Below, one piece after another: positions 1 to 64,000 of a stretch of 64,000 nt of DNA. Position numbers and translations under genes: made by a program. Below the pieces are notes generated by a model. That model saw only the letters and a list, made by a program, of their open reading frames with translations. It made no database searches and had not been told where the DNA came from. Origin of the DNA: Candidatus Dormiibacterota bacterium (GTDB lineage Bacteria > Chloroflexota > Dormibacteria > Aeolococcales > Aeolococcaceae); the NCBI GenBank assembly GCA_963754015.1, contig CAVWEG010000005.1:215206-279205 (forward strand), written 5' to 3'. Position 1 is the stretch's first letter, and each line of letters begins with the position of its first letter.

Positions 1-22
1 CGACGCCTGCAATACGTGCCAT
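1..22 (-). CDS. rpsM: 30S ribosomal protein S13, first 7 codons only (gene continues past the left edge)
   Basis: Reverse complement of 1-22 reads ATG GCA CGT ATT GCA GGC GTC G = MARIAGV, the conserved S13 N-terminus. It lies 9 nt after the rpmJ stop, matching the expected rpmJ-rpsM order. Confidence 0.6.
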
Positions 23-31
23 GGCGCTGCG

Positions 32-145
32 CTACCCCTGCCGCTGCTTGTGCTTAGGGTTCTCGCAGATCACCCTCACGGCCCCGTGGCGCTTGATGAC
101 CTTGCAATGCTCGCAGAGACGCTTGACCGATGCTCTGACCTTCAT
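32..145 (-). CDS. rpmJ: 50S ribosomal protein L36 (37 aa; too short for the supplied ORF track)
   Basis: Hand translation of the minus strand gives ATG at 145-143, [37 protein letters not shown], and TAG at 34-32. The C11/C14/C27/H32 zinc ligands are present. Confidence 0.92.
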
Positions 146-291
146 TCCGGTGACGTGTTCCTCGTGGTTGGCGGCGTAGGGCGCCGATGGCTTGGTGCTC
201 GTTGCGCCCCGGATCGATCCGTGACGCTGGTGCCGGCGGTACCCCGATGCGTGCGCGCCGAACCAGGCTCCAGCGAGAGCCCGAGGTACTG
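146..291 (-). promoter_or_regulatory. about 140-nt untranslated leader of rpmJ-rpsM, visibly structured (possible r-protein autoregulatory leader)
   Basis: No IF-1-like or other plausible ORF in any minus-strand frame. Minus-strand pairings seen: GUACCUCG...CGGGGUAC long-range stem, GGCUC-ucgcug-GAGCC hairpin, and a GGAUCGAUCC palindrome. It lies between a good promoter and the rpmJ ATG. Confidence 0.3.
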
Positions 292-321
292 AGTATAAAC
301 CGCAGCCTGATTCTCAAGCAA
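292..321 (-). promoter_or_regulatory. sigma-70-type promoter: -35 TTGCTT, 18-nt spacer, -10 TATACT
   Basis: The minus strand reads TTGCTT (321-316) gagaatcaggctgcggtt TATACT (297-292). It is a conspicuous AT-rich island in GC-rich DNA, 16 nt after the map stop and about 150 nt upstream of rpmJ. Confidence 0.5.
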
Positions 322-336
322 ACCCGTCGAACCCAC

Positions 337-1129
337 CTAGGCGTCCGCCATGACCGGGTCGGGGCGGAGGGTCAGCACTTCGGGCCCGGACTCGGTGATT
401 GCAATCGTGTGCTCGAAGTAGCAGGAGAGCTTGCCGTCGGACGTGACGACCGTCCAGTCGTCATCGAGCACCCGGGTCTCGGGCCGGCCGACATTCACCA
501 TCGGCTCGATCGCGATGACGTACCCGGGCTTGAGCATGTTGCCCGTCCCGGGCGTGCCGTAGTTCGGGATCTGGGGCAGCTCGTGCATGTCACGGCCGAT
601 CCCGTGACCCACGTACTGGCGCACCACCGAGTAGCCGTTGGCCTCGACGAAGCCCTGGACGGCCGCGCCGATATCGCCGATGTGGTTGCCCGGGCCGTGC
701 CGCCGCGATGCCGACATCGAGTGCCTCTCGGGTGACGTCGATGAGGCGCAGCACGTCTTGTGAGGCGTCGCCGCAGGCGACGGAGAGACCACTGTCGGCC
801 CACCAGCCCTCGAGGATGAGCCCGCAGTCCAGGGAGACGAGATCACCATCGTGAATCACCTGAGGTCCCGGGATCCCATGGACGACCTGCTCGTTGATCG
901 AGACGCAGAGTGAGTTCGGGAAGCCATCGAACCCGAGGAAGCCGGGAATGCAGTTGTGATCGCGGATGAATGTCTCGGCCTCTCGGTCGAGCTCGATCGT
1001 CGCCATGCCGGGCCGGACCATCGCCGCGAGGTGCGAGAGGCAGGCGCCGAGGATCCTGCCGGACACGCGCATCTTCTCGATCTCGTCGGGCCGCTTCAGG
1101 CGGAAGCTCTCAACGTGACGGCGGCTCAC
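337..1129 (-). CDS. map: methionine aminopeptidase type I; reading frame broken by an apparent 1-nt insertion near 689-694
   Basis: The N-terminal part lies in ORF 590..1261, from GTG 1129 ([24 protein letters not shown]...VGIAAARPG). The C-terminal part lies in ORF 337..849 ([36 protein letters not shown]...). The span is 793 nt = 3n+1. The GTG start overlaps the adk stop (GTGA). Confidence 0.9.
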
Positions 1130-1716
1130 TGTGAGGTCACCGCGACGCCGTGATGGCGCAGGGCCGTGATGATGCGCTCGGTGATCGTGTCGATATCGCC
1201 AACGCCGTCGATCTCCTCGATCCGCGTGCCAACCGACTTGTAGTGGTCGAGCACCGGCCACGTGTCCTGACGGTAGACGACGAGGCGGTTCTCGAGGCCC
1301 TCGATGGTGTCGTCGCTCCGGCCCTCGATGTTGGCGCGCTTGAGGATGCGGGTCCTGAGCTCGTCGTCGGGGACTTCGAGCGAGATCACCTCGGCGACGT
1401 AGTCGTCGCGCGCCTTGAGCATTCGGTCGAGCGTGACCGCCTGGGGAACGGTGCGCGGGAACCCGTCGAGCATGACGCCCTTGATGGCGTCCTGCTGATT
1501 GAGCCGCGCGTTGATCATTCGGACGACGAGATCGTCGGGCACGAGGCCGCCGGCGTCCATGATCGGCTTGGCTTCACGGCCGAGGTCGGTGCCACGCGCC
1601 ACCTCGTTGCGGAGCATGTCGCCGGCTGCGACGTGCGGAATGCCGAGGCGGACGGCGACCCGCGAAGCCTGCGTCCCCTTGCCGCTCCCGGGCGGGCCGA
1701 ACATGACGGCGATCAC
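1126..1716 (-). CDS. adk: adenylate kinase (short form, 196 aa)
   Basis: VIAVMFGPPGSGKGTQ P-loop, LVPDDLV and DGFPRT motifs. GTG at 1716 overlaps the secY stop (GTGA). The 698-aa ORF in the track is an upstream run-on of this frame. Confidence 0.93.
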   Translation of the reverse strand: MIAVMFGPPGSGKGTQASRVAVRLGIPHVAAGDMLRNEVARGTDLGREAKPIMDAGGLVPDDLVVRMINARLNQQDAIKGVMLDGFPRTVPQAVTLDRMLKARDDYVAEVISLEVPDDELRTRILKRANIEGRSDDTIEGLENRLVVYRQDTWPVLDHYKSVGTRIEEIDGVGDIDTITERIITALRHHGVAVTSQ

Positions 1717-3047
1717 TTGATGAAGCCCTTGTACTGGCGCATGAGCAACTGCGTCTCGATCTGCTTCATGGTGTCGAGCGCGACGCCGACGACGATGAGG
1801 ATCGCCGTGCCGCCGAGGTAGAGGCTCGTCGACGGGACTCCGGTGAGCACCGCGGTCAGCAGCGGGAGCACGACGGTGATCATCGCGAGGAAGAGCGCGC
1901 CGGCGAGCGTGATCCGGCCCATGACCTTGCCGAGATACTCGGCGGTGCTCCTGCCCGGTCTGATGCCCGGGATGAACGTCGACTGTTTCTTGAGGTTGTC
2001 GGCGACGTCCACGGGATCGAAGACGATCGCCGTGTAGAAGTACGTGAAGCCCATGACGAGCAGGAAGTAGATGCCGTTGTAGAGGAAGTTCAACGGGATG
2101 AAACCACCCGTTGCCTGCCAGTTTGTGGTGATCCACGACGACACTGCAAGCGTCCAGCCCGTGCTGCTCTGGAACAGGTTGGCGAAGATCGTCGGGAAGG
2201 TCATGATCGAGATCGCGAAGATGATCGGGATGACTCCCGCGGCGTTGACTCGAAGCGGTAAGAAGTTGCGCCGCCCTTGCGAGGCCATACCGGTGCGCAC
2301 GTTGAGGACGCGTTGGGCCGATTGCACCGGGACTTTGCGCTGTGCCTGCTGGACCTCGATGACTCCCGCGGTGACGGCGACTGCGATGAGGGTCATCACT
2401 GCCAGCTGGACGATGTGCGCGGTGCCACCGGTGCCGCCGTAACCGACGATTGCCGCCGGCAGCCTCCCGATGATGCCGACGAAGATGATCAGTGAGACGC
2501 CGTTGCCGACGCCGTATTCCGTGATGAGCTCGCCGAGCCACATCGCGATGATCGTGCCGGCGGTGAGCGTGAGGATGATGCTGATCTCGGTCGCCCCGCT
2601 GGGGTTCGAGAGGATCGCGCCGTCCTTGGTCACCTGCGGGTTGGTGAAGAGCGCGAGGTAGCCGTACGCCTGGAGCATCGCCAGCGGGACGGTGAGCCAG
2701 CGCGTGTAGCGGGTGATCTTCTTGCGGCCGATCTCCCCTTCCTTGCTCAACTCCTTGAGGCGGACGGAGACGACCGTCATCAACTGCATGATGATCGTGG
2801 CGTTGATGTAGGGATTCAGTCCCAGGGCAACGATGGTGAAGCGCTGCAAGCCGCCGCCACTGAAAAGGTTGAGCAGGCCGAGCAGCGAGTTGCCAGAGAA
2901 GAGGTCGTTCAGCGCCACGGGATTCGCCCCGGGGATCGAGATGCTTGCGAGGATCCGGAAGGCGAGCAGCAGGCCAAGAGTGAAGAGCAGCTTGCGTCGC
3001 AGCTCCGGAATCCGCAGTGCCTGGGCAAGCGCCTGGAGGAGGTTCAC
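1713..3047 (-). CDS. secY: preprotein translocase subunit SecY
   Basis: 444-aa polytopic protein ([24 protein letters not shown]...GTAILIVVGVALDTMKQIETQLLMRQYKGFIK) in the canonical rplO-secY-adk position. GTG start. Confidence 0.97.
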   Translation of the reverse strand: MNLLQALAQALRIPELRRKLLFTLGLLLAFRILASISIPGANPVALNDLFSGNSLLGLLNLFSGGGLQRFTIVALGLNPYINATIIMQLMTVVSVRLKELSKEGEIGRKKITRYTRWLTVPLAMLQAYGYLALFTNPQVTKDGAILSNPSGATEISIILTLTAGTIIAMWLGELITEYGVGNGVSLIIFVGIIGRLPAAIVGYGGTGGTAHIVQLAVMTLIAVAVTAGVIEVQQAQRKVPVQSAQRVLNVRTGMASQGRRNFLPLRVNAAGVIPIIFAISIMTFPTIFANLFQSSTGWTLAVSSWITTNWQATGGFIPLNFLYNGIYFLLVMGFTYFYTAIVFDPVDVADNLKKQSTFIPGIRPGRSTAEYLGKVMGRITLAGALFLAMITVVLPLLTAVLTGVPSTSLYLGGTAILIVVGVALDTMKQIETQLLMRQYKGFIK

Positions 3048-3754
3048 TCCGAGTCCTCGGTCTCCGCCTCGTTATCAGGTGTGCCGTCGGGCTCGGTCTC
3101 TGGAGCGGATTCGGCCTCGGCAGTTGCCTTCGGGGCCTTTGCCGCCTTTGCTTTCGCGTCAGCTTTCTTCGTGCGGCGGCTCGGCGCCTCGGCTGCCGGA
3201 GCATTCTCCGCCGCTGCCGCACGGGCGTCCGACGCCTCCGTCTTGGCTGCTTTCTTCGTCGCCCGAACCGCAGCGCGGCCCCGGGTCACGATCTCCGACT
3301 CAGGCTGAGGGCCGACGAGCTCAACGGTGCCGCCTGCAGCTTCGACCGCGGTGCGCGCTGCGGCCGAGATCCGATCGACCCGGAGCGTCAGCGCGTGCGT
3401 CAGATGACCGGCAGCGAGCACCTTGATCGGTGAGGACGCGCGCGGGATCAGACCCGCTTCGGTGAGCACGTCGGCATCAACGACGCTGCCCTGCTCGAAA
3501 CGAACGAGCTTGCCGAGGTTGACGACGACGAATTCCTTGCGCCAGCGGTTGTGAAAACCGCGGAGCTTCGGGAGCCGCTGCTTGAGTGGCATCTGGCCAC
3601 CCTCAAAGCCGCGGGGCAGTCCGAAGCTCGAGCGCGACCCCTGGCCCTTCTGGCCGCGGCCGCTCGTCTTGCCCTGGCCGGCACCGTGACCGCGGCCGAT
3701 CCGCTTGCGGGTCTTTCGGTTGCCCTTGGCGGGAACCAGCTCGTGCAGCTTCAT
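3044..3754 (-). CDS. rplO: 50S ribosomal protein L15 with about 90-aa Ala/Lys/Glu-rich C-terminal tail (236 aa)
   Basis: [38 protein letters not shown]... ATG 3754 overlaps the rpmD stop (ATGA). The longer ORF 3044..4153 is a run-on. Confidence 0.93.
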
Positions 3755-3990
3755 GCGGCGTCCTCTGCCGCGAGGCTCTGCAGCAGCGCGACACCCGCCG
3801 GAGAGTCCGCCGGCTCGCCGTTGACGGCGACCAGGTGACGCACCTTGTGGACCATGCCCCGAATCGACGGGGTCGCCTCGTGCTCGACGGTGTGATTCAG
3901 CTTCTTGAGACCGAGCGCCGCGAGCGTGCGCTTCTGGTCCCAGGCGTAGCCGATCGAGCTCTTGCGGTAGGTCACGCGGACGGTGCTCAC
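3751..3990 (-). CDS. rpmD: 50S ribosomal protein L30
   Basis: [57 protein letters not shown] start overlaps the rpsE stop (GTGA). Confidence 0.93.
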
Positions 3991-4577
3991 GGTGCGACGA
4001 CCTCAACAGGCGCGACATCGGCCGCGGCAGGCGTGCGACCGAGCATCCGGTCGGCCATCTTGCGGCTGCCGACGATCTGCTCCGGCGTGCGGCCGCGCAG
4101 CTCGGCGACAGATGCCAAAGTGCGGAGGCTCGCCAGCGCAGACACCGTGGCACGCACGACGTTGATCGGGTTGTCCGTGCCGAGGCTCTTGGTCAGGATG
4201 TCCTTGATCCCTGCCGCCTCGACGACGGCGCGCATCGAGCTGCCGCTGATGACGCCCGTTCCCGGGACGCCCGGCTTCAGCATCACCTTGGCGGCGCCCA
4301 GCTTGTAGCGCACCTCGTGCGGGATGGTCGTTCCGACCATCGGCACGGTGATCATGTGTTTCTTCGCGTCGTCGACGCCCTTGCGGATGGCATCCGGCAC
4401 CTCACCGGCCTTGCCGAGACCCGCGCCGACGCGACCCTTGCCGTCTCCAACGACGACGAGCGCGCTGAACGAGAAGCGGCGTCCGCCCTTGACCACTTTG
4501 GCCACGCGGTTCAGCGAGACGATCTTCTCCTGGAATTCGCTGCCGCGGTCATCGCGGCGATCCATGCGCATACCCAT
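3987..4577 (-). CDS. rpsE: 30S ribosomal protein S5
   Basis: [51 protein letters not shown] signature, in spc-operon position. Confidence 0.97.
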
Positions 4578-4578
4578 G

Positions 4579-4953
4579 TCAGAACTTCAGGCCGCCCTCG
4601 CGGGCAGCCTCCGCAAGCGCCTTGACGCGGCCGTGGAAGAGGTAGCCGGCACGGTCGAACACCACGGTGTCGACACCGGCGGCCTTCGCACGCTCGGAGA
4701 TGGTCTTGCCGATCGCAGCCGCGCCTGCGGTGGTGCAGGCGTTGGCGTCGCCGAGGACGGACCGCAGCGCAGGCTCGGTCGTCGACGCGGCGACGATCGT
4801 ATGGCCGGTTGCGTCATCGACGAGTTGCGCGCCGATGTGGCGGAGGCTGCGGAACACCGCGAGACGCGGGCGCGCGGCCGTGCCGGACACGTGCTTGCGG
4901 ACACGGCGGTGACGCCGTGCGCGGGCAGCGCGTCGATCGTGCTTCGTGAACAT
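4579..4953 (-). CDS. rplR: 50S ribosomal protein L18
   Basis: [33 protein letters not shown]...[28 protein letters not shown]. Confidence 0.96.
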
Positions 4954-4987
4954 GCTGATTCAGCCTTCTACTTACTACTTGGTCTCG

Positions 4988-5542
4988 TTACTTGGTCTTG
5001 CCGGCCTTGCCCGACTTGCCCGCCTTGCGTCGCAGCTTCTCGCCGCGATACAGGATGCCCTTGCCCTTGTACGGCTCGGGCTTGCGGAATGAGCGAATCT
5101 TCGCAGCTACCTGGCCGACGACCTCTTTATCGGATCCGCTGATCGCGATCTGCGTGGGAGCGGGAACGTCGATGGTGATGCCGTCGGGCGGTGTGTAGCG
5201 AATCGGGTGCGAGTAGCCGAGCGTCAGGACGAGGTCGCCACCCTGCTTCGAGGCGCGGAAGCCGACGCCGACGAGGTCGAGCTCACGGGTGAAGCCACCG
5301 CTGACACCCTGCACCATGTTCGCGACGAGCGTGCGTGTGAGCCCGTGCAGCGAGCGATGGATGCGCGCGTTCGACGGCCGGTCCACGGTGATCGTCTCGG
5401 GCTCGACGTTGATGAGCATCGACGGTGCGAACGTGCGCTCCAGCGTCCCGCGCGACCCGGTGACGCTGAGGCGATTGCCCGTTTGCAACGCGACCTCGAC
5501 TCCGGCGGGCACGGGGATGGGGAGCTTTCCGATGCGCGACAT
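4988..5542 (-). CDS. rplF: 50S ribosomal protein L6
   Basis: [20 protein letters not shown]...[16 protein letters not shown] at 5542 chosen over the upstream run-on start at 5584. Confidence 0.94.
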
Positions 5543-5552
5543 GACTACTGCC

Positions 5553-5948
5553 TCACCACACGAAAGCGACGACTTCGCCGCCAAGCCCGGCGCGCTGCGC
5601 CGCGCGTCCAGTCATCAATCCACGGGACGTCGAGATGATCGCCACGCCGAGTCCACCGAGCACGCGCGGGATCTCGGATTTGCGCGCATACACGCGCAAT
5701 CCCGGGCGGCTGATGCGCCGGAGGCCGGAGAGGGCGCGCCCGCGCGGGCTGCCCGGCTTCAGCGTCACGGTGAGCAGCTGCATCGGCGCGTCGCCCGAGA
5801 CTTCGTAACCGTCGACGAAGCCCTCCTCGGTGAGGACGCGCGCGATCTCGACCTTCATCTTCGACACCGGGATCTCCACGGTGCGGTGATGGGCCTGGTT
5901 GGCGTTGCGGATGCGGGTGAGCATGTCCGCGATGCTGTCACTGGTCAT
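5553..5948 (-). CDS. rpsH: 30S ribosomal protein S8
   Basis: MTSDSIADMLTRIRNANQAHHRTVEIPVSKMK...GGEVVAFVW. Confidence 0.97.
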   Translation of the reverse strand: MTSDSIADMLTRIRNANQAHHRTVEIPVSKMKVEIARVLTEEGFVDGYEVSGDAPMQLLTVTLKPGSPRGRALSGLRRISRPGLRVYARKSEIPRVLGGLGVAIISTSRGLMTGRAAQRAGLGGEVVAFVW

Positions 5949-5951
5949 GGC

Positions 5952-6137
5952 TTACCACGAACTCTTCTGGACGCCAGGAATCTGTCCGATGCTGGCGAGT
6001 TGACGGAAACAGATCCGGCACATGCCGAATTTGCGCATGTATGCACGCGGACGTCCGCACACACCGCACCGATGGTGCGCTTGCGTGGAGTAACGCGCCG
6101 GCCGATTCGCCTTTGCGATCAACGACTTCTTTGCCAT
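5952..6137 (-). CDS. rpsZ: 30S ribosomal protein S14, type Z (61 aa, Cys4 zinc form)
   Basis: [61 protein letters not shown], with the CxxC...CxxC pattern. Confidence 0.96.
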
Positions 6138-6140
6138 CGC

Positions 6141-6704
6141 TCAGTTCTTCCTGAAGGGCATTCCGAGCCCGGTGAGGAGCGCACGGCCCTCCGCGTCGGT
6201 GCGGGCTGTGGTCACGATGCATACCTCCAACCCACGCAACTTGTCGATCTTGTCGTAGTCGATCTCCGGGAACACGAGTTGCTCGCGCAACCCGAGGGTG
6301 TAGTTGCCGTGGCCATCGAATGCCTTCGAGTTGACGCCGCGGAAGTCGCGGATGCGGGGCAACGCGACATTGAGGAGCTTGTCGAGGAAGTCGTACATGC
6401 GGCGGCCGCGGAGCGTCACCTTGATGCCGATCGGCATGCCCTCGCGGAGCTTGAACGCCGCGACGGACTTCCGCGCCTTGATCACGATGGGCGCTTGTCC
6501 GGTGATCTGCTTGAGATCCGAGATGGCGGCATCGATTGAACGCGCGTTGGCGATCGCCTCACCCATGCCGATATTGACGACGACCTTCTCGATCGCCGGC
6601 ACCTGCATGGCGTTGAGGTAGCGGAACTCGGCCACCAACGCGGGCACGATCTCGTCCACGTAGCGGCGGCGGAGGCGCGGAAGTTCGGCGACTGCGACGG
6701 CCAT
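6141..6704 (-). CDS. rplE: 50S ribosomal protein L5
   Basis: [50 protein letters not shown]... ATG 6704 shares one base with the rplX stop (TGATG). Confidence 0.94.
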
Positions 6705-7108
6705 CAGACCTGTGCCCTGTCGTAGTGCTCGCCGCACTTCTTGCACACGATCACGCGCCGCCCCAGCTCGTCCACGGCGTGGGCGATCCGGGTGCGCTTG
6801 TCGCAGCGGTTGCAGACGAGCATGACGTTGCTATAGGCGACGGGACCGTCGAAGTCGACGATGCCGCCCTGGATGTTGCCCTGCACTCCGGACTTGGTGT
6901 GGCGCTTGAGCAGGTTGATGCCACGCACGGCAACGCGCTGCTGATCCGTGAGGACGCGCTCGACGACACCTCGCTTGCCCTTGTCCTTGCCGCTGAGCAC
7001 TTCGACGTTGTCACCTTGGCGGATGTCGAGCGGACGCAGCTGTCCACCGGCCCAGCCCTCATGGCGAAGCGTGTTCCGGCGCTTGCGGATGACGCGTGGC
7101 GTCGGCAT
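6704..7108 (-). CDS. rplX: 50S ribosomal protein L24 (134 aa) with N-terminal extension and C-terminal Cys4 motif
   Basis: KOW signature [24 protein letters not shown]...[17 protein letters not shown], then CNRC-x19-CKKC. ATG 7108 lies 1 nt after the rplN stop; the alternative start at 7138 would overlap rplN. Confidence 0.88.
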
Positions 7109-7109
7109 G

Positions 7110-7478
7110 TCAGATGACCTCCGGCGCGAGGCTGACAATCTTCATGAAGTTGCGCTCGCGCAATTCACGTGCAACCGGTCCGAAGATGCGCGATCCACGT
7201 GGGTTGTTCTGCGGGGTGATGAGCACGGCCGCGTTCTCGTCGAAGCGGATGTTGCTGCCGTCGGGGCGCTTGTACTCCTTGGTCGTGCGCACGACGACCG
7301 CGCGCACCACATCACCTTTCTTGACCTGCGCGTTCGGCTGCGCGACCTTGACGGTGCCGATGATGACATCGCCGACGGACGCGTACTTCCGATAGCTGCC
7401 GCCGAGCACGCGGATGCAGAGCAACTCGCGCGCGCCGCTGTTGTCGGCCACCTTGAGGACCGATTCCTGCTGGATCAC
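7110..7478 (-). CDS. rplN: 50S ribosomal protein L14
   Basis: (V)[26 protein letters not shown]...[28 protein letters not shown] 7478 gives the canonical 122 aa. Confidence 0.95.
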
Positions 7479-7479
7479 G

Positions 7480-7755
7480 TCAGCGAGCCTTTTCCAGAAC
7501 TTCGGCAACGCGCCAGCGAATCTCCTTCGAGATCGGCCGCGTCTCGACGATGCGCACGCGATCACCGACGCCGCAGCTCTCGTCGTCGTGCACCTTGAAA
7601 CGACGCGTGTGACGGACGACCTTCTTGTAGAGCGGGTGCGGCTTTTGCTCCTGCACCACCACGATCACCGTCTTCTCCATCTTGTCGCTCACGACCACGC
7701 CGTCGCGGGTCTTGCGACGGGTGCGCGGAGTGACAGCCGGGGTCGCGTCAGTCAT
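7480..7755 (-). CDS. rpsQ: 30S ribosomal protein S17
   Basis: [61 protein letters not shown] at 7755 (an alternative ATG is at 7761) overlaps the 3' end of rpmC. Confidence 0.9.
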
Positions 7756-8161
7756 CGACATTCTCCTGATCGTCGGCGGTATCGGCGACCTCCACCTCGG
7801 GCTCGGGGAACTCGACGACGGGCACCGCTGCCGGCACGACTGCAGGAACCTGCAGGCGCGGTTCGGCCTTTGCTTTCGGCTTGGTGGGCTTGGGCTTTGC
7901 AGCCTTCGCCGGTGTAGCGGGCGCAGCCGCAGCAGCGAGCAGCAGCTCCGGCCGGAGGCCACGCTCGATCTCGATCTTCACGGTCATCGCTCGCGCGATC
8001 TCATGACGGATCTCGCGCACCTGACGGTGGTTCTCGACCTGGCCGGTCGCCTGCTGGAAGCGGACCTCGAAGAGGCGGCGGCGCTGCTTGCTGAGGTGGT
8101 CGTCGAGCTCGGCCACAGTCATGCGGCGCAACTCGACAAGTGCCTCGACCTGCTTCGTCAT
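7748..8161 (-). CDS. rpmC: 50S ribosomal protein L29 with about 70-aa Ala/Pro/Lys then acidic tail (137 aa)
   Basis: [64 protein letters not shown] overlaps the rplP stop (ATGA). Confidence 0.92.
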
Positions 8162-8595
8162 ACCGTCGCCTCCAGATCGGCGCCGGTCTCTTCGCGCTGC
8201 AGGAAACGGGTCTTGATCGGCAGCTTGAACGCTGCGAGGCGCATCGCTTCCTGCGCGGTCTCGCGGGTGACGCCGGCCATCTCGAAGAGCACGCGACCGG
8301 GGAGCACGACGGCCACCCAGCCCTCGGGCTGGCCCTTGCCGCTGCCCATGCGGGTCTCTGCCGGCTTCTTCGTGAACGCGTGGTCGGGAAAGATGCGGAT
8401 CCAGATCTTGCCGCCGCGCTTGACGTGGCGGGTCATGGCGCGCCGGGCGGCCTCGATCTGCCGGTTCGTCATCCAGCACTGCTCGGTGGCCTGGAGCCCA
8501 AACGTGCCGAAGTCGAGCTTGTTGCCACGCTGTGCGGCGCCGGTCCGGCGTCCGCGATGGAGCTTGCGGTGCTTGGTCCGCTTGGGCATCAACAT
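8158..8595 (-). CDS. rplP: 50S ribosomal protein L16
   Basis: [36 protein letters not shown]...[16 protein letters not shown]. Confidence 0.97.
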
Positions 8596-8598
8596 CGC

Positions 8599-9606
8599 TT
8601 ACTCCTCCTCTTCTTCGACGACGTCGGCGGGCGCGTCGGTCTTGCTCGCCGGCTTCTTCGGCGCGCGAGCGGTAGAGGTGGGCTTCTTCGCCGCAACCGG
8701 CTTGCGGCGCGCGGGAGCGCGTTTCGGTGTCAGCTTCTCGACCTTCTGCCCGTCCGCGGCAGGATCGACGCCGGCGGCCGCGATGACCTCCTCGTCCTCA
8801 TCGATCTCGGGAACGTCCTCGGCCGTGACCTCGGCCTCCACATCCGGCTCCGCGATCTCGAGCACAACCTCCGCCTCTTCAGCGGGGGCTTCGACGACCC
8901 GCGGCGCGGCAACCGGCACGCGATCCTCGAGGCCGCGGTCCTCGGTGCGGTCCTTGCCCGCGGCGATCGGCTCGCCGGTGGCAGTGACGTAGTCGCCGAG
9001 GTACAGCCAGCACTGCACGCCGATCCGCCCGAAGGTGGTGCGCGCTTCGGCCTTGCCGTAGTCGATGTTCGCGCGCAGCGTGTGCAGCGGCACGCGTCCG
9101 TCGCGGTCCCACTCGCGGCGGGACATCTCCGAGCCGCCGAGCCTGCCGCTGACCTGGATCTTCACGCCCTTGGCACCCGCGCGCATGCTCCGCATCAACG
9201 TCTGCTTGAGCGCGCGACGGAACGCGATGCGCTTCTCGAGCTGCGATGCGACGTTCTCTGCGACGAGCGTCGCGTCAAGCTCGGGTGTCTTGATCTCGTG
9301 GATCGTGACCCGCACCTTCTTGCCGGAGATGCGCTCGAGCTCGTCGCGGAGTGCATCGACGGATGCGCCCTGCTTGCCGATGACGATGCCCGGCTTGGCA
9401 GTCTGGATGATGACCGTGAGCTGGTTCGCGCTGCGCTCGGTCTCGATGCGCGCCAGACCTGCGTTGCGCAGACGGCTACCGATGAGCCGGCGCATCGCGA
9501 TGTCCTCGTGGAGCAGCTTCGTGTATTCCTTGTCGGCGTACCAGCGCGCGTCCCAGTTGCGATAGATGCCGAGGCGGAAACCGATTGGATTGACTTTCTG
9601 ACCCAT
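8599..9606 (-). CDS. rpsC: 30S ribosomal protein S3 with about 125-aa acidic/basic C-terminal extension (335 aa)
   Basis: [36 protein letters not shown]...KH and S3-C domains. The tail is rich in E/D, then K/P/A, and ends EEEEE. Confidence 0.96.
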
Positions 9607-10116
9607 CTACTCGGCCTCTTCCTTGGGTGGCTTGGGGGCGCGACGGCGCGCCGGCCGTGGCGTTGCTGCAGGAGCAGCGGCTCCGGCCGCCGGCGCGGTG
9701 GCGGCGGCGGGAGTCACGACGGGTGTCGGCACGACGGTGCGCGGCATTTTCACCGCGCTGCGGCGCCGCACGTTCGCCGGCATCTCGTCATCGGTGACGA
9801 ACGCGCGAAGGTGACTGGTGCGCTTGAAGATGCTGCCAGCCATGCCGCGAGGCTTGGCGCGCCAGCGCTTGATGATCATCGCGCCGTCAACCTCGACACG
9901 CGCCACACGCAGCGACGAGGCGTCGAGGTTGTAGTTGTGTTCCGCGTTGGCGGCAGCCGACTTGATCACCTTGGCGATGTCCTGCGCGGCGGACCGAGGC
10001 GAGAAGTTGAGCACCACCAATGCTTCGTTGACAGGCAAGCCGGTGACCATCGCCGAGACGAGGCGGGCTTTGCGGGCGGTGGTGCGAACCCATTTCGCGG
10101 TTGCGACGACTTCCAT
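9607..10116 (-). CDS. rplV: 50S ribosomal protein L22 with Pro/Ala-rich C-terminal extension (169 aa)
   Basis: MEVVATAKWVRTTARKARLVSAMVTGLPVNEALVVLNFSPRSAAQDIAKVIKSAAANAEHN. Confidence 0.96.
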   Translation of the reverse strand: MEVVATAKWVRTTARKARLVSAMVTGLPVNEALVVLNFSPRSAAQDIAKVIKSAAANAEHNYNLDASSLRVARVEVDGAMIIKRWRAKPRGMAGSIFKRTSHLRAFVTDDEMPANVRRRSAVKMPRTVVPTPVVTPAAATAPAAGAAAPAATPRPARRRAPKPPKEEAE

Positions 10117-10124
10117 CTCAGCCC

Positions 10125-10409
10125 CTACTTCAGCGCCGTGCTGCGTTCGGTGTGGTGCCCGTGTCCGCGATATCTGCGGGTGTGGGCGAACTCGCCGAGC
10201 TTGTGGCCGACCATCGTCTCGGTGATGAGCACGGGAACGTGCTTGCGTCCGTCGTGCACGGCGATCGTGTGACCGACCATCTCCGGGAAGATGTCGCTGC
10301 GTCGCGACCAGGTCTTGATGATCCGCTTCTCGCGGGACATGTTCAGCTGCTGCACCTTCTTGAGGAGGTGGTCATCGCAGAACGGGCCTTTCTTGAGCGA
10401 GCGTCCCAT
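10125..10409 (-). CDS. rpsS: 30S ribosomal protein S19
   Basis: [19 protein letters not shown]...[28 protein letters not shown]. Confidence 0.97.
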
Positions 10410-10411
10410 GG

Positions 10412-11236
10412 TTACTTGCCCCGCCGGCGCACGATCATGCGATCAGTGCTCTTGTTGTGACGCGTGCGGAAGCCGAGCGCGGGCTTGCCCCAGGGCGTCT
10501 GAGGATGGCCGCCGGCGCCGCTTCGTCCCTCGCCACCACCGTGAGGATGGTCGAAGGGGTTCATCGTCATACCGCGGACAGCAGGGCGGATACCGCGCCA
10601 GCGCGACTTTCCGGCCTTGCCGACGACTTCGTTCTCATGGTCGACATTGCCGACCTGTCCGATGGTCGCGCGGCAACGCACGTCGACGAGACGCACCTCG
10701 CCGCTGGGCATGCGCACCTGTGCGTACGCGCCCTCCTTGGCGAGCAACTGCGCTGCAGTGCCCGCGCTGCGCACCAACTGTCCACCGCGCCCGAGCTTGA
10801 CCTCGAGGTTGTGGATGGTGGTACCGAGCGGGATGTTCGTGATCGGGAGCGCGCACCCGGGTCGGATCTCGGCCCCGTCGCCGGAGCTGACCACGTCGCC
10901 GACGGTGAGCCCATGCGGCGAGAGGATGTAGCGCTTGTCGCCGTCCGCGTAGAAGAGGAGCGCAATACGCGCGCTGCGGTTCGGATCGTATTCGATCGTC
11001 TTCACCTTCGCCGGGACGCCGTCCTTCTGGCGCTTGAAGTCGATGATCCGGTAGGTCTTCTTGTGGCCTCCGCCCTGATGGCGCACGGTGATGCGACCGG
11101 ACGCGTTGCGACCGCTGTGCTTCTTGAGGTGCTCGACCAGGCCGCGCTGCGGCGCGGCTTTGGTGACGCCCTCGAAGTCGCTCACCGACATGAAGCGCCG
11201 GCCCGGGCTCGTTGGCTTGTATTTCTTCGTTGGCAT
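10412..11236 (-). CDS. rplB: 50S ribosomal protein L2
   Basis: [22 protein letters not shown]...[15 protein letters not shown]. Confidence 0.97.
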
Positions 11237-11245
11237 TAGTTGGAC

Positions 11246-11566
11246 CTAGACGCCTTCAAAAAGACCTTCGATCTTCTGGCCTTCGCCGAGAGTCACGATT
11301 GCCTTCTTCCAGTCGGGGCTCTTGCCGAGGACGCGCGTCTGACCGCGCGAACGCCGGCGCGACTTGCCGCGAACGTTGATGGTGTTGACCTCGACGACGG
11401 TGATCTTCTGATCCACGAACGCCTCTTCGATGGCGCGACGGATCTGGATCTTCGTTGCCGACGGATGGCAGCGGAACACATAGCGTCCCGACGCCATCGA
11501 TGCGTACGACTTCTCACTGATCACCGGCAGCACCAGGACCTGCTCGAAGTTGAGGCCCGCCGTCAT
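11246..11566 (-). CDS. rplW: 50S ribosomal protein L23
   Basis: [53 protein letters not shown] overlaps the rplD stop (ATGA). The ORF in the track (to 11995) is a run-on. Confidence 0.93.
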   Translation of the reverse strand: MTAGLNFEQVLVLPVISEKSYASMASGRYVFRCHPSATKIQIRRAIEEAFVDQKITVVEVNTINVRGKSRRRSRGQTRVLGKSPDWKKAIVTLGEGQKIEGLFEGV

Positions 11567-12186
11567 GCGAACGCCTCCTCGATGTGCTCGATGGCGTCGC
11601 GTGTGACGATCACGGTCTCGGCCATGAGCAGGTCGCGGACCGACAGGTTGCCGGCGAGCGTGACCTGGACCTCGGCAATGTTGCGCGCGCTCTTCTCGAG
11701 CATCTCGTTGTGCGAGCCGAGCACGACGAGCACACGCTTGCCGGCGTCGACGGTGCGCAGCAGCGTCGTCACCGCGCGTGTCTGCGGCGCCTCGAGCGTG
11801 AACGCTTCGAGCACGACGAGACCGCCGTCCTGCGCCTTGGCGGAGAGCGCGCTCCGCAACGCGAGGCGGCGCTGCTTGCGGGGCATGTCCATGCGATAGG
11901 AACGCGGGTGCGGACCGAAGACGACACCGCCGCCTTCCCACTGCGGGGAACGCGTCGAGCCCTGGCGGGCGCGGCCGGTGCCCTTCTGGCGCCATGGCTT
12001 GCGACCGCCGCCACGCACTTCGCTGCGGGTCTTGGTGGACGACGTTCCCTGACGGGCATTCGCCAGCTGGCGAAGGAGCGCCTGATGCATCACGGGCTCG
12101 TTCGGCTCGATGCCGAAGACGGCCTCGGGGAGGTCGACGTTGCCGGTGACCGCGCCTGCCTGATCGACAACTCTCGCGGTGCTCAT
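11563..12186 (-). CDS. rplD: 50S ribosomal protein L4
   Basis: ...[42 protein letters not shown]... Confidence 0.96.
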
Positions 12187-12824
12187 ACAGCTTCTCCGAG
12201 AGTCGCGGAGCGATCAGAGTCGCGGACCATCACCACGCCGTTCTTGTGTCCGGGCACCGACCCGTGCACGAGCAGCAGATTGCGCTCGATGTCGACGCGG
12301 ACCACCTCGAGGTTGCGCACGGTGATCTGCGACGCGCCGTGATGGCCCGCCATCTTCAAGCCCTTGAACACGCGCGCCGCGTCCGTGGAGCCGATCGATC
12401 CGGCCTGCTTGATGTTGTGCGAGCCGTGCGACACAGGGCCGCGATGGAAGTTGTGGCGCTTGTGCTGGCCCGAGAATCCCTTGCCCTGGCTCACGCCGGT
12501 CACGTCGATGCGCTGACCCTCGGTGAACATGTCGACCGTGAGCCGCGTCCCGACCGCGACGTCGCCGGCATCCCGCAACTCCTGCAGCGTGCGCTGCGGT
12601 TGCAGACCGGCGCGCTTGAAGTGCCCGCGCATCGGCTTGGGCGTGCGCTTGAGCGTCTTGTCGCCGAAACCGAGTTGCACGGCCTCGTAGCCGTCGACGG
12701 GCACGGTCTTGCGCTGCACGACGTTGCACGAGTCAGCCTCGAGCACCGTCACGGGGACCGACGTTCCCTGCGGCGTGAAGATCTGCGTCATGCCCACCTT
12801 GCGAGCGAGAATCCCTTTGCTCAC
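12183..12824 (-). CDS. rplC: 50S ribosomal protein L3
   Basis: [30 protein letters not shown]...[35 protein letters not shown] overlaps the rpsJ stop. Confidence 0.96.
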
Positions 12825-13126
12825 AGCTTGATCTCGATGTTCACGCCACTCGGCAGGTTGAGTTGCATGAGCGCGTCGACGACCTTCGGGTTGGCGTCGA
12901 GAATGTCGAGGATCCGCTTGTGCGTGCGCATCTCGAACTGCTCGCGTGAGTCCTTGTCGATGAACGGTGAGCGCACGACGGTGTACTTGTTGATGGTGGT
13001 CGGCAGCGGCACCGGTCCCGCAACACGCGTGCCCGTCCGGGTAGCCGTCTCCACGATCTTGGACGCGGCCTGATCGAGGACGCGGTGATCGTATGCCTTG
13101 AGGCGGATGCGGATCTTCTGGGGCAC
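12821..13126 (-). CDS. rpsJ: 30S ribosomal protein S10
   Basis: (V)[45 protein letters not shown] start checked at 13126-13124. Confidence 0.97.
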
Positions 13127-13166
13127 GGCGGTTCTGGTGTTCCTCTGCTCTGGTTTCTGGTGTTGC

Positions 13167-14357
13167 CTATTTCTCGATGCTGGTCACGGCGCCGGCACCC
13201 ACGGTGCGACCGCCTTCACGGATTGCGAAGCGCATGCCGTCCTCGACCGCGATCGGGGTGATCAGCTCGATGCCCATCTCGACGTTGTCGCCGGGCATGC
13301 ACATCTCCTGGCCGTCCGGGAGCGCGATGGTACCGGTGACGTCGGTGGTCCTGATGTAGAACTGCGGACGATACCCGGTGAAGAACGGCGTGTGCCGTCC
13401 ACCCTCGTCCTTGCTCAGCACGTAGACCTGGGCCTTGAACTTCGTGTGCGGCGTGATCGTGCCCGCCTTGGCAAGCACCTGGCCGCGCTCGACGTCCTCG
13501 CGCTTGACGCCGCGGAGCAGGCAACCGACGTTCATGCCCGCCTCGCCCGCATCGAGCAGCTTGTGGAACATCTCGACGCCGGTGACGGTGGACTTGGTGG
13601 TGTCCTTGATCCCGACGATCTCGACCTGCTCGTTCACCTTGACGATGCCGCGCTCGATGCGGCCGGTGACCACGGTCCCGCGACCTTCGATCGAGAACAC
13701 GTCTTCGATCGGCATCATGAACGGCTTGTCGACGGGACGCGTCGGAACGGGGATGTAGGAGTCGACCGCCTCCATGAGCTTGAGCACGCCGTCGACCGAA
13801 TCCTTGTCGCCTTCGAGCGCCTTGAGAGCGGAGACGCGCACGACGGGGATGTCGTCGCCCGGGAAGTCGTACTTGCTGAGCAGCTCACGAATCTCGAGCT
13901 CGACGAGCTCGAGCAGCTCCTCGTCATCAACCGCGTCGCACTTGTTGAGCGCGACGACGATGTACGGCACACCGACCTGACGCGCCAGCACGATGTGCTC
14001 GCGTGTCTGCGGCATGGGGCCGTCGGTTGCCGCGACGACGAGGATCGCGCCGTCCATCTGGGCTGCGCCGGTGATCATGTTCTTGATGTAGTCCGCGTGT
14101 CCGGGGCAGTCGACGTGCGCGTAGTGGCGCGTCTGCGTCTCGTACTCGACGTGCGCGGTCGCGATCGTGATACCGCGCGCCTTCTCTTCGGGCGCGTTGT
14201 CGATCTTGTCGAACGACACGAACGCGTTGTCGCCACCGACGCTCTCCTGAAGAGCCTTGGTGATGGCAGCAGTCAGCGTGGTCTTGCCATGGTCGATGTG
14301 ACCGATGGTCCCGACGTTCACGTGCGGCTTGGTGGATTGGTATTTCTTCTTAGCCAT
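13167..14357 (-). CDS. tuf: elongation factor Tu
   Basis: 396 aa; [21 protein letters not shown] and NKCD GTPase motifs. Confidence 0.98.
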
Positions 14358-14398
14358 TTCGTGCCTCTACTGAACTCCTGCTCTCTCCGTTGTCTCAG

Positions 14399-16487
14399 TT
14401 AAACCTTGGCTTTCGCGACGAGCTCTTCGGCAAGGCTCGACGGAAGCTGCTGATAGTGATGAAATTCCATGCTGTAGTTGGCTCTGCCCTGCGTCATGCT
14501 GCGCAGATCGCCGACGTAGCCGAACATCGTCGCCAGCGGCACCTCAGCATGCACGATGTGCGACGCGGCGCGGCCTTCCATCCCGAGGATCTGCCCGCGA
14601 CGGGATGCGAGGTCGCCCATGACGTCGCCCATGAACTCCTCGGGCATGAACACGTCGACACGCATGATCGGCTCGAGCAGCACGGGCTTGGACTTGCGCA
14701 TGCCGTCCTTGAAGCCCATCGAACCGGCGATGTTGAACGCCTGCTCAGACGAGTTCGACATCGTGGTACGAGCCGTCCACCAGCGTCACCTTGAGGTCGA
14801 CGACCGGGTAGCCGGCGAGCACGCCGTTGGACAGCGAGTCCGCGATGCCGCGTCCGACCGGCGCGATGTACTCCTTGGGGATCGTGCCGCCGACGATCTT
14901 GCTGACGAACTCGAAGCCTTTGCCCGGATTGGGCTCGAGATCGAGCTCGACATGCCCGTATTGACCGTGACCACCGGACTGCCGGACGAATCGGCCGGTG
15001 CCGTGGCCCTTCGCGGTGATGGTCTCGCGGTACGACACCTGCGGCCGGCCGACGCTCGCGTCCACCTTGAATTCGCGAAGCATCCGGTCGACGATGATCT
15101 CGAGGTGCAACTCGCCCATGCCGGAGATGACCGTTTGACCGGTCTCCTCGTCGGTGCGCACGCGGAAGGTCGGATCCTCCTCAGCGAGCTTCTGGAGCGC
15201 GATCCCCATCTTGTCCTGCTCCGCCTTGCTCTTCGGCTCGACGGCGACTGAGATGACCGGCTCCGGGAAGGTGATCTGCTCGAGAACGATGGGGTACTTC
15301 TCGTCGCAGAGCGTGTCCCCGGTGGTGGTCTTGCGGAGCCCGATCGCGGCGGCGATGTCGCCTGCGCGGACCTCCTCGATCTCCTCGCGGTGGTTGGCGT
15401 GCATCTGGAGCAGCCGGCCGACGCGCTCGCGCTCACCCTTGGTGGCGTTGTAGACGTACGAGCCGCTGCGCAGGATCCCGCTGTAGACGCGGAAGAAGGT
15501 CAGCTTGCCGACGAAGGGGTCGGTGGCGATCTTGAAGGCGAGCGCCGCGAACGGCTCGCTGTCGCTGGCGTTGCGGACGACGGCGACCTCACCCTCGACC
15601 GCGGCGCCCTCGACAGAGGGGCGGTCGAGCGGCGACGGCAGGAAGTCGACGACGGCGTCGAGCATCGGCTGCACGCCCTTGTTCTTCAGCGCAGAACCGC
15701 AGAGCACGGGAACGAGGCGGGTCTTCACGGTGCCTGCGCGGAGGCCGTGCAGAATCTCCTCGGTCGTGAGGGTCGCACCGTCGAGGTACTTGACCATCAG
15801 CTCGTCGTCTGAGTCCGCGACGGCCTCGAGGAGCTCGTGGCGGTACTGGGCGACGAGCTCGAGCATCGACTCGGGGATCTCGGACCGCCGGAGGCTGGTA
15901 CCCAGATCGTCGGTGTAGATGATCGCCTCCTCGGTGATGAGGTCGATCATTCCCTTGAACTCCGACTCGGCGCCGATCGGGAGCTGGATGGGCACCGCGT
16001 GGGCACCGAGGCGCTCCTTGATCGAGTCGACGGCCGCGTAGAAGTTGGCGCCGATCCGGTCCATCTTGTTGATGAAGCAGATCCGCGGAACCTCATAGCG
16101 ATCGGCCTGGCGCCAGACGGTCTCGGACTGGGGCTCGACGCCCGCGACGGCATCGAAGACGGCAACGGCGCCGTCGAGGACGCGAAGGCTCCGCTCGACC
16201 TCGACGGTGAAGTCCACGTGCCCGGGCGTATCGATAATATTGATGCGATGGCCGCGCCACTCTGCAGCGGTCGCCGCAGACGTGATCGTGATCCCGCGCT
16301 CCTGCTCCTGGACCATCCAGTCCATCGTCGCGGCGCCCTCGTGGACCTCGCCCATCTTGTGGATGCGTCCGGTATAGAAGAGGACGCGCTCGGTCGTCGT
16401 GGTCTTGCCCGCGTCGATGTGGGCCATGATCCCGATGTTCCGGGTCTTCTCGAGGGGGAATGCGCGAGCCGCTACAGCCACAGCCAT
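14399..16487 (-). CDS. fusA: elongation factor G; reading frame broken by an apparent 1-nt insertion at about 14754-14755
   Basis: The 580-aa N-terminal ORF (14745..16487; [21 protein letters not shown]) ends ...GSYHDVELV*. The 120-aa ORF 14399..14761 continues [32 protein letters not shown]. The span is 2089 nt = 3n+1. Confidence 0.93.
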
Positions 16488-16488
16488 C

Positions 16489-16959
16489 TCAGTACCGGAA
16501 GTGCGAGAAGGCTTTGTTCGACTCGGCCATCTTGTGGGTGTCTTCCTTCCGCTTGATGGACGCGCCCACGCCGTTCGCGGCGTCCATGAGCTCGCCGGCG
16601 AGCTTCTCGGACATGCTCTTGCCGCCGCGTCCGCGGGCGTAGCGGATGATCCAGCGCCGTGCGAGCGCCTGGCGGCGGTCGTGGCGGATCTCCACAGGCA
16701 CCTGGTACGTGGCGCCGCCGACCCGCTTCGGCTTGACCTCGAGGATCGGGGTCACGTTGCGGATCGCCTGGTCGAAGACGTCCAGAGGCTCCTTCCGCGA
16801 GGACTTGCGGATCTTCTCGAAGGAGTCGTAGACGATCTTCTCGGCGATGCTCTTCTTGCCCGCGAGCATGATGCAGTTGACGAACTTCGCCAGTCCGACG
16901 CTCCCGTAGATCGGGTCGGGCAGGATGACGCGTTTCTGGACGCGGGCACGACGTGGCAT
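16489..16959 (-). CDS. rpsG: 30S ribosomal protein S7
   Basis: [42 protein letters not shown]. Confidence 0.97.
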
Positions 16960-16965
16960 TGCTTG

Positions 16966-17346
16966 CTAGCTCGCCTTCTTCTCGCGCTTGGCGCCGTACT
17001 TGCTCCGGCCCTGCTTGCGGTTCTTGGTACCCGCGGCGTCGAGGGTGCCGCGGATGACGTGATATCGGACACCGGGGAGGTCGCGAACGCGGCCGCCCCG
17101 GATGAGCACGACCGAGTGCTCCTGCAGATTGTGGCCGATGCCAGGGATGTAGGCGGTCACCTCGACCTTGGTGGTGAGGCGAACGCGGGCCACCTTACGG
17201 AGCGCCGAGTTGGGCTTCTTGGGCGTGGTCGTGTAGACACGGACGCAGACGCCGCGGCGCTGAGGGCAACCCTTGAGCGCGCGAGCCTTGGTCTTGTGTG
17301 TCGGCTTGGTGCGGCCCTTGCGGACCAACTGTTGAAAGGTAGGCAC
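16966..17346 (-). CDS. rpsL: 30S ribosomal protein S12 (carries Arg at position 88)
   Basis: (V)[11 protein letters not shown]...[18 protein letters not shown]...[18 protein letters not shown] start at 17346. Confidence 0.97.
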
Positions 17347-17426
17347 GACCCGTCCGTTTATGAGAGGTGCGCGAAGCCACGAAACAGCGCGCGCGAATAC
17401 GAGGAACGCTCGTGGAGCGAAGCGAC

Positions 17427-17456
17427 AGCCTACCAGAGGTTGAGTTCACACGTCAA
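17427..17456 (-). promoter_or_regulatory. candidate str-operon promoter: -35 TTGACG, 18 nt, -10 TAGGCT
   Basis: The minus strand reads TTGACG (17456-17451) tgtgaactcaacctctgg TAGGCT (17432-17427), about 80 nt upstream of the rpsL start. Confidence 0.4.
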
Positions 17457-17510
17457 ACCTGAACTACCTCGTTCCAGCGGCCAGGTGACCGCGGACCGAC
17501 AGGCCCGAGA

Positions 17511-18903
17511 TCAGGCGCGCGCGACCCGCATGCGAATCGACGTTCCCTGGCCGGGGACCGAGTTCGATCGACAGCTGCGCTCCGGCCTCGGCAACGCGCT
17601 CCTGGAGCAGCGAGAGTCCGACGTGCCCGGACTGCTGCCGCCCATTGAGCTCGTCGGGGCTGAAGCCGGCACCGTCGTCGGTGACCTCGAGGTCCATCGC
17701 GCCTGTGACTGCCACGAGGCGCACCAGGAGTTTGGCTGCGTGGGCATGCTTGACGACGTTGCGGATGCCCTCCTGGGCGGTCCGGTAGATGAGCGCGGTG
17801 TCCTGCATTGAGAGCGTCCTCGCCGAGGGATCCACGTCCACGACAACTTCGAGACCGGCGTCACGGGCCACGGCGCCAAGCCGCTCGAGCGCTGCCCCGA
17901 GGCCGCCGCGATCGAGATCCGGCGGCGCGATCTCCATGATCATGGTGCGGAGCTCGCGAATCGCGGTTCGCGATTCCTCGGACGCCGTCTGCATGACGCT
18001 CAGCAGCTCATCGTGGGACGGCTGCTCGCGCTCCGGGTTGCCGAGCCGCATTGCCGCCGACCCGAGGGTGAGGCTCACGGCGGTGAGGTTCTGCACCGGC
18101 CCGTCATGCAGGTCGCCGGCGATTCGCCAGCGTTCGGTCTCCGAGCTGTCGATCGCACGCTGAAGCAGGACCGCCCGTTCGATGCTGCTGCGCTGGAGCC
18201 TGCGGGCGAGCCGCCAGCTCAACGGGATCAAGAGGAGGAACAGCAGCCCGAGCCCGGCGGTCAGCGCCGGAAAGATGCCGTTCCAGACGCGCGCCTGGTC
18301 CGCCTGTAGCGCCGTCTCGAGCTGGTAAGTCTCGAAGAGGAGGTTCGTCCCGTTTGTCGCCTTCACCGGCAGATATACCTCGACAAGGCTGCCGAAAGAG
18401 CGCTCGAAGCGATTCTCCGGCTTGGAGAGGTCGCTGACCTCGGAGTTCGTCTGCCCGCTTTCGAATGCCTCCTGCTCGTCGTCGCCGAGCACGAAGTGCT
18501 CGCCGATGAGCGCGTGCTCGTCGGAGTAGACGATCGTCCCCGCGGCGCTCCAGATCTTCACCCGGACCACGCGGCTGCCGATCACGCCGTCCTTCACGGC
18601 AGAGTCGACCGCCTGGATCGCTGCCGGCGATCCGGCAAGGAGCGCTGGCGTCAGCAGCGGCTGCACGATGCCGTGGGCGTCGATCTGGGTGACCGTCTCG
18701 GCGTCGTTGATCGCCTCGGCCGTCGCCGCGCGGCTGACCTGCCAGAAGCTGAGCCCACCGATCGTCGCCGCGGCAAGTGCGCAGCCGGCCACGAACAGCA
18801 ACACCTCGCGGCTGACCGAGATCGGGCGGGCGAGTTGGGTCGTGCTGCGCTTGCGGAAGGGCAGTGCGACCCGTGGCAGCCGGGCTGCTACGGAACCGAG
18901 CAC
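17511..18903 (-). CDS. membrane sensor histidine kinase, HisKA_3/NarL-partner type; C-terminus frameshifted by an apparent 1-nt insertion at 17553-17556
   Basis: Two TM segments flank an extracytoplasmic region of about 150 aa. H-box ERWRIAGDLHDGPVQNL and N-box QEGIRNVVKHA are present. Frame A ends ...LSIELGPRPGNVDS..., while frame B (ORF 17511..17879) carries the expected ending PGQGTSIRMRVARA*. Confidence 0.85.
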
Positions 18904-18959
18904 TCGGCCAGTGTGGCCACCGCATGCGTTTGCGTCGGTCGCGGCATGGCGACAACCGC

Positions 18960-19151
18960 GCGACGCCTGCTACGATTTCGGCCTTCCAGCAGACGACATG
19001 CCGTCGTCCGTTCGCCGAAGACCGCAGGCGCGGAGCCGGATCCGCTCAATCTCCTGCGCAGGTGGGCAACGCTGCCGGTTCGTGCCGTTGGCACGGGTCG
19101 GTGCCGTCCCTGCCGAATCGGTGGAGGCACGGCACCCGACGGAGGCAGCCG
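18960..19151 (+). promoter_or_regulatory. rplJ 5' leader (possible L10/L12 autoregulatory leader)
   Basis: About 190 nt non-coding upstream of rplJ with several hairpins (GACGAC-atgcc-GTCGTC at 18992-19008; CGTGCC-gtt-GGCACG at 19081-19095). GGAGG Shine-Dalgarno at 19141-19145. The assignment is by position only. Confidence 0.3.
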
Positions 19152-19703
19152 ATGGCGTCCAGCACAGACAAGGCTCAGGTGACCCGAGCGGGCACGCGCA
19201 AGGTCGCGTCCGTCGCGCACCTGACCGAGTTGCTCACGAAGTCCACCTCGGCCGTGGTCACGGACTACCGAGGGCTCACCGTCCGCCAACTCGAGGATCT
19301 CCGCGGCAAGCTTCGCGCCGAGGGAATCGACTACGTCGTCGTGAAGAACACCCTGGCCCGGCGCGCCGCGGTGGACTCAGGCTCCAGCGAATTCGCCGCG
19401 GTCCTGGTGGGCCCGGTCGGGCTCGCCATCGGCTACGGCGACCTGTCCGCACCCGCGCGGATCCTCTTTGAGCACTTCCGCTCCACCCGTACGCTTCCAT
19501 CGGTCGCCGCGCTTGCCGAAGGGCAGGTGCTCGATGCGGCCGAGGTTCGGACCCTGGCCGAGCTGCCGTCGCGTGATGTGCTGCTCAGCCGCCTCGCCGG
19601 CGCCCTGCTCGGACCGCTGTCGAGCCTGGCCGCCGCGCTCGATTCGCCCAACTCGACGCTCGCCGCGACGCTCGAGGCCTACCGCGACAAGCTCGCCGCC
19701 TAG
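19152..19703 (+). CDS. rplJ: 50S ribosomal protein L10
   Basis: MASSTDKAQVTRAGTRKVASVAHLTELLTKSTSAVVTDYRGLTVRQLEDLRGKLRAEGIDYVVVKNTLARRA. ATG at 19152, 6 nt after GGAGG. Confidence 0.93.
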   Translation: MASSTDKAQVTRAGTRKVASVAHLTELLTKSTSAVVTDYRGLTVRQLEDLRGKLRAEGIDYVVVKNTLARRAAVDSGSSEFAAVLVGPVGLAIGYGDLSAPARILFEHFRSTRTLPSVAALAEGQVLDAAEVRTLAELPSRDVLLSRLAGALLGPLSSLAAALDSPNSTLAATLEAYRDKLAA

Positions 19704-19749
19704 CCGGCGGCACCTCACCCATCGCCTTTTAAAGAAGTAAGGAGAAGCA

Positions 19750-20136
19750 ATGGCCACCAAGACCCTCACCCCGGAGGAGTTCGTCGACGCCCTGCAGACG
19801 TGGACGGTTCTCGACGTCGTCAACGCCGTGAAGCTCATGGAAGACAAACTCGGCATCAAGGCCGCCGCGCCGGTCGCCGCCGCCGCCGCCCCGTCCGCAG
19901 CCGCTGAAGCCCCCGCGGAGGAGCAGACCGAGTTCTCGGTGATCCTCAACGGCCCCGGCGACGCCAAGATCAACGTGATCAAGGCCGTGCGCGAGATCAC
20001 CGGGCTCGGTCTCAAGGAGGCCAAGGACCTCGTCGATGCCGCCCCGAAGGCGATCCGCGAGGGCATCCCGCGGGCCGAGGCGGACAGCACCCTGGCCAAG
20101 CTCCAGGAGGCGGGCGCCAGCGCCGAGATCAAGTAG
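19750..20136 (+). CDS. rplL: 50S ribosomal protein L7/L12
   Basis: 128 aa; Ala-rich hinge, then [40 protein letters not shown] Shine-Dalgarno. Confidence 0.97.
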
Positions 20137-20198
20137 TTTCCAACGAGATCCGTGGACTGCGTCTGCAGGCGTTCGGGACGGCCGGGCGCCTGCGGCAC

Positions 20199-20222
20199 GC
20201 GTCCGGTTTGGGGTCCGGACGC
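20199..20222 (+). terminator. GC-rich hairpin in the rplL-rpoB spacer (possible attenuator or processing site)
   Basis: GCGTCCGG-tttggggt-CCGGACGC, a perfect 8-bp stem with no U-tract, within a 265-nt spacer. Confidence 0.3.
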
Positions 20223-20401
20223 CGTGGGTAGATACCCCTAGCAATGTCTTTTCGGATCTTTACGCGACCCCGGCGTGCGAGCGCGCCAATCAGGCCGAAC
20301 TGACTCTGACGGCTCTCCAGCACGGGTTTTTGCTACGATACGGGATTGTGCCCGTCGCCGCGCATGCCCGCGCGCATTCCTTCTCGGGGGAACTCTAGCA
20401 T

Positions 20402-23400
20402 ATGGTGCTTTCTCTTTCCACTACTGGCGCCCGCAAGTCGTACGGCCAGATTGCAGACAAGCTCGAGGTTGGAAATCTCATCCAAACCCAGCTTGACTCG
20501 TTCGAGTGGTTCAAGAAAGAGGGACTCAAGGAGCTCTTCAGTGAGCTCAATCCCATCACGGATTACACCGGCAAGAACTACGAGCTTCGCTTTCTCGACT
20601 ATGAGTTCGGCGATCCGAAGTACGACGAGGAGGATTGCCGCCAGCGCGATATGACGTACTCCGCGCCGTTGCGCGTGAACACCCGGCTGCACATCAAGAC
20701 CGGCGAGAACGCCGGCGAGATCAAGGAAGCCGAGGTCTTCATGGGCGACTTCGCGATGATGACCCGCGAGGGAACATTCATCGTCAACGGCACCGAGCGC
20801 GTTGTCACTTCGCAGCTCGTGCGCTCGCCTGGCGTGTACTTCACGAGCAGCGAGGACCGCACGACCGGCCGGCTGCTGTTCGCGGCCAAGCTCATCCCGA
20901 ACCGCGGCGCGTGGCTCGAGGTCGAGACGTCGAGCAAGGACATCCTCACCGTCAAGATCGACCGCAAGCGCAAGGTGCCGGTCACCACGCTCGTGCGAGC
21001 AATCGGCTACGCGAGCAACGACGACATCCGCGCCTTCTTCGCTGATGTCGACGAGGATCCGGAGCACCAGTACATCGCCGCGACTCTGGAGAAGGACAGC
21101 AGCACCAGCGTCGAAGAGGCGCTCGTCGAGCTGTACCGGAAGATCCGCCCAGGCGATCCGCCAACGGTCGACAACGCGCGGACGCTCCTCAACTCGCTCT
21201 TCTTCAACGCACGTCGCTTCGACCTCTCGAAGGTCGGACGGTTCAAGCTCGACAAGAACCTCGGCATCAGTGAGGAAGAGGCGCGCGAGCGCGCGTGGGA
21301 CAAGGACCGTCGCGTCCTCGACAACCAGGACTTCGTGTCGATCATCCGCAAGGTCATCCAGCTCAACAACGGGCACGGTGAAGCGGACGACATCGACCAC
21401 CTCGGCAACCGTCGCGTGCGCGCTGTGGGCGAGCTGCTGCAGAACCAGTTCCGCATGGGACTGATCCGCATGGAGCGAATCATCAAGGAGCGCATGACCA
21501 TCAGCAACTCGGGGACGATCACGTCCGCGAGCCTGATCAACGCGCGCCCCGTCGTCGCGGCGATCAAGGAGTTCTTCGGATCCAGCCAGCTGTCGCAGTT
21601 CATGGATCAGACCAACCCGCTCGCCGAGCTGACTCACAAGCGACGCCTGTCGGCGCTTGGTCCAGGCGGACTGTCCCGCGAACGCGCGGGGTTCGACGTG
21701 CGCGACGTGCATCAGAGCCACTACGGCCGCATCTGCCCGATCGAGACTCCGGAAGGTCCGAACATCGGGCTCATCGGATCGCTCGCAACCTTCGCGCGCG
21801 TCAACGAGTTCGGCTTCATCGAGACGCCGTTCCGCCGCGTGCACAAGGAAGCAAACGGCACGCCGTGGGTCAGCGACGAGATCGTGTTCCTCTCCGCGGA
21901 TGAAGAGGACAAGTACACGGTCGCGCAGGCCAACGCGCCCGTTGACGAGCAGGGACATTTCGCGGTCCAGCACGTCGCGTGCCGCACGCGTCACACGTTC
22001 AAGGATCTGCCCATCACCGACGTCGATTTCATGGACGTCTCGCCGAAGCAGATCGTCAGCGTTGCAACGTCGCTGATCCCGTTCCTCGAGCACGACGACG
22101 CCAACCGGGCGCTCATGGGCTCGAACATGCAGAAGCAAGCAGTGCCGTTGCTCGTCTCCGAATCGCCGATCGTCGGTACCGGGATGGAGATCCACGCAGC
22201 ACGCAACTCCGGCGAGATGGTGCTGGCACGCAAGGCTGGAACAGTTGTCGGCGTCGGATGGCCCGAGCCCGCGAGCAACGACCGTTCCGTCGAGAAGATC
22301 CTCAGCGGACAGGACAGCGGCATCGGCATCCTCGTGCGCCCCGACGACGGTGGCCCGGACCAGTGGTACGGCGTGCACAAGTTCGTGCGCAGCAACCAGG
22401 GAACGTGCCTGTCACAGCGCATCACCGTGTTCAGCGGCAGCCATGTTGCAGCCGGTGACGTGCTCGCCGACGGTCCGTCGACCGACGGTGGCGAATTGGC
22501 GCTCGGTCGCAACCTGCTCGTGGCGTTCATGCCCTGGGAGGGCTACAACTTCGAGGACGCGATCCTCATCAGCGAATCCACGGTCCGCGAGGACAAGTAC
22601 ACCTCGATCCACATCGAGGAGTTCGAGATTGAAGCGCGCGACACCAAGCTCGGTGCGGAGGAGATCACGCGCGATCTTCCCAACATCAACGAGGAGTCAC
22701 TGAAGAACCTCAACGAGCGCGGCATCATCTACGTCGGCGCGGAAGTGCATCCGGGCGACATCCTGGTCGGCAAGATCACCCCCAAGGGTGAGTCCGAGCT
22801 GTCCGCGGAAGAGCGCCTGCTGCGCGCGATCTTCGGTGAGAAGGCGCGTGAAGTGCGTGACTCGTCGCTGCGCGTCCCGCACGGCGAGCGCGGCATCGTC
22901 GTCGACGTCAAGGTGTTCAGCCGCGAGAGCAATCACGAGCTGCCGCCCGGCGTCAACGAGCTGGTGCGCATCTACGTTGCCCAGAAGCGAAAGATCGCGC
23001 AGGGCGACAAGATGGCCGGCCGCCACGGCAACAAGGGCGTCGTCGCAAGGATCATGCCGATCGAGGACATGCCCTACCTGCCCGACGGAACGCCCGTCGA
23101 GATCGTGCTCAACCCGCTCGGTGTGCCGAGCCGCATGAACCTCGGTCAGGTTCTGGAGACCCACCTCGGGTACGCGGCGCATGCACTCGGTCTCAAGGTC
23201 GCGTCGCCGGTCTTCGACGGCGCGTCAGAGGAGACGATCGAAAGCGAGCTCGACAGGGCAGGACTCCCCAGCAGCGGCAAGGAGAAGCTGCGTGACGGGC
23301 GCACCGGCGAGTTCTTCGATCGCGAGGTCACCGTCGGCTACATCTACATGCTCAAGCTGCATCACCTCGTCGAGGACAAGATCCACGCACGCAGCACGGG

Positions 23401-23788
23401 TCCCTACTCCCTCGTCACGCAGCAGCCACTCGGCGGCAAGGCGCAGTTCGGTGGACAGCGTTTCGGCGAGATGGAGGTCTGGGCGCTCGAGGCCTACGGC
23501 GCGAGTCACATCCTCCAGGAGATCCTCACCGTCAAGAGCGACGACATCGTCGGACGCGTCAAGGCGTACGAGGCGATCGTCAAGGGCGAGAACACGCTCG
23601 AGGCCGGCATCCCGGAGTCGTTCCGCGTGCTGGTCAAGGAGCTTGAAGGCCTTGCGCTCGGCGTCGAGATCCAGTCCGACGACGAGCACCAGATCCTCCT
23701 CGGTGAGGAGGACATCCCCGACATTCCACTCGATCTCGGTATCCACCTCGAGCGCGACGAGCGCGACGACGTGGACGACATTCGATAG
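20402..23788 (+). CDS. rpoB: DNA-directed RNA polymerase subunit beta
   Basis: 1128 aa; [38 protein letters not shown] and NMQKQAVPL motifs. Intact frame. Confidence 0.98.
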
Positions 23789-23812
23789 CAGCAATCGGTA
23801 GTTAGGACACAC

Positions 23813-28177
<4,365 letters not shown>

Positions 28178-28207
28178 CCGAACCCGCGACGCGACGCAGA
28201 CAGCACT

Positions 28208-28247
28208 CACGATCCGGTGACGGCTTCCGGGCTGTTACCGGATCGTG
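28208..28247 (+). terminator. hairpin 30 nt after the rpoC stop (candidate terminator, no U-tract)
   Basis: CACGATCCGGT - 18-nt loop - ACCGGATCGTG, a perfect 11-bp stem. Confidence 0.4.
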
Positions 28248-28284
28248 AACTGATGCGTCGCAAGCGCGGGATAGGCTGTGCCCG

Positions 28285-28611
28285 ATGCTCCTTCTCCTCG
28301 CAGCTGCCGCGCACGCCTCAAAATCCTCCGGGTCGATTCCCGGTGACGTTTACCTGGCGGCAACCGGTGCACTCGTGTGCTGGGTTGTGGTCTATCTCGT
28401 CTATAAGGTCGTCATGACCGGCAAGAAGGATTTCGGCATGCCGGTGAAGCGCAAGGTCCTCTGCAAGCATCTGCGCGTCGACCACGATCAGAGTGCCGAG
28501 GTTCCCATCTGGTGGACCGATCTGCAGGTGCAACGCGCGGTACGCGCACACTGGCGGCACACGCTGAGGCTTCCCTTCGGGTCGGCGCCGGAGCCACGAC
28601 CGGGCTTGTAG
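28285..28611 (+). CDS. hypothetical small protein (possibly 65 aa from ATG 28414, which has an AAGG Shine-Dalgarno)
   Basis: Only a plausible ORF with GC-rich third positions. One hydrophobic segment (LAATGALVCWVVVYLVYKVV). No recognisable motif. Confidence 0.3.
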   Translation: MLLLLAAAAHASKSSGSIPGDVYLAATGALVCWVVVYLVYKVVMTGKKDFGMPVKRKVLCKHLRVDHDQSAEVPIWWTDLQVQRAVRAHWRHTLRLPFGSAPEPRPGL

Positions 28612-28726
28612 CGTTCTCGCACAGGCGTGTGACGGACACCTCCATTTCGGGAGCATCGGCGACCATACCTGAGGTCACGCGACCGATCGCATAGTCGGCA
28701 GCGGTGACGGCGGAGGAACCCATTAC

Positions 28727-29833
28727 GTGGCTCGGATACTCGTCGCCGACGACGACGCGCTCATTCGGCGCTTCATCGGTGAGACGCTGGAGTTCGCTGG
28801 ACACCAGGTGGCCTCGGTGGCCAACGGGTCCGCTGCCATCGCATCGGTCGACGCACCGGGCTGCTTCGATGCCGTGATTGCCGATTACGCGATGCCGCAC
28901 GCCAACGGCGTCGACGTCGTTGCCCATGCTCAGCGCGTCGATCCGATGATCCCGTGCATCGTGGTCACGGCCTTCCGCGACCTCGAGCTCGCGATGCAGG
29001 CGATGCAGGCCGGCGCCGTCGCGTTCATCCCGAAGCCATTCACGGCCCTGCACCTCTTGACGGTGCTCGACCGCGCGCTCGAGCGTCGCGAGCTTGCCGC
29101 CGAGGCTCTGCGGCTGCGTTTCCTGGCGCCGATGCTCGAGCGGTTCACGATGGTGCTCGCCAACGCGCTCGAATCCAAGGACTACGAGACCCAGGAGCAC
29201 TCGAGCCGCCTCGTCGGCATGTCCGACGCGATCGCACGGCACCTCAGGATCTCGGACGCAGACCGGAGCGTCATCCGTTTCGGCGCCTGCCTCCACGACA
29301 TCGGCAAGGTGTCCATCCCCGAGGCGCTGCTGCGCAAGCCCGGCGCCCTGACCGACGAGGAGCGCGCGATCATGCGCACCCATCCGGAGGTCGGCGCCGG
29401 CATCCTCGCCGACATCGACACCTGGGAGGACGTTCGCTTGATCGTCCGCCATCACCACGAGCACTTCAGTGGCGGCGGCTACCCCGATGGGCTGCGCTAC
29501 GCGGAGATCCCGCTCGGCGCCCGCATCGTGTCGGTCGTCGACGCCTTCGACGTCATGCGCACCGGCCGCCCGTATCAGGCCGCCCGATCCACCGAGTGGA
29601 GCCTCGATGAGCTGCGCCGGGAGAGCGGCCGCCAGTTCGACCCGGAGATCGTCCGGGCGCTCATGGCGGTGCTGCCCGCGGACGGGAGCGCGCTCGAGGC
29701 GCCACCGCTCGACCTTGATCTCCTGCCCGACCGCCGCGCGGTCGTCGGCCGCCGGCAGACGGACGTCGCGATCGCCTCGTGGGTCCGGGGAGCTCCCGCA
29801 TCGATGGTCCGGGTGCCGCGCGCCGGCAGCTGA
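28727..29833 (+). CDS. response regulator with HD-GYP output domain (RpfG-type c-di-GMP phosphodiesterase)
   Basis: REC domain (ILVADDD...DAVIADYAMP...KPF), then LHDIGK ... HHHEHFSGGGYPDGL. GTG start 10 nt after GGAGGA. Confidence 0.88.
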   Translation: MARILVADDDALIRRFIGETLEFAGHQVASVANGSAAIASVDAPGCFDAVIADYAMPHANGVDVVAHAQRVDPMIPCIVVTAFRDLELAMQAMQAGAVAFIPKPFTALHLLTVLDRALERRELAAEALRLRFLAPMLERFTMVLANALESKDYETQEHSSRLVGMSDAIARHLRISDADRSVIRFGACLHDIGKVSIPEALLRKPGALTDEERAIMRTHPEVGAGILADIDTWEDVRLIVRHHHEHFSGGGYPDGLRYAEIPLGARIVSVVDAFDVMRTGRPYQAARSTEWSLDELRRESGRQFDPEIVRALMAVLPADGSALEAPPLDLDLLPDRRAVVGRRQTDVAIASWVRGAPASMVRVPRAGS

Positions 29834-29837
29834 TCCG

Positions 29838-30536
29838 TCAGCCGATCAGCGGGCTGAGCGCGGTGAGCGCTCCGAGATCCCCGGTGATCAGCGCATCGGC
29901 GAGGTCGGCGAGCCCTTTGCCGTTCGGTTTGGTCAAGACGACATCCGCCCGCCGCTTGAGGACGTCCACCGCGTTGGCGACGGCAACCGACACGCCCGCC
30001 ACCGCGAAGAGGGCGACATCGTTCTCACCGTCACCGATCGCGACCGTCCTGCTCGGCAACTCGCCGACGACGCGCAACGCGACCTCGAGCCCGGTCCGCT
30101 TGCTGATCCCGGGCGGCATGACCATCGCCGAGTCGCGGTTGCGGACCACCGCGCGGTCGATCCCGAGCCTGGCGATCGCGGCGGACAGCTTCGCCGTCTG
30201 CGTGACGGACGTCGAGCAGAGCACGCGTCCGACAACGAGCGGCGTGACGCCGAGGCGCTGAAACTCCTCCACGAGGCTTCGGGGCAGCCGCGGCCCAAGG
30301 AGCGTCTCCACCCCGGCCGCGTCGATGACCACCGCTCCGTTCTCGACGACGATCGCCGCAAAGAGCGAGCTCCGGTCGAACACCGACTCGAGTTCCTCGC
30401 GAGTTCGCCCGGTGACGAGAATCAGGCGCATCCCGGCAGCAACCAGCCGTTCCAGTGAGGCGAGTGTCGCTGGGGAGCAGACCCCGTCAGTCGCGAGCGT
30501 TCCGTCGTAGTCGCAGGCGAGCACGCGATGACGCAT
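29838..30536 (-). CDS. HAD-IIB superfamily phosphatase (Cof / sugar-phosphate phosphatase-like)
   Basis: MRHRVLACDYDGTLA, LILVTGR, GDGENDVALF motifs. The start is uncertain (ATG 30536 preferred; ATG 30599 and TTG 30608 also open). Confidence 0.8.
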   Translation of the reverse strand: MRHRVLACDYDGTLATDGVCSPATLASLERLVAAGMRLILVTGRTREELESVFDRSSLFAAIVVENGAVVIDAAGVETLLGPRLPRSLVEEFQRLGVTPLVVGRVLCSTSVTQTAKLSAAIARLGIDRAVVRNRDSAMVMPPGISKRTGLEVALRVVGELPSRTVAIGDGENDVALFAVAGVSVAVANAVDVLKRRADVVLTKPNGKGLADLADALITGDLGALTALSPLIG

Positions 30537-30604
30537 CTCCCCTATTGTCCCGGGCACGTACCGAACGGGGTCCTCGGGCGCCGCGGTCGCGGACCTCATG
30601 GGAC

Positions 30605-31696
30605 TCAAAGGTCGAAGGTCGCCCGGACCTCGGTTCCCTTGCCGATCGCCGAACGGATCTCGAGCTTGCCCTTGTCCCCATCGGCGCGTTCGCGCATGGT
30701 CAGCAGGCCGAAATGACGCGTTCGGTCCACGCGTGCCTCGGTGGCATCGACATCCATTCCAACCCCGTCGTCTCGGATGACCGCGCTCACCTGGGTCGGC
30801 AGGAACGTGATGACCACCTCGACGTTGGTGGCTTTGGCGTGCTTTCGGGCGTTGTTGAGCGCCTCCTGAACGATCCGGAAGAGCGTCTGCTCGAGGCCGC
30901 CGCCCATGCGGATCTCCTCGCCCACCACACGGAGGTGGGCGTTCACCGCGTTGCGTTCGCCGAACTCACCGACGAACTTGCGCAGTGTCGGCACGAGCCC
31001 GAGGTCGTCGAGCGTCATGGGACGGAGATCGAAGATGAGCCGGCGGGTGTCATCGAGAACGCTGCGAACACCGTTCTTGAAGTCGGCAAGTTCGCTGACG
31101 ACCATCTTCGGATCGCGGGCGATGAGGCGCTCGATGATCTCCGCCTGGAGGACGAGGTTCGCCATCGACTGCGCCGGCCCGTCGTGCATGTCACGAGCGA
31201 TGCGCATGCGCTCTTCCTCGATGATCTGAAAGACCTGGCGGGAGGCGTCGCGCAGACGCGCGGTGCCGTTCGCCGGCCCGGCGCTCGAGGCGAGCAGGTC
31301 GTCGAGGCTCCGGTAGACGGCCCGGAGGACCTCCTGCTCTGCGCGGATGCTCGTGAGCCGGGTGCCGAGCTCGACCTGGCGTTCCTCGGTGGCTGCCAGG
31401 TCCGCGCGCACCTTGGCAAGCGTCCGGAAGGCGGTGTCGATCTCATCGACGTCGCCCGCCGGGAGCACGCTGAGGAGTGCGCCCCACCTCGCCTCGGCGG
31501 CGCTCTGCGCGCTCCGCAGCTCCTGCAGCCGTATGGCGACGCCGGCAAGCTCCTCGTCGAGCGCGGTCGCCGCGGCGTCGAGCTCCTCGATGCGCTTGGT
31601 GACCAGGAATCGAACGCCGGACAATGCCGACGGATTCATGGTGGGGGCTGTTTCCACGTCGCTCACCACATTCATCATGTCACCGCAGAGTCGCAC
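30605..31696 (-). CDS. soluble (no TM) HisKA_3 sensor histidine kinase, DegS-like, with N-terminal coiled coil
   Basis: H-box RIARDMHDGPAQSMANL, N-box QEALNNARKHA, and DDGVGMD ... G-x-G. The start is uncertain (GTG 31696; ATGs at 31678, 31675 and 31639). Confidence 0.85.
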   Translation of the reverse strand: MRLCGDMMNVVSDVETAPTMNPSALSGVRFLVTKRIEELDAAATALDEELAGVAIRLQELRSAQSAAEARWGALLSVLPAGDVDEIDTAFRTLAKVRADLAATEERQVELGTRLTSIRAEQEVLRAVYRSLDDLLASSAGPANGTARLRDASRQVFQIIEEERMRIARDMHDGPAQSMANLVLQAEIIERLIARDPKMVVSELADFKNGVRSVLDDTRRLIFDLRPMTLDDLGLVPTLRKFVGEFGERNAVNAHLRVVGEEIRMGGGLEQTLFRIVQEALNNARKHAKATNVEVVITFLPTQVSAVIRDDGVGMDVDATEARVDRTRHFGLLTMRERADGDKGKLEIRSAIGKGTEVRATFDL

Positions 31697-31810
31697 CCTG
31701 CCTGCAGTTCACAAATGGCTGTGACAGGCCTGTTGCACGGCGGGCTGGAAGTTGCGCCCAGCGTATAACCAGAACGAAGTTCCATTGCCTCTCAGGGAAG
31801 ACTCACACAC

Positions 31811-32248
31811 ATGACGCACGGCGACCCCCCTCGGATTCTCATCGCGGAGGATGACGACTCTCTGCGGCGACTCCTCGAGCTGCGGCTCGCGAGTGACGGG
31901 TTCGACGTCCGTTGTGCGGAAGACGGCATGGAAGCGCTGGAGATCGTGATCAAAGGTTGGTTGCCTGACGCCGTCGTGTGCGACGTCATGATGCCGCGCC
32001 TGAGCGGACTCTCCGTGTGTCGTGAGCTGCGCGCTCAGGCAAAGACGGCAGAGACCCCGATCATCCTCCTCACCGCGCGTTGCTTCGACGAAGACATACA
32101 AGCAGTTATGGGCCTTGGCGGGATCACATACATGGGCAAGCCCTTCGAATTTGCGCATCTGCTGAAGATGCTCTGGTCGTCGGTCGGGCTCGAACAACCG
32201 GGCAACGCGACAGCGGCCCGCGTGATCTCGGGAGCATCACAGAGCTAA
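31811..32248 (+). CDS. stand-alone receiver (CheY-like) response regulator
   Basis: RILIAEDDDSLRRLL...DAVVCDVMMPRLSG...TPIILLTA...GKPF. There is no output domain. Confidence 0.88.
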   Translation: MTHGDPPRILIAEDDDSLRRLLELRLASDGFDVRCAEDGMEALEIVIKGWLPDAVVCDVMMPRLSGLSVCRELRAQAKTAETPIILLTARCFDEDIQAVMGLGGITYMGKPFEFAHLLKMLWSSVGLEQPGNATAARVISGASQS

Positions 32249-32270
32249 CGCAGGCGGCGTGCAACAACGT

Positions 32271-33932
32271 ATGAGTAGCGTGGCCGAGGTGGGGGTCCAC
32301 GAACGGCGGAACACGTTCCGCGAGCGTTTGGATTCCTTCACCGCGCCGAGCGGACTGTTCCTGGCTGCAGTGTTGATCATCATGGCCCTGCCGGTGACGC
32401 GCACCATCCAGGACCCGGATTTCTGGTGGCATCTTCGCGCCGGCCAGTTGATCATTCAGCACGGCGGCCTGCTCGGCAACGATCCGTTCACATACACCGT
32501 CGCGAACCATCACTGGACGATGCACGAGTGGCTGAACGAGGTTTTCTTCGCCATCGAATATGCAGTCGGTGGGCTCGGCCTCATCGTGCTGACGCTGTCA
32601 GCGATCACGTGGTTCGGCCTCGTGTGCGTGATGCAGAAAGCACGCCTGCGCAAACCGAGCCGCGGTGTCCTCGGATTCGGCATGCTCATCGCCGTCATCG
32701 CCGGCTTCCCCATCTGGGGACCGCGCGTGCAGATGATCACGTTTGCGTTCGCGGCGCTGACGCTGCTGCTCGTCGAGCGCCACCTGATGCGCGGCGGAAA
32801 AGCCATATGGTGGCTCGTGCCGCTCTTCCTGTTGTGGAGCAATCTGCACGGCGAGTTCGTCATCGGCCTCGGCTTCATGGCCGTCATCCTCATCGCGGAG
32901 CTGATCGGCGGCGTCCTGCACATGCCCGACCCAGCGCCGCGTGAGCGGCTGCGACCAATCCTGTTTGTCCTGATCGCCTGCACGTTGGTGAGCATGGTCA
33001 ACCTGAACGGTCCGGGCATCCTCCTCTATGCCATCGGCACGCAGGCGTCGAACGCGCAACAGTCACTCATCGAGGAATGGTTCTCGCCGAGCTTCCACGA
33101 CTGGGAAGTGCTCATCTACGGCGCCATGCTGCTCGTCCTCGTGATGCTCGTCGTTGCCAATCGCCACATCCGTGCGCGCGACGCGGCCCTGGTGCTGGTG
33201 ACGACGATGCTGTCGCTCCAGTCGGCGCGACACATCGCGCTGTTCGTCGCTGCCGCAACGCCCGCATTCATCGACCAGCTGTCGATGGCGATGCCGCGCA
33301 TCCGCTCCGGCGTTCGCCGCATCCGGCGCACGTCGGCGAACGCGAAGCGCCGGGTACGCACGCAACCGCCGCTGCTGTTTCGCGCCACTGCATCCGCAAT
33401 CGTGCTCGCCGGTCTCGGTGCGATCTCGCTTGCGTGGCTCGTTCCCAAGATGCAGGTCCAGGCGTACTCGCTCATCTATGCGCGCGAGTTTCCCGTGTGC
33501 GCCACGCAGTGGCTGATGGGCGCGCCGGAACCGCTGAAGATCTTCAACCAGTACGGCGAAGGCGGCTATCTGGCGTACGAGCTCTCGTCGCGCGGCGACA
33601 AGGTGTACATCTTTGGTGATGCCGCGCTGATGGGTGACCCGTTGCTCCTGACATATGCAAAGGTCGAGACCGCCGAACCGCAGTGGGACTCGATCATTCG
33701 CGATGCCGGTACGGACGTCGTGCTTTACGACGTCAACACACCACTTGCGGATGTGATGGACCACAGCGCCGGTTGGACCAAGGTGTACCAGGACGCGCTC
33801 AGCGTTGCGTTTGTGCCGACCGACAAGCTGGCGTCGCTGCACCTGCCGCCGCAGCCGGCGTCGTATCCCGCGAACAGTGTGTGTGCCCAGCTCGCCAAGG
33901 AGCCCGCGAGTGCCGCGGCGGTGACCCCATGA
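32271..33932 (+). CDS. large polytopic membrane protein, GT-C-fold glycosyltransferase-like (paralog 1)
   Basis: At least 10 predicted TM segments. N-terminal loop motif DPDFWWHLRAGQLIIQHGGLLGNDPFTY. C-terminal soluble domain of about 130 aa. The start is ATG 32271 or GTG 32259. Confidence 0.7.
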   Translation: MSSVAEVGVHERRNTFRERLDSFTAPSGLFLAAVLIIMALPVTRTIQDPDFWWHLRAGQLIIQHGGLLGNDPFTYTVANHHWTMHEWLNEVFFAIEYAVGGLGLIVLTLSAITWFGLVCVMQKARLRKPSRGVLGFGMLIAVIAGFPIWGPRVQMITFAFAALTLLLVERHLMRGGKAIWWLVPLFLLWSNLHGEFVIGLGFMAVILIAELIGGVLHMPDPAPRERLRPILFVLIACTLVSMVNLNGPGILLYAIGTQASNAQQSLIEEWFSPSFHDWEVLIYGAMLLVLVMLVVANRHIRARDAALVLVTTMLSLQSARHIALFVAAATPAFIDQLSMAMPRIRSGVRRIRRTSANAKRRVRTQPPLLFRATASAIVLAGLGAISLAWLVPKMQVQAYSLIYAREFPVCATQWLMGAPEPLKIFNQYGEGGYLAYELSSRGDKVYIFGDAALMGDPLLLTYAKVETAEPQWDSIIRDAGTDVVLYDVNTPLADVMDHSAGWTKVYQDALSVAFVPTDKLASLHLPPQPASYPANSVCAQLAKEPASAAAVTP

Positions 33933-35476
33933 CCGCCGCCGAGCTCGTGGTCATCGCCGACGCTGATCGGGAGCGCCGGGCGACGCGCGCCGGCCGCCTG
34001 GCCTGGATCGGTGCCGCCGCGATCGTCGTCCTCGTCCTCGCCGTGCAGCCGTTCAGCAACACCGACGTCTGGTGGAACCTCGCGCTCGGCCGGCTGATCA
34101 CCGCAAGTGGTATCCCCGCGCACGAGCCGTTCAGCTTTCTCCCGGCCGCCCACGCCTGGATCGGGCAGCAGTGGCTCTACCAGGTCACGCTCGCCGGCCT
34201 CGTCGGTGCCGGCGGTGCCGGTCTCGCCTCGCTCGTCATGGGTCTCGTGACCACCGCTGCCGTCGTCCTTGCCGCGCTGTCCGTGCCGAGCACCGCGCGG
34301 GTCGCCGGTCCCTGGCTCGCGCTGGCGATGGTGATCACCGGCGTCGTGCTCACGAGCGTTGCCGGCGTCACGAGCGAGGAGATCACGGTGCTGGGCGTCG
34401 CGATCGTGCTCTTTGTCCTGAGCCGCTGGCGTGAGGGCCGTACCGCCGCGGTCTGGGGCCTCCCACCGCTCGTGCTGATCTGGGCCAACATGGACACGGG
34501 CTTCGCCGCTGGGTTGCTCATCCTGCTTGCGGCGCTGCTGCTTGTCCGCCCTGCCGGAAGCACCGGCCGGCGCCAGCTGGCAATCGCGCTGGCTGTCAGC
34601 GCCGTGGCCGCGGTGGCGAATCCGATCGGACCGAGCATCTATGCGTCAGTGATCGCGGGCGTGTTCAGCCCGGGCGCGGCAACGAACCTGATCGGCTGGG
34701 CCTCTCCGAACTTCCACGACTGGTCCATGCGCATCTTCGAGGCAGAGATCATCGTCATGGTCATTCTCTGGACGATCTCCGGTGGCCCCGATCGCTTCTC
34801 GGCGGTCGTCGGTTTCGGTCTCCTCATCGCGACGCTGTTCGCGCAGGAAAACCTGGGCATCCTGGCGATCGTCCTGACGCCGCAACTCGCCGTGCACGGC
34901 GCCCGGACCTGGAAGCTCCACGTCGAACCCCGGCTCGGCGACCGGAAGTGGTTCACGCGTCGCCACCTCCACCCCATCGCCACAAGCGGTGTGCTCGTTG
35001 CGATGGCGGCCGCCATGGTGGTGGTGCTCGTGCCGCAGCTCAGCCCGACTGCGGCGGCTTCATACCAGGCGACCACCTACCCGGAGGCCGCCGCCAACTA
35101 TGTCGCGTCGAACTTTCCGGGTCAGCGCATCTACACCGTCAACTCGTGGGGTGGGTATCTCGCATACCGGTTCCCCGACGGCCGTGTCGTCTTCCTCTAC
35201 GACGAGCCCGCCGTCTTCAGCACCAGCGCGCTCAACCAGTACCTGGCCGTCGATCAGCTCACCCCCAACTGGGCGCACGTGCTCACCAGCGAGGGCATCC
35301 GGCTCGCGATCCTTCCCTCGGATGCACGTGAGGCCTCCGCGATGCACGCGCTCGGCTGGACGGTCGACTGCTACAACTCGACGAGCTCCAGCATGGTCAT
35401 GTCCGCGCCGCCGGCCGGGACGCCACGGCCGACCGACGGGCTGGTCATCCCGCCACCCGGCGTCCCCGACTGCTGA
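33929..35476 (+). CDS. large polytopic membrane protein, GT-C-fold glycosyltransferase-like (paralog 2)
   Basis: ATG 33929 overlaps the stop of paralog 1 (ATGA). It has the same architecture, with motif NTDVWWNLALGRLITASGIPAHEPFSF. Confidence 0.7.
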   Translation: MTAAELVVIADADRERRATRAGRLAWIGAAAIVVLVLAVQPFSNTDVWWNLALGRLITASGIPAHEPFSFLPAAHAWIGQQWLYQVTLAGLVGAGGAGLASLVMGLVTTAAVVLAALSVPSTARVAGPWLALAMVITGVVLTSVAGVTSEEITVLGVAIVLFVLSRWREGRTAAVWGLPPLVLIWANMDTGFAAGLLILLAALLLVRPAGSTGRRQLAIALAVSAVAAVANPIGPSIYASVIAGVFSPGAATNLIGWASPNFHDWSMRIFEAEIIVMVILWTISGGPDRFSAVVGFGLLIATLFAQENLGILAIVLTPQLAVHGARTWKLHVEPRLGDRKWFTRRHLHPIATSGVLVAMAAAMVVVLVPQLSPTAAASYQATTYPEAAANYVASNFPGQRIYTVNSWGGYLAYRFPDGRVVFLYDEPAVFSTSALNQYLAVDQLTPNWAHVLTSEGIRLAILPSDAREASAMHALGWTVDCYNSTSSSMVMSAPPAGTPRPTDGLVIPPPGVPDC

Positions 35477-35494
35477 ACGCGACCCGAAGGGGCG

Positions 35495-36847
35495 CTACGA
35501 GCCAGACGGGTTGACGACCGAGCGCGCAGCCTCGAGACCGGCTTCGAGACGGGTCGTGCTGACGTCGCCCTGCGTCGGAGCGCTCTCCGTCCGGACTTGC
35601 GACGCGGGCGCCACGACCTGCGCGAGGTCGTCGCGTTCGAGGAGCCGGTAGATCTCGGCCGCGCCGGCATTGGCGGGGCGGGCAACGTCCTCGAGACCGG
35701 CTCTGGCCGCTTCGGCGCCGACGAGGAGCAGCGTCACCGCGCAGGCTTCGAGGTCATCCTGCCCCATCGAGAGCGTCACCGCCTGCTCGGCGTAGCCGAG
35801 CGCTCGCAAGAGCAGGCCGCGGCGAATCGCCACCTCGGCGAGCGCGCGCGAGCCCGCCGCTGCGAGCGGATCGAGCCCGAGGCTTCGGGAGATCACCACG
35901 CTCTCGGTGAGCCGCGACGCGGCCTCGTCGTTCGCATCGGCGATCATCGCGATCCTGCCCAGATCGTGGAGGGCTTCCGCGGCAACGGTCAGATCACCCG
36001 AACGGTGGGCGCTCTCGAGCAGCTCCTCACCGTATCGCGCGGCGGCGGCGAGGTCGTTGCGCGATCTCGCAAGACCGCTGAGCGCTGCGAGCGTCCGCTC
36101 GCGAATCTGACGATCCGCGGTGCCGCACAAGGACAGCGCCTGCTCGAGGCAGAGCTCCGCGTGGGCCACATCACCGGTCTGGAATGCCTCAGCGGCGACG
36201 TCGATGAGCAGACCGGCCGTGGCCGCGCGCAGGTCACCCCGCTGATCGCGGGCCAGCGCCTCGCCGATGTTGCGCATCGCGTGGCCGCCACGACCGGCGT
36301 CGAGCTCCACGCGCGCGAGATTGACGAGTGCCTTCGCGACGATCGCGTCGTCACCCGCGCGACGGCCGAGCTCCGCCGACTTCTCGAGGAGCGCGACAGC
36401 GGTGACCGCATCACCCGCGCGTGCGGCGTGCCGGCCCCACTCACCGGCCACGGCAGCCTGGAGGACGACGTCACCGCTGCGCTCGGCAAGGCGGAGCGCA
36501 GCCTGCCAGTACACGTCGGCGGCGCCGTTGTTGCCGCCGGAGAGCGCGGTTGCGAGATCCGACATCGCGCTCGACGCCCAGTCGGCGCGAGCGAGCGACC
36601 AGACGTTCAGTGCCCCGAGAACGTCTGCGGACGCGCCGGGAGCGTCGCCGAGCAGCTGGCGTGCGAGACCGCGTGCCAGGAGCGCCGTCCCCCGTTGCTC
36701 AGGATGCCCGTCCTCGGACAGATGGTCGAGCGCGCGGTCATACGCGGAGACCGCATCGGCGAGGCGACCCTCGCGGAGAGCGGCAGCCCCGGCTGCGAGG
36801 TCGTCCGGTCGATCCGGCTGCACTGCGGCGTTTGGTTGTAGAGACAC
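35495..36847 (-). CDS. TPR / helical-repeat protein (450 aa)
   Basis: Ala/Leu-rich repeats of about 34-40 aa (e.g. GDLTVAAEALHDLGRIAMIADANDEAASRLTESVVISRSLG). No TM segment. GTG start. Confidence 0.65.
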   Translation of the reverse strand: MSLQPNAAVQPDRPDDLAAGAAALREGRLADAVSAYDRALDHLSEDGHPEQRGTALLARGLARQLLGDAPGASADVLGALNVWSLARADWASSAMSDLATALSGGNNGAADVYWQAALRLAERSGDVVLQAAVAGEWGRHAARAGDAVTAVALLEKSAELGRRAGDDAIVAKALVNLARVELDAGRGGHAMRNIGEALARDQRGDLRAATAGLLIDVAAEAFQTGDVAHAELCLEQALSLCGTADRQIRERTLAALSGLARSRNDLAAAARYGEELLESAHRSGDLTVAAEALHDLGRIAMIADANDEAASRLTESVVISRSLGLDPLAAAGSRALAEVAIRRGLLLRALGYAEQAVTLSMGQDDLEACAVTLLLVGAEAARAGLEDVARPANAGAAEIYRLLERDDLAQVVAPASQVRTESAPTQGDVSTTRLEAGLEAARSVVNPSGS

Positions 36848-37005
36848 GGCTGACCAGAAGTTTCCAGGACTGGGGCATGCATCCGTTCGCCTGTAACAGT
36901 GGGTGGTGCGGCATCGTTACGAGACCTTCGTCTGGCGAGACGGCGCGCCGCTTAGGCTCACGTGAGTGAGCGAGGCCATCCGCGACCGAGCGCGCGTGTC
37001 TGACC

Positions 37006-38391
37006 GTGGTGACTGAAGCCGTGAGCCGGGAGCTCACTCAGCCCGGTCCAGCACGCGCCCCAAGCGGCTCCGAACGACCCGCGGGGCGTCTGCCGATGCG
37101 CAGACCACGCTCCGATTCGACGAGCATGCCAACACGCGATCGCAGGGTCGGCATCGAGCGCACGATCGAGCTGAGCCGCTGGATGGTGCTCATCTTCGCC
37201 GCGGTGGCCAACAACTTCCCCGGTCTCGCGACCGGACAGTCGACGGCCGCCGTCAACCTCGTCCTCGGTAGCTGGGGCGTCTTCAACCTCGCGGCGACCG
37301 TGATGCTTCTCGCCCATCGCGTCCCCGGACGCCGCCTCCAGATCGCGACCATCGCGCTGGACCTCGCGGTCGCCAGCGGGCTCGTCTATCTCACCGGCGG
37401 CTACAACTCCGACCTCGCAGTCACGTTCTTCATCGTCGTGATCGCCAGCAGCCTGCGCTTCGGACTCGTCTCGAGCATGGCGTGCGCCGTCGTTGCCGGG
37501 CTTGCGTATTTCATCGTCGGATTCAATGTCGCAAACGGGCACCTGGACACGACGCTCGTGGACGCGCTCGTGTCGCGACTCTTCCTGCTCTTCGTTGTTG
37601 CGCTCAGCAGCAACCTGCTCGCGCGCGAGCTCGTTGGTGAACGCGACCGTCAGCTGCGCAGGTCCATCGAGCTCGAGCACGCGGCGTTCGCGGAGCTGCG
37701 TGAGGTCGATCGCATCAAGAGCGAGTTCATGATGCTTGCCTCGCACGAATTACGCACACCGCTCACGAAGATCAAGGCGTGGCTGACGTTGATGCACGAC
37801 GCCGGCGATCGACTGCCCCAGGACGCGCGTGATGAAGGCCTGCACGAGCTGCGCCTCGAGGCGGAGCATCTCGCGCGGCTCACCGACAACCTGCTCTGCA
37901 TCGCGCAGCTCGAGTCCGGCGAGATCCGGCTCAAGACAGCAGCCGTGGACCTCGAGAACGTCTTCCGCGAAGTGATCGCCCGATTCGTCGAGTCCGCCGA
38001 CCACGATCGTTTCGCGATCACCGTCGCACCCGATGCGCAACGAGTGCTCGCGGACCACGAGCGCCTCGCGCTCGTTGTCGCTTGTCTCATCGATAACGCG
38101 CTCAAGTTCTCGCCGGAGTCCGAGCCCGTGCGCGTCACCACGTATCGCGCGGTGAACAAGGTGCATGTCGAAGTCCGCGACAACGGACGGCGCATCCCTG
38201 ACAGCGACGTCGACCGTGTGTTCGCATCCTTCTATCAGGTGGAGTCGCCGTTGCTGCGCCAGCGCGGTGGGTTCGGCGTCGGCCTCTACCTCGCGCGCCA
38301 GCTCATCGAGCGTATGGGCGGGCGCATCTGGATCGACAACTCACGAGCTCGCGGCAACACGTTTGTCGTCGCGCTCCCGGTGCACGTGTGA
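37006..38391 (+). CDS. membrane sensor histidine kinase (HisKA + HATPase_c)
   Basis: About 5 TM segments, then H-box FMMLASHELRTPLTKIKAW, N-box IDNALKFSP and G2 GGFGVGLYLARQL. The start is uncertain (GTG 37006; ATG 37096 or 37126). Confidence 0.88.
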   Translation: MVTEAVSRELTQPGPARAPSGSERPAGRLPMRRPRSDSTSMPTRDRRVGIERTIELSRWMVLIFAAVANNFPGLATGQSTAAVNLVLGSWGVFNLAATVMLLAHRVPGRRLQIATIALDLAVASGLVYLTGGYNSDLAVTFFIVVIASSLRFGLVSSMACAVVAGLAYFIVGFNVANGHLDTTLVDALVSRLFLLFVVALSSNLLARELVGERDRQLRRSIELEHAAFAELREVDRIKSEFMMLASHELRTPLTKIKAWLTLMHDAGDRLPQDARDEGLHELRLEAEHLARLTDNLLCIAQLESGEIRLKTAAVDLENVFREVIARFVESADHDRFAITVAPDAQRVLADHERLALVVACLIDNALKFSPESEPVRVTTYRAVNKVHVEVRDNGRRIPDSDVDRVFASFYQVESPLLRQRGGFGVGLYLARQLIERMGGRIWIDNSRARGNTFVVALPVHV

Positions 38392-38551
38392 ACAACACGA
38401 CACGCACCGCCGCCGTTCAATCGCGCGTGTTCCGGTTGCAGACACGTAAAGACGGGCAACGCCTGCGTAACCACGGGAATCGCGTCCAGCCTGCGGTGCT
38501 ACCTTGCAGCGGTGGGCACGTTTGGTGCGCTCGACCCGAAGTGAAGGACAG

Positions 38552-39364
38552 ATGACGACGTTCACCGAATCCATCCTGGCGCCGCTCGGCCACGGAGTCG
38601 TTCGCGCTCCCGCCGAAGCGACGGTGCTGGTCATCGACGACGACCCCGCGATGCGCGACATCCTGTCGACGGTTGCGCAGCAGCACGGGTTCGGCCTGCA
38701 GTTCGCCGAGGACGGCGCTGAAGGCCTCCGTCTCGCCGAGCAGAGCGATGTCGACCTCATCCTGCTCGACCTCAGCCTCCCGGGCATGCCGGGCCTCGAC
38801 GTCTGCCGGCGCCTCCGCGGCGCAGGTGTCGAAGTGCCGATCATCATCCTGTCGGCAAGCACGGACACGGTCGACGTCGTCGTCGCCCTCGAGATCGGCG
38901 CCGACGACTACATCGCCAAACCCTTCGAGATCCGTGAGCTTGCCGCCCGCGTCAACGCGAAGCTTCGCCGGCAACGGACCTCGCAGTCGCAGGTACGCCC
39001 CGGCCGTCTGAAGTTCCCGGGCCTCATCGTCGACATCGGACGCCACGAGGTGCTCCGCGACGGCGAGTCGGTGAACCTCACCCCGACCGAGTTCGACCTG
39101 CTTGCGCTCCTCTCGGCGTCGCCGGGCCGCGTCATCTCGCGATCCGAGATGATCCAGAAGGTCTGGGGCCAGGGCGCCGACCTCGACCTGCGCAGCGTCG
39201 ATGCGCACGTCTACCGGCTGCGCCGCAAGATCGAGCCCTCCGGGCCGCGACCGACCTATATCCACGCGGTCCCGGGAATCGGCTATCGCTTCGAGCGCCG
39301 CGGCCTCAACGAACGGTTGTCGCGGAGTGCGGCCGAGTCCGAAGAGACCGGCCTAGCCAGCTGA
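38552..39364 (+). CDS. OmpR/PhoB-family DNA-binding response regulator
   Basis: REC (VLVIDDDPAMRD...DLILLDLSLPGMPG...KPF) plus a winged helix (LTPTEFDLLALLSASPGRVISRSEMIQKVWG...VYRLRRKIE...GIGYRF). ATG after GAAGGA. Confidence 0.92.
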   Translation: MTTFTESILAPLGHGVVRAPAEATVLVIDDDPAMRDILSTVAQQHGFGLQFAEDGAEGLRLAEQSDVDLILLDLSLPGMPGLDVCRRLRGAGVEVPIIILSASTDTVDVVVALEIGADDYIAKPFEIRELAARVNAKLRRQRTSQSQVRPGRLKFPGLIVDIGRHEVLRDGESVNLTPTEFDLLALLSASPGRVISRSEMIQKVWGQGADLDLRSVDAHVYRLRRKIEPSGPRPTYIHAVPGIGYRFERRGLNERLSRSAAESEETGLAS

Positions 39365-39730
39365 CTGCTGCGGGGGATGCCACTTCGGGCGGCCGTTGAG
39401 GCCGCGAGAGAAGGTTCGGCGCTGCCGCGGACCGGACTCCTCGACAAGGACGAGCTGTCCACGATCGTTGAGCGTCGCGGGCCGCGCTTCGACGATCTGC
39501 GTTCGGAGCAACGAGAGTGGACGACCGTGCGGCCGCTCGAACTCGTAGCACATCGCCTCGTGGCCGTCCCAGAGACGCCGCTTCGAGGCGCCGGTGAAGA
39601 CCGCGAGACTGCGGGTGACTCGGCGGAGCTGGGGGGTCTGCAGGCTGTACGAAATCCTGTACATCTCACCACGACGCAGCTGGAAACTCTCCACCTCTCC
39701 GTGATGGTCTGCACGCTGTGCATTCATCAT
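39353..39730 (-). CDS. hypothetical protein (125 aa)
   Basis: ORF with GC-rich third positions starting from the tandem ATG ATG at 39730/39727. No motif recognised. Its 3' end overlaps the response-regulator gene by 12 nt. Confidence 0.4.
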   Translation of the reverse strand: MMNAQRADHHGEVESFQLRRGEMYRISYSLQTPQLRRVTRSLAVFTGASKRRLWDGHEAMCYEFERPHGRPLSLLRTQIVEARPATLNDRGQLVLVEESGPRQRRTFSRGLNGRPKWHPPQQSAG

Positions 39731-39879
39731 TACTTGGAAGTATTGACGCGTTCTGTGCCGCGTCCTCGGACCGCGAGTGACGCGCGGGTGACAGAGCGCC
39801 ATCGTCTCGCTGGTCCGCTTTCCCGCCCCGACCCGTGTTGGCTATCGAGTTGCGGTGCAAACTATTGGGCAGGGGACAA

Positions 39880-40665
39880 GTGACCACATCCATTGCATGC
39901 GTGTCTGGAAAGGGCGGGGTGGGCAAGACCACGACCGTCATCAACCTCGGCGCCGCGCTCGCCGAGCGGGGAAAACACGTCCTGTTGGTGGACTGTGACC
40001 CGCAGTCGAACCTCACGAGTGGCGTCGGGCTCGACCCATATGACGAGCGGCCCGGGATTGCGGCCGTGATTGCGGGCAGCGTCGACGCCGGCGATGCGAT
40101 CGTCGAGACCGGGTGGCCGAACCTCTTCGTGCTTCCCGCTTCGCCGGACCTGTCCGCCGTCGAGGGCGAGCTCGCCTCCTCCATCGACAAGGAGCTCGTC
40201 CTGCGTGACGCACTCCGTCGCGACGGACGGCGCGCGACCTTCGACTACGTCCTCTTCGACACGCCGCCGAGCTTCGGGTTTCACACGATCAGCGCGCTGG
40301 CCGCGGCGGGCGAGGTGCTGATCCCGGTGCAGATGTCCGGGTTTGCGATCCGCGGACTGAAAGAGGTGCTGCGCACCGTCCACCTTGTCCGCAGCCGGCT
40401 CAATCCCGACCTCGCGATCCTCGGCATCGTCCCCACGTTCGTCAACCTGCGCACGAAGTTCAGCCGCCAGCTCCTCGACGGCCTCTGCGAGCTCGCGAAC
40501 ATTCGCGTCTTCGCGACGGTGATCACCCCGACGGTCAAGCTCCAGGAGACGTCGCTTGCGGGCATTCCCATCACCGCGTACGCCTCATCGTCCAAGGCAG
40601 CTGCCGCATATCGCGAGCTCGCCGGCGAGGTCATGACCGAGGACGAGGTGCTGGCGAGTGTCTGA
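39880..40665 (+). CDS. parA: ParA/Soj-family partition ATPase (261 aa)
   Basis: Deviant Walker [46 protein letters not shown] 39880 follows AGGGGA. Confidence 0.88.
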
Positions 40666-41335
40666 GATCGGCGAACGATCCGCCCAAGGCGCCAACGGTC
40701 CACCGCTCTCGGGTCCCATGGCGCGATGGCTGGCGCCGACATCGGAGTCACGCGTCGAGCGGATCCCCATCGACGCCGTCCACGACCGTCCATGGTGGCC
40801 GGGGAGCGACGTCGATGCCGCGACCCTCTCCGCGCTGCGCGCGAGCATCGCATCTCGCGGGATCATCGAACCCCTGCTGCTGCGGCGCCGTGGGAGCGAT
40901 CGCTTCGAGGTGGTGTGTGGCTCACGGCGGCTTCGCGCAGCTCGAGAGCTCGGCCAGACGCACATCCCGGCCATCGTGCGCGAGCTGTCCGAACGTGAAG
41001 CCCTCCTCGTCGCGGCGTGGACGACCGTCGAACGCCGCCAGCACACCGGCGATCGCACCGCGCTCAGCGAGCGACTCCTGGCGGCCGGGTTCACGCAGGA
41101 CGAGACCCGCGTGCTTGCCGACCAGCCGTCGCTCGCCGTCGGACACGCCGTCGCACAGACCGCCCCGCCGTCCTTCGTACTTCGACCCAACCCGCTGTCG
41201 CGGCCCCGGCGCTTTGCCGCGGACATCGCGTTCGACATCCCCCACGCCGAAGTCCTGCCACTCATGGCGCCAGAGGCGCTTGCGACTGCGCTCGCCGCGC
41301 TGCACGGCGTGAGCCCGGTCGCGCTGGTGCGGTGA
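40658..41335 (+). CDS. minimal ParB/Srx-fold protein (225 aa; N-terminal CTPase-type domain plus degenerate HTH, no canonical C-terminal dimerisation domain)
   Basis: [10 protein letters not shown]...[60 protein letters not shown]. The GxRRxRAA box is conserved. The GTG start overlaps the 3' end of parA (8 nt). Confidence 0.75.
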
Positions 41336-41886
41336 GCGCGGTCCCACGCCACTCGGAGGAGGAGCTGCGACAGCAGTGGGCCTTCCTTGATGCGCTGGTG
41401 GACCGGCAGGCCGCGAGTTTGAAGTCGGGCAACCAGGATCCCGAGGAGGAGGACCTCACGGTCGCCGCGACGGCGGCACCCGCCGACGGCCACTACCTGG
41501 AGGAGATCTCGGCGCTCTCCCGGCGGGTCACGACGCTCGAGGCCGAGCGCGCCACGCTGCTCCGCCGTATCGATCTCGCGGAGCAAGCACGCATGGCGGC
41601 CGAGGCGGGACGAGCGGCAGCCGAGACCGCGCGCGCAACTGCCGAACGCGCGCTGGCGGACGCTCAGGTACGGGAGCTGCAGCCACCCAAGGTCGCGCCG
41701 GCCGAGGTTGCCGCCGCTGCAAGCTCAGAGGCCCCGGTCGCCTCGGTGGCCCCAGCTCCTGTCGCGGCGCCCAAGCCCGCAGCGCCGCCGGCGCCACCCG
41801 TCGCGAAGAAGCCCGCGCCGCCGGCGCGCAAAGCCCCGGCGTCGAAGGCACGACGTCGCAGCTGGTGGCAACGCTTCAGGGAGTAG
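41332..41886 (+). CDS. coiled-coil protein with Pro/Ala-rich region and basic Trp-Trp C-terminus (184 aa)
   Basis: GTG 41332 overlaps the ParB-like stop (GTGA). Contains the heptad-like segment LEEISALSRRVTTLEAERATLLRRIDLAEQARMAAEAGRAAAETARATAERALADAQ, then PAPVAAPKPAAPPAPPVAKKPAPPARK, ending KARRRSWWQRFRE. Confidence 0.6.
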   Translation: MSAVPRHSEEELRQQWAFLDALVDRQAASLKSGNQDPEEEDLTVAATAAPADGHYLEEISALSRRVTTLEAERATLLRRIDLAEQARMAAEAGRAAAETARATAERALADAQVRELQPPKVAPAEVAAAASSEAPVASVAPAPVAAPKPAAPPAPPVAKKPAPPARKAPASKARRRSWWQRFRE

Positions 41887-42658
41887 CTGCTCCAGCAGGC
41901 CTCGGGCGCCGGCCCTGAGCCATTCCCACGAACTGGCGGAGCGCCTCCGTCGGCGACGGCCGCGTGGCGACCTCGCGGAGCAGCATCTTGCTCTCGGTCA
42001 GCAGCTCCTGGTCCGGCAGCTCGCCGCGGCCGGATGTGGCAACCACCCACCCGGGCGAGTACCAGAGGACGGTCTCGAACGCGAGGCCGCTGAGGGTGAG
42101 GCCGTTGAGGAGCGAGTCGGTGATTCGTGACAACGGCCGTTTCGCGTTGGTGACAACGATGCCCCGGATGCGATCGAGCACTTCGAGCTGTTGCGCGAGC
42201 CCGACGGTCAACGCGGCCGCGCGCAGCGACAGAATGTCGAGCGCCGTCGGGACGACGATCCGGTCGGCTGCTCCCATGGGTCCGAGCAGCGACGGTTCAT
42301 GAGGATGCGTGTCGAGCAGGATGATGTCGCAATCGTCACGAACCTCAGCGAGCATCTCCTCGAGTTGCTCCTTCGATGGCGATTCGTCGTTCAGGCTTCG
42401 ATGTGACGCAACTGTACGGATGCCGAGCGGGTGATCGATGAGCGCATCACGAAGACTGACGCGCCCGTGCAGCACGTCGATCACGGTGACGCTGCGCTTC
42501 GCCCGCTCGAGCGCATTGCTCAATCCGCCAGTCGGATCGAGGTCGATGGCGATGACTTTGAGACCACCTGCGGCCGCGGCGGCGCAGAGTGCATAGCTGG
42601 TGGTCGTCTTTCCGACACCACCTTTTAGCGACGCTATCGTGATGACTTCTGCAGGCAC
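41876..42658 (-). CDS. second ParA/MinD-family ATPase (TadZ/CpaE-like core without receiver-like domain; 260 aa)
   Basis: (V)[52 protein letters not shown] 42658 is preferred. The upstream ATG 42679 would add the rare codons TGC GGA TAT TCT. Confidence 0.8.
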   Translation of the reverse strand: MPAEVITIASLKGGVGKTTTSYALCAAAAAGGLKVIAIDLDPTGGLSNALERAKRSVTVIDVLHGRVSLRDALIDHPLGIRTVASHRSLNDESPSKEQLEEMLAEVRDDCDIILLDTHPHEPSLLGPMGAADRIVVPTALDILSLRAAALTVGLAQQLEVLDRIRGIVVTNAKRPLSRITDSLLNGLTLSGLAFETVLWYSPGWVVATSGRGELPDQELLTESKMLLREVATRPSPTEALRQFVGMAQGRRPRPAGAATP

Positions 42659-42671
42659 GTCGGTAGAATAT
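42642..42671. promoter_or_regulatory. candidate bidirectional promoter with overlapping -10 elements; both flanking genes appear leaderless
   Basis: Plus strand: ATGACT (42642-47), 16 nt, TAGAAT (42664-69), then 8 nt to ATG 42678. Minus strand: TATTCT (42670-65), then 6 nt to GTG 42658. The whole intergenic gap is 19 nt. Confidence 0.35.
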
Positions 42672-42677
42672 CCGCAC

Positions 42678-45600
42678 ATGGCCACCGCGGCGCCCCATGT
42701 CAAGCTACTGCGACAGCTTGCCAGCGCCAAAGATGATTATCTGAGTGGCGCGTTCGATATTTCCTGGGACGGCGCGAAAGCGACGCTGTACCTGGTCTTC
42801 GGGCGCCCAAGCCACGCTGTCTTCGATTCGGATCAAGCGCAGATCGAAGGGGAAGCAGCGATCGACGCGCTGCTTGCCGAACTGCCGAGAACGTTTGCCG
42901 TCTCCGACTGGAGACGCGCGATGTCGCCGCAGGAGACACTGTCGATCAGCATCGACGAGCTGGCAGGTCCCTTCGTTCGCCTTGCAGGTTCGTACGCGGA
43001 CGATCCGGTCAGCGAAGAGACCCCCGAGTGGTGGACCGCCGATGACAGTTCCCCGGATCTCGCCTTTGGTCTCAGCGACTTCCCACTCCTCCCGGGTGGT
43101 CGTCCGCTGTGGGCCGAGACATCTCCCGAAAACGTCAACCTCGCCGAACGTCTCGCTGAACTGCCGCCGTCGATCCTGATTCTCACTGGCGCGAAGCTGC
43201 GTGCTGCAGCGGTCGTCAGTGGCGGTGACCTGATCGACGCCGTCTGGATCGATGACGAGGATCAAGCCCGCGGCGAGGCTGCGGGCATGGCGTTGCTCGG
43301 TGCCACCAAAGGCTCGCTTGCCGGGTACGCCCTCGACGATCCCCGAGTTGCCGAGGCGTTGACGATGCTCTGGCGTCTTCCAGTCGCGGTCAAGGGCATC
43401 GAGATGTCGTGGCTCGACCCCGCGTCGATGCTTGCCGCGTTCCGCGCCGACGGCCTCGACCGTGTGCTCGTCATCGACGGGCCGGTACGGGGCATCGCGC
43501 TGTTCAGCCGTGGCGGCCTCGTCGCCGTGTACTCGGAGACGCAGCGATCCGCTGTCGCCTCTCCGGAGCGCCTGCGATCGCTCCTCTCGCAGGCGCGCGG
43601 GCGCTTGACCGTCATGGAGCGCAAGCCGCGCCCCGTTGCCGCAGCGGCCGCACATACCGCGCCGAGCGCCACCGACTTCTTCGGTGTCGAAGCACCCGAG
43701 GCGCCGGCCGAGGTTGCGACGAGCGATACCGACGACGCCGCCGGCGAGTCCGGTGCTGTGGCCGATACGACCGACAGCGCGGAGACCGCGACGGTGGAGG
43801 CTGAGGCCGCGACGGGCGAGGCTGAGACCGAAACCGGCGAGGCTGAGACCGAAACCGGCGAGGCTGAGACCGCGACGGGCGAGGCGGACACAACCGAGAG
43901 CGAAACCGAGACAGACACGGCTGCAACCGCCGAGCAGGCCCCTGAAGGCACCGCGAGCGAGGGGCCTGCGGCGGAACCCGTCCATGACAGCGAACCGAGC
44001 ACAACGCCGGAGGACGCGTTCGAGACCGTGGCGGCCGCTGCCGTTGATGAGCAGGCGCACGCGGACGGTGTCGCCGACGGATCGGAGCCACCACCTCCGC
44101 CGCCGCCGGATGCCGAGCACGAGCTGTCTGCGCTTGACTCGGACTTCGCTGCATCGGCCGAGCACGCGCCTCCGCCGCCCGAGGAGGACATGGCGGCATC
44201 GGCCGAGCACGCGCCTCCGCCGCCCGACGAGGACATCGCGGCATCTGTCGAGCATTCGCCTCCTCCACCCGCGCCTGACACCCCCGCAGCGCCAGACGTC
44301 AGCACCAAGCGCCCCTGGTGGGCCTTCGGTTCGAGGAAGAAGAAGGACAAGGGCGCCTCGACGGCCACCGCATCCTCTGCGACATCGCCGGAGTCGATCG
44401 CGGCGGCAGCAGCGGCTGCACACGAAGCCGAAGATGCAGCGGAGTTCGCCGGCTGGAGCGTCCGGCAGCAGAGCCCCGAACCGCAACCGGTCTGGCTTCG
44501 CCCGCGCGACGTTGCCGAGGCAACGGACGATGTCCTCTCAGACAGCGAACCGCCGCCGCCCGCCGCTGATCCCGAAGCGGAGGCACCCGCAGCTGATCCT
44601 GACGCGGAGGCACCCGCCGCTCATCCGGTAGCGGAAGCCGCAGCCGGCGAGACCGACACGGAAACCCCAGCAAGCGACGTTGAAGAGCCCGCTGCACCCG
44701 CGTCGACCTGGTCGGTGGTCGAGCCTGGGACCACCACGCTCCGAGCGGTCTCGTGGCCCTCGACATCATCTAACCCCGATGGCGCGACCGCTGATGAAGC
44801 CGGTGCTGCTGAACCTTCGACAGAACCCCAGACCGAGACCGCTGCCACGCAGGGGTGGTCCGCGCGCGACGCGTTCGCTGACTCATCTGGTTGGCATCAA
44901 CCCGCCGAAACGGTGCATCGCGAAGACGAGGCAGACGCCGCCCCCGAAGAGGCGCATGCGGTTGAAGCCGGCGGTGCACACGACGAGGCGCCTGCGCATG
45001 ACGCCGATGCCGCGCATGACGAAGGCAGCGAGGCAGCGCAGGCAGGCACCGATGAGACCGCGCACGAGACCGACGGCGACCACGAGGTGGCTGCTGAGGT
45101 CAACCACTCGGTGTCGACGTGGTTCCAGCCTGAGCATGCAACCGCAAGCGACACCGAACTGGCTGCCTCCGTGGAGGACGAGCCTGCGGACGTGACGGAA
45201 CACGATTCCTCGGCGGAAGCAGAGCCCACGCATGACTTCTGGGCAGAGTTCGCGTCGCCCGATCCCGACGCCCATGCGGACACTGGTGAAGCCGAGCCTG
45301 ACGCTCACGCCGGAACCGTGGCCGATGCCGACCCTGACGCACCCGGCGTCGAAGCACAGCCAACCGAAGAGCCGGCTTTCGTCGACCATTCCGATCTCTT
45401 CGCGCGCAAGCCGTCTGAGCGCACCTCTGCTCCATGGAGCTGGCCGCTTGCGGAAGCCGATATCGCGCCGGCCCCGGAATCGCACCCGAGTCCCGCGCCT
45501 GTCGATGAGACGCCAGAGCCGGCCACGACATCGGCCGAGACCCCGGGCGAATCCGACGACTGGGAGCCCGTGTTCGAAGGCGCCGGCGATCAGAGCTTCT

Positions 45601-45869
45601 TCCAGCGCGACGAGCCCGTCGGCTCGCAGTTCGTCGATTTCGACGAGGTGAGAACAGAGCTGGTCCAGATCGGCATCGTCTGGCTCGGTGAGACCAACGC
45701 AGTCCCTGTGACGGCGCTCCTCCGCAAGACACGGTCGACAATCGACGATTTCGTCGCCACCATCGACACGATCCGCGGCCTGCACCTCGAAGGCCAGGAC
45801 CCGGCATCGGTCCAGGCGATGGCACGCGAGATGCATCAGCAGGCTGCCGAGCGGCTGTGCGGAGCGTGA
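42678..45869 (+). CDS. 1,063-aa extremely acidic repeat protein: N-terminal DUF4388/Roadblock-like region, acidic disordered middle of about 630 aa, C-terminal helical domain of about 100 aa
   Basis: MATAAPHVKLLRQLASAKDDYLSGAFDISWDGAKATLYLVFGRPSHAVFDSDQAQIEGEAAIDALL... followed by E/D/T/A/P-rich tandem repeats and a single basic island KRPWWAFGSRKKKDKG. It ends ...VRTELVQIGIVWLGETNAVPVTALLRKTRSTIDDFVATIDTIRGLH. Confidence 0.75.
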   Translation: MATAAPHVKLLRQLASAKDDYLSGAFDISWDGAKATLYLVFGRPSHAVFDSDQAQIEGEAAIDALLAELPRTFAVSDWRRAMSPQETLSISIDELAGPFVRLAGSYADDPVSEETPEWWTADDSSPDLAFGLSDFPLLPGGRPLWAETSPENVNLAERLAELPPSILILTGAKLRAAAVVSGGDLIDAVWIDDEDQARGEAAGMALLGATKGSLAGYALDDPRVAEALTMLWRLPVAVKGIEMSWLDPASMLAAFRADGLDRVLVIDGPVRGIALFSRGGLVAVYSETQRSAVASPERLRSLLSQARGRLTVMERKPRPVAAAAAHTAPSATDFFGVEAPEAPAEVATSDTDDAAGESGAVADTTDSAETATVEAEAATGEAETETGEAETETGEAETATGEADTTESETETDTAATAEQAPEGTASEGPAAEPVHDSEPSTTPEDAFETVAAAAVDEQAHADGVADGSEPPPPPPPDAEHELSALDSDFAASAEHAPPPPEEDMAASAEHAPPPPDEDIAASVEHSPPPPAPDTPAAPDVSTKRPWWAFGSRKKKDKGASTATASSATSPESIAAAAAAAHEAEDAAEFAGWSVRQQSPEPQPVWLRPRDVAEATDDVLSDSEPPPPAADPEAEAPAADPDAEAPAAHPVAEAAAGETDTETPASDVEEPAAPASTWSVVEPGTTTLRAVSWPSTSSNPDGATADEAGAAEPSTEPQTETAATQGWSARDAFADSSGWHQPAETVHREDEADAAPEEAHAVEAGGAHDEAPAHDADAAHDEGSEAAQAGTDETAHETDGDHEVAAEVNHSVSTWFQPEHATASDTELAASVEDEPADVTEHDSSAEAEPTHDFWAEFASPDPDAHADTGEAEPDAHAGTVADADPDAPGVEAQPTEEPAFVDHSDLFARKPSERTSAPWSWPLAEADIAPAPESHPSPAPVDETPEPATTSAETPGESDDWEPVFEGAGDQSFFQRDEPVGSQFVDFDEVRTELVQIGIVWLGETNAVPVTALLRKTRSTIDDFVATIDTIRGLHLEGQDPASVQAMAREMHQQAAERLCGA
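43797..43901 (+). repeat. in-frame 21-nt tandem repeat x4-5 (GEAETET heptads)
   Basis: Units at 43797, 43818, 43839, 43860 and 43881. Units 2 and 3 are identical (GAGGCTGAGACCGAAACCGGC). Confidence 0.9.
44151..44279 (+). repeat. in-frame 45-nt tandem repeat x3 (ASAEHAPPPPEEDMA)
   Basis: 44151-44195 and 44196-44240 differ at 2 of 45 nt. The third copy (44241-44279) is degenerate. Confidence 0.9.
44565..44645 (+). repeat. in-frame 27-nt tandem repeat x3 (ADPEAEAPA)
   Basis: GCTGATCCCGAAGCGGAGGCACCCGCA / GCTGATCCTGACGCGGAGGCACCCGCC / GCTCATCCGGTAGCGGAAGCCGCAGCC. Confidence 0.85.
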
Positions 45870-45873
45870 CCCG

Positions 45874-46329
45874 GTGAGCAACCAGCTGGTGAGCTGGATC
45901 CAGAATCACTCCGTATTGATCCTGGCCGGTCTCGCCGTCGTCGAGGGCGTCATCAGCCTCTCGCTCCTCCGGATGGCCCGGCACGCTCGCCATGAGATGA
46001 AGGCCGCTCAGGCTGCCGCCATCGAAGCAGCACGCGCCGCGGCAATGGCCGCCCCCGGCGCGATCGATCCCGAAGCCGTGCTCGCGCTGCTGCGTCAGGG
46101 ACACGCCCCGACGCTCGACAACGTCTACGCGATGATGCGACGGCGCGAGGCGGAGTCGGCAGACCTGGCTGAGACCCAGGCGGCCGCCCCGGCAGCGATA
46201 CCGGCTGCCGCGCCGACGACGACGAGGCCCGGATCGCCCAAGGCCGCACAGGGGGCGACCCCCGTGGCAGCGCCCACGTCGCTCAGCAGTTCCGAAGTCG
46301 AAGAGCGCCTGCGCCAGTACGAGCGCTGA
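45874..46329 (+). CDS. small single-TM protein, Ala-rich (151 aa)
   Basis: GTG start 4 nt after the stop of the acidic protein. N-terminal TM segment VLILAGLAVVEGVISLSLL. No motif recognised. Confidence 0.45.
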   Translation: MSNQLVSWIQNHSVLILAGLAVVEGVISLSLLRMARHARHEMKAAQAAAIEAARAAAMAAPGAIDPEAVLALLRQGHAPTLDNVYAMMRRREAESADLAETQAAAPAAIPAAAPTTTRPGSPKAAQGATPVAAPTSLSSSEVEERLRQYER

Positions 46330-46335
46330 CCAACG

Positions 46336-46974
46336 CTAGCGCTTGAACTTTCTCCGCTCGAGCGAGGCGGGCCGGCCCCGCCCGCACGCCTCGGCGGCTG
46401 CGAGAAATGCCATGGCGACCGCGTCCTCACGGAGATGCGCGATCGCGTCCTCGGTCCGATGCAGCACGGCGACACTGTTGCGGATCGTCCAGCCGGAGCG
46501 ACCCGAGACGGTTGGCGGCAGCAGTGCATCCCCGGGTGTGCGCACCGACCAGCTCCGCGGTGGCGCTGAGGGCGTAGCGCTCGAGCGCACCGAGTACGGC
46601 CGCGCAGCCTCGGCAACCGCGCCGGGGCGCTGGACCTCGACGAAGAACGTGTCGGCGTCGGGGCCCGTGGTGGGCGCGACGGGCCAGAGCACTTCGGGTG
46701 CAGGCGCAGGCGCCGGCTCGGTGTACTTGGCGCCCGCAAGGGCGAAGAGCGCTGCGGCGAGGTCTTCGCCGGAGTCGAAGGCACTCCCCTCTCCGAACCA
46801 TTCCTCGTCCGGTACCTGGGCTCCTCCGTTGGATGCCACGGTCTCGGCACTTATCACAGTGAGGAGATCGTACCCGTCCGAGTTAACAACTCGTGGATGC
46901 TTCGAACGCTCGCGGAATCGAACGTGTATCGAAGCGGTTGCTCCTGAAAGATCGTCAAGCGTCAGCGCACACAA
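46336..46974 (-). CDS. hypothetical protein (212 aa as read; middle part may be frame-disturbed)
   Basis: Protein-like N- and C-terminal segments (DGYDLLTVISAETVAS...; GWTIRNSVAVLHRTEDAIAHLREDAVAMAFLAAAEA) surround a low-complexity stretch. It diverges from cpaF-1. Confidence 0.35.
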   Translation of the reverse strand: MCALTLDDLSGATASIHVRFRERSKHPRVVNSDGYDLLTVISAETVASNGGAQVPDEEWFGEGSAFDSGEDLAAALFALAGAKYTEPAPAPAPEVLWPVAPTTGPDADTFFVEVQRPGAVAEAARPYSVRSSATPSAPPRSWSVRTPGDALLPPTVSGRSGWTIRNSVAVLHRTEDAIAHLREDAVAMAFLAAAEACGRGRPASLERRKFKR

Positions 46975-47033
46975 TCGGCGCGGAACCGCTATCTGACCGA
47001 AGTCCTCTGACTGAATCCAAGGAGCACCCTCAC

Positions 47034-48203
47034 GTGAGCATGGCAGCCGTCCCGCACAAGCTCGACACCCGGTACCTCGAGGCCCTCGGCCCGCTGCGTC
47101 CGCTCGTCGATGACGACAGCCTCACCGAGATCATGGTCAACGGACCGGAGATGGTCTACGTCGAGCGCAAGGGCAAGATTCTCCTCACCGACATCCGTTT
47201 CGACGATGAAGCTCACCTCATGCGGGTGATCGACACCATCGGCGCGGCAGTCGGCCGGCGCATCGACTCGCGCACACCACTGATGGATGCGCGCCTGCTT
47301 GACGGATCGCGCGTCAACGCGGCCATTCCGCCGGTCGCGCTCGACGGTCCGATTCTCACGATTCGAAAGTTCAGCAAGGATCCGTATCAGGTTTCCGACC
47401 TCATCGGCTTCGGCACGATGACGCAGGAGGCCGCCGCCTTCATCCAGGCTTGCGTGCTCGCTCGCGCGAACATCCTCGTCTCGGGTGGAACCGGTACCGG
47501 TAAGACGACACTGCTCAACGTGTGCTCGGGATTCATCCCCATCGACGAGCGCATCGTCACCATCGAGGATGCGGCTGAGCTGCAGCTGCACCAGGAACAT
47601 GTCTGCCGTCTTGAAGCGCGTCCCGCGGACGTCAACGGCGAAGGCCGTATCGCGATTCGCGAGTTGGTCATCAACTCGTTGCGTATGCGGCCGGACCGCA
47701 TCGTCGTCGGAGAGTGCCGTGGTGGTGAGGCGCTGGACATGCTCCAGGCCATGAACACCGGCCACGATGGCTCGCTGACCACCATCCATGCAAACAGCCC
47801 GCGCGAGACTCTGTCGAGGCTCGAGACCCTGGTCCTCATGGCCGGACTCGACTTGCCGCTGAAGGCGATTCGGCAGCAGATCGCAGGCGCGATCAACCTG
47901 ATCATCCAGCTCAACCGTCTCAAGGACGGATCGCGCAAGGTCGTCTCCATCACCGAAGTGATCGGTATGGAAGGCGAGATGATCACCGTGCAGGAGATCT
48001 TCAAGTTCGAATCGCGCGGCGCCGATCCGTCGACTGGAAAGATCATCGGCGACTTCGAGCCGACCGGTATCCGTCCGCGGATCATCGACAGGCTGTTCGA
48101 CATGGGCATCCCGCTGCCGCCGCGTCTGGCGCAGATCTTCCCGGACCGTCGCCAGGTTGGCGTCGCGGCCGAGAAGAACGGCCACCTCAGCGGCGTCGCT
48201 TAA
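47034..48203 (+). CDS. cpaF: CpaF/TadA-family secretion ATPase, short form (389 aa, no N-terminal helical-bundle domain)
   Basis: LTEIMVNGPEMVYVERKGK, Walker A SGGTGTGKTTLLN, TIEDAAELQL, RIVVGECRGGEALDMLQAMNTGHDGSLTTIHAN. GTG 47034 lies 9 nt after AAGGAG. Confidence 0.92.
   Translation: MSMAAVPHKLDTRYLEALGPLRPLVDDDSLTEIMVNGPEMVYVERKGKILLTDIRFDDEAHLMRVIDTIGAAVGRRIDSRTPLMDARLLDGSRVNAAIPPVALDGPILTIRKFSKDPYQVSDLIGFGTMTQEAAAFIQACVLARANILVSGGTGTGKTTLLNVCSGFIPIDERIVTIEDAAELQLHQEHVCRLEARPADVNGEGRIAIRELVINSLRMRPDRIVVGECRGGEALDMLQAMNTGHDGSLTTIHANSPRETLSRLETLVLMAGLDLPLKAIRQQIAGAINLIIQLNRLKDGSRKVVSITEVIGMEGEMITVQEIFKFESRGADPSTGKIIGDFEPTGIRPRIIDRLFDMGIPLPPRLAQIFPDRRQVGVAAEKNGHLSGVA
47665..47796 (+). repeat. 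arm 1 of an inverted near-identical segment shared by the two cpaF paralogs
   Basis: 47665-47722 is a perfect 58-nt match to the reverse complement of 49379-49436. Over 132 nt there are 8 mismatches (hand alignment). Confidence 0.85.
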
Positions 48204-48254
48204 ACCTCTCCGACAAGAGAACGTAAGCCGGCTGCCAGCCGAACAGGAGTTGTG

Positions 48255-48877
48255 ATGCGACCGAAAACGTGGCGCGCGCTCGTTCCATGCGCGGCCCTGA
48301 TCACGTTGCCGTTGCTCGCTTCGTGCGGCGCGCCGGCAAGGCCGGCCGTCGCGAACGTCGCTTCAGCGCCGAAAACCGCTCGCTACCGACGCCAACGCCA
48401 ACACCAACACCGGTTCCGGCGCCGCAGATCGGCGACGCGCTGCGTCATCGGCACGTGGACGGTCGTCAAAGCAACCCTCGCGATACCGATCCAGACGAAG
48501 GAGGGCAAGGTCGTCACGGTCAACGCCGTGGGTGGCGCCGGCATGGTCGAGCACCTCTACCCGCAACGGGACGGCCGTGCAGGACCTTGTCGAGCACGCC
48601 AATCACCGGCTCGAGCCAGGGATATCACGTCGTGATGCAGGTTTCGAGTGGCACGATGCGCTCGCCTGTGGTGTTCATGAACGGCTACGAGACCCTCGAG
48701 CCGATCGACGTCTCCGGCGCTCGCTCGACGTGTCATCAACGGCGGCCGCACCCAAGGTTGTGCCGATTGCGACCTATGGCGTCTACTGCGTACACCTGCG
48801 ACGCAACGCACGCTCACCGAGAACGACCAGAACGGCACGGTGTACACGTACTCGCGGACTTCGTCACGACACCGTAG
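48255..48877 (+). pseudogene. decayed lipoprotein gene (several frame changes)
   Basis: AGGAG Shine-Dalgarno and an ATG, with the lipobox signal peptide MRPKTWRALVPCAALITLPLLASCG. Protein-like pieces then jump between all three frames (PTPTPTPTPVPAPQIGDA; CVIGTWTVVKATLAIPIQTKEGKVVTVNAVGGAGMVEHLYP; NGTAVQDLVEHANH; GYHVVMQVSSGTMRSPVVFMNGYETLEPIDVSGA; LTENDQNGTVYTYSR). Confidence 0.65.
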
Positions 48878-48923
48878 CGTTCCCGCTGCTTTGGTGCAGC
48901 GTCGACCTCGACCGGATTCGCGC

Positions 48924-50558
48924 TTACGCGGACCCCACGCTGTCCATCACGTGGATGGGCTGGAAGATCTCCTCGGAGAGCTCCTCGCCTGATGTCGTCA
49001 AGTGCTCGAGGAATGTCGGCAGCACACCAGTCGGCATGTACGACCCGACGACCTTGCCGTCCTCATCGACGCCGACCTGCTTGTAGTTGAAGATGTCCTG
49101 CAGTTGCACTTCGTTGTTGTTGCAACCGAGCACTTCGGTGATGCTGACGATTTTGCGTGTTCCGTCGCGGAGGCGCGACTGCTGCACGACAACGTTCACC
49201 GCGGAGCCGATCTGCTCGCGAATCGCGCGTGACGGCAGCTCGGCGCCGGCCATGAGCACCAGCGTCTCGAGACGGCTGATGCAGTCGTGTGCGTTGTTTG
49301 CGTGGAGGGTCGTCAGCGACCCGTCATGGCCGGTGTTCATGGCCTGGAGCATGTCCAGCGCCTCGCCGCCACGGCACTCTCCGACGACGATGCGGTCCGG
49401 CCGCATACGCAACGAGTTGATGACCAGGTCGCGAATCGAGACGCGGCCTTTGCCTTCAACGTTTGCGGGCCGCGTTTCCAGCGTCACGACATGATCCTGC
49501 CGGAGCTGCAATTCCGCGGCATCCTCGATGGTGACGATGCGCTCGTCCTCGGGGATGAAGCTGCTCAGGATGTTGAGCGTCGTCGTCTTGCCGGAGCCGG
49601 TGCCGCCGCTGACAACGACGTTCAGCTTGCCGCGAACGCAGGCCCGAAGGAAATCGACCATGTCCTTGGTGATGGAGCCGTACTTGATCAGATCGTCGAT
49701 GGTCAGCGCTTCCTTGGCGAACTTTCGAATCGTCATGGTCGGCCCGCGCAGCGCGAGCGGCGGAATGATCACGTTGACACGGGATCCGTCCTTGAGCCGC
49801 GCGTCGACCATCGGCGACGACTCATCGACGCGCCTGCCGATGCTGGTGACGATTCGATCGATCACCTGCATCAGTTGCTGATCACTCTCGAACGATACGG
49901 GGCTCAGCGTGAGCTTGCCGTGCTGTTCGACGTAGATCTGCTTGTGGCTGTTGATCATGATTTCGGTCACTTCCTCGTTCGCGAGGAGTTCCTCGAGCGG
50001 TCCGAGTCCGAGCACGTCGTTGACGAGGATCTCGACGAGCCGCATCCGGTCCGGCCGGCTCATCGTCATGTTCTGCTCGGTGATGACGTCGTTGAGGATC
50101 TCCGAGATCCGCTGGCGAACGACCTCCGGCGGCACCGAGTTGGTGTCCTGCGCAAGCTCCTCGACGAGGCGCTGATGCACCTTGCCGCGAAGCGCGACGT
50201 GCGTGTTCGTGTGCCCGCCCATCTTGTTCAGACCGGGACGGCTCAAGCCGCCGCCGGTGCGGTTGAGCAGTGTTGGCGTGCGCGGCGCCTCGGCGGCCGG
50301 GCTCGGTCGCTCGGTCTCCGCAGGTCGGGCCGGCGCCTGCGGCGGTCGCATGGGAATCGGCGCGGGGGCCGGCTGCGGCGCCGGCGCCGGAACCGGCGCA
50401 CCGCCGTTCTGACGGGTTTGCCAGCCGGTGGGAGCGTAGCGGTCGTTATCGGGGTCTGGCGTGCGCTCCGGCGCCGGTGCCGGCGATGCCGGCGCGTGGG
50501 ATGGAGCGGGCGCGGGAGTGCCTTCTGCCTTACGCTGAACTCGGTCGAGAAGCGACAT
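48924..50558 (-). CDS. cpaF: CpaF/TadA-family secretion ATPase, long form (544 aa, Pro/Ala-rich disordered N-terminus plus helical bundle)
   Basis: MSLLDRVQRK..., VTEIMINSHKQIYVEQHGK, Walker A SGGTGSGKTTTLN, RIVVGECRGGEALDMLQAMNTGHDGSLTTLHAN. ATG 50558 preferred over GTG 50573. Confidence 0.92.
   Translation of the reverse strand: MSLLDRVQRKAEGTPAPAPSHAPASPAPAPERTPDPDNDRYAPTGWQTRQNGGAPVPAPAPQPAPAPIPMRPPQAPARPAETERPSPAAEAPRTPTLLNRTGGGLSRPGLNKMGGHTNTHVALRGKVHQRLVEELAQDTNSVPPEVVRQRISEILNDVITEQNMTMSRPDRMRLVEILVNDVLGLGPLEELLANEEVTEIMINSHKQIYVEQHGKLTLSPVSFESDQQLMQVIDRIVTSIGRRVDESSPMVDARLKDGSRVNVIIPPLALRGPTMTIRKFAKEALTIDDLIKYGSITKDMVDFLRACVRGKLNVVVSGGTGSGKTTTLNILSSFIPEDERIVTIEDAAELQLRQDHVVTLETRPANVEGKGRVSIRDLVINSLRMRPDRIVVGECRGGEALDMLQAMNTGHDGSLTTLHANNAHDCISRLETLVLMAGAELPSRAIREQIGSAVNVVVQQSRLRDGTRKIVSITEVLGCNNNEVQLQDIFNYKQVGVDEDGKVVGSYMPTGVLPTFLEHLTTSGEELSEEIFQPIHVMDSVGSA
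49305..49436 (-). repeat. arm 2 of the cpaF inverted near-identical segment
   Basis: Reverse complement aligns to 47665-47796 (see arm 1). Confidence 0.85.
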
Positions 50559-50742
50559 GAGAGCCCAGATCACCTCGTGTGATTACGATCGGATACCTGC
50601 CCGGAGGCTGAGAACTAGCATCCCCGGGATGCACGCGGAACGGTGCAACGATCCTGTCGAAGCACAGTCCCAGGGGCTCTGAGGGGATTAGATAGTGCCC
50701 GGCCGGAATCGATCGGTCGAAATTCGTGTGAAGGACTGTCAT

Positions 50743-51684
50743 ATGGAAGATCGGCCGGTGCCGTCGGCGTGGGACGAGCTGCAGCGAACCGCTCGAGCGG
50801 TGCGTTCGGAGCAGCCGGCTATCGCCGAGTCACGCCCGTGGGCGCACCTGGCCGCCGCCGTCCGTCCTGCCCTGATGACAATAGCGGTGCTCGCCGCCTG
50901 TGGCCTCGGAGTGGTCCATCTCGCGGGTGCTACCAAGATCGCCAGCGCGAACAGCGGCGCCGATGCCACGCTCTTCTCGCTCACCAACAGCGACCGGACG
51001 AGCAATGGCGTGCACTCGCTCGTCCAGAGCGGCACGCTCGAGTCGATCGGCGAGAACGCGCGCTATGACTGCAACGGCATCGAGATCAACGGACGCTCGG
51101 ACGACATGATCCAGCGCAACTACTTCGCGCATCCCATCCTGGGATGCGGCCAGCTCGTCTTCTCGATGATGCAGGCCTTCGGCGTCCATTACAAATCCGC
51201 CGGCGAGAACATCGGGTGGGTGAACAACGAGGGCAGCTCGAGCGCAGCAGCCTCCTATATCAACAGCGCGTTCATGAACAGCGCCGACCACCGGTCCAAC
51301 ATCCTCGACTCCAACTACACCGAGATGGGTGTCGGCTCGGACGAGAGCGCTCCCGGGGTGACGTGGACCGGGGTATCGCCCGGCTTCCAGAACGTCTGGA
51401 TGTTCAGCGAGGAGTTCGCCCAGGTCGGGACGGCCTCCGCTCCGCCCCCGCGCAAGACACCCAAGCCCGCACCGGGCGGCAGGAACTCCCCGGCGCCGGC
51501 CACTCCAGGCGTCCCCCCGGCGGCCACCGCGGTGCCGACCGCAGCGGCGGTCCCGACAGCGACGCCGTTCGCCGTCCCGGCCGGCAGCCTTCCCCAGGAT
51601 CTCCCCGCTCCACCGATCACCCAGTACGAAGGGCTCCTCCCGAACAGCATCGAGTCCGTGCTCGAAGCATTCCTGACGTTTTAG
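50743..51684 (+). CDS. membrane-anchored CAP/SCP/PR-1-like domain protein with Pro-rich C-terminal region
   Basis: TM anchor ALMTIAVLAACGLGVVHLAG. CAP motifs NSDRTSNGVHSL, DMIQRNYFAHP, AGENIGW and MNSADHRSNILDSNYTEMGVG. ATG follows AAGGA. Confidence 0.8.
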   Translation: MEDRPVPSAWDELQRTARAVRSEQPAIAESRPWAHLAAAVRPALMTIAVLAACGLGVVHLAGATKIASANSGADATLFSLTNSDRTSNGVHSLVQSGTLESIGENARYDCNGIEINGRSDDMIQRNYFAHPILGCGQLVFSMMQAFGVHYKSAGENIGWVNNEGSSSAAASYINSAFMNSADHRSNILDSNYTEMGVGSDESAPGVTWTGVSPGFQNVWMFSEEFAQVGTASAPPPRKTPKPAPGGRNSPAPATPGVPPAATAVPTAAAVPTATPFAVPAGSLPQDLPAPPITQYEGLLPNSIESVLEAFLTF

Positions 51685-51707
51685 TCCACTTTCCGGCAAC
51701 GAGGGCC

Positions 51708-52544
51708 ATGACCCTGACTCAGCTCGGCACTGTCGAACCGCCCTCGGGCGACGCCGCGGACAGCATCGTCGTCGCCTCGGGACTCCACAAGGTCTACCGG
51801 GTCAGCCGGCCGCCCCGCGAGGCCATCAAGGGTGTCTCGCTCACCGTGCATGCGGGCGAGTTCATCGCGATCATGGGCCCGAGCGGCTGCGGCAAGAGCA
51901 CCCTGCTGCACATCCTCGGCGGCCTCGAGCCCCCCGATCAGGGGACTGTCGAGGTCCAGGGCATCGACATGTACGCCCTGGGCGACGAGGAACGATCCGC
52001 GTTCCGGCGCGATCACATCGGGGTGGTCTTCCAGTTCTTCAACCTGCTCCCGACGCTGACGGCGGCGGAGAACGTGGCGCTGCCGCTCCGTCTCCGCAAT
52101 GACGCGCCGGCCAGGCATCGCCAGAAACTCTCGCGGCAGGCGATCGGCGACCGGGTCGACGCGCTCATGGAGCAACTCAACCTCCACGGCCTCCAGGGTC
52201 ACGGCCCCGAGGAGATCTCTGGCGGCGAGCAGCAGCGCGTCGCGCTCGCCCGCGCCCTGGCAGCGTCACCGTCGCTGCTCCTCGCCGACGAACCGACCGG
52301 CAACCTCGACTGGACGAGCGGTCATGAGGTGATGGCGCTGCTGACCCGTCTCTGCCGTCAGGAGCACCAGACCGCGGTCCTCGTCACCCACGACGCCCGC
52401 GTCGCTGCGTACGCCGATCGCGTCCTGGTGATGCGTGACGGCGCCGTCGTCGATGAGGTGGCACTGAGCCATGAGGGCCAGGTCCCCGACGCGATCCCCG
52501 ATGCGGGAGTCCTCGTCGCGAGGCTCGCCAAGCTCGACCTGTGA
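51708..52544 (+). CDS. ABC transporter ATP-binding protein (MacB/LolD/FtsE-like)
   Basis: [46 protein letters not shown] 51708 follows GAGGG; the longer ORF is a run-on. Confidence 0.92.
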
Positions 52545-55027
52545 GCGAGATCTGGCTGCTGGCCGTGCGCGCCGTGCGTGCGCGCCCGCTCCGCAGCACG
52601 CTGACGGCAGTCGCGGTCGCGCTCGGCATCGCCGTCGTCCTTGCGGTCCAGATCGCCATCCAGGGCCTGACCGTCCAGGCCGGCGAAGCGCAGGCGCAGC
52701 AGGCGGGAGCGTCGTCGCTCGACGTGCGAGTGGACGCCGGCTCGGGCCTCACGACGGCGCAGATCACGACCCTGGGAGATCTCCCGGGCGTGCTGCAGGC
52801 CGTGCCGCTCCACGAGAAACAGGTCGCGGCCGGACCGGCCGGTGGCAGCCTCGTCGGCGATGCGGTGACGCTCGTCGGGCTCCAGAATTCGAGCGCCGCG
52901 CTGCGCAGCGTGACGGTGGTCTCTGGACGGCTGCCGCTGCCGGGCAACACCGCAGAGGTCGCCATGGATCAGGGGCTTGCCTCCGTGCTCACCGGCGGGG
53001 TCGGCAGTCCGATCGGGATCGGTCAGAAGATTCAGATGATCACCACAACCGGCCCGGACGCCTTCACCGTGGTGGGCTTCACTGCCGGGACGAGTGGCGG
53101 GCCGTCCTTCACCCATAACGCGGTCTTCATCGACGACGCGGCGATGACCGGCATCTTCGGGTCGGGGCTGCGGACGCCACTCGTGGCGTTGCGCTTCGGC
53201 CCTGGTGCCACGGTTGCGGCGGTCTCGCGCGAGGTGCATACGCAGTTCGGGGCGAGCGTGACGACGTACGACCCGCGCGCCGGATCGGCCGAGCCGCTCC
53301 AGGACATCGAGCCGATGCTCCTGCTGGTGACGGTCCTCAGCCTCATCGTCGGCGCGGGAGTCACCGCGAACAGCGCGGCGCTCGCGGCGTTCGAACGGCG
53401 CCGGGAGATCGGGCTGCTTCGTGCAGCGGGCGCCTCCTCGCGGCAGGTGTTCCGGCTCTTCGCCGCGGAGGTCGGCGTCGTCGCCGTCGCAGGCGTTCCG
53501 ATCGGCATCGCCGGCGGCATCCTGCTTGGCGCCGCGTTCCAGGCCGGCATCGCGCCCGGCGACCTTGCTCCGCCACCGCTCATGCCGACCGCGCTCCAGA
53601 TCATTGCGGCAGTGATCGCCGGCCTTGGGTCCGCGCTGGTGGGCGGCCTGCTGCCGGCGTTCGCGGCCGCACGGCTGCCCATCCTCACAGCCCTTCGCCC
53701 CCACCCCATCGGCGCCAATCAGCACACCAGTCCGATCGTCATCGTCGGAGCTCCCGCGTTCCTCATCATCGCGGCGTTGTGCTTCATCAGCACCAACAGC
53801 GGCGTTGTCGCGTTCGGCGTCGTGGCGTTCCTGCTCGGCATCGTGATGTCCTTGCCGGTCGTCGCGCCAATGCTCATCCGGCTGATCGCCACGGTGCTGT
53901 CCCCCTTCGTCACGGGCGCGATCCCCGGCGCCGACCACCTGGCGCGCGCACGGAACCGAACAGCCATCACCGCCGCCGGACTGGCGGTGAGCGTCGCGAC
54001 GGCTGTCGGTGTGAGTGCGCTGAGCGCTGGAGCGCTGAGCGCCAGCGACACCTGGATCGCCAATCTCTTCGTCGGCAACGTGCTCGTGAGCAGCCCGGTG
54101 ACGCAGGGTGACGCGGTGGCATCCGCCATCGCCAGCAGCCCGGGTGTCAGCCGGGCGACTCCGATGCGTCTCCTCTCGGAGACCGTCGCCGGCGCATCGG
54201 AGGGCGTCGCCGCGATCGACCCCGGTGCATATGCCGCCTACGGCGGTTTCGAGGTCATCTCCTCCAACCGAACTGCAGCGCTCGCCGCACTCGAAAATGG
54301 GCCGAGCTTCCTCGAGCCTGCCGGTCTGGCGGCGGCCACCGGCTGGACCGTCGGTTCCCAACTGCCGGTCGCGACTGTCCAGGGCACCGTCTATTTCACG
54401 ATCGTCGGCGTCGTCAGCCACTCCTTCCCTGCCGGCGACGGCAGCGAGAGCCTCGTGATGGCCGACGATCTGGCGCGCACGTACTTCGGCACAGCAGCCG
54501 CGGGGTTTGACGACCTCATGATCACCAGCGGGTCGGCAGCGACCGTGGCGGCGACCGCCGCGAGCTATGGGATGCAGGCGGTCCCCATCTCGGTCATCGC
54601 AGCAGACGCACGCGAAGCGCTCGGACATTCGATCGGCCTGGTGCTCGCGGTGGCGGTCATCGCCGTCCTCATTGCCATGCTCGCGGTCATCAACACATTG
54701 CTGGTCAACGTCCGCGAGGGCACGCGTGAGCTTGCACTGCTCCGCGCGGTCGGCCTGGGGAGCCGGCAGGCCATGCGCCGCGTGCTGACGGAGTCGGGGC
54801 TGCTTGCCGGGACCGCGACTCTCATCGGCGTCGGGGCAGGCTGCATCATGGCGCTGCCGATGCTTCGTGCGACCACGACTCCCGAGTTCGTTCCGGCGTT
54901 CGGCTTTCCGCTCGAGACAGTCCTGGTGCTCATCGCGATCGTGGTGCTCGGCGCGGTGGTCGCCACCATCGGTCCAGCGCGCAGAGCGGTGCGAATCTCA
55001 GTGCTCAGCGCGCTGCGACACGAGTAG
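52541..55027 (+). CDS. ABC transporter permease with two FtsX-type domains (828 aa)
   Basis: GTG overlaps the ATPase stop (GTGA). Two 4-TM FtsX-like modules are each preceded by a large extracytoplasmic loop. Confidence 0.85.
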   Translation: MSEIWLLAVRAVRARPLRSTLTAVAVALGIAVVLAVQIAIQGLTVQAGEAQAQQAGASSLDVRVDAGSGLTTAQITTLGDLPGVLQAVPLHEKQVAAGPAGGSLVGDAVTLVGLQNSSAALRSVTVVSGRLPLPGNTAEVAMDQGLASVLTGGVGSPIGIGQKIQMITTTGPDAFTVVGFTAGTSGGPSFTHNAVFIDDAAMTGIFGSGLRTPLVALRFGPGATVAAVSREVHTQFGASVTTYDPRAGSAEPLQDIEPMLLLVTVLSLIVGAGVTANSAALAAFERRREIGLLRAAGASSRQVFRLFAAEVGVVAVAGVPIGIAGGILLGAAFQAGIAPGDLAPPPLMPTALQIIAAVIAGLGSALVGGLLPAFAAARLPILTALRPHPIGANQHTSPIVIVGAPAFLIIAALCFISTNSGVVAFGVVAFLLGIVMSLPVVAPMLIRLIATVLSPFVTGAIPGADHLARARNRTAITAAGLAVSVATAVGVSALSAGALSASDTWIANLFVGNVLVSSPVTQGDAVASAIASSPGVSRATPMRLLSETVAGASEGVAAIDPGAYAAYGGFEVISSNRTAALAALENGPSFLEPAGLAAATGWTVGSQLPVATVQGTVYFTIVGVVSHSFPAGDGSESLVMADDLARTYFGTAAAGFDDLMITSGSAATVAATAASYGMQAVPISVIAADAREALGHSIGLVLAVAVIAVLIAMLAVINTLLVNVREGTRELALLRAVGLGSRQAMRRVLTESGLLAGTATLIGVGAGCIMALPMLRATTTPEFVPAFGFPLETVLVLIAIVVLGAVVATIGPARRAVRISVLSALRHE

Positions 55028-55033
55028 CGCGCG

Positions 55034-55651
55034 ATGCGCCGCCTTGGCGGGTGGGGGCTTGCCGTGCTGGCGTTCGTGGTCGCGCTCTCCGGATGCGGGA
55101 GCGCCACTGCCGCGCTCGCGACCGGCAATCCGACTAGCTACCTGATCACCATTGATCAACTGGTCGCGCCGGACTTCACCGTTTCCAGCCCAGCCGCGCA
55201 GGTAAGTGCGAGCACGCTGGCGAATGGCGACCCGGTTGCCGCGGCTCAGCTCAATCTGAACGGTCTTCAGGCCGCTGCCAGTGTTGAGTACCAACGCGCC
55301 GTCGAATTCTCAACCGCCGACGGCCCGCTCGACGTCGTCGCGACAGCGGAGCGGTTCGCAACTGCGGCGGGCGCGACCAGCGAGTACAAAGCCGGCGTCC
55401 AGCAACTCGATGCACAACCCGGTGCGACGCCGGCTTCCACCGGACCGCTCGGTGATCAGGCGCACTCCATCAGCATCGTCAAGACCACGTCTGCGGGACT
55501 CCAGGCGGTGGAGATCACCCTGGAGTGGCGTGTCGGCAACATCGTCAACATCATCATTACGCGCGGTCGATACGGCGGTACGCGGCTCGACGATGCGCTG
55601 ATCCTCGCCAACTTGCAGACTGCGAACGAGAATGAGGGGAGTGCTTCGTAG
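55034..55651 (+). CDS. lipoprotein (205 aa)
   Basis: Signal peptide with lipobox MRRLGGWGLAVLAFVVALSGC. Co-oriented, 6 nt after the permease. Confidence 0.7.
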   Translation: MRRLGGWGLAVLAFVVALSGCGSATAALATGNPTSYLITIDQLVAPDFTVSSPAAQVSASTLANGDPVAAAQLNLNGLQAAASVEYQRAVEFSTADGPLDVVATAERFATAAGATSEYKAGVQQLDAQPGATPASTGPLGDQAHSISIVKTTSAGLQAVEITLEWRVGNIVNIIITRGRYGGTRLDDALILANLQTANENEGSAS

Positions 55652-55669
55652 TCGTTGCGCCGCAACGTC

Positions 55670-56443
55670 TCAGCCCTTGGTCGGCTCCCAGCGAAACTTC
55701 AGCACGCACACCACCACAGCAGCGGCGCCCCACGCCGCCATGATCAGCAGATCGGTGCCGTTGAAGCCGCTCGACGACTGACGGCCGGGGTCGAACGCGG
55801 TGAACATCCCGTCGATGAAGTGGCGCACCGGGAACCACTCGGCGATCTTCGCGAGCACGTTGGACGGCGCCACGGGAAAGAACGTTCCCGAGATGAACAC
55901 GATGGGCAGGAACACACCGTTGACGATTGCAGGAGCTGCTTCGGCATTGGGAATCGCAATCGTCATCGCCAGGCCGAGCGCGCAGAACGACAGGGCGCCG
56001 ACTGCGATCGTCGCCGCCGCGGCGCCGAAATGCTCGGGAACGTGCACGCCGTACACGAGAATGCCGAATCCCGTCGTGAGCACGGCGAGGACGACGCTGA
56101 CGATGATCGATGACCCGATGACACCGGCGATGAACGCCCAGGGTGGCAGCGGCGTGCCGCGCAAGCGTTTGAGGATCCCGTTGTCGCGACGAAGCGAGAT
56201 GGTGACCGCGATGTTGGTGAAACACGCACCCATGACACCGAATGCGACGAGTGCAGGAATGTAGTAGTTGTCATATGACGTTCTGACGGTGCCGATCTGC
56301 ACCGTCTGACCTTTGAACAGGCTGGCGAACACAACCAGGAAGATGATCGGGAACAGGAATGCGAAGAACGCGGCTGCGGGGTTGCGCCAGAACGATTTTT
56401 GCTCGAACTCGACCTGGTGCAGCGCCACCGTTGTGTTGTTCAT
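55670..56443 (-). CDS. ABC-2 type exporter permease
   Basis: 257 aa, 6 TM segments. ATG overlaps the upstream ATPase stop (ATGA). Confidence 0.85.
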   Translation of the reverse strand: MNNTTVALHQVEFEQKSFWRNPAAAFFAFLFPIIFLVVFASLFKGQTVQIGTVRTSYDNYYIPALVAFGVMGACFTNIAVTISLRRDNGILKRLRGTPLPPWAFIAGVIGSSIIVSVVLAVLTTGFGILVYGVHVPEHFGAAAATIAVGALSFCALGLAMTIAIPNAEAAPAIVNGVFLPIVFISGTFFPVAPSNVLAKIAEWFPVRHFIDGMFTAFDPGRQSSSGFNGTDLLIMAAWGAAAVVVCVLKFRWEPTKG

Positions 56444-57369
56444 GGGGTGTCGACTCCGGCAGGCTGACCGGCATCAGTCACATCGCGGTCCGTCAGCTCC
56501 AGATACACATCTTCCAGTGATGGACGGGTCACTTCCAGGTTGGGCAGCTCGATACCTTGCGCCACGGCCCACGTCGTGAGGTCGCGCAGACTCCGCGTCG
56601 GTGTCTGCGTCTCGATGATGGCCATGCCGTTGCTCATCGTCAGCGCCATCGGCACCGTTGCGGCTTCGATGCCGGCAGGCAGCTCGAAACGAATGTGCGT
56701 GCGTTGTTCGGTCTGCGCGCGGAGCGTCTCCGGGGTTCCCTCGGCAACGACCTTGCCTGCCGCGATGACGCAGATGCGGTCGGCGAGGTACTGCGCCTCA
56801 TCCATGTAGTGGGTTGTGAGGACGATGGTCTTGCCGAGCGTGCGCATGTTGCGCACCACCTCCCAGGCCGCGCGCCGCGCCGATGGGTCGAACCCGGTGG
56901 TCGGCTCGTCGAGAAAGATGAGCTCGGGGTCGCCGACGAGCCCGAGCGCGACGTCGAGACGTCGCTGCTGGCCGCCCGACAGCTTGCGGACGCGCTCGCC
57001 GGCCTTCTCGGTCAGCCCGACCAGCTCGATGATCTCGTCGGCCGGGCGGGGTGACGGGTAGTAGCCGCGATAGAGCTCGACGAGCTCTCGCACCGAAAGC
57101 ATCGGCGGCACCGCGGCCTCCTGGAGGACGAGCCCGACCCGCTCACGGAGCCTCCTGCCGCCCACCTGCGGGTCGATCCCGAGGACGGTGACGTTGCCCG
57201 CGTCGCGGTGCCGGTACCCCTCGAGAATCTCGATCGTCGTGGTCTTGCCCGCACCGTTGGGACCGAGCAGACCGAAGACCTCCCCCTCCTCGACGTTGAA
57301 GCTCACGCCACGCACAGCTTCGAGGGCGCCATACGACTTGCGCAGGCCGTCAACCACGATCGCTGGCAC
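56440..57369 (-). CDS. ABC transporter ATP-binding protein (DrrA/CcmA-like)
   Basis: GLLGPNGAGKTTTIEIL, LSGGQQRRLDVALGL, IFLDEPTTGFD. GTG 57369, 9 nt after GGGGAG, is preferred to GTG 57402. Confidence 0.9.
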   Translation of the reverse strand: MPAIVVDGLRKSYGALEAVRGVSFNVEEGEVFGLLGPNGAGKTTTIEILEGYRHRDAGNVTVLGIDPQVGGRRLRERVGLVLQEAAVPPMLSVRELVELYRGYYPSPRPADEIIELVGLTEKAGERVRKLSGGQQRRLDVALGLVGDPELIFLDEPTTGFDPSARRAAWEVVRNMRTLGKTIVLTTHYMDEAQYLADRICVIAAGKVVAEGTPETLRAQTEQRTHIRFELPAGIEAATVPMALTMSNGMAIIETQTPTRSLRDLTTWAVAQGIELPNLEVTRPSLEDVYLELTDRDVTDAGQPAGVDTP

Positions 57370-57464
57370 CCGATGTGTCTCCCCTGTATGACGAGCGGTC
57401 ACAGAGTCGTTGCGCCATGGTGCCAGAGACAGGCGTCGAGGCCGACGACAATTGGCCGCAGCGC

Positions 57465-59132
57465 ATGACCATGACTACAACCAACGTGGAGATCCTGCGC
57501 CAGGGCTGGCTCGATGCTGCCTCCGCCCTGGCACCCGGCCTCCAATCGCTCCCTGAAGTCCTCGAGAACGGTCTCGACGCGGCTGTCGTGGACGAACGCC
57601 TGGACGAGCAGTCGCTCCTCCGGGTGGTCACCGATGTCACCTCGTCCGCGGCCGATTCGCTGCCCGCTGAGGAGTTGTACTTCCTCACGCGCCGCCTGCA
57701 GCGCGCCGTCTACGAGTATCTGCTCTCCCTTGATGCGCTGCCGGAACCGCCACAGCGACGCGACGGCTCGAACGGCCACTCGACTGCCGACACGACTCTC
57801 ATCGGTGCCGAGGAAGTCGCAGCGCTGAGCCGCAACGGCGTCGTCAAGGTCAAGGGCGACCCGGCGCACGCGCTCGAGACGATCGCGCGGCCGATCCAGG
57901 AACCGGAGCACACAGAGCCGGAACCCGCTGAGCCCGAACACGCAGAGCCCGAACACGCCGAGCCGAAGCCACGATCAGCCAGCGACGTCGAGGCCGGTCT
58001 CGCCGAGCTCGACGCGCAGCTGAGCCCCGACGAATTCGAGCCCGAGGACGAGGCGCCCGCGACCATCGACGCGATCGAGACGACGCCGGAGCCCGAGGTG
58101 ACCGCTGAGACCGAGGCGACGGCAGAGCAGACGGCCGAGCCGGCGCCGGAGCCGTCGACCCGCCCTGCCTTCACGTTGTTCCGGCGTACCGGTGCCAAGA
58201 CACCGCAGGCCGCCGTCGAATCCAACGGACATGCTCAGACAGAAGCGTCGGCTGACACCGACGCGACCACGGTCATCGAGCCCGTGGCTACGTCGAACGG
58301 CAGCGCGCCGGCCGAGACCGCAAACGGCTCCGAGCCACACACCGACACCCCAACGCCTGAGAGCGAACAGGCCTTCGTCGCGCCACGCGATGGATTTCAC
58401 CTCAACGACCTGGCTGACTTCGCCGTTGTCCAGCGCGCGGCTGCGCCTGCTGCCGCTGCGGCGGACACCCCCGTCGAGGTCGCGCCCGTCGCAGAGGCTG
58501 AGGCCGAAGTTGTCGACGAGCCGGCGCCCGTCGCTGAGGCTGCGCCGGCCCCCGTCGACATCGCCGCGACGCCCTCGACCGACGAAGCCCCCAATGGCGC
58601 CGCGGCGCGCGGCTGGAGGCTTCGCGACGACGACGCCGACCAGGCGCAGGACGCGTCGGCCGACCGCTCCGCTGAGGACGATCGCTTCGAAACCGATCCC
58701 GAGGTTGTTGAAGCCCGCCTCGAGATCAACGACCGGCTGCGACGCAAACGATGCGACGAAGCCGCCGCGCTGTTGCAGCGTCTCGCGAACGACGTCGGTG
58801 GGCGCGCGCTCGCCGAGCTGGCGCTCGACGCCGGCGACCGTTGCCGCGCGCTCGGCAAAGGCAACGCGGCCTTGAGCTGCTACCTCGCCGCATCGCGTGC
58901 GGACCCCGTCCACGAGACACCGCTGTTGCGTCTCGCCGACATCTGCATCGACGACCACGACATCGATCTCGCGGTGTCGTACCTCGAACGCGTGACACGC
59001 CTTCGCCGTTTGCGCAATGACGACAAGGGTGCACTCAAGCTCTATCGAAAGATCGTGACCATCGCGCCGTACCGCGACGACATTCTTGCGATGTTGATGC
59101 GCGCGCAGGCAAATGGTCGCTTCGACGAATAG
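57465..59132 (+). CDS. acidic disordered protein with folded N-terminus and C-terminal TPR-like domain (about 555 aa)
   Basis: E/P/A/T-rich middle with EPEHA pentapeptide repeats (about 57900-57970). The C-terminus reads ...RCDEAAALLQRLANDVGGRALAELALDAGDRCRALGKGNAALSCYLAASRADP...KGALKLYRKIVTIAPYRDDILAMLMRAQ. The start is uncertain (ATG 57417, 57465 or 57471). Confidence 0.65.
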   Translation: MTMTTTNVEILRQGWLDAASALAPGLQSLPEVLENGLDAAVVDERLDEQSLLRVVTDVTSSAADSLPAEELYFLTRRLQRAVYEYLLSLDALPEPPQRRDGSNGHSTADTTLIGAEEVAALSRNGVVKVKGDPAHALETIARPIQEPEHTEPEPAEPEHAEPEHAEPKPRSASDVEAGLAELDAQLSPDEFEPEDEAPATIDAIETTPEPEVTAETEATAEQTAEPAPEPSTRPAFTLFRRTGAKTPQAAVESNGHAQTEASADTDATTVIEPVATSNGSAPAETANGSEPHTDTPTPESEQAFVAPRDGFHLNDLADFAVVQRAAAPAAAAADTPVEVAPVAEAEAEVVDEPAPVAEAAPAPVDIAATPSTDEAPNGAAARGWRLRDDDADQAQDASADRSAEDDRFETDPEVVEARLEINDRLRRKRCDEAAALLQRLANDVGGRALAELALDAGDRCRALGKGNAALSCYLAASRADPVHETPLLRLADICIDDHDIDLAVSYLERVTRLRRLRNDDKGALKLYRKIVTIAPYRDDILAMLMRAQANGRFDE

Positions 59133-59336
59133 CACCGGAACGAACGCCGTTCAAGCGCGCATCGCGTATACAAGCTCGTCCGCTGTGCGATGCGTTTGTT
59201 ACCGAAAGGCGATGAACGGCAGGGTAGATACGCTCCACACTCGATTGCGGCCGTCACTCGCAACAGCAACGCGCTGGCGGATGAGCGTAGCCGCAACGGC
59301 GTGACCGACACCAACTGAGACAACCGAGGAGAACAG

Positions 59337-60197
59337 GTGGCCATCCAGGCGAACAAACCGAACAGCCGAGTGTTCCTGCTTCTTGGAATCGTGCTGGCTG
59401 CGGCGGCGGCGGTGGCCGTGCTGCTCCTGGTGCGCTCCAATGCACCAGCAAATGAAGTCAGCGTCGTCGTGTCCGATGCCAGCATTCCAGCCGGCACGAC
59501 ACTCACGCCCGCAATGGTCGTCGTGACGCAGGTTCCCGCGTCAGCGAAGCCAGGTGACGCATACGTCGATCCTGTTGCTGTCGTTGGCAAGACCACCACG
59601 GTCGCGCTCGCGGACAACACACCGCTTGTGCCTGCGTTCTTCTCAACTCCGGCTCTGTCAGTCACATCGACCGGTGCAAGCGGCACAACGGTGACGGACG
59701 TGGAAACACAGATCACCAAAGGCTACGTCGCGGTCGCCATACCGACGAACTCCGCTGTACCGACGAGCTTCACGGCGGAGCAGCAAGCCAACTTCAGCGG
59801 CGACCTCGTGTCCGCCGCTGGCTACATCCTGCCGGGCGACCACATCGACATGCTCGTGCAGTCGACAACCGGATCCGAGGCTCTCCGATACACGTTCCAG
59901 GACCTGATCGTCCTGCGCGTCGGCGTCGCTACCGCGACCAGTGGAACCGCCAGCCCTGGCGTGCTCCTCGTCGAGGTTCCTCGCGCCCAGGCTGCACTGC
60001 TGACGGGTCTCGTTGTCGGCGCCGGCAACGAGTTCATCGTCAAGTACACCCTTCGTCCGGAATCCGAATGGGGCAAGCTCGCTCCCGACGGTTCCAGCTA
60101 CAAGCCGAACTACGAATCCGCCGGATCGCCAGACCTTCCCACTGTGTCGCAGCCGCTTGTGACTCCGGGCGTGCTCGATAGCCTTTTCGGACACTGA
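59337..60197 (+). CDS. cpaB: CpaB/RcpC-family Flp-pilus assembly protein (SAF domain)
   Basis: N-terminal TM segment RVFLLLGIVLAAAAAVAVLLLV, then VSVVVSDASIPAGTTLTPAMVVVTQVP...VVGKTTTVALADNTPL. GTG follows GAGGAG. Confidence 0.82.
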   Translation: MAIQANKPNSRVFLLLGIVLAAAAAVAVLLLVRSNAPANEVSVVVSDASIPAGTTLTPAMVVVTQVPASAKPGDAYVDPVAVVGKTTTVALADNTPLVPAFFSTPALSVTSTGASGTTVTDVETQITKGYVAVAIPTNSAVPTSFTAEQQANFSGDLVSAAGYILPGDHIDMLVQSTTGSEALRYTFQDLIVLRVGVATATSGTASPGVLLVEVPRAQAALLTGLVVGAGNEFIVKYTLRPESEWGKLAPDGSSYKPNYESAGSPDLPTVSQPLVTPGVLDSLFGH

Positions 60198-60202
60198 TAG
60201 CA

Positions 60203-61184
60203 ATGACGCCAGCCGCAGTCGTCGCAGCGGCCTTGGCCGCGTCGGCAGTCCTCTCGATCTTCGCCTTCCTCCTCAGCCGGGGCCAAACCCAGGCTGGGGA
60301 GATGGCGCGCCGCCTCAATCAGTACGGCGGCGACTCGGTGGCCGTCACCGCGCCGCCTCGCGTGAAGACGGGCAATGCACTTCGGGACCTGCTCGGCGCG
60401 CTCACCAACGGCCTGAACCCGGTTCTCGCGCGGACGTCGCACACCGGCAAGCTCGCCGATGACCTCCAGAAGGCCGACCTCAAGCTGAAGTCGTCCGAGT
60501 GGTTGCTCATGGTCGTCGGTCTCGGTATCGGGGTCGGCGTGCTCGTCGCGACTCCGCTTCCAGTCACCCATCGCCTTCGTCCCCTGCCCCATCGTCGTCT
60601 ATATCTTCAGCGGCTTCTACCTGAAGTTCCGTCAGCGGAAGCGGACGCGCGCGTTCAACAATCAGCTCGGCGACACGCTCATGTTGCTGAGCAATGCGTT
60701 GAAAGCGGGGCACTCCTTTGCGCAGGCGCTCGCGTCGGTGGCGAAGAACGCCAACCCGCCGATCGCCGACGAGTTCGCACGCGCCACCCGCGAGATCGCG
60801 CTCGGCATCAACGTTGACGAGGCACTCAACCACATGGTGCAGCGCAACAAGTCCGAGGACTTCGACCTCATGGTCACCGCCGTGCAGATCCAGCGCGTGG
60901 TCGGCGGTAACCTCGCGGAGATTCTCGACACGATCGCGTTCACCATTCGCGAACGCGTGCGCATCCAGGGCGAGATTCGCACGCTCACCGCCCAGGCACG
61001 TGCATCGGGCTGGATCATCACCATCCTGCCGATCGCGCTTGCCGGCTTCCTGGCGCTCATCTCTCCGTCGTACTTCGACCCGATGATCACCGATCCGCTC
61101 GGCCACATCATGCTCGGCATGGCCATCTTCTCCATCGCCGTCGGCGCGGTTGCGATCCAGAAGATCGTGAAGATCGAGGTCTGA
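60203..61184 (+). CDS. tadB: TadB-like (T2SS-F family) pilus platform protein; frame broken by an apparent 1-nt insertion at about 60551
   Basis: The N-terminal part is in ORF 60203..60817 up to ...GLGIGVGVLVA. The rest is in the frame of ORF 60681..61184 (LRFQSPIAFVPCPIVVYIFSGFYLKFRQRKRTRAFNNQLGDTLMLLSNALKAGHSFAQAL...). The span is 982 nt = 3n+1. Confidence 0.82.
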
Positions 61185-61185
61185 G

Positions 61186-62131
61186 ATGAGCCCACTTGCA
61201 ATCGAACTCGCCGCTGCCATCGCCGCCGGCATCCTGCTCATCTTTGTCGGCCTCGCGATGGCCGTCTCGCCGCGGCAGACCGACCTGCTCGAGGCTCGCC
61301 TCGCGCAGTTCGCCGAGGCCGGTCGCGCGCCCGCGACCCTCGCCGAAGTGGAGATGTCGCTACCGCTGTTCGACCGTGTCTTCCGGCCGTTCCTTGACAA
61401 GGTCGGCGCTCGAACTCAATCGCAACGCCGGTCAGGGCAGCACCGACGCGCTGCAGGAGAAGCTGAATCTCGCGGGACGACCGTGGGGACTCAGTGCCTC
61501 AGGCTTTCTCGCGCTGCGGCTGCTGTCCATGCTGCTGTTCACCTCCATCGGCCTGGCGCTCGCGCTCTTCGGCGCGCTCACGATGCCGCTGCTCGTGGTC
61601 GTTCCTGCGGGCGGTCTCATCCTCGGGTATCTCGGTCCCCAGATGGTGGTCGCGCGCCGCATCAAGAAGCGTCAGAAAGAGATCCTGCTCGCGCTCCCGA
61701 GCGCACTCGATCTGCTCACGATCTCCGTTGAGGCAGGCCTCAGCTTCAACTCCGCGCTGACCCGCGTCGTCGAGAAATACAACAACGCGTTCTCCCGCGA
61801 GCTGTCGATCATGCTCAACGAGGTTCGTCTCGGTCGCCCGCGTCTCGAGGCACTCGATGATGTCGGACGTCGCTGCAAGGTGGAGGAGCTGAGCAACTTC
61901 ATCCAGGCGATCATCCAGTCGGAGCAGTTGGGCGTCGGCGTCGCCAACGTCCTGCGCATCCAGTCAGAGGAGATCCGCCGGAAGCGCCGTCAGCGCGCAG
62001 AGGAGCAGGGCCAGAAAGCCCCGCTGAAGATGCTCTTCCCGATGGTCGGCTGCATCTTCCCCACGTTGTTCATCGTGCTGCTCGGTCCCGCTGTGATCGA
62101 GGTTGCCCACCAGTTCGGATCCGGGGGCTGA
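61186..62131 (+). CDS. tadC: TadC-like (T2SS-F family) pilus platform protein; frame broken by an apparent 1-nt insertion at about 61408
   Basis: The N-terminal part is in ORF 61186..61731 up to ...FDRVFRPFLDKVG. The rest is in ORF 61196..62131 (LELNRNAGQGSTDALQEKLNLAGRP...LPSALDLLTISVEAGLSFNSAL...). The span is 946 nt = 3n+1. Confidence 0.82.
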
Positions 62132-62139
62132 TCGCAGCC

Positions 62140-62967
62140 TCAGGACAGCTGGCGGAGCACTCGCTCGAGCTGGCGCCGGTGCGCGATGCGCCAGCGCGAG
62201 CGGAGTGCAGGCACCGATCGGTAGACCTCGGGGACGCTCGCGTCGTCGCTCGCGGCGGCGCGGAGCAAGCCGGCGACCGTCTCGCGGAGCTCGACGAGCT
62301 GGAGTGCGCGTGCAACCTCGAGCGATGCCGAGACCCGCGCCTCCTCGCCCGAGCGCATCCAGTCTTCGAGCGCATCGACGAGTCCCTCGCGTCCGTCGCC
62401 GATGACGATGCGCGCGTACTCCGTCAGCTGCTCCGTGAGCGACGCGACATTGGTCTCGAAGCGCCGTTCCATGTACGCGAGGATCGCGTCGCGCGCGCTC
62501 TGGTGCGCGAGCACCGCGACGAGCCCCGGCGCAGTGCGGCCGATCAGCAGCTTCTCGAACGGCGAGACCTCGAGGTAGCCGATGTGCGCCTCGGCGCTCG
62601 ACACCAACCACGGGCTGCCGTCGCCCCGGTAGAGGCAGAGGTTGTCCGGCAGGCCCGGATGCTGCCAGCCATAGAGGCCGCCGGTCGCCTCCTGGAGCAC
62701 CGTCACGCTCTCGCGGCTCAAGGCGTAGCGGACCAGGCTGCCGGCCGCCGTCGTGCTCTTGGCCTGCTGGAATCGGGCAAGGCTTTCGATGGTCGCCTGG
62801 CCTTCGGCGTCCATCTCGCCGGGACGCACGGTCAGCACCGCCGTCGTGCACTGCACGAGCGCGCACTCGAGCAGACCGGCGTAGTCAGGCCCGGTCGGCT
62901 CGTCGAGCAGATCGTAGGTCTTGCGCGCCGAGACGTCGCTGTGGGACGTCCGCAGGAACGGTTGCAC
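62140..62967 (-). CDS. hypothetical protein (275 aa)
   Basis: Well-formed ORF with a GTG start. No motif recognised. The C-terminal half is helical and repeat-like. Confidence 0.5.
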   Translation of the reverse strand: MQPFLRTSHSDVSARKTYDLLDEPTGPDYAGLLECALVQCTTAVLTVRPGEMDAEGQATIESLARFQQAKSTTAAGSLVRYALSRESVTVLQEATGGLYGWQHPGLPDNLCLYRGDGSPWLVSSAEAHIGYLEVSPFEKLLIGRTAPGLVAVLAHQSARDAILAYMERRFETNVASLTEQLTEYARIVIGDGREGLVDALEDWMRSGEEARVSASLEVARALQLVELRETVAGLLRAAASDDASVPEVYRSVPALRSRWRIAHRRQLERVLRQLS

Positions 62968-63028
62968 ACAGCAATTCTGTAACGAAAACCCCTCTTCCAG
63001 CGGTTCGGGGGGATGTTACGGTCATGAG

Positions 63029-63607
63029 GTGGTCGCGATAGTCGCTTCTATCGACAGCACGCCGGGCCAGGTGTTCGCAGACGCGCTGCTGGTCGTCGCC
63101 GTGGCTGTCAATGCATACCTGGGTTGGAGTCACGGCTTGATTCGCCGTCTCCTCAGCGCGCTCGGCGTCTTCCTCGGCGTGTTCGCGGCGACCAACCTGG
63201 GCAATGCGGTTGCCGCGCTGGTCCACTCACACAGCCTCGATGCCAATGCCTGGTCATTCGTCGCGATCTTCGTCTTCGTCGTGCTGGTCGTCGAGATCCT
63301 CGGCGCGCTCATCAACGAACGCCTCCAGAAGATCGTCGTCGCTGCCTTCGATCGCATCGGCGGCGTGCTTCTCGGCGCCGTCGTCGGTGTTGCGGAGGTG
63401 CTCATCCTGTTCCTGGTGGCGATCGCCGTGAGCGGCGCGCCCTCGCCCGTCCATCACACGATGGCCCAGGACATCAATGCCGCGACCTTGAGCGGTCAAG
63501 CGGTGCGGCTCGAGCCCCAGGTGCGGACGCTGTTCGGTCCAGTGCTGCCAAGCAATCTCAGCACGCATCTCGCACAGAACACGCCGCTGATCACCCCGCC
63601 CATCTGA
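63029..63607 (+). CDS. CvpA-family membrane protein
   Basis: 4 TM segments. FADALLVVAVAVNAYLGWSHGLIRRLLSALGVFLGVFAA resembles the CvpA N-terminus. The GTG 63029 start is uncertain. Confidence 0.6.
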   Translation: MVAIVASIDSTPGQVFADALLVVAVAVNAYLGWSHGLIRRLLSALGVFLGVFAATNLGNAVAALVHSHSLDANAWSFVAIFVFVVLVVEILGALINERLQKIVVAAFDRIGGVLLGAVVGVAEVLILFLVAIAVSGAPSPVHHTMAQDINAATLSGQAVRLEPQVRTLFGPVLPSNLSTHLAQNTPLITPPI

Positions 63608-63619
63608 CGGGGTCGCGCT

Positions 63620-64000
63620 TTAGCGAGCGCTGCTGACGTCGGCCGGGAAGAACGTCTTGACGACGGAGCCGAGCCCGACGAGGTTGAACGGCTTGGTGAT
63701 CAGGTGATTCGCGCCGGCGAGACGGGCCCGCTCGATGTCGTCGTCGCTGGAGAGCGCGCTGAACATCACGATCGGAGTCTCCGCTGTCGGGACATTGCCG
63801 CGGATCCGCTTGCACGTCTCGATGCCGTCCATGCCGGGCATCATGATGTCGAGGATGACGAGGTCGGGGGCACGCTCCTCGACCTTGGCAAGTCCGTCCT
63901 CGCCGTTCTCCGCGGTGGAGACCTCGTAGCCCTCGATACCGAGATACATCGCAACGATGTGGAGCAATCGCGGATCGTCGTCGACGATAAGGATTCGACC
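63620..64000 (-). CDS. receiver-domain response regulator, partial (N-terminus beyond the right edge)
   Basis: The reverse complement through 64000 reads GRILIVDDDPRLLHIVAMYL...DLVILDIMMPGMDG...TPIVMFSA...TKPF. The stop is at 63620-63622. Confidence 0.85.
   Translation of the reverse strand, partial: GRILIVDDDPRLLHIVAMYLGIEGYEVSTAENGEDGLAKVEERAPDLVILDIMMPGMDGIETCKRIRGNVPTAETPIVMFSALSSDDDIERARLAGANHLITKPFNLVGLGSVVKTFFPADVSSAR

Follow-up and report, generated by a model that had tools for sequence, protein, structure and literature searches.

TadZ/CpaE proteins, which are among the described proteins closest to the locus considered here, are defined by a receiver domain. Partners of the McdB and PomX/Y type consist of two folded domains with a disordered linker, and PadC of Myxococcus xanthus, a protein with a ParB/Srx-type N-terminal domain and no role in centromere binding, reportedly serves as an adaptor tethering ParA to a scaffold in the PadC-ParA-bactofilin system. 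TadZ/CpaE itself is the known ParA/MinD-family positioner of Tad machines, with a presumed role in siting the secretion apparatus (PMC11407121); in ParA/MinD cargo systems at large, the adaptor gene reveals which cargo is handled (PMC11407121). On the side of pilus motors, PATAN is an output domain with two binding partners, PilB1, which is the ATPase for pilus extension, and PilC, which is a platform protein. The PATAN domain of cyanobacterial PixE binds both, and published two-hybrid assays locate PATAN binding at the N-termini of PilB1 and PilC (doi 10.1101/2021.06.11.447907).

Here, we describe a gene neighbourhood that is retained in almost all sampled species of Dormibacterota, host organisms represented solely by metagenome-assembled genomes. 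In it, the gene of ParA2, a ParA/MinD-type ATPase, stands head-to-head with the PATAN-like gene of an undescribed protein (the ‘big gene’) beside Tad motor ATPases. We propose, with about as much confidence as doubt, that ParA2 and the big protein constitute a cytoplasmic module, similar to TadZ but equipped with a PATAN adaptor, that positions or regulates the Tad-like pilus of Dormibacterota. The window (the whole 64 kb stretch of DNA analysed) contains the following features.

37006..38391, plus strand: sensor histidine kinase, conserved upstream neighbour (Pfam)
38504..39364, plus strand: OmpR-type response regulator, conserved upstream neighbour (Pfam)
39353..39730, minus strand: smA, small all-beta protein (75 homologues, AlphaFold2)
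39880..40665, plus strand: ParA1, ParA ATPase of the Soj type, at the head of the accessory cassette (Pfam, PDB relatives)
40658..41335, plus strand: ParB-N-only protein (Pfam, Spo0J alignment)
41332..41886, plus strand: cc, helical Pro/Ala-rich protein, probable coiled coil (sequence comparison)
41876..42658, minus strand: ParA2, orphan ParA/MinD-type ATPase, 260 aa (Pfam, NCBIfam, PDB)
42659..42677, no strand: 19-bp divergent intergenic gap with GTAGAATAT (13 loci compared)
42678..43712, plus strand: N-terminal ~345 aa of the big protein, three similar modules (AlphaFold2 of P0017, hhalign)
43713..45602, plus strand: acidic disordered linker of the big protein, ~630 aa (composition, tandem repeats)
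45603..45869, plus strand: C-terminal four-helix domain of the big protein (alignment A1, AlphaFold2 of P0017)
45874..46329, plus strand: single-pass membrane protein (sequence comparison)
46336..46857, minus strand: smB, small conserved protein, divergent from the first tadA (sequence comparison)
47034..48203, plus strand: TadA/CpaF-type ATPase 1 (Pfam T2SSE)
48924..50573, minus strand: TadA/CpaF-type ATPase 2, Pro-rich N-terminal extension (Pfam T2SSE)
59337..62131, plus strand: cpaB-tadB-tadC membrane platform genes, apart from the ATPases here (Pfam)

Gene content and conservation of the locus

All genes named in an earlier, sequence-only reading of this DNA were recovered in place or within a few codons, although that reading had overlooked two conserved small genes, smA and smB. 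Coordinates and ORF ends bear out the overlaps it described, namely 8 nt between the ParA1 and ParB-like genes, 4 nt between the ParB-like gene and cc, and 11 nt between the convergent cc and ParA2 genes. Neither Pfam nor NCBIfam returned a match for the products of 41332-41886, 42678-45869 or 45874-46329.

The same order of genes is found in 61 Dormibacterota genomes at species level, and the locus keeps a constant place in the chromosome, flanked by the rpoC region on one side and an ABC/FtsX transporter on the other. Its recurrence as a whole in so many genomes puts the arrangement far beyond chance, and the co-localisation on which the sequence-only reading had staked its proposal is upheld across Dormibacterota. 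ParA2 is divergent from and adjoins the big gene at every testable locus (59/59), the 19-bp spacing between them is kept in 55 of 60 loci, and a TadA gene lies downstream of the big gene in 50 of 50. No genes of the locus are better conserved than ParA2 (70-99% identity) and TadA1 (77-98%). ParA2 and the big gene appear to be a conserved functional pair that forms its core, and GTAGAATAT in the gap between them offers candidate back-to-back -10 boxes, which may give rise to two leaderless mRNAs.

ParA2, found in 59/59 loci, has a Walker motif and matches Pfam AAA_31/CbiA/MipZ (E 5e-22). Its best NCBIfam model is minD_arch (1.4e-19), with CpaE_hom_Actino at 3.5e-5, and its best solved relatives in the PDB are MinD/Soj/FleN (E 6e-12). 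Both TadA/CpaF-type ATPases carry T2SSE domains by Pfam (E 2.5e-61 for ATPase 1 and 1.4e-66 for ATPase 2) and match TIGR03819 below its cut-off (E 1e-93 and 3.5e-98, respectively). For ATPase 1, the most likely start codon is at 47034 or 47040, preceded by AAGGAG, rather than at 46893, where the ORF opens.

The platform genes were identified correctly in the earlier reading: cpaB (59337-60197) encodes a SAF/RcpC domain, and tadB (about 60257-61184) and tadC (61196-62131) encode T2SSF domains by Pfam. Counting against a pilus role, they lie about 10 kb from the ATPase locus, tadB is split over two reading frames in the window, and a single strict regular-expression scan of the window found no Flp pilin motif. 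In one lineage (locus L007, same contig as L047), a compact cluster unites ParA2 and the big gene with a pair of tadA genes, an EAL gene, cpaB, tadB and tadC, and at another (L060) cpaB and tadB are also within 10 kb.

Upstream lie the response regulator (Response_reg E 9e-31, Trans_reg_C E 9e-26; 52/53 loci) and the histidine kinase (HATPase_c E 3e-25, HisKA E 2e-8; 50/51 testable loci), the latter with a weak PilS-like six-TM region (6TM_PilS E 4e-4, below the curated cut-off). The smA product (75 homologues, alignment A2; 53/54 loci) is modelled as all beta (AlphaFold2 pLDDT 74.5), ends in an Arg-rich C-terminal tail and gave weak SH3/chromo-barrel-like matches only in Foldseek (best E 0.065); where a lineage has no ParA1 cassette (L003, L010, L014, L026), its gene comes immediately after ParA2 and shares its strand. 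The single-TM protein (53/54 loci) has a conserved motif, AALAAPGGIDPE..LLR.G...TLD, which is predicted to be cytoplasmic from the positive residues after the TM segment, and smB (50/52 loci) shows a WFGEGSAFDSGEDL N-terminus and two GW[ST][IV]R motifs, with no match in Pfam.

Architecture of the big protein

The big protein (1,063 aa) is a member of a family that has no name and comprises 294 clusters at 50% identity. It is laid out as three modules that resemble one another, each a beta meander plus helix, followed by a disordered linker, acidic and poor in K/R, and a conserved four-helix C-terminal domain. In the AlphaFold2 model of the homologue P0017 (58% identical to the big protein; pLDDT 86.9), each N-terminal module is a helix, a four-stranded beta meander and a helix, and modules 2 and 3 match each other in hhalign (E 0.002). 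The DUF4388/PATAN resemblance previously noted by eye emerges as a weak and consistent signal: sub-threshold Pfam DUF4388 matches occur in 21 of 38 family members (best E 7e-5), the distant homologue P0207 has a significant one (E 5e-17) exactly where it aligns with module 1 (iE 3e-6), and a DUF4388-like stretch in P0211 coincides with module 2. Counting against a PATAN assignment, Foldseek with the model found no similar solved structure, and the window's own big protein has zero Pfam matches, so its PATAN membership is transitive only. Module 1 can be called weakly PATAN/DUF4388-like, and modules 2 and 3 probably resemble PATAN as well. The Roadblock/MglB fold suggested for part of this region gave no signal, with the second and third segments looking like more copies of the type of module 1.

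The acidic middle is as extreme as first described (630 residues, 24% D+E, 2.5% K+R, net charge -135), it has short repeats and carries three short DNA tandem arrays, and its Trp residues, 13 in all, are isolated, with a single patch of basic residues (KRPWWAFGSRKKK). This length is an expansion specific to one clade, outside which the linker spans about 20-280 aa and the whole protein 430-713 aa. With a linker of about 20 to 650 aa over all orthologues, a large acidic scaffold does not hold up as the conserved core, and the analogy drawn with HubP/FimV and PopZ is thereby reduced to one of composition. The helical C-terminus, on the other hand, is borne out, the final ~80 residues forming four helices in the P0017 model (helices 355-427). 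This domain ends ...MAREMHQQAAERLCGA, has invariant columns in alignment A1 and is present in 54/54 loci as well as in distant relatives.

Proposed function and alternatives

In the mechanism that we propose, ATP-bound ParA2 dimers would give a spatial cue, the PATAN modules would bind hexameric TadA, the TadB/C platform or both, as modelled on the PixE PATAN domain binding PilB1 and PilC, and the single-TM protein would keep the complex at the membrane. Input could come from the upstream two-component system and from the c-di-GMP enzymes seen in related loci. The ParA2-big protein pair would then do in Dormibacterota the job that TadZ/CpaE does elsewhere, with physical interactions, localisation and a link to piliation that we infer from the order of the genes and from a weak similarity of domains.

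The pair might instead be a generic ParA cargo system for a different assembly in the cytoplasm or at the membrane, such as a factor in division or polarity, or a condensate of the acidic disordered protein, the adjacency to tadA being inherited and of no functional meaning. We consider this unlikely, even though the big protein has two folded domains and a disordered linker like McdB and PomX/Y-type partners, tadB/C do not adjoin most Dormibacterota loci, and the distant relatives of the big protein have a ParA-family gene within 10 kb more often (six of seven contexts) than T2SSE (two of seven). Four of these contexts have ParA and no T2SSE within 10 kb (L070, L073, L074, L076) and one has neither (L071), which likewise counts against a pilus role. 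However, four of the six ParA neighbours are REC-ParA proteins, the TadZ/CpaE architecture, TadA1 comes after the big gene in all species (50/50), also where identity is down to 43-50%, and the cluster at L007/L047 is compactly Tad. Type IV pilus motors are, moreover, the sole experimentally known PATAN output (doi 10.1101/2021.06.11.447907).

ParA1 (52/55 loci), the ParB-like protein and cc (54/58 loci) form an accessory cassette. It is missing from six of the loci fetched, in at least four species (L003, L004, L007, L010, L014, L026), with the rest of the locus kept, and the earlier picture of two ParAs docking on one hub is therefore not general. The cc protein probably forms a coiled coil and has a conserved N-terminal SEEEL..QWAFLD, a stretch rich in Pro and Ala, and a C-terminus of basic and aromatic residues, RRRSWWQRFRE.

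The cassette appears to be derived from Soj/Spo0J, and 39880-41335 could in principle be no more than the parAB pair that partitions the chromosome, its ParB being short, beside an unrelated locus by chance. ParA1 (Pfam AAA_31/CbiA, E 3e-49) is indeed close to Soj (E 1e-45 to 1e-42 to solved Soj/ParA structures), and the ParB-like protein, annotated Spo0J by some sources, aligns over 140 residues with T. thermophilus Spo0J (residues 14-155), retains GxRR (GSRRLRAA) and has an N-terminal ARWLAP peptide resembling the Soj-stimulating peptide. Yet such a pair is improbable, as ParB_N (E 1e-18, residues 32-119) is the sole domain in the window's 225-aa protein and its orthologues (205-233 aa), Pfam finds neither an HTH nor a dimerisation domain, the region of the recognition helix lacks basic character and differs among orthologues, and the ENxxR motif has disappeared (WTTVER in place of ENLQR). 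In favour of the sequence-only reading, a search of all 64 kb that allowed 3 mismatches found no parS-like site, and the window has rpoBC and ribosomal protein genes, not origin-region genes. Further arguments against plain partitioning are the translational coupling to a third, coiled-coil gene, the invariable position, where present, between smA and ParA2, and the absence of the cassette from six loci. The ParB-like protein thus seems to have lost the features for centromere binding and CTP hydrolysis, and, by analogy with PadC in Myxococcus, it probably works as an adaptor coupling ParA1 to the same assembly.

It is very improbable that the ATPases, ParAs and big protein are a remnant or domesticated conjugation or DNA-transfer module serving a type-IV-secretion-like apparatus and not an adhesive pilus. 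In favour of such a module, both ATPases match ‘TadA family conjugal transfer-associated ATPase’ best in NCBIfam, conjugation employs a ParA-type ATPase, VirC1 (PMC11407121), and two distant family members (L070, L072) adjoin coupling proteins of the TraG/VirD4 type, with genes for TrbL, SSB and sortase close by. Against it, both ATPases fall under the TIGR03819 cut-off, cpaB-tadB-tadC are Tad platform genes, relaxase, coupling protein and integrase are all absent from the flanks of the loci examined, and the locus occupies one chromosomal position in 61 species.

Comparison with known systems

As in TadZ/CpaE systems, a deviant Walker A ParA/MinD ATPase is encoded beside a TadA/CpaF ATPase, and distant relatives of the big protein occur near genuine REC-ParA genes. 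Unlike TadZ/CpaE, and counting against the TadZ-like reading, ParA2 (260 aa) has no N-terminal receiver-like domain and scores 23 bits against the 154-bit cut-off of the actinobacterial CpaE model; it is also divergently oriented, with three other genes between it and tadA, and its obligate neighbour is a PATAN-like protein, which is not described in Tad loci.

Like the PatA-type proteins PixE, PixG and LsiR of cyanobacterial type IV pili, the big protein has PATAN-like modules; its gene stands next to those of pilus-type ATPases. It differs from the PatA-type proteins in having a sub-threshold Pfam score, no receiver domain, three tandem modules instead of a single one, an added disordered linker and novel C-terminal domain, and a ParA-type ATPase as its partner. 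The ATPases here are of TadA/CpaF type, whereas published PATAN binding concerns type IVa PilB, a difference that counts against the pilus reading.

The cassette recalls PadC-ParA-bactofilin in placing a ParB/Srx-type domain protein beside a ParA ATPase, although the protein here stands alone, has a degenerate HTH and lacks ENxxR. Its gene is grouped with those of a Soj-like ParA of its own and of a coiled-coil protein, and there is no bactofilin. HubP/FimV and PopZ share with the big protein a long acidic, repeat-containing, low-complexity region and a gene beside ParA-family ATPases; in contrast to them, it has no LysM, TM, FimV C-terminal domain or PopZ-type helices by Pfam and NCBIfam, and its acidic region, given the length variation among orthologues, is not its conserved functional unit. 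Finally, the pairing of an orphan ParA-type ATPase with a lineage-restricted partner containing intrinsically disordered regions is reminiscent of McdA-McdB and PomZ-PomXY, from which the big protein is set apart by the lack of any sequence relationship to McdB or PomX/Y, by its three folded PATAN-like modules and by its pilus-ATPase neighbourhood.

Gene content and conservation of the locus

The locus lies on a chromosomal stretch of 66% G+C that also carries a ribosomal-protein block with rpoB and rpoC (20.4-28.2 kb of the window). The gene layout of the interval is as the sequence-only reading had described it, in agreement with Pfam and NCBIfam, and two conserved small genes overlooked there, smA and smB, are added here.

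Genes of the interval and Tad-related genes of the window, with their presence among testable related loci in brackets
39353-39730, reverse strand: smA, conserved small gene (53/54)
39880-40665: ParA1, Pfam AAA_31, E 3e-49 (52/55)
40658-41335: ParB-like protein, Pfam ParB_N only, E 1e-18 (53/56)
41332-41886: cc, probable coiled-coil protein, no Pfam or NCBIfam family match (54/58)
41876-42658, reverse strand: ParA2, second ParA/MinD-type ATPase, Pfam AAA_31/CbiA, E 5e-22, Walker motif LKGGVGKTT (59/59)
42678-45869: big protein, 1,063 aa, no Pfam or NCBIfam match (C-terminal domain, 54/54)
45874-46329: TM, 151 aa, one hydrophobic segment, no Pfam or NCBIfam match (53/54)
46336-46857, reverse strand: smB, conserved small gene (50/52)
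47034-48203: TadA1, T2SSE ATPase (50/50)
48924-50573, reverse strand: TadA2, T2SSE ATPase
59.3-62.1 kb: cpaB, tadB and tadC

TadA1 and TadA2 match Pfam T2SSE (E 2.5e-61 and 1.4e-66); their best NCBIfam model is TIGR03819 of the TadA family, yet both stay under its cut-off (314 and 329 against 373 bits). The TadA1 start is more likely 47034 or 47040 than 46893. An Rfam scan of the window gave no match.

Homologues of the N-terminal 345 residues of the big protein come almost only from metagenome-assembled genomes (MAGs) of Candidatus Dormibacterota. Synteny was sampled through seven homologue lookups plus one genome per GTDB species (61 loci), using tblastn with the window's proteins and taking only loci with enough flank as testable. 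The gene order is near-invariant: histidine kinase, response regulator, smA (reverse), ParA1, ParB, cc, ParA2 (reverse), big gene, TM, smB (reverse) and TadA1, followed further on by TadA2 (reverse), CAP and ABC/FtsX. Conservation is highest in ParA2 (70-99% identity) and TadA1 (77-98%), while the big-protein N-terminus falls to 44%; contig CAVWRW010000011.1 (L011) is 97-99% identical across the locus. The relative L007 has a single compact cluster comprising ParA2, the big gene, a pair of tadA genes and an EAL gene together with cpaB, tadB and tadC.

A trio of genes lies 5' of the two-component system, comprising two polytopic membrane proteins without a Pfam match (32259-33932 and ~33930-35476) and a TPR protein (35495-36847, reverse strand). 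The whole trio is found in L001, L005 and L008, and L003 and L007 have the membrane-protein pair but no TPR gene; the conserved neighbourhood thus reaches further upstream.

The start codons of ParA2 (GTG) and the big gene (ATG) are 19 bp apart in 55 of 60 loci (window 42659-42677). A conserved GTAGAATAT in this gap can be read as a -10 box on either strand: TAGAAT stops 8 nt ahead of the big-gene ATG, and the complementary TATTCT stops 6 nt ahead of the ParA2 GTG. This arrangement suggests a putative divergent promoter giving two back-to-back leaderless transcripts, and fits tight co-regulation of the two genes.

Modular architecture of the big protein

Full-length relatives of the big protein are mostly 428-600 aa long and have in common conserved N-terminal (~345 aa) and C-terminal (~80 aa) regions joined by a variable linker; the C-terminus ends in ...MAREMHxHAAERLCGA. 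An AlphaFold2 model of the homologue P0017 (430 aa, 58% identical; alignment A1, 38 sequences; mean pLDDT 86.9) contains three units of similar build (residues 6-104, 140-235 and 236-316), in each of which a four-stranded beta meander has a helix on either side; a disordered stretch and then four helices at 355-427 follow. The protein is named 'hypothetical protein' by NCBI wherever it is named.

Segments of the N-terminal region had been likened by eye to DUF4388/PATAN and Roadblock/MglB folds. Support for the former comes from homologues and predicted topology, since the window's protein has no Pfam match to DUF4388 (PF14332; gathering score 25 bits), whole or module by module. Sub-threshold DUF4388 matches occur in 21 of 38 orthologues (best E 7e-5), and module consensus sequences score E 0.15 (module 1) and 0.088 (module 3). 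Among the 294 cluster representatives from an exhaustive profile search for the family, the distant homologue P0207 has a significant DUF4388 match (E 5e-17, 62 bits) in precisely the stretch that aligns to module 1 (iE 3e-6), and module 3 (iE 5e-15) and the C-terminal domain have their counterparts further along P0207; in P0211, a DUF4388-like stretch coincides with module 2. The motif seen at LSGAFDISWDGAKATLYLVFGRPSHAVF..EGEAAIDALL recurs in both later modules. What we take to be the PATAN pattern, tG.L.......G.i.f..G.i..A......G..A...ll with an N-terminal helix, a beta meander and a C-terminal helix, has the helix, four-strand, helix order that the model repeats three times, a match of topology rather than of superposed structures. 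Internal repeat comparison by hhalign gives E 0.002 for module 2 against module 3 and E 0.18 for module 1 against module 2, so a count of three PATAN modules rests mainly on predicted topology and homologues. From the sub-threshold matches, the P0207 and P0211 alignments and the module 2-module 3 alignment, we conclude that the N-terminal region is probably a tandem of PATAN-like modules, module 1 being the best supported.

The proposed Roadblock/MglB (LC7) fold, on the other hand, finds no Pfam match at E up to 10, and the modelled order is one helix, then four strands, then another helix; among the PDB matches that Foldseek lists for the P0017 model there is no Roadblock structure. The sole PDB matches at E <= 0.001 were beta sliding clamps (TM 0.09-0.12, rmsd ~19 Å), which we judge an artefact of the three repeated alpha/beta modules. 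Searching PDB sequences with the alignment A1 profile gave no match at E up to 10.

The middle 630 residues contain 24% Asp+Glu and 2.5% Lys+Arg, with a net charge of -135, and are encoded with three short tandem DNA arrays. An acidic, Pro/Ala-rich, K/R-poor composition is kept in all orthologues. Length is not: the protein spans 707-1,094 aa in a clade of 35 species whose N-terminal identity is 84% or more, and 430-713 aa outside it, the shortest linkers having ~20 residues. The 1,063-aa acidic scaffold of the sequence-only reading is therefore acidic and repetitive as claimed, and is a clade-specific expansion of a spacer rather than the conserved core of the family. The suggested likeness to HubP/FimV-type hubs is one of composition: the two have only acidic repeats in common, and Pfam and NCBIfam find no LysM, TM segment or FimV C-terminal domain on the 1,063-aa protein.

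The window's ORF is continuous and reaches the conserved C-terminal domain in frame, whereas every close public relative is truncated or has a frameshift within the repetitive linker. Frame breaks are many in their assemblies (P0001-P0015; L011, L017, L031, L034, L038, L039). The gene is consequently called as truncated 'hypothetical proteins' that end in the repeat-rich linker, leaving the full-length long form under-represented in protein databases.

Short motifs also recur between the linker and its neighbours. GW[ST][IV]R is present twice in smB (46336-46857, reverse strand) and in long big-protein linkers (AGWSVRQ); it is enriched (6 observed, 0.3 expected) and, occurring in only 3 of 47 family members, is ruled out as a family feature. 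The sole basic patch of the linker, KRPWWAFGSRKKK, resembles the cc C-terminus RRRSWWQRFRE (41850-41886). Residues 544-558 and 590-600 of the big protein are the sites in this smB/cc comparison, and the likenesses may represent common short linear motifs.

ParA2 and the wider family

ParA2 has a ParA/MinD ATPase domain with a deviant Walker A motif. Two features that define TadZ/CpaE are missing from it: an N-terminal receiver domain (260 aa, ATPase from residue 4, no Pfam Response_reg match) and a match to the family HMM, as TIGR03815 (actinobacterial CpaE homologue) scores 23.1 bits against a cut-off of 154 and ranks under MinD and ParA models. A strongly conserved P.(E/D)ALRQF(I/V).MAQGRR segment at its C-terminus (41876-41950, reverse strand) could form a MinD-like amphipathic helix for membrane targeting or partner binding.

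The big-protein family is multi-phylum and has no Pfam model. Across the seven neighbourhoods of distant members that were read, a ParA-family gene lies within 10 kb in six, and in L073 it is again divergent from and adjacent to the big-family gene. REC-ParA proteins of TadZ/CpaE architecture occur in four (L072, L074, L075, L076), T2SSE in two (L072, L075) and a divergent GGDEF gene in two (L072, L074); L071 has no ParA, REC-ParA, T2SSE, TraG or GGDEF gene. Distant members (L070, L072-L076) belong to both low-GC and high-GC organisms, and sortase is also among their neighbours. Of all the family's properties, association with a ParA-type ATPase is thus the most general, and association with TadZ-type proteins and T2SSE recurs. 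The former would suit a generic ParA cargo system unrelated to pili and the latter a link to a secretion apparatus; with TadA1 so constant in Dormibacterota, we regard the generic system as unlikely.

The ParA1-ParB-cc cassette

ParA1 is closely related to Soj (E ~1e-45 against ParA/Soj proteins of solved structure), and its neighbour aligns to residues 14-155 of Thermus Spo0J, as would befit an ordinary chromosomal parAB pair beside an unrelated locus. The ParB-like protein retains GxRR, as GSRRLRAA, together with a conserved peptide, ARWLAP, close to its N-terminus. It has WTTVER in place of ENLQR, its recognition-helix position (KARSTVANAL alignment) is non-basic and differs between orthologues, and Pfam finds neither an HTH nor a C-terminal dimerisation domain. 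The 120 orthologue matches listed are 205-233 aa long, apart from a few fragments and one fusion, and all bar one without a recorded domain have ParB_N only; no canonical Dormibacterota ParB appears among these 120, all of them short orthologues. Moreover, no parS (TGTTTCACGTGAAACA, within 3 mismatches) occurs in the 64 kb, a search that a divergent parS would escape. The lost ENxxR, the missing HTH and dimerisation domains and the lack of parS in the window together make the protein look like a ParA1 adaptor that does not bind DNA, and an ordinary parAB pair is improbable. PadC of Myxococcus is reportedly the closest precedent for such a ParB-like ParA adaptor.

The cassette is missing from six of the loci fetched: L003 and L004 (P0028 lineage), L007 (on one contig with L047), L010, L014 and L026. 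L007 apart, these loci have smA immediately 3' of ParA2 and on its strand, as if ParA1-ParB-cc had been inserted into a more ancient smA-ParA2 / big-TM unit, and smA may be the original operon partner of ParA2. The smA protein is ~110 aa long and all-beta, with many invariant Arg, Tyr and Trp residues and an Arg-rich tail (AlphaFold2 pLDDT 74.5); its Foldseek matches, SH3/chromo-barrel or ribosomal-protein-like, are all weak (best E 0.065).

Tad components elsewhere in the window

The tadB gene (60203-61184) is split over two frames, with its N-terminal part in frame 2 (60257-60508) and its T2SSF part in frame 3 (60633-61181), reflecting either a pseudogene or an assembly indel error. Directly upstream of cpaB, a 585-aa protein without a confident Pfam match (57375-59132) is homologous to the product of the 349-aa gene preceding cpaB in the compact L007 cluster, and is probably another Tad-associated component. 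The convergent tadA genes are separated by 720 bp (48204-48923; 293-4,333 bp in relatives, some with REC-EAL and HisKA_3 genes). An ORF from 48252 has a lipoprotein-like signal (MMRPKTWRALVPCAALITLPLLASC), and the Thr-Pro repeat expected after it lies in another frame, an apparent frame change in a possible lipoprotein gene at 48.25-48.9 kb. One strict regular expression found no Flp pilin motif in the window, a weak negative result.

Proposed role and significance

In the cyanobacterial protein PixE, PATAN is the output domain and binds the N-terminal region of PilB1 and the N-terminus of PilC, as seen by two-hybrid and localisation (doi 10.1101/2021.06.11.447907), and TadZ/CpaE is a ParA/MinD-family protein that places Tad machines (PMC11407121). 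Combining these precedents with the synteny, we propose that ParA2 and the tandem-PATAN protein form a positioning or regulatory module of a Dormibacterota Tad-like apparatus, a reading that draws on gene order and on weak resemblance between domains in uncultured organisms, and to which we give an even chance. A conjugation-type apparatus, which the TraG-type coupling proteins of two distant contexts (L070, L072) would suit, is highly improbable. A tblastn comparison of the distant relative P0203 with PLSDB plasmids gave no match.

In the proposed Tad module, ParA2 would supply an ATP-dependent spatial cue, the PATAN modules would bind TadA and/or TadB/C, and the single-TM protein would anchor the complex. 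Input could come from the two-component system, whose 6-TM region weakly matches PilS (E 4e-4), and possibly from the EAL and GGDEF enzymes of relatives. In most lineages, the ParA1-ParB-cc cassette would link a second, Soj-like ATPase to the ParA2/PATAN assembly.

More tentatively, the tandem-PATAN and C-terminal helical domains might define an unrecognised, multi-phylum class of ParA/MinD partner linking an ATPase of ParA type with TadA/VirB11-like secretion ATPases. In the window's clade, the acidic, Trp-studded linker of several hundred residues might then act as a condensate-like hub recruiting a second ParA via a non-DNA-binding ParB-fold adaptor.

ParA/MinD ATPases are recognised by their partner proteins, and to our knowledge most orphan ParAs are still without a known cargo. 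The locus offers a conserved, testable ParA-partner pair and, if the more tentative reading is true, a new type of cargo adaptor for the ParA/MinD family. As PATAN is a domain already shown to touch type IV pilus motors, the pairing would connect two separately studied fields, and it hints at how bacteria without canonical TadZ organise Tad machines. It also provides a first functional hypothesis for a family of ~300 sequence clusters without a Pfam model and may add a further example of the ParB-CTPase fold outside chromosome segregation. Furthermore, Dormibacterota are abundant, uncultured bacteria of soil and permafrost, and their surface-attachment machinery bears on their persistence. Specialists in type IV pili and in ParA/MinD systems would find the locus noteworthy.

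Comparison with known systems

We found no published description of the locus or of a PATAN-ParA pairing. The organisation of a type IV filament machine by a ParA/MinD-type ATPase would be of a known kind, with an undescribed adaptor family, and the locus would work much as TadZ/CpaE does. The big protein resembles PatA-type PATAN regulators but has no REC domain, and carries three modules and a new C-terminal domain. Moreover, PatA-type regulators have PilB-type partner ATPases, whereas the ATPases beside the big protein are of the TadA type.
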